This document shows positions 1 through 64,000 of a stretch of DNA of 64,000 nt, in pieces (position 1 is the first letter of the stretch; the number at the start of each line of letters is the position of its first letter). The notes under the pieces were generated by a model. It had not been told where the DNA came from. It searched no databases and saw nothing but the letters and a program-made list of their open reading frames with translations. This DNA is from Macrostomum lignano (Eukaryota), in NCBI GenBank assembly GCA_002269645.1, contig NIVC01002332.1, positions 1-64,000 of the forward strand, in the 5' to 3' direction. The position numbers and the translations under genes were made by a program.

Positions 1-1211
1 ACGCGCGCCAGTTGTAGAAACAAAAACTATGCAAATAACCATTGTTGGAGTGAATATTTCTTGGGATATGCTAGGCTCGCGCTGCGGTTAAGACAGGATA
101 TGAGAAACCAACAGACGGCCCGGGCGGGGCTCGGTAAGGTTTTTTAAAAACAATTGGCCATTCCTGATGAGGGAATTGAGGTGTCGGGCGGATGCCTCGC
201 CTTCCGCTATAGTTGAATGGCGAAGGAAAGAAGAGAGACGGGGAGCAGATGGGGGATTTTGCTCTCGTGACTTCACCTTGCGACTGATCCATCCATCCAT
301 CTACTTTCTCTCTACCTCTCCCCCCAACCCACACATACACAATTCTTACCTGGAAAAGCCCACCCTTAGCAAGCTAGGGTTTAGGTCTCTTACCAAAAGC
401 CTTTTTTCACCTGAATGGCTCAAGATGAAGGTCTGTCTAAGTCACCTCTTACTGGTTCACCTCCCTTGGGGGTCTCCTTTCCTCTCCTCTGTTCTGTTCT
501 GGTTCTCTCGTCCAATTCTAAAATCTGCAACCGTTTCACACCTTCCTCTCCGCTCACTCACACCTTAGCAAACGGTTATGCAATTGTCGCACCTAATTAT
601 CATAATAGATATATAATAGCCTATATATAGTTAAATGTAATTACGGTGACTGTAAAAGCACAAAACTATAATTAGGCCAATTCACATAGATAAGATAAGA
701 TAAATCGTTCCGTAAACTGCGACATTTATCAATTTATCAATAACCCCTCAGCTCCCCTCAGCTCGCGGACGAATTAGTTGACAAAAAATTGGCCCGAACT
801 AATTTATTTCAATATTCTCTGAACCATCTGTCACAATTTATTGGCTGGTAAAGATGCAGAGTTGAGTACAGTGGGTGAGTGAGGATACTTATTATTACAG
901 CAGAGAACTCACTGACTATATGCCACACGCACAATTATGCAGCAGCTTCCCAGATGAAGCTTGCTACTTAAGTAGTACCAAATATATAGGTGAAGGTGTA
1001 GAGTTGGTTTCGCGAATTGACAAGATTGGCAGACTACTATATGCGAACTGGCTCACTAGACGGGGCTTCATGGGAGAGCGAGAAGAAAGGCTGCATGACT
1101 TGGGAGGCATCTTTATGAAGCACAATTTTCATAGTTACTAAGTTATAGAAGAAAATTTGTTAAAAAATAAATGACTTAGCACAAAAAGTCAAATTGAGAT
1201 CATATTAAGAA

Positions 1212-1380
1212 TTTGATAATATTTAGCTGGGAAGAGACATAAGAGAGGATAGAAGAGTGAGAAGAGACATGAGAGAGGAAAAAAGAGAGCTGAGAAGAGA
1301 CAGGAGAGAGGAAAAAAGAGAGCTGAGAAGAGACAGGAGAGAGGAAAGAAGAGAGCTGAGAAGAGACATGAGAGACAAAA
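1212..1380 (+). repeat. GA-rich ~31-bp minisatellite (AAGAGAGCTGAGAAGAGACAGGAGAGAGG-like), inverted copy of 3888-4310
   Basis: About 4-5 units. The flank AATATTTAGCTG.GAAGAGACAT is shared in reverse complement with 4275-4305. Confidence 0.8.
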
Positions 1381-1409
1381 AGTCATAACTTGTTCTCTAT
1401 TGTTTAGAC

Positions 1410-2060
1410 GTGATCCCACACTGTATGCATGCATTTGAATGATCCCACACTGTATGCATGCATTTATATGATCCCACACAGTATGCATGCATTTGAATGA
1501 TCCCACACTGTATGCATGCATTTGAATAATCCCACACTGTATGCATGCATTTGAATAATCCCACACTGTATGCATGCATTTGAATGATCCCACACTGTAT
1601 GCATGCATTTGAATGATCCCACACTGTATGCATGCATTTGAATGATCCCACACTGTATGCATGCATTTGAATGATCCCACACTGTATGCATGCATTTGAA
1701 TGATCCCACACTGTATGCATGCATTTGAATGATCCCACACTGTATGCATGCATTTGAATGATCCCACACTGTATGCATGCATTTGAATGATCCCACACTG
1801 TATGCATGCATTTGAATGATCCCAAACTGTATGCATGCATTTGAATGATCCCACACTGTATGCATGCATTTGAATGATCCCACACTGTATCTATGAGAGT
1901 GATCCCACACTTTATCAATAAGAATGATCCCACATTGTGTCTATAAGACTGATCCCGCACTGTATCGATGAGACTGATCCCACAGTGTATGTATGAGAGT
2001 GATCCCACACTTTATACATTGTAGATAAGAATGATCCCACACTGTATCTATGAGAGTGAT
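1410..2060. repeat. 29-bp tandem repeat (GATCCCACACTGTATGCATGCATTTGAAT)
   Basis: About 16 near-perfect units, decaying after ~1880. The translated ORFs repeat every 29 aa (3 x 29 nt). Confidence 0.95.
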
Positions 2061-2789
2061 CCAACACTTTATCGATTTTGGGATTAAGCTTTGATCGCAT
2101 CAGAGCGGCAGGCAATCAAAATTCTGAGCGGCAAGAATTTCAACAAGAAATTATTGTAACTGAATGACTCTATTGACATTGGCATTGAATAGAAATTCTT
2201 CTTTCGAGAGCATCTTGAGATTGCGAAATAAGCGGCTTCACAATTCTCAACCTTTCACAATTTGAAAATTTTCAAGCCTACTTAAGTATAGTGTGAAATG
2301 ATTATCTTTAGAGCATAAGGAACTTCTTAGTGTCAACAACTAAAGTGCAAGTTCGTGATAAAAAATTTCTACTGAAAAATATTTTTTTGGACAAAAATTA
2401 TAGCAAACTATTCTACGGGCACAAAGCATGAATATTCCTAAGTTAAATAAATCGAAATCCAAACAAAACTCTATAACTACTCATATTTCACATTTGTAGA
2501 CAAACCAAAATCTAAAACTATATAAATAAAAATCCAAATAAGCGCAACTGTCAACACGATTCTCTGTACAATATGACAAAAATTCTGGCTTAGAGATCCA
2601 GAGAGGCAATGTTCAAAACAAATTGGTTGAAGTCTCGCTCACTAATCTTTTTATGCTATTACTTCAGCATGAATACGAACTTTTGAGTATCTGCGTTCTT
2701 CACGGGCATAGCCAGAAGTGGAGGGGGTCCGTGGCCCTTGGTGCTGGCGCCCCTTGGTGCTGATGCCCCTTGGTGCTGGCCTAAACTTC

Positions 2790-3180
2790 AAAGGACCCTA
2801 AATTTCATAGGACCTAAACTACATAGGACCTAGATTTCATAGGACCTAAACTTGATAGGACCTAAACTTGATAGGACCTAAACTTCATAGGACCTTAACT
2901 TGATAGGACCTAAACTTCATAGGACCTTACTTCATAGGACCTAAACTTCATAGGACCTAGATTTCATAAGATCTAAACTTGATAGGACTTAAACTTGATA
3001 GGACTTAGATTTCATAGGACCCAATTTTGATAGGACCTAAACTTGATAAGACCTAAACTTGATAGGACCTAAACTTCATAGGACCTTACTTCATAGGACC
3101 TAAACTTCATAGGACCTAAACTTCATAGGACCTAAACTTCATAAAGACATAAACTTCATAGGACCCAAACTTCATATAAC
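2790..3180. repeat. 16-bp tandem repeat (ATAGGACCTAAACTT[C/G])
   Basis: About 24 units visible directly. Confidence 0.92.
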
Positions 3181-3793
3181 TTCATCAAAATTGTCCATCG
3201 AGTGCCTGTTTCCAATCCAAGTTCTCCAGGGGTCCATGCACGGTTCATGAGGGCCGGGATTGGGGATAGCTATAATAGCCGCTGCAAATTCCTCCCTGAA
3301 GGCAAGATATTGTTATTAGAGAGAGAAGAAGAGCAGAAAATGCAGCATAGGGGTTGGGGGGGGGTAGCCTTAGCAGCGGTGTCATGAGCAAGTCCCTGCA
3401 AGCTCTCGGTGCATAAACATACAGTTGAGAGAGAAGAAGTTGGTGTAAGATATTCTCTTATATAAGCATGGCGCACCCCTCGCTGCCTTATAATAATAGC
3501 TTCCGCCAAGACGCATTCATCTGGTGCTTGGAGCTGCTGCAAGTATAGGATAAGAACAATTTTCCAGTTAACGAAGTTCTCGATAATTATTGTACTAACA
3601 AGACCATGGCGTACAAATCATTCAATCTGGAGAGGAAATTACGTCAAAAAATCATTTTCGGTCAAGGATAAAAGCGATAATGGATTTTTTTAAAATTGTT
3701 TTAATTATTGATTTCATATGCTAATAAACTACTTAATTGAAGCAGTAGAAGTTAAGCGAATTTAAAAATAGCTTTAAATAGCTACGTATCGAC

Positions 3794-3850
3794 CAGGGGT
3801 CGGCAAACTCCGGCCCACCAAGGCTCTCTATCAGGCCCTCGGGTCCTTGG
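3794..3850 (+). mobile_element. hAT (Charlie-type) terminal inverted repeat fragment
   Basis: CAGGGGTCGGCAAACTCCGGCCC matches the characteristic hAT/Charlie terminus. No matching opposite end was found. Confidence 0.55.
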
Positions 3851-3887
3851 AAACTTTACAATAGCAATCCGCCATGCTCATTGTTTG

Positions 3888-4310
3888 ATATCCCTTCTCT
3901 CCTCTCTCCTGTCTCTTCTCAGCTCTCTTCTATCCTCTCTCATGTCCCTCTTCACAGGGCCTTCTTTCCTCTCTCATGTCTCTTCACAGCTCTCTTCTTT
4001 CCTCTCTCATGTTTCTTCTCAACTCTCTTCTCTCCTCTCTCATGTCCCTCTTCTCAGCTCTCTTATCTCCTCTCTCCTGTCTCTTCTCAGCTCTCTTCTC
4101 TCCTCTCTCCTGTCTCTTCTCAGCTCTCTTCTCTCCTCTCTCCTGTCTCTTCTCAGCTCTCTTATCTCCTCTCTCATGTTTCTTCTCAACTCTCTTCTCT
4201 CCTCTCTCATGTCTGTTCTCAGCTCTCTTCTCTCCTCTCTCATGTATGTTCTCAGCTCTCTTGTCTTCTCCCACATGTCTCTTCTCAGCTAAATATTCTC
4301 AACTTCTCAA
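3888..4310 (-). repeat. CT-rich ~31-bp minisatellite (CCTCTCTCCTGTCTCTTCTCAGCTCTCTT-like)
   Basis: About 13 units. Reverse complement of the array at 1212-1380. Confidence 0.9.
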
Positions 4311-5349
4311 CTAAATATTTGAAAAAAATTCCAACAACTCACCAATGGCCAGTGCAACTGAGACAGTTGAGACAAACAGAAACTTGCAGATCCAACTAGC
4401 AGACAAGTGCATCATTAAAAGCAAAAACAAGTTACAAGGGCTCTTTCTGCACCTAATTAAGAGAATCTTCAGCGAGCAGGTATTCTTTAGGTAGAGTTAT
4501 CGAAGTTTACAACCGTCTCTCTAGATCGTTAGCCATTCGGTTCGGGCTTCTTGTTAACTAAGGGCTTTATCTACAAGAAAGAGGGAGTGACGGAAAGGCG
4601 CCGCGATGAATGATTATTATGTCCAGTCCCCGTGTCAACGGATCTCGATAGACTGATAGACAGAAATAGACAGGACTCAGATGGATAGAAGCTCAGGGGA
4701 GGTTGGTGATGGGGGGCTGGCTTGGTCCAGCTCAGCTCCTCTTCTGTTGAAGTTTTTTTGGAGTCTTCCCCTCTCTTCCAATGCTACACCGCTGTGCCTG
4801 TCTGTGTGAGTGTGTGAGTGACTGACTGAGTGAGCGAGCGCGAGCGTATTTGGGTGAGCGCATTTTGGGGTCTCTGTGAGTTGCGCCACAGCTATCTTAT
4901 TGGATTCCCTTTCTCGTTGCCAATGCCCAGGGGGTGGGAAGGAGTGGAGGGAGAGAGAGACGGAGAGACGGAGAAAAAACGCCGAGGGTCCAGCGGCAGA
5001 CGCAAAGCAGCAAGTGCGGAGCAGAAACAGAAGCAGGAAGCGGGAAACAAACCCTCACTTCACCTCAGCCGGAGAACCCCAGAAACCCCCCCCCCAAGGT
5101 TTTTTCAAACAGCCTTTCTCATGCCGACATTCCACCGACAAACAACAGGTTTTGGGAGGGGGGTGGGGCAGCGTAATGGGGAGAGGCTCTGACTAATTTT
5201 CATATTGGATGTTTTGGCCAGTTGTTATTTGGTAATAAAATCAATCTATCAATTTGAGTTTAACCGCACCTGTATGGTATTAATAGCAATACTTTTGGCT
5301 TCTTCTTCTTCTCAGTGCAATCTCGCATCTAGCAAAACTGCAGATTCTG

Positions 5350-5640
5350 CTAGGTGACACATCTAGAGACACTTTGTGGTGTCTAGGGACTCATGTAGGC
5401 ATACATCTAGGGACTTTTCTAGGAATTCTTCTAGGGACTCTTCTATAGGGACACATCTAAGGACACTTCGAGGAAAACATCTAAGGACACATCTAGGGAC
5501 ACATCTAGAGACTTTTTTAGGAAACCTTCTAAGGACTCTTTGGAGTCTCCTCTAAGGACTGTTCCAGGGACACATCGAGGGACTCTTTTAGAGACTTTTC
5601 CAAGTACATTTCTATCGACTCATCCAAGAAATTCTTCCAA
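5350..5640. repeat. degenerate ~19-20-bp repeat (GACACATCTAGG core)
   Basis: Recurrent ACATCTAG(G/A)GAC motif. Confidence 0.7.
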
Positions 5641-6499
5641 GCTAGCTATAAGTTTTCGCTCGCTAATTTTTATAACTGCTGGCCGAAATTGGCAAAGTTA
5701 CACGATGTTTCAAGATCACTGAGCCTTGCTCATGTACATGTACTTTACTAGAATGGACCCAACTGCAGACAGACAACTCAGCTCTAAATACTGATCACGG
5801 ATGCGGCATTATATAAGACTGTAGAAGCTGATTCCAATGAGTTAATAGACAATATATATGATGGGAAGAACTTTACCTTCAATTGGATAAAATCGTAGGA
5901 ATACGAAAATACGTACCGGCGCAGTGACCAGCTATTTATGGTATCAGGCAGCCCAGTCCTGCATCGCCACAGCCATGCATGCAATTGCCACTGCTTTATG
6001 GTTAATTAATTATTTATTAGGGCCAGGCTTCCTCTCTGTCCATCCTCCCTCTCTCTCCCTCTCTCCCATTCATCCTCTATTCCTCTCTCTCCCTCTCCTC
6101 CCTGTCAAAGCGAAGCGTCAGTCGGCCAATCCAGATCCCGGATCTAAAAGTATTCCACGACGACGACTGCTGAGATCTGCTGAGCATAGTTACTGAATAG
6201 TTGTAGTCTATATAGCATGGTAGTTAGTTGACTAAAAACTACGACCTAAAATAGTGGAAACAATGAACTGAGAAACAATGACAAGCTTCAGCCAGGAAAG
6301 TAGCAGCACAAAAATTGAGCAATAAACAGCTCAAAGACAGATAAGAATGAGGAACTGAATGAAGAGAGACTCTGAGTGAGACGTAGGGATCAATAGACTC
6401 AGACGTAGCGCAAGTTTGCGTAGCGCAAAAAGCATAAATTTTAATTAATTTCTTTTTTTCATACTCCATAGGCTATGATCCCATTCATGGGATGATTTC

Positions 6500-6690
6500 A
6501 GATGGTACATTCCGGATGTGGTATTCCGGATGGGGTATTCTGGATGAGGTATTTCGGGTGATCGGATAGTCTGATGGGATATTCCGGATGGGATATTCAG
6601 GATGGAGTATTCCGGATGGGATATTCAGGATAGAGTATTCCGGATGGGATATTTCAGGTGGGATATTCCGGATGGGGTATTCCGGATCAT
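6500..6690. repeat. ~14-bp tandem repeat (TATTCCGGATGGG[G/A])
   Basis: About 12 units with a TCCGGA core. Confidence 0.85.
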
Positions 6691-7264
6691 GGGATGCACA
6701 AACTAAAAATAAATAACCACAACTAAATCAATTACTCATAACTCGTACTATTTTTTTAAATTATGGAAATTCACAATTTAAAGTTTTCCCAATTCCAAAC
6801 AGTTCAATTTCTTTCCCAAATGCAATTTTTTAACGACTCTGGATTGGTTATTAAGTGGTCGCAGCTGCGATCGCAGCGGTCACGGTTTTCAATAGTTTTA
6901 AAATCTAGCAGTCAGTGTTTAAGGTCTGACTCGATCTGAATATGGCAGAACTATAGCCATAAAAAAAGTTAGCCGTTTAACCACTCCTAATCTGTGAGCT
7001 GAAGTTAACTAACACTTGGCAATAGTTTGAATAACCCATATATAAAATCTATATTATGGCTAAAACATAAATTTTGACCCAACCAATATCGCAACTCTAT
7101 AAGGGGTATGCAACAGAATTTTTCAATTCTTTTTTACGTTGGGTCCTTGCAGAATTGATTGCAGTACGACAGATTGCCCTGTATTACACACACACACACA
7201 CACTCATGCACACACACACACACACACACTCATGCACACGCTCACACAGGGTGTACACCGGTAT

Positions 7265-8170
7265 TCTTAAACTACACCGATATTCTCATACTTGACAGAT
7301 ATTTTCATACTTGACGGATATTCTCATACTTGTCGGATATTCTCATACTTGACGGATATTCTCATACTTAACAGATATTCTCATACTTGACGGATATTCT
7401 CATACTTGACGGATATTCTCATACCTGACAGATATTTTCATACTTGACGGATATTCTCATACTTGAGGGATATTCTCATACTTGACGGATATTCTCATAC
7501 TTAACGTATATTCTCATACTTAACGGATATTCTCATACTTGACGGATATTCTCATACTTGACGGATATTCTCATACTTGACGGATATTCTCATACTTGAC
7601 GGATACTTTCATACTTGACGGATATTCTCATACTTGACGGATATTCTCATACTTGACGGATATTCTCATACTTGACGGATATTCTCATACTTGACGGATA
7701 TTCTCATACTTGACGGATATTCTCATACTTGACGGATATTCTCATACTTGACGGATATTCTCATACTTAACGGATATTCTCATACTTAACGGATATTCTC
7801 ATACTCAACGGATATTCTCATACTTGAGGGATATTCTCATACTTGACGGACATTCTCATACTTGACGGATATTCTCATACTTGACGGATATTCTCATACT
7901 TGACGGATATTCTCATACTTGACGGATATTCTCATACTTGACGGATATTCTCATACTTGAGGGATATTCTCATACTTGACGGATATTCTCATACTTGAGG
8001 GATATTCTCATACTTGACGGATATTCTCATACTTTATTGATCTTCTCATATTTGACGGATATTCTCATACTTGACGGATATTCTCATACTTAACGGATAT
8101 TCTCATACTTTATCAATATGCTCATACGAGCTACTTCGCAGATACTCTCATGTCTCACCGATATTCTCAT
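7265..8170. repeat. 19-bp tandem repeat (GACGGATATTCTCATACTT)
   Basis: More than 40 near-identical units. Confidence 0.97.
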
Positions 8171-8595
8171 TTCATGAAAAAAATAAAAAAACGGGCAAAT
8201 CTCAGCAAGAAGTCGTGTTACGCGCAGTTCCAATTGCTACAAGCAGGCAATATATTTTGATATATAACATAGCAAGGTAGGTTCGCTTTCAATAAAATCA
8301 GACGGAGAAAAATGAAGAGTCATCCAGAGTATATGGTTTAGTGTAAAGGAACGTACTCGTAATAAAAAACTCTTTCATAGTCGCAAATATACGAGCGTAG
8401 GTTAACTACTAAGAGTAGCTAGTAAAGCATGTTAACAGGCATAAAGTGGGTTTGATTGATTGATTGAACGCAGCATATTATTATATCTGTGAAAATACAA
8501 CATATTTAAGAGATGGACTTTCTCTACCTGTGCCATCCATAGCGTTGTGTCATCCATAGCGTTCACGTCACGAGGGGCCAACCCCGCCCCAAGGC

Positions 8596-8628
<33 letters not shown>

Positions 8629-8645
8629 CGATTAGAAAGTCGGGG

Positions 8646-8867
8646 CCACAGATACTAAAATAACTAGATGGGTCCCTCATGTATCCGATCGTATACTTAC
8701 CAAAACAGCTTTCTACTTTCAGTTCAGTAGCAAAGAAGAATACATAAGCTATTTTATAAGAATAAAGGCAGCCGAAACGACTACTATAAGTTTAGGAAGC
8801 CCAAGCTTGCAGGCGTAAACAACTTGCTAATTGGTTCAGCCATGTACATTAGCCAGTCCACTGAAAT
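8646..8867 (+). mobile_element. ~225-bp interspersed repeat, copy 1 (copy 2 at 43954-44183)
   Basis: CCACAGATACTAAAATAACT...AAAACAGCTTTCTACTTTCAGTTCAGTAGCAAAGAAGAATA...AGCCAGTCCACTGAAAT is collinear in both copies. Class unknown. Confidence 0.8.
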
Positions 8868-9137
8868 GTACATGGCAGCTTTAGACTGGAATTCCGAGAA
8901 AGGCAATAAAAATTGGGGTGGGCGGGGGTAGTGTGGAAAGGCGCGGTTGGAGAGTTTAAGCGGGGGGGGGAGGGTAAGAGCCAATAAATGAACCTCGGCT
9001 TTAAAATACATTAAAATGCTTCCGTTTAACTTGCTACTGAACTGAAAGTAGTCTACACGCAAATGTGCTAAGAGGCACATATAATTATTCTAAGTATCTG
9101 TGGTTGGGGCCGATGTCGGGACACTCTCATGACGTCT

Positions 9138-10439
9138 TCAGTCCGTCAGCCGATTTTCGTAGACGGTGCTGGTGTGAGACGCTGGCAGCACGTGCAGCAC
9201 AATCACTATGCTGAGCACTGTGCAGGTTAAATAGAATTCAAACAAAAATTTGTCAATCACCTCGGCTATGTACAGCCACTTGGCCCGCTCCATTCTGTTC
9301 ATGTCGACCTCGTCGTCGCTGGTGACCGCCGCGTTGGCGTCTCGGCCAGCAATTCTGTCGAAGCCCTCGGCAAAGGCTGCCTCCTGCCAGCGCAGCTGGG
9401 TGAAGGTGACGGGCCCAAGGAAGCGTCGACTGATTCGCCACAGCCACAGCGGCACGGTCGGACAGGGGTCGGTGTCGCCTCTGCTCTGCACGTGCATCAC
9501 TATCGTGGCCATAATTAGCGACAGCGAGTTCAGAGTCATCACCGTGGTGAGGAATATCCCAATGATTGGAGTGGAATTCGACTCGGGAGTGTTCTCCGCG
9601 ATGAGCAGCTCGAGGAAGTAGAGAAATAGGAACACGGTTAGACCGATTTCGATCTTCTCGGCAATATGACAGGGCAGCCAGAAGCTGAACAGCGTCAGGA
9701 TGCACAGCATGATGCTTGGAGCAATGACAGTGTAGGAATAGTACAGAGCTTTCCTCTCGATGTGAATTCTCAGCCGGAGCATCGGGAATGTCAGGTTGTT
9801 CAAGGTCGTTTGCACCGACCGCTGCATCTGCAGACCGGAGACTTGCAGTTCGGAGTGCTGCTCAAGGATGGACTTGTCAACCGCGCCGCCACGGCCTGGT
9901 GGCATCTGCAGGTCAACCTGTCTGGCATCGTAGGTCCACGAAGCGAACACGATATCGCAAAACTGATGATCGAATGGAAAATAGAGTACGTCAACGCTGC
10001 AGGAGCTCTTGATCGTCGACGGAATGTTCCAAACTACGTGGCCAGAGTGGCTCACAGTCACTCGGCTGCTGTTGTCGAAGATGAACCCATCGTTGCCATC
10101 AGCCGCGTTGTTGTAGACGTAGATGTCTGGCACCCAGACTTCCCCAGCCGGCAGTACGAACTCTTCTATGCCAGAATAATTTTCCGGACTCCAAGTGAGT
10201 CGTTCGTCGCGCCACGACTCCATGACAACAACGTTCATGTGTAATATTTGATTCTTCTCGTCCAGATCCATTAAGCGATTGAGCTTGACACTGAATGTAA
10301 CGTTTAGCACGGTGTTAGCCAGGTAAACAGGTCGCGAGCTCTTCTCGTATCTTCTAGTAAGTACCTGGTAGAGATCCTCGTGGCTACCGGACTCAGCTAC
10401 GGTTGCTACTAGAAGCAAAAGAGACCAAGACTTCAGCAT
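9138..10439 (-). CDS. Intronless nicotinic acetylcholine receptor-like Cys-loop channel subunit (non-alpha, divergent), 433 aa
   Basis: Single ORF with N-terminal signal peptide, LDEKNQIL, WRDERLTW, loop A VWVPDIYVYNNA, Cys-loop CSVDVLYFPFDHQFC, loop B FASWTYD, M1-M3, a short cytoplasmic loop and M4 (AEVIDKFLFEFY). No vicinal CC in loop C. Confidence 0.95.
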   Translation of the reverse strand: MLKSWSLLLLVATVAESGSHEDLYQVLTRRYEKSSRPVYLANTVLNVTFSVKLNRLMDLDEKNQILHMNVVVMESWRDERLTWSPENYSGIEEFVLPAGEVWVPDIYVYNNAADGNDGFIFDNSSRVTVSHSGHVVWNIPSTIKSSCSVDVLYFPFDHQFCDIVFASWTYDARQVDLQMPPGRGGAVDKSILEQHSELQVSGLQMQRSVQTTLNNLTFPMLRLRIHIERKALYYSYTVIAPSIMLCILTLFSFWLPCHIAEKIEIGLTVFLFLYFLELLIAENTPESNSTPIIGIFLTTVMTLNSLSLIMATIVMHVQSRGDTDPCPTVPLWLWRISRRFLGPVTFTQLRWQEAAFAEGFDRIAGRDANAAVTSDDEVDMNRMERAKWLYIAEVIDKFLFEFYLTCTVLSIVIVLHVLPASHTSTVYENRLTD

Positions 10440-11189
10440 TGTTAGCTAAGCTTACGGTCCTCTGATTGCCAAAGGCTTGAAGCAAAGGCCTGATTAACTG
10501 GCGCATCAATATATAGGCAGCCTATAGCTCTGGAAGCTAATAGAATTTCTACCAAAAGTAGAGAAGACAGGGTTTTCATAGATAGCTAGAGAGCTCCTCA
10601 TTTGTAGCCGAGAGGGGAGGGGCTGAACTTTTTCTTTCCCTATACTATGTCCATTCCCTTCTCTCTTCCGGGACCGCGACCGAGCTCCGAGAGAGCTGGA
10701 ACGTGGGAAGAAACTGATTTTGGAAGAGAGAGGGGGGAATATAGCCGCGTACGCTTGGTAAGCGAGTGCAACAGCTACATGCAAACTATCGAGAGTAGCT
10801 AGCCTCGGGGATATGGATCCACTCCCGTTCCCGCAGAGGAGACACGAATCCGGTGCGTATTATCGAGTGTTCCCCTTCCAACCTGAGAGATTCAAACCCA
10901 TCTGTGTACTGACTACAGCATGGCCTACAGCTCCTCTGCAGAAAATAGCATTTGGTTTAATAAGTAGAGTCTGCGAGGATTTCACTGACCTGCAAGATGC
11001 ACCTGCAAAGCCCCAGGCTTAGCGTAGCGTAAACTGACATTTTGAACCACTTTTTTGCGCTGGAAAATTCATTTTATTCGCTAACCACACTGTAAGCACT
11101 TGGATAGTCATATGCAGAGTTTTCTTTTCAAATGAACATACGGCATGTAGTGAAGATAGGGGACTGCAACCCAGGAATACGAATTCTGA

Positions 11190-11350
11190 CACTATTAGAT
11201 ACCACTAATGATATTAAGCGTCACTAGCACTAATAAAGATCACTGACACTATTAGGCGTTCACTGACACTATTAGGCATTCACTGACATATTAAGCACTC
11301 GGTGACACTTGTAAGCCTTCACTGACACTATTTAGGCATCACTGATACGT
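11190..11350. repeat. degenerate ~20-bp repeat (CACTGACACTATTAGGC)
   Basis: About 7 decayed units. Confidence 0.65.
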
Positions 11351-11997
11351 ACTATATTACGAGCGTAGGTCTTCATGACATCCACCTTAATGTTTGATAA
11401 TGACGCACAAGTCGGTACTTTTGAAAAGAAATGTTGGATCAAAAAATTCTGTGTAGTTAACTGCAGCTCATTTTGAAGTTTTCTCTAATATCACTTGACA
11501 TGAAAGTAGTATGTGGAGAAAATTGTACACATACTACCTTGTATTTTTCAGAAATAAAAAGTAAGTTTGTAAGGAATTTAATTTATTCAGGTATCATTTT
11601 CAAATTATATGCAAGTCTGAAAATAAATGCAGAAAAATTATAATCGTTCAAATCTACACCAAAAAACTCTTTGAAACTGACAATTCAAATTATCTCGCTT
11701 CCCTGACTCAGCAAGGTCAGAGTGCGTTCTCATGAAGACTGTCAGTTCAATCAATCAAAGAGAAAATTAAACACAATTCGTTCTCTTAAAGAGAAACGTT
11801 TCCTTTTAATTATAAATTTCCCCATTAGTAGGATTTTGCTGAAGCAGCAGTCTTAAAATAGGAAGAGCTGTACCACAGGCAGCGCCGATTAGCCAAAGTT
11901 ACTTAGCATAGTTACAAGCCAGCTGTCAATTATGTTCCTTCTAAGGTGATTGAATTCCGCTGAGTGCATGTTGCAGGCAGGGCAGACAAACTCTATA

Positions 11998-12112
11998 GGC
12001 ACAGAGAGTGCACGTGCCTGACGATTAGAAAGTCAAAGGACCGCTGCGCACCCAATGTGAGCGTGTACATGAGTCCGTGCCTGAGTACAGTATTGGCGCG
12101 CTTGCATGTCCT
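11998..12112 (+). mobile_element. ~120-bp short interspersed repeat/MITE-like family (other fragments at ~4788, 7160-7262, 8620, 22960-23052, 27458-27500, 34640-34812)
   Basis: Shared consensus GAGAGTGYACRTGCCTGACGATTAGAAAGTC..CCGCTG..CACCCTGTGTGAGCGTG...GTACAGTATTGGCGCGCTTG. Confidence 0.7.
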
Positions 12113-12339
12113 CAGGAGCCAGCAGAATGGGCAGAATTGTCTCAGCGCTGGTCTTGTGAGACGCTGTTGCCGAAGGCGTTGCGTCAGGTTGCCCAGAGCC
12201 CTCCTGCGAATATCAGTACCCTAGAGGACATACCGGTACTAAAAAACGCAAGCACATTACAGACATCCTTAATTGATGACGTACGTTCACACAGCCAGCT
12301 TCTACATGGTCACAAAAGACAAGCAGCAACCAGAGTTAC

Positions 12340-12620
12340 AGGGCGCGTCTCTAGGCTTAGAACGTCGCCGACCAAATCCAGGGTGACGGCGTCGACGAAA
12401 CGCCGAATGCACGCCAGTTCTCACCGAAAGGGCACCTGCAGCGTCAGCAGCAGCACCTCCTGAAGCTTCTGTTTCGTCAGCTGGAGTCGCCTACGGCGTT
12501 GTAAAGCAGGACGATCTTGACCACCGCCTGGAACAACGCCGCCCTTGGCGGTTAGGCAAGTGCGTCGGAACTCACAGAAGTACCTGGCGTAAAAGAATCC
12601 GTATGCAGGAGTGGGCATGC
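12340..12620 (-). mobile_element. decayed RTE-like non-LTR retrotransposon, RT C-terminal fragment
   Basis: Frameshifted translation SDALPNRQRAALFQAVVKIVLLYNA then QEVLLLTLQVPFR...RRFVD resembles the RTE-clade post-RT region (LFxAVVExVLLYxAETW). Contains stops and a deletion. Confidence 0.55.
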
Positions 12621-12858
12621 GAAATTCGTGGTTCTGATCACTTGTGACTGCAGGTCGATGTGCACTGTAGAAGTTGCTTGGCTCCGTTGTCTACAAATTA
12701 ACTAAAAGTACCAGCATCAATCATCCATTTAAGATCAGCTTTTATGGTTGCATGCAGTTATTTATAACATCCGTAATAGTTATGTCACTTTAATAATTTA
12801 TGACATTTGTTTGCACGCGTAAAAGAGTTGACCACTTGTGGGTATGACTGTGGTTTAA

Positions 12859-13526
12859 CACTACCAACTACGAACTACCAAAGGGGAGAGAAATTTCGGA
12901 CTGGACAATCTTTTTTTGCTGCGCCGAAACGAAGCAACGCAGGCACACGAAATTCAAGAACACGGGCGAACTTTTTGTTGCGCACCTTCTCAAATAGGAA
13001 TCAAGTCGCCAGCCCTCTGGACTGTCGAGATATACAAAAAATCTTTCAGAAGGTCGGATTTTCTCAATAAGCGCTAGTGTATTCAGTACATCCCTGTGCG
13101 CAAATCAGCACAGTGCAGCCTCAGTGCAGCCTTGCCAAGCCTCCAAGTTTCATCAGCGCGTCAACTAAATTTGTCTGCATCATATCTGACTTCTTTGGTC
13201 AGTTACTTAGACAAATGCGGAGCTTCTGGACCTTCAACAGGACCTTCAACAGTCCGTGGTCCCTTGGTGCCAAATGTTGAAGGTCTAGACGCTCCGCGTG
13301 GGTCAAGACAAGTGACTATTGAAGTCAGGGCTAATGCAGTCACACGTGTTTGGCAAGGCCGCACATCGAGGCGCAGTGCTAATTGGCGCACAGGGATGTA
13401 TTGAGTATGGAAAAAATCCGACCTTTTCGGAAGAATCGTTGAATATCTTGTCGGTCCCGAGAGCTGGCGACTTGATTCTTCTTTGAAAAGAAGTGTGCTA
13501 CAAAAAATTATACCATATTCCTACTG
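12859..13526. mobile_element. 668-bp palindromic miniature (MITE) of the adjacent foldback element
   Basis: The left half matches the outer arm of 13609-16705 and the right half is its reverse complement. Flanked by TTAA at 12855-12858 and 13527-13530. Lacks the 151-bp arrays. Confidence 0.85.
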
Positions 13527-13608
13527 TTAATAACAGATTAGCTAGTAGATTTTCATGTCCAAGGTCAAGCATTTAGCGCGTCCATTACGTCAGTTAATTA
13601 TTAATTAA

Positions 13609-16600
13609 CAGTAGAACTACCAAGAGGGGGGGAAAAATTCCCCCCCCCCCCTGACAATTTTTTTTGCTGCGCCGGAACGGAGCAACGCAGGCACACGAAA
13701 TTCAAGAACACGGGCTAACTTTTTGTTGCGCACCTTCTCAAACAAGAATCAAGTCGCCAACCCTCCGGACCGTCGAGATATTCGACGATTCTGCCAGAAG
13801 GTCGGATTTTTCCCATAAGCGCTAGTGTATTCAGTACACCCCTGTGCGCCAATCAGCACTGCGCCTCAGTGCAGCTTTGTCAAGTCTCCAAATTTCATCA
13901 GCACGTCGACCAAATGTGTCTGCATCAGCTCTGACTTCGTTGGTTACTGGCCTTCACCGAGACGGAGCTTCTAGACCTTCAACAGGTGGCACCAGGTGGC
14001 TATGAACACCTTGATGCGAATTTCTCTAGTTTCGCCGATCAAGCCTCGACAGTAGGCAAGCCTCAACTGCCAGACACCCTCAGCTAGTCTCCTGAGCATT
14101 CCGTCATCATCCCGACGCCGTCGGCTCCTTCAACAGATGACACCAAGTTACTATGGACACCTTGATAAGATTTTCTCGAGTTTCACCGATCAAGCCTCGA
14201 CAGTAGGCAAGCCTCAACTGCTGGACACCTTCAGCTAGTCTCCTAAGCATTCCGTCATCATCCCGACGCCGTCGACTCCTTCAACAGATGACACCAAGAT
14301 ACTATGGACACCTTGATAAGATTTTCTCGAGTTTCACCGATCAAGCCTCGACAGTAGGCAAGCCTCAACTGCCGGACACCCTCAGCTAGTCTCCTGAGCA
14401 TTCCGTCATCATCCCGACACCGTCGGCTCCTTCAACAGGTGGCATCAGGTGACTATGGACACCCTGATGCGAATTTCTCTAGTTTCGCCGATCAAGCCTC
14501 GACAGTAGGCAAGCCTCAACTGCCGGACACCTTCAGCTAGTCTCCTAAGCATTTAGCCATCACCCCGACGCCGTCGGCACCTTCAACAGGTGGCACCAGG
14601 GGAGTAAGGACACCCTGATGCGGATTTCTCTAGTTTCGCCGATCAAGCCTCGACAGTGGGCAAAAATCAACTGCTGGACATTCTCAGCTAGTCTCTCAAG
14701 CCTTCCGTCATCATCCCGACACCGTCGGCTCCTTCAACAGGTGGCATCAGGTGACTATGGACACCCTGATGCGAATTTCTCTAGTTTCGCCGATCAAGCC
14801 TCGACAGTAGGCAAGCCTCAACTGCCGGACACCTTCAGCTAGTCTCCTAAGCATTTAGCCATCACCCCGACGCCGTCGGCACCTTCAACAGGTGGCACCA
14901 GGGGAGTAAGGACACCCTGATGCGGATTTCTCTAGTTTCGCCGATCAAGCCTCGACAGTGGGCAAAAATCAACTGCTGGACATTCTCAGCTAGTCTCTCA
15001 AGCCTTCTGTCATCATCCCGACGCCGTCGGCTCCTTCAACAGGTGGCACCAGGGGAGTAATGACACCTGAGCGTGATTTTTCATCATGCTCTTAACATTT
15101 CTGAAGCTCTCAAAATTTTTAAAGCACGGACATTGCTATAGTTAAGCTTGAACTCATGTTGCTGTATATTATATTATTATTACGCATACTTTTATGCATA
15201 CGAGCTACATACATATTTTATTCGAAAAGCTGTTTAGTTTATTCAACTATTATATTGAACCCAATTTTTATGCAGAAAGGGTTTTGCTTATAAGAAGCTA
15301 GTAAATTCAATCCGTTTTTTCATTTTATAATGATTCAGAAATGTTAAGAGCATGATGAAAAATCACGCTCAGGTGTCCTTACTCCCCTGGTGCCACCTGT
15401 TGAAGGTGCCGACGGCGTCGGGGTGATGGCTGAATGCTTGACTGACTAGCTGAGGATGTCCAGCAGTTGATTTTTGCCCACTATCGAGGCTTGATCGGCA
15501 AAACTAGAGAAATTCTTATCAGGATGTCCATAGTCACCTGATGCCACCTGTTGAAGGAGCCGACGGTGTCGGGATGATGACGGAATGCTCAGGAGACTAG
15601 CTGAGGGTGTCCGGCAGTTGAGGCTTGCCTACTGTCGAGGCTTGATCGGCGAAACTAGAGAAATTCGCATCAGGATGTCCATAGTAACTTGGTGTCATCT
15701 GTTGAAGGAGTCGACGGCGTCGGGATGATGACGGAATGCTTGAGAGACTAGCTAACAATGTCCGTCGGTTGAGGTTTGCCCATTATTGAAGCTTGATAAG
15801 AAAGACCTGACATAGTTGCAAAAGGACGTCCATAGTCACCTGATGCCACCTGTTGAAGGAGCCGACGGTGTCGGGATGATGACGGAATGCTCAGGAGACT
15901 AGCTGAGGGTGTCCGGCAGTTGAGGCTTGCCTACTGTCGAGGCTTGATCGGTGAAACTCGAGAAAATCTTATCAAGGTGTCCATAGTAACTTGGTGTCAT
16001 CTGTTAAAGGAGTCGACGGCGTCGGGATGATGACGGAATGCTTAGGAGACTAGCTGAAGGTGTCCAGCAGTTGAGGCTTGCCTACTGTCGAGGCTTGATC
16101 GGTGAAACTCGAGAAAATCTTATCAAGGTGTCCATAGTAACTTGGTGTCATCTGTTGAAGGAGCCGACGGCGTCGGGATGATGACGGAATGCTCAGGAGA
16201 CTAGCTGAGGGTGTCTGGCAGTTGAGGCTTGCCTACTGTCGAGGCTTGATCGGCGAAACTAGAGAAATTCGCATCAAGGTGTTCATAGCCACCTGGTGCC
16301 TCCTGTTGAAGGTCTAGAAGCTCCGTCTCGGTGAAGGCCAGTAACCAACGAAGTCAGAGCTGATGCAGACACATTTGGTCGACGTGCTGATGAAATTTGG
16401 AGACTTGACAAAGCTGCACTGAGGCGCAGTGCTGATTGGCGCACAGGGGTGTACTGAATACACTAGCGCTTATGGGAAAAATCCAACCTTCTGGCAGAAT
16501 CGTTGAATATCTCGACGGTCCGGAGGGTTGGCGACTTGATTCTTGTTTGAGAAGGTGCGCAACAAAAAGTTAGCCCGTGTTCTTGAATTTCGTGTGCCTG

Positions 16601-16705
16601 CGTTGCTCCGTTCCGGCGCAGCAAAAAAAATTGTCAGGGGGGGGGAAATTTTTCCCCCCCTCTTGGTAGTTCGACGGGCGGAAAAATGGCTTGGTATTCC
16701 TACTG
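13609..16705. mobile_element. 3.1-kb non-autonomous foldback-type DNA transposon with ~1.4-1.5 kb inverted arms containing 151-bp tandem subunits
   Basis: Left arm 13609-15105, AT-rich spacer 15106-15333, right arm 15334-16705. Termini TTAA|CAGTAG ... CTACTG|TTAA. CCTTCAACAG recurs at 13976, 14127, 14278, 14429, 14580, 14731, 14882, 15033 (period 151). No transposase ORF. Confidence 0.93.
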
Positions 16706-18003
16706 TTAAGCAGTCAATTCTTTAATGTTTCCGATGAGAAAGTTTGTTTTAGTTCGATAGAATTGCTTTCCTGATGTAGCGCTAGAGAAAGAAGCTTATT
16801 GACATGTACTAACTGCACTAGTTAGTGATTAAAATCCACAAATGCGGTTGATTGCACTTTTTAAAGGTAATTTTTGGATGGATTCATCACTGCGAAAAAG
16901 AGATACGCATAGCTATTAAAACTTTCTCTGAAAAAAAACTCACCAATTTAATGCTCCTTGCTGTCAGCCTGAACTCCTGACAATTTGGCTGTCAAATGAG
17001 CCAAAATAAAAGAAAAACGCCAATCCGTTAGAGCAGCGAATTACCTTGTGCGCGCACTCTGACCCCAATGAGAGTAAATAAGCTACACGACAAGACCTCG
17101 AGGTCATGCAGAATTTCGTGCATGACCTCAAAATGGGTTGTCGTTGGCTTCTCGATCAGAGCCGATCAGGCTTCTCGATGTTAAATCTCATTACTAGACC
17201 AAGAATTTTATGGGACATCTCGCCCGCCCGCTTATATCAATATGGGAAATGGGAATGCTAGCTATGTCAATTTCAATTAAAACCCAGCCTCATAATCCGT
17301 CCGTATTTAATTCGTGGGGCGCAGTTTTGAGACGTAGACAGGATGCGATGTTCATTTATTCCAACCTCTCGTGTTGGAAGAGAGCCAGACCCCTCTCCGA
17401 TAAACCGGATCCATTTTCTGACTAAAAGTTGACGGCCCATGCGTTATAGAATCGAGCCCAGGGGCCACTTATGTACTGCTTCAAGATCTTCAGAGTCTGC
17501 AGTTGTTAACGTAATTCAACAGTTGGTCGTGCAGACCTACTTCAAATAGCTTTGCGCTACGAAAAGGAGGATTTCAAGTTCCAGGTGGCGATCTTGGTGG
17601 ACCCACCATACTTACCCAGTGGTATTGTCTTAATTTTACAATACAGTGTGCGCAATGGTAGTCATTGCCTAATTGCTAATTGCACTCGGAAATTAATATT
17701 GTACAACTCATTACATACCTGCAGTTAGAATAAATAGCAAAATCAGTAGGCCTAGCATAGAGCGATCAGGCGCTGTAATTAGAGCTGTTTAAGTGTGCAA
17801 TGTGCATGGCTGAGTTTTTCTGAGTTCTTCATCCACAGACCCAGTCGACTTTTATCCAATGAAATCAGATTTTAGTATAGCATCTATCTGGTTGGCTGAA
17901 GGCTCTCTCCTATGCATTCATACAAAAGCCCTTAAAACTTTTTGCCTCTAGATGTAAATGAATTTTTTTCTTGACAAAAATTAAACAAAGCGTAGAGTTC
18001 GTC

Positions 18004-21000
18004 ATGACAACCTATCACGTTGTGGAATGCGATTTAAACACCACTGATGCACAGTGCATTGAAGATCAGTGGGGCCAAGCTGCCACTTACAGTGTTGGCC
18101 AATTAACTGCTCTAACCGTGGCTTTAGCCTGCATATTCTTTATCGGCTGCGTTGGAAATTTAATCACCTGCGTAGTGATTGCGCGCACGCAGTTCATGCG
18201 AACTGCTACCAATTTTTATCTGTTCAATTTGAGCGTGTCCGACTTAGTGGTGCTTTGGTCGCGACTGCCCTTCGATCTGCTCACACACTGGAGACGATAT
18301 CCGTTCCCTGAGAGTCAGCTCCTGTGCGTTGGATCCGGTTTTCTATCCGAGATGTGCACCTACTGTTCGGCCCTGACTGTCACTGCTCTGACTGTGGAGA
18401 GATACTGCGCCATCTGCCGCCCGATGCAGGTGTGTCTTCTCAAATTGTGACATTTCATTGGGTTGGAACTACCGGGAGCCGATGTTTCCTTGGGTTGCAG
18501 TTGCTGGGAGGTGATGCTTCCTGGAAGCGGTGCTGCTGGGAGGTGATGCTTCCTGGAAGCGGTGCTGCTGGGAGGTGATGCTTCCTGGAAGCGGTGCTGC
18601 TGGGAGGTGATGCTTCCTGGAAGCGGTGGTGCTGGGAGGTGATGCTTCCTGGAAGCGGTGCTGCTGGGAGGTGATGCTTCCTGCGGTGCTGCTGGGAGGT
18701 GATGCTTCCTGCGGTGCTGCTGGGAGGTGATGCTTCCTGCAGTACTGCTGGGAGGTGATGCTTCCTGCGGTGCTGCTGGGAGGTGATGCTTCCTGCGGTG
18801 CTGCTGGGAGGTGATGCTTCCTGGAAGCGGTGCTGCTGGGAGGTGATGCTTCCTGGAAGCGGTGCTGCTGGGAGGTGATGCTTCCTGGAAGCGGTGCTGC
18901 TGGGAGGTGATGCTTCCTGGAAGCGGTGCTGCTGGGAGGTGATGCTTCCTGCGGTGCTTAACTTCAACGATGAAACACCTGCCTGTCTGATAGTTAAACA
19001 GAAAAAAGTTTAATTTTCAGTTATCATAAAATGCCATTGCAAAAACCTAATTTTAAGCGCGTAAAATAACTCATTATTGGCCTATTATATACAAGAAAAC
19101 CTATCGAATAAAAATACTTCAAACCAGACAGCGAGCTGGAGGGCTGGCTCAGACGGTATTGTAATCCTGAATTGAATTAATTTATTAATATTTCCATATT
19201 GTTATAGAATGAATTTCACCTTAATTTTTGCGTGCATTGAATTCTATCTTCATAAACATCAGTCCAACTAATTAAAAAAATTAGTTAGGGAAGCCAGCAG
19301 AGGCCTATGGGGATCTTGTCAGAAAAGGATATCTTGATTTGGGGTTTGGGATAAACAGGAGATTAAACAGCATTTCTGCGCGCAAACGTTTATAAACTCA
19401 GATTCATTAACGATTTTAATCAGTAAACGTGTATACATACTTTTTAAAAGCGTATTTTCTCGACAAAACCTAACAAATAGCAATGAAAGACCTTGAGTTT
19501 ATCAGGCACAGATATAAAATTAATGTGGATGATCTTTTATAACTTTTCTACCTGGTAACGCATGCTTTGAAAATTTAGTTTTCTAAGAACCCATCGAGTC
19601 CAGTGATTTATTTCACCACGCCTGACATTCTACTGACATCAACATCTCGCCCAGATCCGTCGCGGCCTGGGCCTCAGCCGTGCCGTGAAAGCCATCGCAG
19701 CCTCGTGGAGTCTGTCGGCCTGCCTGTCTGGCGTGATGAGCTCCCAGCTAGGATTCGAAGTTCTAATTCGAAACGACTCAAGCACCGGCAGTCAGGGCCG
19801 AGTGCTGATCGAGTCTCGAATCTGCGAGGTGACCAAGACTCGACGGATTCCGTATTCGTTTCTGGCTTCGTCTCTGCTGCTGTTTGTCTGCCCAATGATG
19901 CTCATGGCGGCCATGTACGTTCGAATTGGCACTGCGGTGCATCGTTCGTTGAATCCGCCAGCGAGGAAGAGCTCGGCCGGCTCGGTGCACAGTCACACCA
20001 GCGACGAGCAGCGGGCGGTGCAGAAGGCGCGGGGTCGAAAAACTCTGCTGAAACTGCTCGGTGAGCGCTTTTTGGGGCGTTTTTTACAGTCCCTGTTGGG
20101 CTTTGCAAGCTCCGTGCGTTTGCAGTCTCCGGCCGGAGATCGCAAGACAAATTTGACTCTGCTTTGCGATCTCCAGTTGCGGACAACGCAAGACATAACA
20201 GTGACTCCCGGGGGGAGACTGAAAGTACCCCAAAGAACGTAAAGCAGCTTAGAGATATCTCCGGGAGAGATCAGAAAGCTCTTTCAATGTCCGGGGAGAC
20301 CAGAAAGTACTTGTACTATCTGGGCGGATAACCGTACAAGACACGGATATTCGAAAGTATAAAACCTGGCATTGATTGAAGACAAGGTTATAGAGATGGT
20401 TGCTAAGATTCTAAGTCTCAATGGGGCTTGCTGAGATTCCAAGTCTCAATGGAGGTTGCTGAGATTCCAAGTCTCAATGGAGGTTGCTGAGATTCCAAGT
20501 CTCAATGGAGGTTGCTGAGATTCCAAGTCTCAATGGAGGTTGCTGAGATTCCAAGTCTCAATGGGGTTTGCTGAGATTCCAAGTCTCAATGGGGGTTGCT
20601 GAGATTCCAAGTCTTAATGGAGGTTGCTGAGATTCCAAGTCTCAATGGGGGTTGCTGAGATTCCAAGTCTCAATGGGGGTTGCTGAGATACCAAGTCTCA
20701 AAGGGGGTTGCTGAGATTCCAAGTCTCAAAGGGGGTTGCTGAGATTCCAAGTCTCAAAGGGGGTTGCTGAGATTCCATGGTCAGTGGGTTTCACTTTATA
20801 CGTCTCTTCTCGCCCAAGTTCAATGCAGTTGCATGCATACGTTGTTTGGAGAACTTGGGAAAAGAACACACTATAATTTGCGTTTTTTGCGGTTGTGAGC
20901 AAACCCGAACGTTAAAAGTGCATAATTCAAAAAAGTCGTTTACAATAACTATTGGCAAACAGTTTCCATGCAGAAGCATCCTTGAGCACATAGCTGTACA

Positions 21001-22715
21001 TTATGGGAGCTTCTAATCTCGGAAGGAAGTAAGGGATGACTCGGTGGAAACTCAATTGCGCCTGATGAAGCTGGCGGGCACTTAACAGCCCACTCGACCT
21101 GCCTTGCGAGTTTGTTGTTAAAAGTCCCAATCCTAGATTGAATGCTTGTTCATTAGGCTTGTGAGAGCTTCCTTTAGATATTTTGTTATGTTGCGTGGTA
21201 ACCATGGTTTTTGTTATAGCTGAATTCCGTTGCTCGCAAATCCAATTAATCAGCTCTTGGATTTTTTGGAGATAGGAGGGATTTAAAAATCAGATGCATT
21301 CTCTGCTTGAAAAAATATAATAACTAATTATTAATAACACTAAAATAATAAATGAGCGGATAAATGAATAAAAAAGTGCGAAGAAACTGCTCAAAATGGG
21401 TCACAAACTTGTCACGATTCTAAAATGAATACTCACACGATCTCATATGAGCATACAAAAAATTATACCTGAGCATTCACACAATTCTGCTTGACAATTC
21501 ACAAGATTCTACCCGACCATTCACAAGATTCTACCTGACCATTCACACAATTTTCCCCGACCATTAACATGATTCTACCTGACCATTCACACGATTCTAC
21601 CCGACCATTCACACGATTCTATCCAACCATTCACACGATTCTACCCGACCATTAACACGATTCTACCCGACGATTCACACGATTCTACCCGACGATTCAC
21701 ACGACTCTACCTGACCATTCACACGATTCTACCTGACTATTCACATGATCTTACCTGAACATTCACACGATTTTACCTGACCATTCACAGGTTTCTACTT
21801 GACCATTCACAGGTTTCTACTTGATCATTCACCTACCTGAACACTCACACGATTCTACATGAAAACTCACGCGATTGTTCATGAATTCATCACACGATCC
21901 TAAATGACTATTCTCCATTAAAAAAATGACCATTCTCAGTTTCTTCACAACAATTACCCCATGCATCCACCATTGCAGTTGGCATTGTGCTGGCCTTCTT
22001 CCTATGCTATGCACCGTTCCACCTGTCTCGCATTCTGGCGGAGGCCGTCCCCAAGGAGGCGTTCTGCCACGACTGCGCCATCACGAAGATCCAGCAGGCC
22101 CTTTTTCACATCTCCGGCCCGCTATTCTTCGGCTCCTCCATAGCCAACCCGATTCTTTACAATTTGATGTCGCTTAAATTTCGGCGCGCTTTCAGCAACG
22201 TCATGCTTCGATTGATTCGGCGAAGTCCAACGGCCAGCGCATCGGCGAGGCGGAACGGTAATGCGGTAATGCGACGTCTTGTGACGCCAGCGCGACATCG
22301 CGACGAAGCTTACCGAGGCGGAGCCGCCGCCAACGTTGGCGAAGCTCTGCGACTGCACTCGATGCCACGAAACCACCACCAGCAGCAGCAGGACGCCCAG
22401 GCTTCAATCAGCAACAATGCCAACAACAATGCCAACAACAACAACAACAACAACCATCACAACAACAGGCAGCAAGGCAGCAACAATAGCGCCGGTAGAA
22501 GTAACAGCAACAGCGACAGCAGCAAAGAGCCAACAACTTGCAGCTGGCGTCGGCAACACCACAACTGCCATCACCACCAGCGGCATCCGCACAGGCCGCT
22601 TCCTCAACAGCTCAACGAGACGTTGGAATCTCACGGCGGTGGCTCGCCGACGTCGAGAAATCTCAACTGCGACGATCCATTCAGCGCCCAGCGACTGTCG
22701 GCTGAGACCAAGTGA
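18004..22715 (+). CDS. Class A neuropeptide GPCR, neuromedin U / PRXamide (CAPA-pyrokinin) receptor-like, ~522 aa
   Basis: Exons 18004-18429, 19655-20060, 21979-22715 (GT-AG, phases 0 and 1, total 1569 nt). Motifs GNLITC, MRTATNFYLFNLSVSDL, TVERYCAICRP, LFVCPMMLMAAMYVRI, FFLCYAPFHLSR, ANPILYNLMSLKFRRAF. Confidence 0.92.
18490..18955. repeat. 28/32-bp minisatellite in GPCR intron 1 (CTGCTGGGAGGTGATGCTTCCTGGAAGCGGTG)
   Basis: About 15 units in two length variants. Confidence 0.95.
20400..20776. repeat. 27-28-bp minisatellite in GPCR intron 2 (GTTGCTGAGATTCCAAGTCTCAATGG[A/G]G)
   Basis: About 13 units. Confidence 0.95.
21475..21900. repeat. 22-bp minisatellite in GPCR intron 2 (ATTCACACGATTCTACCCGACC)
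   Basis: About 18 units, decaying at both ends. Confidence 0.92.
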
Positions 22716-23739
22716 ATTGCGACTGCCAGTATGTTGTGGGCACACCATCAACTGGAAACTATATGTACTCGCATGTACCACGGAAAATCTCGACATGTTT
22801 ACAAAAGACCACAGCTAGTTTTGTACTTTAGTTTAGAGTCAGAGGAGCGTCAAAAAAAGAAGTTTTAATTTTGATGATTTTAAAGGTCGCGCCACGACTC
22901 CTGTAAGGGTTCGATTGCGTGCGCGGGCAACGTTCATTTGGGGCTTACATTTACATGCCTCGTACATGCCTCACCGACTTAGAAAGTTGGAGCCGCTGTA
23001 CGCCCTGTATGAGTGCGTGCGCCTGCGTACAGTATTGGCGCGCTTGTATAGCTCGTAATGTGCTACCCTACTAACTTTTCTGCGTGTTTTAACTAACGTA
23101 CCACTATTTACACTTATATTCGCCCACTAACAATTATTTATTTAAATTGTCTTTGTCCTGACACAAGATTCTAGTCACCGATAATAGCTAGCTTATTTAT
23201 TAATCCCGATGATTCTAATTGAAGAATCCATGATGCTATTGAATTTTGCGTGTCAATTGCACAGCCTAAAGTTTTGACCTGGATTCTGGTCAGCTGGGTA
23301 AACACGATGAAATTATGTCTGTTTTCGATCAATATTTATTCCAGTATTGTGGACTTTTAGTACCTACCTGGTTGTGATTGATGTTTTCAATGCTATTTTA
23401 TCCATGTTTCGTGACGCTATCTGATCGACGTTAGTGACGTCTGTTATTACTCGCTTTGTACTGATCTATCAGACTGCGATACACATGCAAGTTCCCTTTG
23501 TAGGTATAGATTTTATCTAATAGTTCTTCGTGCAATGTGTAGCCATGTTTGTGTAAAAAAGTCCTATTGAGGCTCGGCTTTCTGTCGACTTTGTTTTTTA
23601 ATTATTATTAATTTGCGTAATTTGTAACTTTTGTAACAAATCAAATAGAAAAATAAATGCTTAATATAATTAAATTTGCACGAATGATTCACAGCAGGGT
23701 TTAAGTCAATTCTTACCAACAGTTTTTAGCTGAGTTTTG

Positions 23740-23740
<1 letters not shown>

Positions 23741-23787
<47 letters not shown>

Positions 23788-23817
23788 GGATAAAATAGAT
23801 AGATAGATAGATCGATC

Positions 23818-23868
<51 letters not shown>

Positions 23869-23875
23869 GGATAAA

Positions 23876-23960
<85 letters not shown>

Positions 23961-23985
23961 CAGATAGATAGATAGATAGATAGAC

Positions 23986-24044
<59 letters not shown>

Positions 24045-24068
24045 CAGATAGATAGATAGATAGATAGA
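23741..24068. repeat. (GATA)n microsatellite
   Basis: About 80 units with few interruptions. Confidence 0.98.
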
Positions 24069-25299
24069 CAGAAGTCGGTCTGTCCAGATAAAACAGACGT
24101 TAGAAAGCAGCTCAACGCCTAACCCAGTGGAGATATGAACCGCATCCCCCCCGAGACGAAAACCGAGGCGTGCTGTGAATTGCAACACTTGGGGCTGAGA
24201 TCTGAGGAAAGTTGAGCATTGCATGGTTTCGGCGTGGAAAATTCAAACCAAGGAGTACTTTTTTATGAATCCATTTTGTCATTTTTAGCTGACTGTGTAA
24301 CATGTGTAACGGAGATGATAAAATAGATTCATAAAATCCAAGATTCGAGCCGTGCCATGCATTTTTATGATTTCAGGTACAGGTAATGTACGTAGACAAA
24401 AAATTAACATAGAATCCTAATTTTCTGAGCGAAAAGCTTTATGGATATCAATAGAGCTATAAGAAAGGCACAAAGCACAACATATGAAAAGATGAACATT
24501 GGGTCTGCCTCCCATCGAAAGCAATAACATTTTTTGTGCTGAAAAAACGAAAACTTCCTATTCAAAACTTTATCCATGAAACGTGAGTGTCGCGTCCTGT
24601 ATATACGTTGCTTTAGTGGTCCTTGATTCAAACATGTTTTTAAGTGTTCATGGGCGCTCAAGAAAACGTTTAGGCTTGTACTTTATAAGTTCCTCTTAAT
24701 ATACCTTACTAATACCTATTTTGTACAACTATATATTTATTAAATACGGAATCAATGGGAATCATTTGACTACACAAGAGCTGATAGAATTACTGTGTGA
24801 ATATAGAAATTAAGCTGCGCGCAAGACAGCAAAGCAGAATAGTACAAAAGTAAAGAAAATTTTGTTTACGACCAAATCAGGCAGCATAGAACCCAACTAA
24901 ATTCCGCAGCATAAGAACTGAGCCGAGTCCAATTTGTGCGAGACTTCTTACAATCCAACTATGTCTCATGCTTCTTTAAATTAATCCGCGCTCATTCGCG
25001 CAAGAAATGACATTATTTTAGCTGCTATGGGCTGCTATGAAAAGGATGCGTCTCTTGGAGAGAGGCCCGTTCTCGGTAAATTAGTCGGGGGACATTGGAT
25101 CGAGTGGACTAAGGAAGATTCTTTTTGATTCGGGAAGAAGTTTCAAAAATTTCATCGAAGGTTACGAGCGGATTAAGCAATGATCAAAAAACTTTTCGAA
25201 GATTCCTTAAGTATTATAACAGCAACTATTGGGTTAAAGTGCGACAATTAAAAATTTCTTTGAGGGCTAAGGAGCTTGCAGCGATTCCTGAAATAAGTT

Positions 25300-25985
25300 G
25301 AAGGCGATTTCTCAGAGTTTGAGGGCGATTCCTCAGAGTTTGAGAGCGATTCCTTGGAGTTTGAGGGCGATTCCTTGGAGTTTGAGAGCGATTCCTTGGA
25401 GTTTGAGGGCGATTCTTTAGAGTTTGAAGGCGATTTCTCGGAGTTTGAGGGCGATTCTTTAGAGTTTGAGAGCGATTCCTTGGAGTTTGAGGGCGATTCC
25501 TCAGAGTTTGAGGGCGATTCTTTAGAGTTTGAGAGCGATTCCTTGGAGTTTGAGGGCGATTCCTCAGAGTTTGAGGGCGATTCCTCCGAGTGTGAGGGCG
25601 ATTTCTAAGAGTTGAGGGCGATTCCTCAGAGATTGAGGGCGATTCCACAAAGTCTGAGGGCGATTCCTCAGAGTTTGAGGGCGATTCCTCCGAGTGTGAG
25701 GGCGATTTCTAAGAGTTGAGGGCGATTCCTCAGAGATTGAGGGCGATTCCACAAAGTCTGAGGGCGATTCCTCAGAGTTTGAAGGTGATTCCACAGAGTC
25801 TGAGGGCGATTCCTCAATAAGTTTGAAGGCGATTCCTCAGAGCCTGAGGGCGATTCCTAAGAGTCTGAGGGCGATTCCTCAATAAGTTTGAAGGGCGATT
25901 CCTCAGAGCCTGAGGGCGATTCCTAAGAGTCTGAGGGCGATTCCTCAATAAGTTTGAAGGGCGATTCCTCGAAGTTCGAGGGTGA
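25300..25985. repeat. 21-bp minisatellite (GAGTTTGAGGGCGATTCCTCA)
   Basis: About 32 units with higher-order variant blocks. Confidence 0.95.
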
Positions 25986-26477
25986 TTCTTTCTTTAAGAC
26001 GCAGGTAAATGATAAACAGAAATGCTTTCGGAGGCGTGGGTAATTACGTATATCCCTTATTTTCCTAAAAGACCCTTATTTTTTGTTGAATTGTGTTTTT
26101 CACTCAAGCATCGGTGCACCCTTATTCTATACTATCCGGTAATTTGAACAGGCTTTTTACAGGGGGCGGCTAAATTGCAAATGGGCTCCCCGACAGTTCA
26201 CGTGACAAGCTGCTTAGGAAAAGCAAATGTGGGTCACACAGTAATTATGAAATTGCTTTTCTACTTCATCCATGGATAATAAAATGGTTAAGTAATCACT
26301 AATACAGTTGATTATTCTTTGTAATGGGACGGTCAAAAAACTCGATATAAGAAAAATTGTTGAAATGAAATCACGCCACATACGATCGTATCTTGAAAGA
26401 TGAAAATTAAATTATCTAATTAATTATTAATCTCTAAGCATTTCAAGTACTTGAACAGCAGTGTTAATCCTTAAAAT

Positions 26478-26835
26478 CATTGGCATTGTCACTCCTGAAA
26501 ACTGCAACCAGAATGGCATTGTCACTCATTAAAACTGCAACCAAAATGGGATTGTCACTCCTTAAAACTGCAAGCAGAATGGGATTGTCACTCCTGAAAA
26601 CTGCAACCGGAATGGGATTGTCACTCCTGAAAACTGCAACCGGAATGGGATTGTCACTCCTTAAAACTGCAACCGGAATGGGATTGTCACTCCTGAAAAC
26701 TGCAACCAGAATGGCATTGTCACTCATTAAAACTGCAACCAGAATGGGATTGTCACTCCTGAAAACTGCAACCGGAATGGGATTGTCACTCATTGAAACT
26801 GCAACCAAAATAGCATTGTCACTCTGTAAAAGTGC
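26478..26835. repeat. 33-bp minisatellite (GGATTGTCACTCCTGAAAACTGCAACCGGAATG)
   Basis: About 10 units; the translated ORF has 11-aa periodicity. Confidence 0.95.
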
Positions 26836-27252
26836 AACCGGGATGACATGGTCACTCAAAGTTGAATCAGAAAGGATTAATAAATAATTTAGAAGAATCC
26901 AATCACAAATAATCAAATTCACTAGAATCAACACATTATCACGTAATCACCGAATGATAGCCATACATAAATTTGTATTTTAATATTCAAACACGGAAAC
27001 TACTCAAGATGGGATGCGATTGTAGAATAAAAATATAGAATCATGGAACAGACATGGAACATTATTCTCTTCGGAAATTGTCAGCAATACTTGTAGCGGC
27101 CTGATTGCAATGAATTAATTTTACAAAACGACTACAAAATCAAGAGCATTTTTTGAGTCAGGGATCATTGGAATATAGAGAGAATAAAACCTTGACACGG
27201 ATTAAGTTAAGTTGATAATTGTAAAATTATTGCAGAATCTATTATCAGTGTC

Positions 27253-30200
27253 CTATCTGACAGTTTCAGTCTCCAGCCGGTGCAGATGGGGCGATATCTC
27301 GTAGTCGGGCAGGACCAGAGAGAACTCCAGGCCAACAAGGATAGGCAGTTCAAACAGCAGAATCTCTCGTTTAGCCAAACGAAACGCAGTTTCCAGTTCC
27401 TGATGAAACGGCAAGTTTGGGGCTGACATTGTCCCGCAGTCACTCCTGAGTGCAACTCATACACAACGCTCACACAGGGTGCACAGCGGCCCATTGTGCC
27501 AGAGATCCAATAATAAAGCAAAGGTAGGAAGATGCCTTACGTCGAATAAGTTGTTCAATTCGGCTCCTTTGACGTCGTTGAGCTTAGCGGACAGGACCAG
27601 GCTAGCGGCGCAGCAGCACTTCCTATTGGCCTTGTTGATGAGGCCTTTCAGTGCCAGCTTCTCGAAGAATACAAACGATTGGGCCAAAGTCCACAGGTCC
27701 ATGCTCGACTGCGTTGTGAAAAAATAGGGAGAAAAACGTTGAATGGGAGACACACGAGACAAGAAGGGGTGTCTCACGGTATGAATAGAGACAGGAAGGG
27801 TGTCCCACAGCATGGATAGAGAGACAGGAAGGGGTGTCCCACAGCATGAATAGAGACAGGAAGGGGTGTCCCACAGCATGGATAGAGACAGGAGGGGGTG
27901 TCTCACAGCATGGATAGAGAGACAGGAAGGGGTGTCCCACAGCATGGATAGAGACAGGAAGGGGTGTCCCACAGCATGGATAGAGAGACAGGAAGGGGTG
28001 TCCCACAGCATGGATAGAGAGACAGGAAGGGGTGTCCCACAGCATGGATAGAGACAGGAAGGGGTGTCTCAAAGCATAAGGATAGAGACAGGAAGGAGTG
28101 TCCCACAGCATGGATAGAGACAGGAAGGAGTGTCCCACAGCATGGATAGAGACAGGAAGGGGTGTCCCACAGCATGGATAGAGACAGGAAGGAGTGTCCC
28201 ACAGCATGGATAGAGACAGGAAGGGGTGTCCCACAGCATGGATAGAGACAGGAAGGAGTGTCCCACAGCATGGATAGAGACAGGAAGGAGTGTCCCACAG
28301 CATGGATAGAGACAGGAAGGAGTGTCCCACAGCATGGATAGAGACAGGAAGGGGTGTCCCACAGCATGGATAGAGACAGGAAGGAGTGTCCCACAGCATG
28401 GATAGAGAGACAGGAAGGGCTGATTGACAGCATGTATAGATACAGGAAGAGTGTCTCACAGAAGGCACAGAGGACAAGAAGGTGGATGCTATGCTCCAAA
28501 AAAGTTAAAACAGGGTTGCACAAACTTTACCTTTTTAGCAATTCTGTGCAGATCGGCTTTCAAGCTGCGCAGTTTACTCAAAGTCAACTGGATCTGGGGA
28601 AATCTCTCGCGAAATTGTTGATTTAAATCCTTCTTCAGATCCGACGGTCGAACGTATTCCATCACGGATGTCTTAAAGAGACAGGCCATTGTGAAAAAGG
28701 CATGCTTTAAATAAGAAAACTGACAAAATTGAAAGAATTGAACTTACCACGTAGGAGGTGAAATTGAGCACAGTCATATGCTTTCCGCAGGTCAAATCCG
28801 GGTTGTCCAGCAGGTGAGGATGGTAGACAACCAATGGAGCGGATTCTTTAACTGCGCGACAAAACGGAGTAAAAATATGAATAAATTGATACTCGTTCAA
28901 GTTAAAAATGGAAATATTAGTCTATACCTAGATAATTTTACATAGACAAAAATAAATATGGCTGCTCTATATTAGTTGGTAATAATAAATAACACAATTA
29001 CGCATATCTGTCTATACATGTCAGTTATTAAAAGTTAATTGGTAAAATATTAAGATCACTCTAAACCCAAGAACACAATAGACACTGTACCGCAAGGTGC
29101 ATACATCAGGTAGATAACTATTCATTTTATAGAACCACCGAAAATTCCACATGCCCGTGAATTTTAGGTTTAATAGGTTTAGAGACTGGAAAAGTGGAAA
29201 ATCGATAAAACAGACACGCGGAGGGAGGTGGGTGGGTTGAGGGACAGGCTGGAAAATCGATAAAAACACACACGCAGAGAGAGGTGGGTGGGTGGAGGGA
29301 CAGGCTGGAAAATCGATAAAACACACACGCGGAGGGAGGTGGGTGGGTTGAGGGACAGGCTGGAAAATCGATAAAACACACACGCGGAGGGAGGTGGGTG
29401 GGTTGAGGGACAGGCTGGAAAATCGATAAAACACACACGCGGAGGGAGGTGGGTGGGTTGAGGGACAGGCTGGAAAATCGATAAAACACACACGCGGAGG
29501 GAGGTGGGTGAGTTGAAGGTGTAGACTGAAAAATCGATAAAACACACGCGGAGGGAGGTGGGTGGGTTGAAGGTGTAGACTGAAAAATCGATAACACAGA
29601 TTAAGAAGAAAAGGTTTAATAACAGCTGGAAAAGAGTATGGGTCGAGTTTTGAAAAAATATAAAGTAGAAAAAGCTGATGACGGCATCGTGCAGAAATAG
29701 TGTCGTATCAAAGAAAAACAAGCTTTTACTGTTATTAGAAACAGCTAATGTCCGACGTCTGCGGGTGTGGGCTGTAATAAGGGTGCGTTCAGGTGATTTA
29801 TGGTAAGAAAAACTGAAAAGTGCAGATATACACACAATAGAAGAATGCACACTAGTTATTAAAGAGCTGAACTGGTATATTAAAACAATAGGGTCCTAAG
29901 AAAATCACCCATTCTTTTTGCCTTTGGATTAAGGTAAAAACCCATAAAACTTTTTTATCGCAGCGCCAACAAAATGTAAATTTACTGTCAGAAAAATCGA
30001 TTTCGCTTGTTTTTTTGTCAAAGTGCGGACGATTGTCACTGACATCATTGTCACTTTGTCACTAATAGACAGTCAGATTGTCACTGACATCATTGTCACT
30101 TTGTCACTAATAGACAGTCAGATTGTCACTGACATCATTGTCACTTTGTCACTAATAGACAGTCAGATTGTCACTGACATCATTGTCACTTTGTCACTAA

Positions 30201-31370
30201 TAGACAGTCAGATTGTCACTGACATCATTGTCACTTTGTCACTAATAGACAGTCAGATTGTCACTGACATCATTGTCACTTTGTCACTAATAGACAGTCA
30301 GATTGTCACTGACATCATTGTCACTTTGTCACTAATAGACAGTCAGATTGTCACTGACATCATTGTCACTTTGTCACTAATAGACAGTCAGATTGTCACT
30401 GACATCATTGTCACTTTGTCACTAATAGACAGTCAGATTGTCACTGACATCATTGTCACTTTGTCACTAATAGACAGTCGGATTGTCACTGACATCATTG
30501 TCACTTTGTCACTAATAGACAGTCAGATTGTCACTGACATCATTGTCACTTTGTCACTAATAGACAGTCAGATTGTCACTGACATCATTGTCACTTTGTC
30601 ACTAATAGACAGTCGGATTGTCACTGACATCATTGTCACTTTGTCACTAATAGACAGTCGGATTGTCACTGACATCATTGTCACTTTGTCACTAATAGAC
30701 AGTCAGATTGTCACTGAAATCATTGTCACTTTGTCACTAAGAGACAGTCAGATTGTCACTGACATCATTGTCACTTTGTCACTAATAGACAGTCAGATTG
30801 TCACTGACATCATTGTCACTTTGTCACTAATAGACAGTCAGATTGTCACTGACAGCTAGTCAGATGGTCACTGACAGATTCGAATTGTCACTGATAGACA
30901 GTCCAAACAATTGTTAATGACAGTGTCAAATTGTCAAGTACTGATAGACAATCAGATTGTCACTGACAGCCAGTGAAATTGTCACGGACAGTCAAATTGT
31001 CACAAAAAAGACAATCGAGTTGTCCCAGACAGAGCTAACGTATATTTTCTATCACTATTATTATAGGCACTCACTTGGAGATATAGATAGGCCAGTCTGG
31101 TTAGCGGCTGGCGGGTAGGACTCGTGCTCATCAACCGACAGGTAGCGCTTGTAAGAGCCGCTCTCTCGTCGGCGACGAACGGCAGACGGTTGCAGCAGAT
31201 GACCGTAGGACACGGACTGCGGTGGCCATGGGTGTGAATGGCAATACGATAATCATTATTGCTGCATGCCTGTGCTGGATTATAAGCTTCACATTCAAAC
31301 AGTGCGCTAGTTCTCTTCCCTGCTGTCTTCTCCCTCTCTTCCTCTTAGCCTCCCTCTAACTAACTAACTC

Positions 31371-31429
<59 letters not shown>

Positions 31430-31450
31430 GCCTAACTAACTAACTAACTT

Positions 31451-31509
<59 letters not shown>

Positions 31510-31574
31510 TACTAACTAACTAACTAACTCACTAACTAACTAACTAACTAACTGCCTAACTAACTAACTAACTT

Positions 31575-31633
<59 letters not shown>

Positions 31634-31658
31634 TACTAACTAACTAACTAACTAACTC

Positions 31659-31697
<39 letters not shown>

Positions 31698-31746
31698 CAC
31701 TAACTAACTAACTCACTAACTAACTGCCTAACTAACTAACTAACTT

Positions 31747-31793
<47 letters not shown>

Positions 31794-31794
31794 T

Positions 31795-31829
<35 letters not shown>

Positions 31830-31830
31830 T

Positions 31831-31868
<38 letters not shown>

Positions 31869-31872
31869 CAAA

Positions 31873-31923
<51 letters not shown>

Positions 31924-32681
31924 TTAACTAACTAACTAACCAATCAACTAATAAGTAACTAACTAACTAACCCTAACAAACTAACTAGTGCATATTTGAT
32001 TCATGCTGCTGCAGTTTCCTAATGACGCACCTGATTTTCTTCGAAACGCGGCAAAACTCCAAATTGGGCCAGCAGGCTCTCATGAGTCGGCGACACGCTT
32101 CCGCTGGAGTGATGACGGAGTCTGGATTCTGGTTGGTCGCTTCGGCTGGATGAAAGACGATTCGGGAGCAGGGAGGTTGCAATGATAGCCGGTGTGCTTG
32201 CGACAGAGTAGAATCTAGCTAGACTCTAGCAAATATTTCAAACCTTAGTATTCGAAGAATCGTGACAATATTGGCTTAATTAAAAACCCAATGCACTGAC
32301 AGACGAAGTGATGATATAAATGAAATTCTGATACTGAGCCGTACCAGACGGTACAGAGAGACGGACACTAAGACAGACGGACAGACCGACAGACAGACAG
32401 ATAGACAGACAAACAGACAAACTGACATTGAGAAAGACAGACAGACAGGCAGACAGGCAGACAGGCAGGCAGAAAGGCAGGCAGACAGACAGGCAGGCAG
32501 GCAGAAAGGCAGGCAGACAGACAGGCAGGCAGGCAGACAGGCAGGCAGGCAGACAGGCAGGCAAGCAGACACTAAGACAGGCAGACAGCCTATATATACA
32601 TACAGCCTTTACAGCCTATACATACATACAAACAGACAGACAAGCAGCCATTAAGAAAGACAGACAGACAGACAAACAGGC

Positions 32682-32726
<45 letters not shown>

Positions 32727-35700
32727 CACAGACAGACAAACTGACATTGAGAAAGACAGACAGACAGACAGGCAGGCAGGCAGACACTAAAACAGGAAGA
32801 CAGCCTATATATACTCGTATATACAGCCTATACATACATACAGACAGACAGACAAACAGCCATTGAGAAAGACAGACAGACAGACAAACAGGCCGACAGA
32901 CAGACAGACAGACAGACAGGCAAGAATGGAAGTCCTGAACAGTAAAAGTCACTAGAAGGACAGTAGTATAGAATGTAGAAGCATAGAGTATTTAAGAGAA
33001 AAGATTAGCAAGGCAAGCTGTCAGCAGTCCAGAAACATTGAACTAATTAAAAAAACATACCTTGCATTAGCCGAAGAGTCGCGACAAAATTTGACGATTG
33101 AAAAGGCATAGAATGGCGACTTCCGGTTAGTAACAAGGACGCATCTGTAAATAGTTTAAGGAGGCAAAATACAGTTTTATATTATATAACGCTTTACTAA
33201 ACTAGAACTTCCAGAAAAAGTTTATAAATAGATGCAAGAAGCAGCAGTAGAGTTCACTCAATCAATGGATGCTAAAACTCATTCATTGGCATGCACTTCC
33301 GGTTGGCAATGCAAACGCAAGCTAAATACAATGCAGTATTACTGTATTACACTACATCCTGCACTATAATACCAGCTTCAATCACAATGGAAGCGTGCGC
33401 TGGGACATGAACTCTGCTATTGAATAATTCATAGAACGTTTTATTCAAGATGCAATATACCTTTCGCTTAAGCGATCCTTCTTGACAACTAGGCCAGTAG
33501 TGGTGGGCGGACAGCGATAAACACCTTTCGGCGGAGATATTGGAAACTCCGTGATTGAGTCGGTTGAAGTCGAGACTGAACTGGACTTATGCCGCTGTCG
33601 ACCGACTAGATTTAGAGTTTGAAATTTTTGCGTTTCATTATAACAAGCAATAGTAATTCGCAGACTGTTTATTTAATTAGATAGTTATAATATTGTAAAC
33701 TTCTTAGGTATAGTAAATGCGTTTATCGTATATGCATATTTATTAAATATATTTTGGTAAACTGCTGTACTGCATATTGGCAGACAGCTATTCCTAGCTA
33801 TCTAAAGTAGTAGGGAAAATGTGGGAAGTGGACACTGTTGCAGGGAAAGCCGTGGAAACTCCGTGGGCCCGTATCGGACGGGCGCCTATGTGTTAGCATG
33901 GGAGAACTCTTGCCCACCGGGAAGCCGCGGAAATTCCGTGGGCCCGAATCAGATGGGCGCCTATGTGTTGGCATGGGAGAACTCTTGCCCACCGGGGAAG
34001 CCGTGAAAATTCCGTGGGCCCGAATCAGACGGGCGCCTATGTGTTGGCATGGGAGAACTCTTGCCCACCGGGGAAGCCGTGGAAATTCCGTGGGCCCGAA
34101 TCAGACGGGCGCCTATGTGTTAGCATGGGAGAACTCTTGCCCGCAGGGAAAGCCGCGGAAATTCCGTGGGCCCGAATCAGATGGGCGTCTATGTGTTAGC
34201 ATGGGAGAACTCTTGCCCACAGGGAAAGCCGTGGAAATTCCGTGGGCCGGTATCAGACGGGCGCCTATGTGTTAGCATGGGAGAACTCTTGCCCACAGGG
34301 AAAGCCGTGGAAATTCCGTGGGCCGGTATCAGACGGGTGCCTATGTGTTAGCATGGGAGAACTCTTGCCCACAGGGAAAGCCGTGGAAATTCCGTGGGCC
34401 GGTATCAGACGGGCGCCTATGTGTTAGCATGGGAGAACTCTTGCCCACAGGGAAAGCCGTGGAAATTCCGTGGGCCGGTATCAGACGGGCGCCTATGTGT
34501 TAGCATGGGAGAACTCTTGCCCGCAGGGAAAGCCGTGGAAATTCCGTGGGCCGGTATCAGACGGGCGCCTATGTGTTAGCATGGGAGAACTCTTGCCCGC
34601 AGGGAAAGCCACGGAAATACCATGGGCCCTCCTAGTGAGAGTACATAGGCCTTTGGGTTCCTTTCAGCGGGCAGAGCAGCTCAGCGCGGTGAGCGTGTGT
34701 GTGAGTGCGTGCCTGGGTACAGTATTAACGCGCTTATACATGTACACACGCTCACACAGGGTGTATAACGGCCCTGACTGTCTAGTCATCAGGAATGTAC
34801 ACTCTCTCTGCCTTGTGGCTTGGCCCTCAATAAATCGAACGTGCACACTAGCCCCAAATGAAAGTGGCGGCACATGGCATCGAACCAAACAAGTCACAGC
34901 CCTGAGCTACTAAGTTCTCACCCTACAATAAAAAATAATATATTCACCGTTAACTACGCTCATAGATGGCCAATAAAAGTCGTATTGAAAGTTTTGAATT
35001 CTTTCTATCATTTTTCCTCAGTTGCACGCGATTAAGATCAACCAGGCTTTTAGATTATGATGAGGCATCGACCTCAAAAGGACACGCGATGTGGCACAGA
35101 CGCTGGGATGGGAGCGAGTTTTCACCCGGCTGGCGATAGCTATGATTATAAAAAGTGTCGATTCCTCATTCTCAAACTACTTTCCCCTCTAGTTCGAACC
35201 GACCCCGAGGCGATTAAGGAATTCATCCGCAATTTCTCTGTCTTATAGACGGAAATGCATTGAGCCACGAGTTGAAGAAAGAGAAGAAGAAGGGCAGACA
35301 GAAAATTATATAGAAATTTCCCTTAGCCTGTAATACACCGCCAGTGCTAGCATACCAATAGGAAACCGGTGGCGCAAAAACAAGTCAATGAAAGTGAAGT
35401 TCACACAGTCACGTCTCACATGGTTTCGTCTTGAAGCTGCGTAAATTGAAAGGCTGAGTGAAAGGAAGTGGAGCGGAAATGGGGGGGTGGAGAGAAAGGA
35501 GAGAGAAGATCGGAGAGAGTGGGGGCGGAGAGGGGGAGCAGAGGGAGGGGGTGGATACAGAAGGGCGGAAAAAGAGGGAGCGGAAAGGGAGGAGTGGAAA
35601 GAAAAGCAACGGTACACAGAAGGGCGGAGGGAGGGGCGGAAAGAGGAGGAGCAGACAGGGTGCGGAGAGGAGGGGGCGGAGAGATGTGCGGAGAGAGGGG

Positions 35701-38700
35701 CGGAGAGGAGGGGCGGAGAGAGGGGCGGAGAGGACGGGCGGAGAGGAGGGGCGAAGAGAGGGGCGGAGAGAGGTGCGGAAAGAGAAGGAGCGGACATAGG
35801 GGGCGGAGAGGGGGCGGAAAGAGAAGGAGCGGACAAAAGGGGCGGAGAGAGGGGCGGAAAGAGGAGTGGACAAAAGGGGCGGAGAGAGGGGCGAAAAGAG
35901 GAGGAGCGGACATAGGGGGCGGAGAGGGGGGCGGAAAGAGAAGGAGCGGACAAAAGGGGCGGAGAGAGGGCGGAAAGAGAAGGAGGGGACATAGGGGGCG
36001 GAGAGGGGGCGGAAAGAGGAGGAGCAGACAGGGTGCGGAGAGGAGGGGGGAGAGAGGGGCGGAGAGAGGTGCGGAAAGAGAAGGAGCGGACATGGGGGGC
36101 GGAGAGGGGGCGGAAAGAGAAGGAGCGGACAAAAAGGGCGGAAAGAGAAGGAGCGGTCATAGGGGGCGGAGAGAGGGGGCGGAGAGAGGGGGCGGAGAGA
36201 GGGGGCGGAGAGAAGAGCAGTGGGAGACAGAAGGGCAGAGAGTGGGCGGGACAGGAGGTTGGGAGAGGAGCGAAGATGGAGGGCGGAGAGGGGAGCGGAA
36301 AGAGGAGAAACAGACAAAGAGGGCAGAGCGGATGCAGAGACAGACAGAGGGCAGAAAAAGGAGAAACGGACCGCAGGAGCAGACAGGGGGTGGAGAGAAG
36401 AGGAGAGGGATATGCAGGGAAGCCGTGACGGAAACGCAAGAAGAGATGATGATAATATAAGAGTAGAGAGCCTAGAGGAAACATCCGTGGAGGAAACAAT
36501 TAGTTCTAATGAGTGCGTCTTCTTAACCGTTTCATATTAAACAAAAACTCAAGCTATTGCAATTTACATGAGCAGCATAAACCAAAGAAATGACAGCAAA
36601 AATTATACCGCAACACCGAGTAAAGTAAATACTTAATGTGTTAGATAATAAAATCGAAATGCCATCAACACCACGATTGTTATTGATTTTCAATATTGAC
36701 AGATGCTAGCAATAAATACAAGTAATTGCAGCAGGTTTCATACTTAATACTTTTGATTAAACTGCTATACCGATACATATATCTGATATTACCTGCTTGT
36801 ATGGCGGCGTTAACGTTAGCGGGAGCTTAGAATGTTGGGATAACAAGTCATAGGCATTATACACAATGATAAAATCAACACAGATACAAGCCAATAAAAT
36901 ATTAATTATGCTTACAGAAGCTTTCAATTCCACGAAACGATCGAGTCCTAGTTCGCTTTCGAGAGCCGTTCGAAGAGCTGCAGCACAATTTAGTTAGGTA
37001 GGTACAAAATTATAAATTAGTGTCTCAATATCCCTGTGTCACTCTCAATATTCGTGTGTCACTCTCTTTATCCCTGCGTCACTCTCGCTATTCCTGTGTC
37101 ACTCTCGCTATCCCTGTGTCACTCTCGCTATTCCTGTGTCACTCTCTTTATCCCTGCGTCACTCTCGCTATTCCTGTGTTACTCTCGCTATTCCTGTGTC
37201 ACTCTCGCTATTCCTGTGTCACTCTCGCTATTCCTGTGTCACTCTCGCTATTCCTGTGTCACTCTCCCTATTCCTGTGTTACTCTCGCTATTCCTGTGTC
37301 ACTCTCGCTATCCCTGTGTCACTCTCGCTATCCCTGTGTCACTCTCGCTATCCCTGTGTTACTCTCCTTATCCCTGTGTCACTCTCGCTATCCCTGTGTC
37401 ACTCTCGCTATCCCTGTGTCACTCTCGCTATCCCTGTGTTACTCTCCTTATCCCTGTGTCACTCTCCCCATTTCTCCGTTACTCTCCCTATTCTTGCGTC
37501 ACTCTCTTTACCCCTGCGTCACACTCCCTATTCCTGTCGCTATCGCTATCCCTATGCCACTCTCTCTCTATTCGTGTCACTCTTCCTATCCCCGTATCAC
37601 TATCAATATTATTGTCACGCTCAATATCCTTCTGTCACTCTCTCTATCGCTGTGTCACTCTCTCTATTCCTGTGTCACTCTTCATATCCCTGTGTCATTA
37701 TCCCTATCAATGCATCACTATCAATATCACTGTCACACTCAGTATTGCTCCGACAATCTTCACATCCCCTGTCATTCTACATATCACACTTGTAAATCTC
37801 CGTGATTTTTAAGTTGTTCCGTCTCTCTTTACCTCTATTAAATCAAACGATTGCTAGTACTCTGTCATTCCATAAATCCACGATATCTTTATAACACATT
37901 CTCATCATCGCCTACCTAAAAGGCCCTCCAATAATTTCAGCCAAATCTGCGATATCTTCGACGCCGCCTCCACCGCCGACTACGCCGTCGCCACGATCTG
38001 ACGTTGACGAGGCCGCTTGACGACCAAAAATGGAGGAGCCCTGAGCTCCACTACCAATCATAGTGTCGGGTCCAGACAATGAACTGTGATTAGACGACGA
38101 AGTTGTTCGAGATCGATCGGCCCGCTGCCGGCTCCAGCGTCTGCTACTAGAAGAGTAGTCGAAACCAGATGGGACGCTTAATTGAGCTCTAAACTCCGAT
38201 TGAGTTCGATAGCGAACCGCAACGGCTACGCCAGCGTCGGTGGGAGGCGACAGACTCTGGCCGGGCACCTCGACAAACAGCGGCAGCGGCGACTGATCGG
38301 CAGACTGACGCCTGTGCCGATGGTGACCGCCGCTATGCTGCTGCTGGTGGTAGTGCTGGTATTGAGGATTTCTCGTCGACAATGAGCCAGCAACAGCTGC
38401 AGCGGTCGCTGATGATTCCAAACTGTTTCCAATCTGCGAGCACAGAATTATAAAACACCGATATCAATTTCGATGTTTTTTTACTTAAAATCTGTTTTTT
38501 TGCTTGCTTTTCAAAGAAGATGTCCACCAATCGGAACGCCCACTTTCTCCAAAGTTACGAAAACGTAAATTCCTGGAAATCTCCACATCCTCGAAAGTCA
38601 CTTTCAGTAATCAAAAACGTCACTTCCTGGCAACCTCCAAATCTTCGAAAACGTCACTTCCTGGAAACCCCCAAATCTTCGAAAACGTCACCTCCTGGCA

Positions 38701-40380
38701 ACCTCCAAATCTTCGAAAACGTCACTTCCTGGAAACCTACAAATCTTCGAAAAAGTCACTTCCTGGAAACCTCCAAATCTTCGAAAAAGTCACTTCCTGG
38801 AAACATCCAAATCTTCGAAAATGTCACTTCCTGGAAACCTCCAAATCTTCGAAAAAAGGCACTTCCTGGTAACCTCAAAATCCTCGAAAACGTCACTTCC
38901 TGAAAACCTCTAAATCTTCGAAAACGTCACTTCCTGGAAGCCTTCACATCCTCGAAAAAGTTACTTTCTGGGAAACCTCCACATCATTTTAAGATGCCAC
39001 TTTCGAGAAAGTTTAAATTAAGGATTCACGCCTAAAGATTTGATACAAAGCATTAACAGGATTTTAGTAACTATATAAACCCAGATTTAAAAAATCTTAT
39101 TTATATGAAAACATGCAAATGCATTAATCAAATTCAAAGGTCAAGACTTGTCCGAGAACCTTCCTGGCAGTGCCTTATCATTCTGGTGAAACCGTAGAGA
39201 ACACAGTTATATATTGTAAATTAGCCAAGTTACTAGCACATAACAGCTTGCAGATTGACGTCATTCAAAAGGAGACGAATGCAAGTTGTCTCGAAGAACC
39301 TTTTAAAACAGAAAAAGCCACCCCTCTCTACTATCAGGCAAGCAGACAGACAGATTTCATGCGATAGCGGATCGCTTTCAAACACGATCTCTTTATCAGC
39401 GAGTATAGCTAAATAGAATTTAGACGAATAGCCGCAAGAAGAAACTGAGGTCTTATTGATGACGTCCACGAACCAATAGACTTTTGCATTAGTATAGTAT
39501 CAGTAAGTGCACAAACACGAAAAAGTAAAATAATTAGGAAATATGAAATTAAAAAAAAATTTGTCCGTACGTTTGAGTTTTGAGAATTCTGCAAGGTCAG
39601 TTTAATGATGTGTGAGATTTGCAAGGTCAGTTTGAGGATCTCTTCGGATCTGTAAGTCTTCTCAATGTCAGTTCGATGATCTGGGAAGTCTTCAAGGTCA
39701 GTTTAAGGATGTGGGAGGTTTGAAAGGTCAGTTTGGGGATCTGCACGTGGGTCTTCAAGATCAGTTTAATGATTTGGAAAGTCTTCAAGGTCAGTTTAAG
39801 GATGTGGGAGGTTTGCAAGGTCAGTTTGGGGATCTGGGGGTCTTCAAGGTCAGTTAGATGATCTGGGAGGTCTGCAAGGTCAGTTTGGGGATCTGAGAAG
39901 CCCACGTATATGCAGACTTTGAAACCAACTCATAGTTATCAGACAAATCAGCAAAAGCACACTCACGCTGCCAGCAATTTCATCCTGATTAACAACGCTG
40001 CAGACTGCCGAACGGCTAAATTCGTCGTTGTCATCAACGAACTCGCTGCCGCAGATGGCAGTGGAGGCACCTTCGCAACAGGCGCTGCTGGCATCGTCGT
40101 CGTTGTCCAGTTGATCGGCGTCTGCAGCGGCCGAGGCGCAATTTTCGCCATAGACGCCGTCAAGCGAGATGCTGGCCAAAAAGTTCAAAGCGGCCGCGCG
40201 TTTGCGCGCTTTCAGACGCGCCGCGGCGCGCAAACGCTTCGACGATAGTCGAGCCGGATTCGACGGGGAATCGGCGGCGTTTGTGGCTGACGCAGTATTC
40301 GACGTTGCCGAAGCATCGGTGTTGTTGCTAAGCGGCAAGTTCGGAGGGCGAGGCGACCGTCTGGTCTGGGGTGGCTGCAA
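27253..40380 (-). CDS. CABLES: CDK5 and ABL1 enzyme substrate (Cables) homolog, 9 coding exons; start codon not found on exon 1
   Basis: Exons (minus) 40380-39967, 38433-37916, 33144-33061, 32196(or 32214)-32031, 31216-31075, 28851-28748, 28671-28531, 27708-27541, 27399-27253. All GT-AG with matching phases, total 1884 nt. Motifs [125 protein letters not shown] match the Cables N-terminal motif and cyclin-like C-terminus. Confidence 0.9.
27760..28450. repeat. 32/34-bp minisatellite in CABLES intron 7 (CATGGATAGAGACAGGAAGGGGTGTCCCACAG)
   Basis: About 20 units. Confidence 0.96.
29190..29595. repeat. 55-bp minisatellite in CABLES intron 5 (GGAAAATCGATAAAACACACACGCGGAGGGAGGTGGGTGGGTTGAGGGACAGGCT)
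   Basis: About 7 units; GGAAAATCG recurs at 29251, 29307, 29362, 29417. Confidence 0.93.
30028..31020. repeat. 45-bp minisatellite in CABLES intron 5 (GATTGTCACTGACATCATTGTCACTTTGTCACTAATAGACAGTCA)
   Basis: About 18 near-perfect units to ~30855, then a decayed tail. Confidence 0.97.
31355..31985. repeat. (TAAC)n microsatellite in CABLES intron 4
   Basis: About 150 units. Confidence 0.98.
32365..32920. repeat. (ACAG/GCAG)n compound microsatellite with an internal ~190-bp duplication, CABLES intron 3
   Basis: GACA/GGCA runs. The CAGCCTATA...CATACATACA...CAGCCATT block occurs twice. Confidence 0.9.
33840..34630. repeat. 76-bp GC-rich tandem repeat in CABLES intron 2
   Basis: Repeat ORFs start at 34166, 34242, 34318, 34394, 34470 (period 76); about 10 units. 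Confidence 0.96.
35460..36420. repeat. purine-rich GGGGCGGAGAGA low-complexity array, CABLES intron 2
   Basis: Recurrent GGGGCGGA(G/A)AGA motif, with almost no T on the plus strand. Confidence 0.9.
37030..37805. repeat. 20-bp minisatellite in CABLES intron 2 (TTCCTGTGTCACTCTCGCTA)
   Basis: About 23 good units plus a decayed tail. Confidence 0.95.
38555..38990. repeat. 34-bp minisatellite in CABLES intron 1 (CGAAAACGTCACTTCCTGGAAACCTCCAAATCTT)
   Basis: About 12 units; CGAAAACG at 38646 and 38680. Confidence 0.93.
39590..39895. repeat. degenerate ~30-bp repeat in CABLES intron 1 (AAGGTCAGTTT core)
   Basis: About 10 units. Confidence 0.8.
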
Positions 40381-40479
40381 CTGAGTTTGGACAAGATGCA
40401 ATGTCTAATATTAATCATTTATATGCTGAGATTCTGTTTTACAGCTCACGGCGATTGTCCAAGGGAGACTCTCTGAGAA

Positions 40480-41535
40480 GCTTGGGGTTTGTGTAGCTTG
40501 GAGTTTGTGTAGCTTGGAGTTTATGTAGCTTGGGGTTTGTGTAGCTTGGAATTTGTGTAGCTTGGAGTTTGTGTAGCTTGGAATTTGTGTAGCTTGGAGT
40601 TTGTGTAGCTTGGAGTTTATGTAGCTTGGGGTTTGTGTAGCTTGGGGTTTGTGTAGCTTGGGGTTTGTGTAGCTTGGGGTTTGTGTAGCTTGGAGTTTAT
40701 GTAGCTTGGAATTTGTGTAGCTTGGAGTTTGCGTAGCTTGGGGTTTGTGTAGCTTGGAGTTTATGTAGCTTGGGGTTTGTGTAGCTTGGGGTTTGTGTAG
40801 CTTGGGGTTTGTGTAGCTTGGAGTTTATGTAGCTTGGAATTTGTGTAGCTTGGAGTTTGTGTAGCTTGGGGTTTGTGTAGCTTGGAGTTTGTGTAGCCTG
40901 GAGTTTATGTAGCTTGGGGTTTGTGTAGCTTGGGGTTTTTGTAGCTTGGGGTTTTTGTAGCTTGGGGTTTGTGTAGCTTGGAGTTTGTGTAGCTTGGAGT
41001 TTTTGTAGCTTGGGGTTTGTGTAGCTTGGAGTTTGTGTAGCTTGGGGTTTGTGTAGCTTGGGGTTTGTGTAGCTTGGGGTTTGTGTAGCTTGGAGTTTGT
41101 GTAGCTTGGGGTTTGTGTAGCTTGGGGTTTGTGTAGCTTGGGGGTTTGTGTAGCTTGGGGGTTTGTGTAGCTTGGAGTTTGTGTAGCTTGGGGTTTGTGT
41201 AGCTTGGGGTTTGTGTAGCTTGGGGTTTGTGTAGCTTGGAGTTTGTGTAGCTTGGAGTTTGTGTAGCTCGGGCCCTCGGGTTTGTGTAGCTTGGGGTTTT
41301 TGTAGCTTGGAGTTTGTGTAGCTTGGGGTTTGTGTAGCTTGGAGTTTGTGTAGCTTGGTGTATGTGTAGCTTGGAGTTTGTGTAGCTTGGGGTTTGTGTA
41401 GCTTGGGGTTTGTGTAGCTTGGAGTTTGTGTAGCTTGGGGTTTGTGTAGCTTGGAGTTTGTGTAGCTTGGGGTTTGTGTAGCTTGGGGTTTGTGTAGCTC
41501 GGGCCCTCGGGGTTTGTGTAGCTTGGAGTTTGTGA
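40480..41535. repeat. 16-bp minisatellite between TRMT11 and CABLES (GTGTAGCTTGG[A/G]GTTT)
   Basis: About 65 units. Confidence 0.97.
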
Positions 41536-41800
41536 AAACTGATTGTTCAGGAGTGATACTGAGACAAAAAGTAATTGCTGATGTATTTCATACATTGTAT
41601 ATTTGTTTTAATTTAAAGCAAGCATTAAATGCAGCACATTGTGTAGATAAAAGAGCAGTCAGAAGAAGTAACAAGACGTAAGTTTTCACCAAAATAATCC
41701 CAAGTTTTGAATTTATAGGCGCATAGTTTAGATAATCAAAAAACACACTGTTGAAAAATGCCGACACTCTACTGATATCAGTAGTAGAGCTCATCTTTTA

Positions 41801-44800
41801 CTACTTTTTACGGCTATAGTGGCTAGATCTTAGCTGGTGATGATCGTGATTAACAATTGTAGCGCCATTACTAGCCATAGCAACTAGTTCAGGCGTATCG
41901 ATCATAGGAAGCCGTTGAACACAGACCATCACTCTGGCTGTACGATGCGTCATGGGCAGTTCAACAGAGGCAATTAGCTGCAAACATGGATGCACTGGTA
42001 GACTGTCGGCGCCTTTGTACTCGGATTGGATCACTGGGAACCAGTACACGCATCTGTAAATATGTATATGGTTACATATTAGACGGTTGAGAATATAATT
42101 CAAGGCAGAGTCATTCACTATTCTACTTACGATACTCACGGCCATCGATATCTAGAAACACACGATCACACAAGGTTGTCTACAGTGCATTGATTTTCAT
42201 CGTCAGCAATGTTCACAATTGTAAATCGTGTGAGTTGTGCGATCAGATCTGGTGCAAGGACCACTGTAGCATAACAGGACGTAAAACTCAAAAGATTGTG
42301 TAATTTTCTGGAGGTCTTTTTCCTGGAATGGAACACTCTGCAGGGATAGGAAGAACTAATTTTCATCGCGAAATTAATGATTAAATTTGATCTGGGACAG
42401 TGAAGATGACCATTGTTTTAATGTAGCATGAACATGATGTTACTCTGTGCTGTGCTGTGTTGTGCTATATATTTGTATAGTGAAAGTTTAATTTTCATAT
42501 TGTTTTCTAGCTATATTAAATTCTAAATCTGCCTTAAAAGTTAATAAATATGTATTGAAATGGAATTATACCTACAATATTGGCTTAAGAGTACCAGCAT
42601 GCGATATTTTATTACAGATATTTACTCAGAAACATTGAAAAGTCACCACTCTATGCGCCAGTGAGCACTTTCTCTTGGACTATTCTAAAATAAAAGGGTT
42701 AGCTTTAATCCGTCCAACCCTCGCACACCGCTCCCCCCTTTTCATTCGTCAACTCAAGTCTGCTAAATAGAGCTAAGTTGCGTCACTAGAAAATATTGTG
42801 ACGACCTGCACTCTCAAAAGTGACGAACCACAGACGGAATCTTCTGTGATAGCGACTTTTCAGCGTTGCTGAGTATTCTTGTTAAAGAAGGAACAAAAAA
42901 GGTTCAGCTAAGGCCATTTGTGAGTATTTAAAACTTTGGGCTTATTAAGTAAAATATAACAATATAAAATTAAACTTTCTGTATCCGCAGGGTATATTTT
43001 TTCCAGGAAATTGGCCTCCAATAAAATTACACGATCTTAAAGTTTTCACATCCTGTTATACTACAGTGTTCCTTGATTTGATGGCGATGTAAACCAGCGG
43101 TGTTCCCCAAGATTATTTAGATTATCAAAGTAGTTAGAAGACTAAAACCTACCGACCACCAGGTACAAGCCTCATCGCGCAGAATCCCAACAGATCCGAT
43201 ACGCTATCGCCAAGAGAATAGTGCTCTTTCGGCGGGAAATAGTTCTCATCCAACTTTTTCGGCCCACCATCCGGATCGCGCTTCACTTTTCGGCTTCGTT
43301 CTCGAATACCGTAGGGCGGATCAGTCAGGACAGTGTCGAATAAAGCGCTATGCCGCCACAGACCAACGTGCTGGCTGGCGTCGCCAACTAAGCAATCAAC
43401 AAATCGATTAGAAATACCGTACTGAGCAAAATTAGCCGACAAGCGTTCGTCCTCCGTACGCTTCTGGCGGCGCATTTCGGCTTTAGTAGATTTGCCCAAT
43501 CCGAATACGATATTATAATCCACATCTTGGCCTAAACAGTAGGCGCCTAAATAGCCAGCGGATACTAAGATACTACCGGAGCCAACAAACGGATCAACAA
43601 CTAGCTGTCCAGGCGACACTCTAGCCAAGTTGCACATGATGAAAGCTAACTGAACGTTCATTGACGTATTGCCGATAAATATCCGGCGGGATAGGGACAG
43701 GTTGTGCAGTGCCGCTCGGGACTGGCCGGAGCAGAGCTTTGGAGCGAGATAGACTCTGACCGGAGTCTGCGGGTGTCAGACCGGTGGGTAGGATGAAGCA
43801 TGCAGTGAAGTATTGAATTTTTTTATTTTGCGATGTGTTGTCAATTCTCAATAGTATGCCCCTACTTACGTTGCAGTTAAAGGTTGTTTTTCAGCAGATT
43901 TAGCGCAAATATACTACTGACACTATACTACTGAGTGTAATACAAACGCTATCCCACAGATACTAAAATAACTGGATGGGCCACTCAGGCATATACTTAG
44001 TAAAACAGCTTTCTACTTTCAGTTCAGTAGCAAAGAAGAATATGTCAACAGCTATTTTATAAAAATAAAGGCAGTTGAAACGATTTGGTAAGTTTAGAAG
44101 CCCAAGCTGGCAGGCGTAAACAACTTGCTAATTGGCTCAGCAATCATGTACGAGTACGAGTAAATTAGCCAGTCCACTGAAATCTTTGCTACGAGAATAG
44201 ATGCTAGATAGGGTGTAACAACTTCTGATCGTCTTAGAGACAGAACGAGAGCTGAGTGCGATTTGTTTCGATCGGCTTTCCAAGTAACTCATTGTAGGTA
44301 CTACTAACCTTGTCAGTGACAGCTCCGGCTGTCAAGTCGTAGCGCCAATGCTCCAAATAATAGAGCTCAAATTCCGGCTTTTTTAAATCCACTTGACCAG
44401 GCATATCTAGGCCAGCCTCGCCAAACTGATCAACAATGCCAACCTTGAAGTCCATAGCTGCTGATACGTTAACCAATTCTATACACATTCTCCATCTAGT
44501 CCAGGCGCCATTGTCAAAGCCTGACGAAGCTTCCGCTAGATAAGGCGCCAGTTCTCCATTAGTCACGTGATTAAGCATGGTCAACAAGCAGCTAGTCGAT
44601 TGCCACACTCGCAGTAACGATTTAATCAATGCGCTTCGTTTAACAACTTGGCGTAATTTGATTTCGTCTTCGCACAGTATGCACACAACCGAACGAGATC
44701 GCCACCAAGTTGAGCATAATTGTAATTTATTGTTGCCAATCGAGGCTTCTGCTGCAACGCCGGTCCAATCGTGAACGCCGGCGTTTGTTGGCGTATCGCT

Positions 44801-45016
44801 AAAGAGTTCATCCGACCAAATTGGCTGCTGCTGGCTATAATTGGCTATTAATTGTCGTTCGCGATCGATTCCGGTGAAAACTACGCCAAATCGACAATCG
44901 AATAGTCCGGCTAGAGAGACGAATTCGGCGAAACGAAATTGAGCATACTCGCACGAAGCGTATAGCAGGATGTACTCTCTGGCCTCGGTAGTAGTCGGGC
45001 TTGTAATAGTCTCCAT
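41801..45016 (-). CDS. TRMT11: tRNA (guanine(10)-N2)-methyltransferase TRMT11 homolog, ~524 aa
   Basis: Exons (minus) 45016-44309, 43766-43153, 42053-41801; phases 0 and 2; total 1575 nt. Motifs EYAQFRFAEF, GQVDLKKPE, FIGNTSM, VDPFVGSGS, FDTVLTDPPYGIRE, GGRCVYWFPV, HPCLQLIA. Confidence 0.95.
42255..43075. mobile_element. ~820-bp MITE-like element in TRMT11 intron 2 with degenerate ~115-bp TIRs
   Basis: Left CAAGGACCACTGTAGCATAACAGGACGTAAAACT...CCTGGAA versus right TTCCAGG...CATCCTGTTATACTACAGTGTTCCTTG (reverse complements). TSD not evident. Confidence 0.7.
43954..44183 (+). mobile_element. ~225-bp interspersed repeat, copy 2, in TRMT11 intron 1
   Basis: Collinear with 8646-8867. Confidence 0.8.
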
Positions 45017-47062
45017 GGACTGGAAATTGCATGCGAATCAACTGAATTAACAGGAAAATTTAGCTTATAAACATACAACCAAAGTCAGGCAATTTTGCAT
45101 TCACGATATCTGGTCCTGTTGCTTTAATTACCACCCTATCAAGAGTAGTACAGCATACCGTTAAACAATCAACATTCGAGCACTTTTCAGCTTTTATTAA
45201 TTCAAGAGACTTGTACTATTGTAGACCAATTTGTAGTGTGAATGTAACATCTGTTGAACGAAGACTAACATTATAGATAATCGCAAGCCCCGAAAATGAA
45301 TGGAACAACAAATACGACAGTCAAGTATAATAACATTTAAGTTAGTCCGTTACACATGTATACCTGTCTATATAATCATAAATACTATTAAATATATTAC
45401 GCATTTTGTCCAGCAATGCTTTTCCTTAAATACAATCACAAATACACATTCTAAAAAGCCGTTGAAAATAAAAAAAGCAAATATGTCAATTTCTTTTTAA
45501 TGAACACGACAAGCCAAATTTTGCGGACGTTTTTTTGTTAACAAAATGTACAGATAAACAATAAAAGTATATAGTAATTCAAGTACACGAGGACATATAA
45601 TCTGGTCGAATTTAAACAACAACCAACCGATTTTGTTTTAACGACCACATATAATCAGTACTCTCATGTAAATACCATTTTAAGACTTTAGACTGCGCTT
45701 GGCTATAAATTTTCTAAGCCCCACCTTCATCAGACCCAGTGCCGAACCAGCCAATTGTGGTTGACTGGGCTTAACCGGGCTTTTAACTCGCTGTCTCGTG
45801 TGGGTGGGCTGGCTATATTATCGATGTTTCTAAACCCGCCAAGCCAATCTTATCTTATCTAACTTTTATAATCGGCGTCAAAATTACGGGCGGCTAACCA
45901 AATTGCTGTTTAACAATTATATACTCGTAGATCTAGACATTACACTATTAGATTAGACAGTCACGACAAAAAGTACATTAAAAAAACAAAACAGCACTAG
46001 GCTTGGGCAAGCAATATAATTAAAGCCCATTAGTATTAGAAATTAATATAAAGTTTAGACAGACCAACATATAACAGATACAAACTAATGTCTGTTAATT
46101 TAAAGTTTGTCTAGCTTTAGGCTAATTATGGTTATGGTTACTTTTCAATTGAATATAATGATTAACTAATGTAGGTATAATACGAGTAACAAAGACTACT
46201 GACTATATAAATAGTACATACGAAGCAATATTTTTCTATAAAAAAATAAAACAGAAACTTTATAGAGCTAGAATGGACGAAAACTGTGGCAAGCTGTAAA
46301 TTAATAATCAAAATCAAATGACATGGAATATTTTTTTATCTATAATATAAAGTAGCAACAATAAATCGAAATTGACAAAGACTTTAGATTATAAGTAAAA
46401 AAAGCTTAACAATTCATATGGAATTACAAGTTTGAATAAGGTACTAATTTGCACTCGATATGTAGTAAAATTATAATCAATTTAATATTCATCTAATACT
46501 AGTACAACACCACTATAATGTCACAGAGACGGAAAGTAAACTGAGAAATAAACTATAGTCAAGAGAGCCGAATCCAGTGTTATAAACTGAGCACCGCGAC
46601 TGATTGTAAGATCGATGACAGAAATTGAAAACTTGCAACAAAAGAATGACAAAATTTAAATACAGTAAGTAAACAAACAAACAAATTTCGACGAATTGTG
46701 TCTCGCTTAGCTATCACAGAACGATAGGAATTTTCTGAAGAACTTCTTGAAAACAATTACAAACAAAAGAGAAAAATATAAACCCAAAAGAAACACAAGT
46801 CACAAAACTCAACAAACTATGTGCTATATTACTTATACAAGTAGTGCAAATTAGATTCTTGGAGGCAATATAATTTAACAAATAATTAGGATATTATTAA
46901 AGCACACTTAACAAAACAACGATGTAATTTCATTAACATTAAATCAAAAACTCAAGTTTTTTGTGAAGCAATCTATTTAACTGTTCAGCCATCAAAACCC
47001 ATAGTGGACAATTAGCCAGAACTCTTCATGCAACAGTCTTAGGGCTCGAAAATCGATTGTCT

Positions 47063-49247
47063 TTAGCAGCTACAGCCGGATGATTGCTTCTCGTTGGAGC
47101 TCTCCTTTAGTCTGGTGCCTGCAGGTTGAAATCAGGTCGGTCTATTTGTTTATCTGCGTTGTATTGATCTGCCTATATATTTAGTCCAGCATTGTAGACT
47201 GGATTTGACTTAAAATTCCGACTGGAAAAAACCTGCGGGAAAGCCTCGGCGGGAAAAATCACGCGGGAAAACGTCGCTGCGGGAAAATCTCAGCGGGAAA
47301 ACCTCGGCGGGAAAACCTCTTGCGAGAAATTCCCGTGCTCCCGTCTTAGCATCTGTCTGTCTGTTTGTCTTAGTGTCTGTCCATCTTAGTGCCAGTCTGT
47401 CTGTCCGCCTGTCCGTCTGTTTGTCTGTCTGCCTGTCCGTCTGTCTTAGCATCTATCCGTCTGTTTGTCTGTCTGTCTGTGTAATCTCTACCTACACCAG
47501 GCCTATTAAGCTACCCACCTCCGCTAGTAGCATCGCCATCCGTAGCTTCGGACATCCGCTCGCAGATGATGTCAACTAAGCGTTCAAACACATCGGTAAC
47601 ATTGAGATTGTCCTTGGCTGAGGTTTCGAAAAATTCCAAGCCTGCAATTTGGTTGTTAGGGCAATAGAAAAAAATTATTCGTCTACAGAATAAATTACCA
47701 AATACATTAACAAAAAATGTAAAGAAGCTTGCCAAGTTGATTAGCTAGCTGTCGGCCTCGCTCGGCACTGACTACTCGATCCTCATCTAGGTCGCACTTG
47801 TTGCCAACGAGTACCACTTGTGCATTGTCCCACGAGTAAGTCTTAATCTGGGTGCACCTGAGCAAATGATTGACAGAAAGAGGCACAGGCGGTCTTTGAT
47901 TGCGAGTCCGTTGTCGAGATAATGTTAAAGCTATAATCATATATGGATTAAAGAAAAACTTACCAGTCTTGCACAGCGTTAAAAGAATCCTCGTTGGTGA
48001 CGTCATACATGAGGATAAATCCCATTGCGCCGCGATAGTAAGCCGTGGTGATGGTCCTGTAACGTTCCTGGCCTGCCGTGTCCTGCAGATTAATATATAT
48101 GAAATATATCTATATCGACTACTAATTAATAAATAGTTGCAATGTAGTGGTCTTGAAAGTGGTTTAATAGGGATGTTACCGATGTTTCGATGTAGTGGTG
48201 CTTTTGGCGGGAGCACGAGAAATGCCCGCAGACGAATTGCCCGCCGAGGTTTGCCCGCAATGCTCTTTTCCTACAGCGCATTTGGCCACGCGGCAGATTT
48301 TGTCTGCATTGCCTCCCTTAGTAAGCTTAGTAAGACTTGATAAAGAGATTTACCCGATCAAACGTTTTGATAGTAACTGCATATCAAATGCATTTTTTTT
48401 GGGGGGGGGGGGCATTGCAGGCAGAATCTAGCTGCCAAATGCGCTGCAGGAAAAAGCATTGCGGGCAAAACTCGGCGGGCAAATCCCGACGGGCCATTCG
48501 TCTGCGGGAAATTCTCATGGACCCGCTTTTGCCGGCTCGGAGACTAAGGATCTGAGGAAGGCTGGCCCAGCAACTGACACTCTGGGAGGCTGGCAGTCCA
48601 GCAACTGAGGATCTGGAAGGCTGGCAGTCCAGCAACTGACACTTTGGGAGGCTGGCTCAGCAACTGAGGATCTGGGAGGCTGGTCTAGCAACTTGGGATT
48701 TGCGAGACTGGCCCAGCAACTGAGGATCTGGGAGGCTGGCCCAGCAACCGAGGATCTGGGAGGCTGGCCCAGCAACTGAGGATCTGGGAGGCTGGCCCAG
48801 CAACTGAGGATCTGGGAGGCTGGCCCAGCAACCGAGGATCTGGGAGGCTGGCCCAGCAACTGAGGATTTGCGAGGCTGGCCCAGCAACTGGGGATTTGCG
48901 AGGCTGGCCCAGCAACTGAGGATCTGGGAGGCTGGACCAGCAACTGAGGATCTGGGAGGCTGGACCAGCAACAGGATCTGGGGACTGACCCAGCCCTTAC
49001 AAGCATCTGGGTGCATGCCATGGCAAACAAGCGCTCTCACCCAGATCTGCAGTTTAACCCGTTTATCATCTCTAAACACGGTTTTGACTTTGAAATCGAT
49101 GCCAACAGTCGATACGAAAGCCGACGAGAACGAATCGTCCGCATAGCGAAATAAAAATGATGTCTTGCCAACCGACGAATTGCCAATAATCAATAATTTG
49201 AACATGTAGTCAAAGTTCTGATCTGCAGCGTCTGAGCGACTTGCCAT
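47063..49247 (-). CDS. RAB3: Rab3 small GTPase, 209 aa
   Basis: Exons (minus) 49247-49041, 48082-47964, 47857-47733, 47641-47519, 47118-47063; total 630 nt. Motifs [69 protein letters not shown], and C-terminal GCSC prenylation motif. Intron 3 has a GC donor. Confidence 0.97.
47217..47342 (-). mobile_element. solo terminal fragment of the GCGGGAAAA-repeat MITE family, RAB3 intron 4
   Basis: Ends TCCCGTGCTCCCG, whose reverse complement matches the terminus CGGGAGCACGAGA at 48208. Internal GCGGGAAAA subrepeats. Confidence 0.6.
48209..48524. mobile_element. ~316-bp MITE with ~125-bp TIRs and a near-perfect 9-bp TSD (Mutator- or Merlin-like), RAB3 intron 1
   Basis: Left GGGAGCACGAGAAATGCCCGCAGACGAAT... 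and right ...ATTCGTCTGCGGGAAATTCTCATGGACCC. Flanks GCTTTTGGC (48200-48208) and GCTTTTGCC (48525-48533). Confidence 0.75.
48545..48990. repeat. 28-bp minisatellite in RAB3 intron 1 (CTGAGGATCTGGGAGGCTGGCCCAGCAA)
   Basis: About 15 units. Confidence 0.95.
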
Positions 49248-49800
49248 GATGCTGTTCGTTTTGTTGATTTCTTGTGTTTTTTAAACCGCTAATAATACAA
49301 TGATACTAGAGTGGAATGAAAGGCTGTAGCAAAGAAGTTAAAACGAAAAAGAGCGTTAGGAAATGTGCATGAATACGCTTGTTATTTCACTGTGTTTCTT
49401 CTGTGTCACTAAGCAAAACTCGCCAATTCTGTTATCTATAGAGGCACACTAGCATAAACATAAAATTGTAGACCTATAACAGCTACAAGCTAACAACAGA
49501 TTGTAATAAAAAGCAAACACCGTCTCACTAAGATTATAGATTACAAATTCTTACGAATATTACCGTGAAATTTTGAACTATACGCTAAAAAGTCGCTGAT
49601 ATTTCTAGAATGTTGGATGTTAAGAGAACATCTGTGCACCACATTTGGAACAAATTTGAACAGAACGGGAGTAAGACATCATCGACTGACTCTTATGATG
49701 AAGTAGCACTTACACTCAGCAACATTGAAAAGTGTCCACGTCTGCACAAAAGGCTACACTAGCTGAACGATTAGGGATTGAAAAGTTTTCAACTATGTTT

Positions 49801-50294
49801 GGGCCATAGACAATCAAAATAAGGCAACAAAGAATGAACAGCAAAACAAGTCCATGCCCATTTCAAAGCTGTGTACATGTCTAAAGTACAGTCAGTAACA
49901 GGTATAGATAGCAACCACGAGCGTCCAACAGACCGCTCACTCATGGGAGGCATTCCCGAACAAGGCGCCGCAGAAAGTCTTGTCGAAGCTGTTGCCACGC
50001 GACTGAAAGCGCATTGCGCAGCTGGACCATGTTCTAGGGAGATAGAGATTTTTGCACCGAATCGTGCGCAACGCTTCAAGAAATCCCACACGTGCTCAAT
50101 CGAGTTCATATCCGGTGATCTGGACGGCCAACGCAGAGTGCGCCAATCAGTCATTTAGCGGACTATCGTTGTCACTCTGCGTCCAGATGCCTCCAGTAAA
50201 CCCCTGTACACTCGTTACTGTAACGCTTTTCCCTGTGACACCAAATATCGGTCTTTACACTTTACTGCCCTTTTTGGTCATTTGTCTATGGCCC
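49801..50294 (-). mobile_element. internally deleted Tc1/mariner relic (transposase C-terminal pseudogene fragment 50154 to ~49870)
   Basis: LRWPSRSPDMNSIEHVWDFLKR is the Tc1 third-acidic-residue motif (WPxxSPDLNPIEHxW). A frameshifted continuation reads QLRNALSVAWQQLRQDFLRRLV...LLDARG. Inverted repeat GGGCCATAGACAA at 49801 and TTGTCTATGGCCC ending 50294. Confidence 0.75.
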
Positions 50295-51182
50295 AAAACC
50301 AATTGGCGAAACCATCGATCGTGCTGCCCATGGACCCTTGGCGCAAGGGTGGACACTTTCAAATGTTGCTGAGTGTATTTGTGACGTTAAATGCGAACCC
50401 TCTAATGAACCTTTTAAACATGATGCAAGAATCGATAACATCTTACTGTTTGCTCAATATACAACCTAGTTTCTGCCTTGTGTAATTTTGTCTATGGCCA
50501 TAGACTACCATAGGCTATGACTAGAATGCGCGCTCTTTCAACTAGACTACAAATGCTATAAAAACTTATACGAGTAGAGCATGATGCAACTCTCACAGTG
50601 CCCGCAATTTAAGTCTAAACATCTAAGTCTAGTTGTGTTCTTTAATTTTTCCTTTTTTGTCTATGACCCTGACCTGGCCTTAGTAGTGCCATAAATTCTA
50701 TGAGAGTTGCATCCCAAAAGCCAAACTACTCAATGAGAAACTGGAGACTTAAAGCACTTCATTAAATACACTAAAAATCTAATCTTTACCTAATAACAAT
50801 TATTAAAAAAATAAAACAGGGTAACATCAATTACAAAATGAACATTCATAATTACTATTACAATTTATTATTAATAATACAATCAGACAGTAAATTCAAG
50901 TGAAATATGCAAATAAACACGCTTGAAATTAAAGTAGCAAAGTTGGATTAATCATACATGAACTTATTGTGAATAATTTTTTGAACAATTAATGAACACA
51001 GTGTTAAATGACTAACGCATAACAAAGATTAGTCTACCTAAATGAACAAGTTCAGGATAAGTAGATAAATGCAACACTATATGGATCTTAAGTATGCCAT
51101 AAAACTCAAGCAATCGAGGGTCTGACTCTCCACCATGAACCCAGCTAGTTCAGACTATTCTACAGGCAATTTTTACTTACTT

Positions 51183-51389
51183 GCGCATCTGAAGGCTGCG
51201 TACGGCTGTTCAGTCCAAGGACTGGGGTTGCCACACACATCCTCAACTACCCCAGCTAATGCTGGCACCCATTTTACAGCTATGTAGAGTTAAGTGTCTT
51301 GCTCATGAACACAGATTTTTTCAAGTGGGTCGACAATCGAACCCCTGACCTTTAAGTTGTGAGTCCGACGCTCTAACCACTAGGCTACA
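51183..51389 (-). mobile_element. tRNA-derived SINE
   Basis: Minus strand reads TGTAGCCTAGTGGTTAGAGCG (A box)...GGGGTTCGATT (B box), then a conserved-type core TGTGTTCATGAGCAAGACACTTAAC...GTAAAATGGGTGCCAGC. Flanked by the direct repeat ACTTACTT (51175-51182 and 51390-51397). Confidence 0.8.
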
Positions 51390-51616
51390 ACTTACTTAAC
51401 CTGATTTTAACCTGGTGCAAGGCACTCGGCAACATCATCCACTCTGTTCATTCCGTTGACAGCGGCCCTGCCTTCTAATTTTCACGCATGTATACTCTGT
51501 GCCATAAAGACCGCGTCGAACCAACCGAAAGTCAGACAAGTTTACCATTAAGCTGCTCTGCTCACCAAAGCCAGACAATTTCAAGTAGACAATTCGTACA
51601 AATAGAAGAAATCGCT

Positions 51617-55009
<3,393 letters not shown>

Positions 55010-55059
55010 GCTTGTAGCTATCATGATATAATTAAACGAAATATTTAGCTGAAAACTAG

Positions 55060-56110
55060 CAATCTACGCCCCCCGTTGGGGAGCCAAAGAAATGCAATAC
55101 ACGTTTTTTTAATAAGCTACATGTATCCTTGAAATCTTAAAAAATCTCCTGTCAAACCTTGTAAGCCTTGACATGTCAGTAATTCCCCCCCCGACAAGCT
55201 TTAACATACCAACTTCCCCCCATTGACATCTCAGCAATGCCCCCAATAAGCCTTGGGAATCTAAAAATATCTGTCAACCTTCTAACCCTAACCCTAGCCT
55301 AACCCTAACCCTAACCTAACCCTAAAGCATTGAAATTTCAGTAATTCTCTAAGAGTCATAATAGCGCTACTACAGCATTATAGCGATTCCCTGCAAGCCT
55401 CGACATCGTAGGGATTCCCAAATGAATCTCCTAACTTCGACATGAAGCTTCTTTTATTTTTTACATTACGCTTTTTTATCAGCGATCCCTCCCCTGAGGA
55501 GGCATTAAATAATGTAATAAAAAGTTTTCAATAAACTACATGTAGCTTCTGACTTTAGCCTTGAAATCTCATTTATACCCCCGTGAGCCTTGACATCTCA
55601 GCTATTCCCCCCGTAAGCCTTGACATGTCAGCAATGGCCCCCAGAAACCTTGAAATCTAAAAAATCCTCTGTTAACCTTGAAACCCAATAAAATATAACC
55701 CTCAACCCAAACCTGACCTAAACCTAACTTTAACCCAACCTAAAGCCTTGAAATCTCAGCAATTCTTCTCCCCTAAGCCTTGACATTTTAGTGATTCCTT
55801 CTTTAAGAATCACAGCACTATAACAATTTCCACCAAGCTTTGACATTGTAGCAATTCCCAAATGAATCTTTTAACTTCGACATGACTTTTCTTTTATGTA
55901 TATATAGTGCTACTTTTATTTTTTACAAGACTCTTTTTCTATCAGCGCCCCCCCGTGGCGAGCCAACAAAGAATGCAATAAAAAATTGAGTAAAGTACAT
56001 GAACTTTGAAGTAGCTTCTGACTATTGCTTTGACATCTCAGAAACCCCCCCCCCATAATCTCAGTTATTCTCTGAGAGCCTTTACGTCTCAGTTTTTCTC
56101 CCCAGCACAG
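55060..56110. repeat. degenerate ~430-bp tandem duplication with AAGCCTTGACAT subrepeats and short (CCCTAA)-like tracts
   Basis: Blocks restart near 55066, 55480 and 55940 (CAGCG.CCCCC..G.G.AG...AATGCAATA). CTAACCCTAACC tract at 55282-55324 and a decayed counterpart at 55697-55741. Confidence 0.7.
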
Positions 56111-56214
56111 CATTATAGCTGCATTTAATTTTTACATGACACCCTTCATGTCTGACATGATGTTTCTTTTATTCTACCATGATGCTTTTTAATTTTTTAA
56201 ATGACACTTTCATT

Positions 56215-56810
56215 AGTTTTTAAATGAGGCTTCTATGATTTTTTCTTGATGCTTCTATGATTGTTTACATGACGCTTCTATGATTTTTATATGACGCTTC
56301 TATGATTGTTTACATGACGCTTCTATGATTTTTATATGACGCTTCTATGATTGTTTACATGACGCTTCCATGATTGTTTACATGACGCTTCTGTGATTTT
56401 TTACATGACGCTTCTATGATTGTTTACATGACGCTTCTATGATGTTTTATATGACGCTTCTATGATTTTTATATGACGCTTCTATGATTTTTTAAATGAT
56501 GCTTCCATGATTGTTTACATGACACTTCTATGATATTTTATATGACACTTCTATGATTTTTATATGACGCTTCTATGATTTTTTTAAATGACGCTTCCAT
56601 GATTGTTTACATGACGCTTCTATGATTTTTTACATGACACTTCTATGATTGTTTACATGACGCTTCTATGATATTTTATATGACACTTCTATGATTTTTA
56701 TATGACGCTTCTATGATTTTTTACATGACGCTTCTATGATTGTTTATATGACGCTTCTATAATTTTTAAAATGACGCTTCTATGATTTTTACATGACGCT
56801 TCTTTTTAAA
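56215..56810. repeat. 22-23-bp minisatellite (ATGACGCTTCTATGATT[G/T]TTTAC)
   Basis: About 25 units. Confidence 0.95.
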
Positions 56811-57314
56811 AAGTCTTTTAGTTTTATTGACATTGAAAAGCTTTAATTAAAAAAAATTATACTCTATGAAAATTCGAACCATCATCGCTGCTTTAGCAGT
56901 TCAGTTTGTTCACCTCTAGGCTAGCTCTCATCGTTTTGATAACATCTAATTTTGCACTTATATAATTCAACACTTTAAAATCCAAGCATAGAGTAAATCA
57001 CACGAAGCAGTTATGACATAATCAGTTTCTCAGTCAGTCAGTATCAGTTAACAATATGGTTACGCAATTTAAATCAAGTCTGGTGCTACGCTTCCACACT
57101 GCATTTTCAATAGTGTGATGCAATTCAAGTTGGAGTTACAATTCAGTTATGATGCAATCTATTTCAGAATCAGAATTCAACCAGTCAGTTTTTTTCTCTA
57201 GCATTCTTACAATGCATTTCAAGTCAAAAAGTTTTCTTGACCTTTGCAAAAAAGCATGTTTTTTGAATATTTAATTCCTTTAGCATCGAGCAATTTCTTA
57301 GCCAAGACACATGT

Positions 57315-57433
57315 ACCGTCACAGGAAAATTTCTGATTGAACAGTGCAAGTCTCATGAAAATTGGTTAAGCCATTCAGGAGAAAATCGATTTCGTACAAA
57401 CATACAAGCAAGATTTTTATATAATATACTAGA
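57315..57433 (-). mobile_element. probable 5' end of a non-autonomous Helitron-like element
   Basis: Minus strand reads TCTAGTATATTATATAAAAATCTTGCTTGTATGTTTGTACG...GGCTTAACCAATTTTCATGAGACTTG. This resembles Lep1-type Helitron 5' ends (TC start, TATA run, TTTG repeats, AACCGATTTT motif). The 3' end was not identified. Confidence 0.4.
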
Positions 57434-59289
57434 ATGAGTCACATTCCTCTGTTGGAGAATCTATAGAAATTGATATTAATGTTGAACACTAGAACCGAGA
57501 AAAAACTGCAGTCTAACAATTTCATTGTGGTTGAACTGCAATCTATAAATTTCCTTTTAGTGAAACTAAAGTCTATGAAATCATTTTATATTGTAATGAC
57601 ACAAAAAACTATTAAAACTTTTTTATTAATGAGACTGAAAACAATCAAAACCCATTTTGTGAAAAAGAAATCCATCAAAATCCTTTCAATTAAATAGATA
57701 TAGATCTATTAAAATCATCTGATTAAATTAGTATATATAATAAATATATTTAAATTATAGAAATAGACATTTATTAAAATAAACTCTCTATGAAAAAAGA
57801 AATGTATATTTTTTTAATAAAACTAAATTCGATTAAAATCTGCTATATTAAACTTTTATCTATCAATATCATCTCTTTCAAACTATAATTTATCAATTTA
57901 ATCAATATCTCTATAAATAAATTATAGTCAACTAAGACTTTTGTTGATATCTATAATTTAAAAGCTGTCTACTTGTCTAGTATAAAATATTCAAGGTAAA
58001 GGCATTAGTGGCTAGGGTTATTAGGTTTTAGTATTCCTATGTCTTATAACTTATGGCCTATAACTTATAAGATGATAAGGGAAAGGTAAACAGCTTAGGC
58101 AAGTCAATTTTAGTTAATTTTAATTTTATTATCTATTTATTAACACTAGATAAATAGTGTAGTATAAAATTACTTAGGCCTACTAGCTAATAAAACAAAT
58201 TGATAATAGTTACTCTTGATATTTAGGCCTACCTATTTATTTGCCTCCCAGATAGGCAATGGCAATGTTCAATGAGCAAAGATGTCAATAAAATACAATA
58301 TGTCATTTATCATGCTTAGCTTAGGGCATTTGGTGCACAAAGTTTGTGATATGGTATATATCAATGGATATATTGATAAGAGAGTTGAGATCTCTTAAAT
58401 TCACCAAGGAGTCTTTAACTATATATTTAAAAAAGCCTTTTATTAGGTTTTAGTCATATTACTACTACTAGCTTTAGGCCTTTAGCTTTACTAGCATACT
58501 ACTAGGCCTTACCATTTTTTATTTGAAAGTACAAAATAGACAGAAAAGCCAACTATCTAGGAGCTAAAAGTTAGGACATTCTTAAGGATTCAGGAGTTTG
58601 GCCTAGGGGCCTAAGAGTATTCTATACAATATTACGACTATAGGCCTAGCATAATAACATGGAATTGGCCCTAGATGATTGATTAAATTAAGAAAGCAAA
58701 ATAGAGCAAAGTAAAGCAAGCAAAGGAAATGCATGCTTCTAAGTATGTTTAAACCAAAAATCTACAATATTAATAAGTATAGACCTAAGCCTATATAAAC
58801 TCGGCCTAATGAATGATTAGCAATGTTGCAGTTTGTTTCACAAAATTATTTTTACTTTTGAATATGTACCAACATCATGAACAATCAAACAAGTGAATAT
58901 TAATAGGACTATAACATTGCTCCTCATACATGCGCAATCTCCAAAATTTGGTCAGCTATGCGACTTAGTTTTAACAAAAATGCGGCGTAGTTTTTGGCCA
59001 AAAATGCGACTTACATGTAATAAAAACCATAAAGCAAAATTAACACAACTTTGGATAAATGGCAGGAGTAACTATGACTGTCTTATTAGGTAAAAATGCC
59101 TCATCAACTACTTAGTAGTACTACTTTGGTATTTTTTCGGGTGGGCATTTTTGTGACTTCCTTGATTGGCTGCCAAATTGGTTGGCCAGATCGGCCGACT
59201 TGGCTGATTGTTGCACATGTATATTACTCCTTAGTCACTGAATCTTCAAAAGTCGCTTAAAACAAGTCTCAAAACTCAAATCCTCACAG

Positions 59290-59390
59290 GTGCCACATTG
59301 TTGACAGGTCACTTGATTGGCCAGCAGGTGGAACTTAGCTAGCCAACAAATCATTGATACTATGTCGCGAGTCACATTATACAGATACAT
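59290..59390 (-). pseudogene. possible Merlin/IS1595-like transposase N-terminal fragment
   Basis: MYLYNVTRDIVSMICWLAKFHLLANQVTCQQCG resembles the helix-WL-xxx-LL-xx-CxxCG zinc-ribbon N-terminus of ISXO2-like transposases (recalled pattern only). No DDE domain was found. Confidence 0.3.
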
Positions 59391-61392
59391 ATAGCGCAAA
59401 GGGAATAAGACATCCATCAGATCCAGCAGGCTGCAGCTTGGCAGCAGGCACAACCTCAGTAGGTGGTTTTATAAATGATTGTGCAGCTGGACATCCTGCC
59501 ATGACTTACAAAATATTGTATATCTTAAGCAATTCTAGCTTGAGAAACCCCTCACTAAAACTTGCCCAAAGGTGTCTATCTATGGCCTTTTAGGATGATG
59601 TGGTATGACAAGTCAGCACGAATTTAAACCCTCCATGACACATTGGTGCATATTCAAAAGTAAAAATAATTATGCAAAACAAACTGCAACATTGCCAAAA
59701 GGTCATTAAGTTAGACTGTTAGAGGGGCCATGGAAGATATAATATATTAAAATTAAATGATATAGCCTATAGTATAGGTCTAATGTACATCCCTGGTTAA
59801 AAAAACTATTTTAATAACTATAAAACTATAAAACTATAAACCATAGCTTTCTTAGGCCCCTATTCTAATTATAGGCCTAGGGCCCTAGGCATTAATAAAT
59901 AGCAAGAATAGGCCTAGGGCTAGGCCTGTTTTTAATTATGTAACAATTATGAATTATTAATCAAAATTTGTGTGCAGCTTGTGGTGGGGCTAACTAGCCT
60001 AATAGTCTAGCTAGTAACTTTACTGTAGGCCTAACTAAAATAATATATATGTATTTTTTAAATATAGGCCAAGCTACAGCCAAGCCCAGCCCATTGCCCA
60101 GAGATGTCATAAGACAAGACATAACATCAAGGCCCAGCTGGCAAGCCACATAGCCATAGGTGTCAATTATCAAATATAAGCTTAAGTTCAAGAGAACCTG
60201 TTCAAAAGTTTTTGATCATAATGATTCTTTATATCAAAATAGAATAGAATAATCTAGGCTGTAATATAATATAAGGTCGAGCCAAAAGCTTCCGCGGTGG
60301 ACAGATGATTTGTTAGAAAGGTGTTTAAAACCGTATTCTGCTCTGGTAAAAGTATTTTTAAAAAAAGCAATAAATATTCTAATTTTTTGAAAGAAATTCA
60401 ATTTCAACTTTAATTTATTGTCTTTTATAGACAGTTTCTCAATTTTTTTGTTCTAATAACCACTAAAAAGTTTTGGTTTAAAATGACTTACCTTTTCATT
60501 TTCGCGCAACAGATATGAAACATCTCGGACTTTTAGGTTTACGATGTAGTTTGGCATGCGCAAAAATGATAAATTCTTTACGAGTTGCTACAATTTTTGT
60601 TACAGCTGAGCGTAGTTAAAATATCAGTTTGCAGCTGTTGAATAAGAACTCACTTGTCGCCCATTATCCTGCATATATTTTGGACTTTTGGTCTGGACCT
60701 GGAGTCCTGGACTAAAACTAAAAGGCTAAAAGCCAAATAAATAGTGGTAGGCATATATTTAACGGGTACCAGTCATTTCGCCGAAATGATCGTAACCCTT
60801 TATAACCACGGTATATACGTAGCCGATAAATCTTTTAAATTTTAAAATGCAAAACAAAGATAGGAGCTTTATGACAAATGTCATAAATGTTAGAAAGATA
60901 AAAATTCTGAAATAAAACCGTTTTAAAGAGGGTTCCCTTGGCTTCACTGCTCTTTAAAATATACTATTTTGTGTTTAATCTAGGCCTAATATGAATAACT
61001 ATTTTTTAAGCCCAAGGCCTTAGGCCTAGGGGCCTACTAGGTTGAATATATATTCAATTTGATATAGAGCCTAGGCCAGGGTATAAGACCAAGATGGCCA
61101 CAACATTATCATTAATTAGCAACATAATTAGCTATTTTCATATTTATAATAAATATTTTTTAATTAATCATATTCATAAATACCAATACAATAATAAATT
61201 TAATAGAAACTAATTAAATTAATCCAATATACTAAAAATGGTCTGTCTGTGTCTATGATTACCTATAATACAAAAATGAAAAACTTTAATAATCTTTTTT
61301 AGTGTTTGTGCCAATTTATTTTCTATCATTACATCTATCAAATCTTATTACTATCAGTTTATCAAAAAAAACATTTTAGTGGTAATGCTAGC

Positions 61393-61778
61393 TAGAGCCA
61401 AGGTCGGATGGGATCCCGAAGAAAATTGAATTCCCGCGGGACTAGAATCCCGACCCTAAAAAACTTGAGATTTGGGAACAGGTCTTTTGATTAAAAATTT
61501 ATAGAATTAGTGATTACTTGAAGGTATTTTGCTTTAACTTATACTCGTTATATTATTTACTTTGTTGGTTATAAAACTTCATAGGCTATCAATTTCGTTG
61601 TGTTTTACTTCTTGATCTTGACAATCTTTTCTCAATTTTGTTTAACTTTACATGGATGATACACTAAAAGACCTGATCTGATCCCGATTCTCAAATCCTG
61701 ATCTCGATCCCGATTCCAAGAAAAAAATTATTCCTGATCCCAATCCCGCCCAAAGATTTCAATCCTGTCCGACCTCTA
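61393..61778. mobile_element. ~390-bp MITE with ATCCCG subrepeats (hAT-like TAGAG terminus)
   Basis: Left TAGAGCCAAGGTCGGATGGGAT and right ATCCTGTCCGACCTCTA. Internal AAAAGACCTG / CAGGTCTTTT pair. Confidence 0.65.
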
Positions 61779-64000
61779 AATTGCTAGCTAGCTATATGAA
61801 AAATTAAGCTAAATATGCCATAAGGTATTTATTTTGTGATTGCCTTATTTAGTGCCTTTTATATTGCCTTATGCATTCTGTACTTGCCTTATGTAGTCGA
61901 TAAATATCTATAAACCCCTAGGTCAGGCTATAATAAAACTAAAAGCTAAGGCCAAAGGGAATAAATAATAATATAATAAAATTTTATTACAATGTCTATT
62001 TCCCTAATTACTAGCTTACCAAATAAGTGAAATATGTAGACCTAGCCTTATTATTGTCTATTTAAACATTTAGAGCTGTGGCCATCTTGGTCATATGCTG
62101 GTCCTAGGCCTATTTAAAAAATTGTAGTTCAAGCATTACTTATTATTCTTATACAATAGCCCTCCCCCTATGCCTATGCCACTATGGTCCCATCTCATGG
62201 CTATCTACACTCTAGATCATGTACTCATAAACATGGCTCATAATATATATGCCTAAAAAATTGGGAGTGCATTAGCCTTGTATACTAAAAGTTAGGGGCT
62301 TAGGTGTGCATATTTGGTATACATGGCTCCTAAAAATTAGTATGCATTCATACTTGATATGCTTTTTATAAATAATAGAATCACTCCAAAAAAGTTAGTG
62401 TTAAAATGTTAAATGGAAAAATATTGAAAAATTCATTTTTAAGTATAAATTTTAAGCTTTGTTTTTGGCTTTAAACTAATAATAAAATATTTAAACAAAT
62501 GTTTAAATAATATACTGAATAAAAAATAGTAGGCAAAAAATATAAATAAAATAATCATGCAAATTATCTGCTATAAAGGTCTTATATATGAAACAAAAAG
62601 GCCATTTATTGTTTTAATATAATAAAGGTCATTTATTGCAAATTCTAGCCTAGCTTTTAGATTGCAATTATGCAAGCTAGCAATGTTTCAATCCCTATTG
62701 GAATTTTTGCACAAACTGCTCGGACACGCTCCAAGAAGCGACAGCCTTCAGCTTTAAAGTGCATCAAGGCCAAAAATTTAGCCCTTTAAGTGCGCCAAGC
62801 TGCTTCGCATCGTGCTGCATAGATATTTTCTTGTTGCGTTGCACCATGCTACGCTGCACTGCGCCGTGTCACGCCACCGCGCTGCACCTCACGCGCAACC
62901 TCCCACGCTATGCCGCGCTGTGCTGCAACCTGGCCACAGCTGTGCTGCGCCAACCTGAAATTTAGAATAAAAAATGCGCTGGACACATGTCCAGGAAAAT
63001 GTCACTTTTTCCATTAGGGGTTTCAATGAATGAATCATAAGTTGTGCAATAATAGTGGGGGTACTTTGTGTTGCTAAGCTGTTGCTATGCATGGTTAGTC
63101 TAGACCAGTCAAGGCATTCATTAGGCCTAAGTTCTAACAATGATGTGTGACGCAATATGATATGTGTAAAGATGCGTGGGGCTAAACTTGCAGAAAAAGA
63201 ACAAAAGAGCACAGCTTCATGCTTCATGCTTTACTTCCCATTGAATTTCTCTCTCGAAGCTGAAAATGAAAAAATAATTTAATGAACAATAGGCCTACTT
63301 CAATTATGCCTAATGTACCTAGCATGATCTGGACTATGGATAGCCATGGCAATAGTAAAAATATTATCTATATTTCATTATATAATTCCTATGTTTCGGA
63401 AGGTTACATGTACATTGTAAATTTCTAACATACCAGTTAGAAGCCAAACAAATACTTGGAGTACTTTACATGTTGAGTAAATGAGTTGAGTTGAGGTTTC
63501 AACTACTTGACAGTCAAGAAATTTTAATCAAGTCAAGTCAAGAAGTTGAATACTTTTAATGGGTCTATATATATAGATAATATGGGATAAATACGCCTAT
63601 GCCCTTCAATAAGGAAATATTAGTATGGCAATGAAGTTGCAACATGGCATTTTCCTTTTTAAATTTTGTATTAATTGTATTGATTGCATATGTCTTACAA
63701 CTTATATTGTCTAATACTAATAATTAAATAATAAATATAACATTAATTGAGCTCTATAAAAATCAACTTACATTGCCAGTTCAATGTTACTGCCTGGCAA
63801 CTGCTATTGCCTTTGGCTTTGTCATAGCCATAAAGCTACTGACTTAGCCACTGAATTGCACTTGACCATTGTGATCAAGTCTATATCTGCATACTAGATT
63901 TTATTAAAGCTCTATCTAATTTAATGAGATAAATAGCTAGTTATTTTATTAGCTCTTAATTTTGATTAATTTTTCATTTTATCATCTTTTCTATAATTGT

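Follow-up and report, generated by a model that had tools for sequence, protein, structure and literature searches.

Within a 64,000-nt stretch of Macrostomum lignano DNA (contig NIVC01002332.1, positions 1 to 64,000; hereafter the window), we found the 5′ end of a gene for CDK5 and ABL1 enzyme substrate (CABLES), the AUG of which is probably supplied by spliced leader (SL) trans-splicing at a tandem acceptor. Donation of an AUG by the SL is a known flatworm mechanism, and CABLES is well supported as a new example of it, not as a new kind. The features on which this reading is based are collected in Table 1.

Table 1 Features of the CABLES region and its upstream neighbours in the window; slashes mark annotated, modelled or candidate splice junctions.
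Feature	Position	Strand	Details
CABLES exon 1	39967..40380	minus	annotated CDS start: 40374 here, 40380 equivalent in the second copy
Candidate tandem trans-splice acceptors	40375..40386	minus	ACTCAG/TTGCAG/; both in phase 0 with the CABLES frame
In-frame TAG closing the CABLES frame upstream of the acceptors	40407-40405	minus
ACG (Thr) codon	40303..40305	minus	ATG in the second copy, NIVC01001876.1
Codons for the conserved CABLES N-terminal motif	40156..40206	minus
Remaining CABLES exons (homology-guided model)	27253..38433	minus	all AG/GT-flanked
CABLES exons, first part	38433-37916, 33580-33461, 33144-33061, 32214-32031, 31216-31075	minus
CABLES exons, second part	28851-28748, 28671-28531, 27708-27541, 27399-27253	minus	stop TAG in the last exon
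TRMT11 CDS as annotated	41801..45019	minus	525 aa, 5′-partial, 'SMETITS…'
ATTAAA, likely TRMT11 poly(A) signal	41607..41612	minus	just upstream of the repeat
Tandem repeat	40479..41503		16-bp unit CTACACAAACCCCAAG (minus-strand reading), 63.5 copies
Weak cis option	41690..41794	minus	ATG + 35 codons ending TTG/GTGAAA
GTF2E2 5′ end	55007..55054	minus	TTTCAG/ acceptor, exon start 55048

The gene in the window is CABLES. Its C-terminal cyclin-box-like domain matched CDK5 and ABL1 enzyme substrate 1/2 with E = 1e-60 to 1e-76 and is 55–68% identical to that of CABLES1/CABLES2 of other animals, and the N-terminal family motif R-R-R-x-A-A-L-x-F-L-x-x-I-S-L-D-G is likewise present. Against Pfam Cyclin_N, a domain that further members of the family match as well, the protein scored 21.7 bits, slightly short of the cut-off (23). 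The homology-guided model including exon 1 comprises 671 aa, compared with 677 aa in the annotation. By enumerating GT/AG combinations, the annotated length was reached only with implausible exon variants, and 671 aa is the length of the natural model. We also searched the M. lignano papers and their supplements for CABLES or TRMT11 and found no mention of either.

The frame running from 40380 on the minus strand to the exon 1 donor (AGC/GTGAGT after 39967) translates into LQPPQTRRS…EIAGS with the conserved motif inside. A previous sequence-only reading had proposed that this frame lacks an ATG upstream of the motif and is closed by an in-frame TAG. Both points hold: the TAG is present, and the 146 codons between it and the donor contain no in-frame ATG. 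Exon 1 does contain five ATGs (at 40316, 40151, 40094, 40034 and 39983), each of them in frame +1. In the gene model, no in-frame Met occurs until residue 261, which lies in exon 2 and well past the motif. The GC content is 0.60–0.61 within exon 1, compared with 0.40–0.45 in its flanks.

The same reading had called the motif conserved, and the homologues bear this out. F-L-x-x-I-S-L-D-G is present in 107 of the 120 retrieved CABLES homologues, and in tblastn searches of the window with the Owenia and Lingula proteins, residues 4–42 aligned to 40245–40144 (E = 4e-5 and 5e-4). Exon 1 alone as query yielded no match in homology searches even at E ≤ 10, the motif being too short for so large a database, and an exact-match scan of metagenome contigs with 41 bases of exon 1 was equally empty. 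In about 100 protostome CABLES, a Met lies 18–19 residues ahead of the motif Phe, which in the window copy would be residue 65–67, a spacing that speaks against a start at the SL AUG. A genomic Met 16–23 residues before this Phe, as in the protostome pattern, is absent here, and the codons there read CGT and TTG. Taken singly, some of these properties carry little weight: an in-frame acceptor is a 1-in-3 chance event for each acceptor, and a low-complexity stretch of 138 residues without Met is by itself not rare. What goes beyond chance is a conserved N-terminal motif without an upstream AUG of its own.

Two AG acceptors precede this open stretch, one before 40380 (ctcAG/TTGCAG) and one before 40374 (ttgcAG/CCACCC). 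Both are in phase 0, and the earlier proposal that an AUG joined at either site would be in frame was confirmed on the sequence. Further phase-0 AGs stand before 40404, 40365 and 40236. The TTGCAG of CABLES and the TTCCAG of its upstream neighbour TRMT11 match the M. lignano trans-splice acceptor motif, [T/C]TNCAG (PMC8629364). In the public annotation, the CABLES CDS of the window copy begins at 40374 (677 aa), the first base past an AG, and that of a second genomic copy begins at L002:14598, the equivalent of 40380 (679 aa), again directly past an AG. The two annotated starts are the same two acceptors that had been picked out from the sequence alone. The pipeline behind this annotation, TBONE, uses peaks of SL-trimmed reads to position 5′ ends (PMC5730564). 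As a control, we looked at the neighbouring Rab CDS, which begins at its own ATG and thereby indicates that the annotated ranges are coding ranges. Read off the annotation coordinates, the annotated CABLES 5′ ends appear to be SL junctions, and together with the design of the pipeline they suggest that the CABLES mRNA is SL trans-spliced upstream of its ORF.

The published M. lignano SL is 35 nt long (CGGTCTCTTACTGCGAAGACTCAATTTATTGCATG) and ends in ATG; its 3′ end, …TTATTGCATG, is followed by GTAAG (PMC8629364). The premise that the leader of this organism ends in AUG, originally drawn from flatworms in general, is therefore correct. This terminal ATG is the only one in the SL. Joined at either acceptor, it is in frame and leads without a stop into the motif (M-PPQTRRS… or M-LQPPQ…), in a weak context with U at −3. 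Searches for an SL RNA gene in the window gave no Rfam matches, and the M. lignano SL and a generic TGCATG/GTRAG returned nothing there or only chance-level matches.

In the mechanism we propose, the CABLES pre-mRNA would be made from its own promoter or be co-transcribed with the upstream TRMT11 gene. Trans-splicing of the SL at the tandem acceptor would then place the exon start directly behind TTGCAG/ (40374) or CTCAG/ (40380). The expected junctions would join …TTTATTGCATG to CCACCCCAGACC or TTGCAGCCACC and would be found in reads as TTTATTGCATG + CCACCCCAGACCAGACGG or TTTATTGCATG + TTGCAGCCACCCCAGACC. The SL would supply the cap and, with its last three bases, the sole AUG that precedes the conserved motif in frame. 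A scanning ribosome would reach this AUG first and make one of the two products given above, with an N-terminal extension of about 46–48 residues ahead of the motif. The SL is the most likely source of an AUG for CABLES exon 1, and we infer that translation begins at this AUG.

The upstream gene TRMT11 and the spacer that follows it are consistent with such processing. The CDS of TRMT11 (PAA58786.1) starts at TCC, the first base past TTCCAG/, followed by its own ATG at 45016–45014, and ends with the stop TAG at 41803–41801; the acceptor is in frame with the CDS across a gap of 3 nt, as had been claimed. At GTF2E2, 39 stop-free in-frame nucleotides separate the acceptor from the ATG (55009–55007) of MDPALLRE, with an additional in-frame ATG at 55024–55022. 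Here the claim of an in-frame acceptor stands on the sequence, but the annotated product length gives no corroboration. The 16-bp tandem repeat occupies most of the spacer between TRMT11 and CABLES and measures only about 440 bp in the second copy. From the TRMT11 stop (41801) to the acceptor at 40380 the distance is 1,420 nt, or about 395 nt after subtraction of the 1,025-nt repeat. M. lignano operons have been defined by genes on the same strand, a trans-spliced downstream gene and a repeat-adjusted spacer of <1 kb (PMC8629364), and judged by sequence, TRMT11 and CABLES would count as such a pair.

The second genomic copy of CABLES qualifies this picture. Over 1,462 nt, it differs from the window copy by seven synonymous and seven nonsynonymous substitutions, with no indels and no stops, and both copies are intact. 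Bases that tell the two apart include 40304 (C/T) and 40281 (A/G). Its codon 26 is an ATG, and neither copy has any other in-frame ATG ahead of the motif; an out-of-frame ATG lies 13 nt upstream of this codon. Owing to this in-frame ATG, reliance on the SL AUG may be confined to the window copy. The suggestion that CABLES translation depends on trans-splicing is supported for the window copy, but may not carry over to the second copy with its ATG at codon 26. The other M. lignano CABLES paralogue (P0277) has a long open N-terminal extension and no canonical Met, nor any Met near the motif; the motif itself is present in both paralogues. The best CABLES matches (62–68% identical) were rejected as the same gene after a TRMT11 search and assigned to a paralogue. 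A Logan transcript of a related Macrostomum (L001) also represents the other paralogue; it is 5′-truncated, with no SL on it.

The ATG at codon 26 leads to the alternative that survives best, although we consider it unlikely. The window copy could be a start-loss variant in a recently duplicated genome: its true start would be the codon-26 ATG, here ACG, it would be poorly or not translated through the motif, and other copies would carry the function. The ACG at 40305–40303 opposite the ATG of NIVC01001876.1 fits this reading, the second copy's ATG could be the ancestral start, and large recent duplications are documented in M. lignano (PMC5730564; PMC8629364). Against it, a ribosome scanning the second-copy mRNA would meet the in-frame SL AUG and the out-of-frame AUG before it came to codon 26, and would rarely start there. 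Moreover, the window copy shows no other decay, with neither stops nor indels and equal numbers of synonymous and nonsynonymous differences, and the second paralogue is also devoid of a Met near the motif.

Codon usage raises a different question. It supports the CABLES frame clearly only from 40236 on; over 40380–40237 the signal is ambiguous, so the first 48 codons could be untranslated. In that case, translation might start at a near-cognate codon within exon 1, such as the ACG at 40305, the TTG at 40233–40231 (the canonical Met position) or the CTG at 40215–40213, with the upstream part serving as 5′ UTR; or the SL might be joined at the phase-0 AG before 40236, which would restore the canonical Met-to-motif spacing. 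The canonical Met of the orthologues indeed falls at AAG/CGT TTG. We nevertheless regard either version as rather improbable: the annotated 5′ ends lie elsewhere, at 40374 and 40380, and the site before 40236 has a poor pyrimidine tract and GC-rich, exon-like surroundings. The near-cognate codons stand in a poor context (C at −3), and ribosomes would use an in-frame AUG near the cap before any of them.

It is very unlikely that the protein begins without the N-terminal motif at Met residue 261 in exon 2. This is the first genomic in-frame AUG, but starting there would sacrifice the motif that most homologues and both M. lignano paralogues retain, and the five out-of-frame AUGs of exon 1 come earlier. 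Hardly probable at all is a cis-spliced upstream exon providing the ATG, either further upstream or in the form pointed out by the sequence-only reading, an ATG at 41794 that does open a 35-codon frame ending in phase 0 at TTG/GTGAAA: this frame begins 6 nt past the TRMT11 stop, within the TRMT11 3′ UTR, the score of its donor is 3.6 bits compared with 5.1–9.8 bits for four homology-supported CABLES donors, the sole other ATG of the spacer (41595) has only negative-scoring donors, annotated transcripts begin at the acceptors in both copies, and no credible cis ATG exon was found in the TRMT11–CABLES spacer.

The preferred reading, an AUG donated by the SL, has its closest parallel in the slORFs of S. 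mansoni as described in PMC9851317 (Cheng, Cohen, Ndegwa & Davis 2006). According to that account, an AUG from the SL is required by more than 40 S. mansoni cDNAs (Cheng et al. 2006, via PMC9851317). Both systems combine an SL with a terminal AUG, a stop-free in-frame junction and a recipient exon that itself offers no usable AUG ahead of conserved sequence. Compared with the slORFs as described there, the present case concerns another gene in a free-living macrostomid, it is known from sequence and annotation, and the second CABLES copy keeps an internal in-frame ATG. Since start-codon donation by the SL is already established in flatworms (Cheng et al. 2006, via PMC9851317 and PMC12582326), the CABLES case leaves the picture of the field unchanged.

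Within M. lignano, CABLES resembles the SL and operon genes described previously (Wudarski et al. 2017; Ustyantsev & Berezikov 2021) in an acceptor that fits their motif, in a same-strand upstream neighbour at <1 kb after repeat subtraction and, like most trans-spliced genes of this species, in being conserved. Unlike the present account, these two papers do not describe start-codon donation at a single gene; the trans-spliced status of CABLES, in turn, is deduced here from annotation coordinates. CABLES of other protostomes differs from both M. lignano paralogues, in which the genomic ATG is absent and the N-terminal extensions are long and unrelated.

If our reading is true, the public 5′-partial CABLES model becomes complete once the SL is added, and the conserved CABLES N-terminus would be made only from trans-spliced mRNA. 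This would be useful for the annotation of M. lignano, in which 30% of genes are trans-spliced and many CDS are flagged as partial. CABLES would also provide a clean test case, as transgenesis is possible in M. lignano and the natural copies differ by ATG versus ACG. More tentatively, and with some doubt on our part, the duplicate copies may capture a start codon in the course of being handed over to the SL, whose in-frame AUG would make exon ATGs dispensable. The canonical CABLES ATG is absent in both M. lignano paralogues, and the internal one is ATG in one copy and ACG in the other. Genomic start codons would then be under relaxed selection where trans-splicing is in frame, and the many 5′-partial gene models of M. 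lignano could be screened for this signature.

The first exon of the CABLES gene encodes the conserved N-terminal motif but offers no start codon for it. From the in-frame TAG that closes the frame upstream to the exon 1 donor, none of the 146 codons is an ATG; the five ATGs within the exon all lie in frame +1, and our gene model reaches its first in-frame methionine only in exon 2, at residue 261. An AG in phase 0 precedes each of the two candidate trans-splice acceptors, and further phase-0 AGs in or near the exon lie before 40404, 40365 and 40236. The sequence-only reading had described this ATG-less frame, its closing TAG and both acceptors, and was therefore right in all details. A TATAAAT (40416-40422, minus strand), about 40 nt 5′ of the acceptors and kept in both genomic copies, could mark an independent CABLES promoter, in which case the outron would be very short, or could be due to chance.

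Proteins named "CDK5 and ABL1 enzyme substrate 1/2" from many protostomes match the C-terminal exons (E = 1e-58 to 1e-76), the product has a near-threshold Pfam match to Cyclin_N, and CABLES of Owenia and Lingula align to 40245-40144. The motif F-L-x-x-I-S-L-D-G occurs in 107 of the 120 retrieved homologs. In about 100 of these 107 its Phe is residue 17-24, which places the initiator Met 16-23 (mostly 18-19) residues before it; at the corresponding place the window has the codons CGT and TTG, and no ATG. Our homology-guided model (27253-40374; 10 exons, all introns GT-AG) yields 671 aa compared with 677 aa in the public model. When we enumerated splice-site choices around the homology-anchored exons and allowed one added exon between exons 2 and 4, no plausible variant supplied the missing 18 nt. 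Long tandem arrays are abundant in introns (e.g. 39662-39895, 35400-36500, 53650-54610, 30023-30860), and a CTGTCTGT-rich satellite, translated LSVCLSVCL, lies in introns of both CABLES (32280-32950) and GTF2E2 (52220-52860).

Positions of CABLES exon 1 elements, annotated genes and spacer repeats (a slash marks the splice boundary; L003, public locus of this copy; L002, second genomic copy).
Feature	Position	Strand	Length or copies	Remark
CABLES exon 1	40380..39967	minus		open frame from 40380; donor AGC/GTGAGT past 39967
In-frame TAG	40407-40405	minus		upstream frame closure of exon 1
AG, phase 0	before 40380 (ctcAG/)	minus		candidate acceptor
AG, phase 0	before 40374 (ttgcAG/)	minus		candidate acceptor
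CABLES, this copy	start L003:14646 = window 40374		677 aa	
CABLES, second copy	start L002:14598		679 aa	equivalent of window 40380, T of ctcag/TTGCAG
TRMT11			525 aa	called gene in L003
Rab	begins 49247		209 aa	called gene in L003; range begins at own ATG
TFIIE-beta			311 aa	called gene in L003
16-bp tandem repeat, TRMT11-CABLES spacer	40479-41503		63.5 copies	
16-bp tandem repeat, second copy	L002 14083-14521		~27 copies, ~440 nt	spacer 779 nt

Public annotation places the 5′ ends of CABLES at these acceptors. Window 55019-31801 matches the locus of PAA58786.1 (L003; bases 31801-55019 of NIVC01002332.1, reversed) at 100% identity, so the window belongs to M. lignano assembly Mlig_3_7 (GCA_002269645.1). 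The second copy (L002, NIVC01001876.1) shares 88-99% identity with this locus. An exhaustive search identified the window TRMT11 as M. lignano TRMT11 (99% identical; UniRef A0A1I8GFF7; NCBI PAA63067.1, PAA58786.1). Its annotated range starts with TCC, the first base past TTCCAG/ (protein SMETITS…), and ends with the last base of the stop codon, in agreement with the earlier proposal of an in-frame acceptor 3 nt from the TRMT11 ATG. The public gene ranges are coding ranges, because that of Rab opens at an ATG and that of TRMT11 closes at a stop codon. Three annotated coding starts (CABLES in both copies, TRMT11) thus lack an ATG and lie at the first base past an AG. The difference of two residues between the CABLES proteins is as expected from the 6-nt shift of their starts. 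The annotation comes from TBONE, which cuts transcripts where reads containing the spliced leader (SL), trimmed and then mapped, pile up (PMC5730564). Read off these coordinates, the simplest interpretation is therefore that 40374 and 40380, the two sites proposed before, are used for trans-splicing. The top-ranked trans-splice acceptor motif in M. lignano is [T/C]TNCAG (PMC8629364), which TTGCAG/ and TTCCAG/ fit, while ACTCAG/ fits in its CAG only. The TTGCAG between the acceptors (40375-40380) resembles the SL 3′ end TTGCATG, and an SL trimmer that tolerates mismatches might conceivably produce the 40374 end from unspliced reads; no such doubt attaches to the 40380 end of the second copy.

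For GTF2E2, the proposed acceptor TTTCAG/ with 39 stop-free, in-frame nucleotides is present and fits the motif, but the annotated length would disagree with a start at 55048. Counted from MDPALL, our three-exon model is 307 aa long and would reach 320 aa from 55048; judged by length alone, the 311 aa annotated for this protein (TFIIE-beta) instead agree with a coding start at 55021 (IATSMDP…). This position directly follows a genomic …TCATG, akin to the SL 3′ end …GCATG, without a preceding AG (55007-55054), and could be an SL-trimming artefact.

GTF2E2, Rab, TRMT11 and CABLES are arranged head to tail on the minus strand. The 16-bp repeat makes up 1,025 of the 1,420 nt between TRMT11 and CABLES, and repeat length is thus the main spacer difference between the copies. 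With a published limit of <1 kb for the repeat-adjusted spacer that separates a trans-spliced gene from its upstream neighbour (PMC8629364), TRMT11 and CABLES would count as an operon, and trans-splicing of CABLES would then be obligatory. Elsewhere in the window lie an intron-less ORF of 433 codons for a Cys-loop (nicotinic-type) receptor subunit (9141-10439, minus) and a G-protein-coupled-receptor-like gene (17962-20239, plus).

About 30% of M. lignano genes are trans-spliced, and the SL is CGGTCTCTTACTGCGAAGACTCAATTTATTGCATG, followed by GTAAG in the SL RNA gene (PMC8629364). Its single ATG is located at the 3′ end, so the assumption of an SL ending in AUG holds for this species. Joined at 40374, the mRNA reads AUG CCA CCC… (MPPQTRRS…) with no stop before the motif, and joining at 40380 is likewise in frame and stop-free. 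No AUG precedes that of the SL on the joined mRNA. In the scanning model the first AUG gets used, and the SL AUG would therefore serve as the start, despite its weak context (U at -3); further AUGs open to leaky ribosomes in this copy are out of frame only. Trans-splicing of CABLES at 40374/40380 is very likely and, given that, the SL AUG is likely the working start. Both steps combined, the full explanation is still probable, though less so than either part.

An improbable alternative is that the upstream part of exon 1 is untranslated. Codon usage, with 1,620 codons of the window as training set, gave a clear signal for the CABLES frame in 40236-39967 (+31 and +18 bits) and an ambiguous one over 40380-40237 (-5 and +13 bits), and an SL AUG joined at the phase-0 AG before 40236 would restore the canonical Met-to-motif spacing. 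However, this site lacks a pyrimidine tract, the annotated 5′ ends lie elsewhere, and the upstream segment shares the high GC content of the remaining exon (0.61 versus 0.40 further upstream). That this copy lost a start codon kept in the second is improbable. A single base separates an ATG there (L002 14672-14674, Met) from the window's ACG (40305-40303, Thr), and neither copy has any other in-frame ATG ahead of the motif; yet this ATG is preceded by the SL AUG, also in frame, and lies 13 nt past an out-of-frame ATG. Across 1,462 exon bases there are 14 differences between the copies, 7 of them synonymous and 7 nonsynonymous, and neither indels nor stops; the window copy does not look decayed. 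This ATG/ACG difference is the most interesting complication and the best point to pursue. A cis-spliced upstream exon is very unlikely: in the stretch from the TRMT11 stop (41801) to exon 1, only the ATGs at 41794 and 41595 are followed by a phase-0 GT, and with a generic donor matrix the former, noted before as a weak option, reaches 3.6-4.9 bits versus 5.1-9.8 for four homology-supported CABLES donors and lies in the TRMT11 3′ UTR (6 nt past the stop; ATTAAA at 41612-41607), while the latter scores negative.

The closest CABLES protein matches are also from M. lignano, at just 62-68% identity in the cyclin-box region, and represent a second, divergent paralogue. Its protein P0277 (UniRef A0A1I8ISV9; 780 aa, 5′-partial) carries KARRRIAALNFLSNISLDGVY at about residues 128-148, behind an open N-terminal extension of >125 residues, and likewise has no Met in the canonical position. 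This paralogue (P0277 and the further proteins P0001-P0003) also covers a related Macrostomum transcript from SRR28338165.

In the paper library searched, none names "Macrostomum" together with "CABLES1". All reported SLs of parasitic flatworms have a final ATG (PMC12582326), and a paper on Macrostomum genomes considers the final ATG a likely translation start codon (PMC10468722). Donation of the initiator AUG by a flatworm SL goes back to Cheng et al. 2006 (as cited in PMC9851317), who are quoted there for S. mansoni with an in-frame SL AUG in 28% of trans-spliced transcripts and >40 cDNAs that need it. The gift of a start codon by the SL is thus already known in flatworms, and CABLES is probably a further example.
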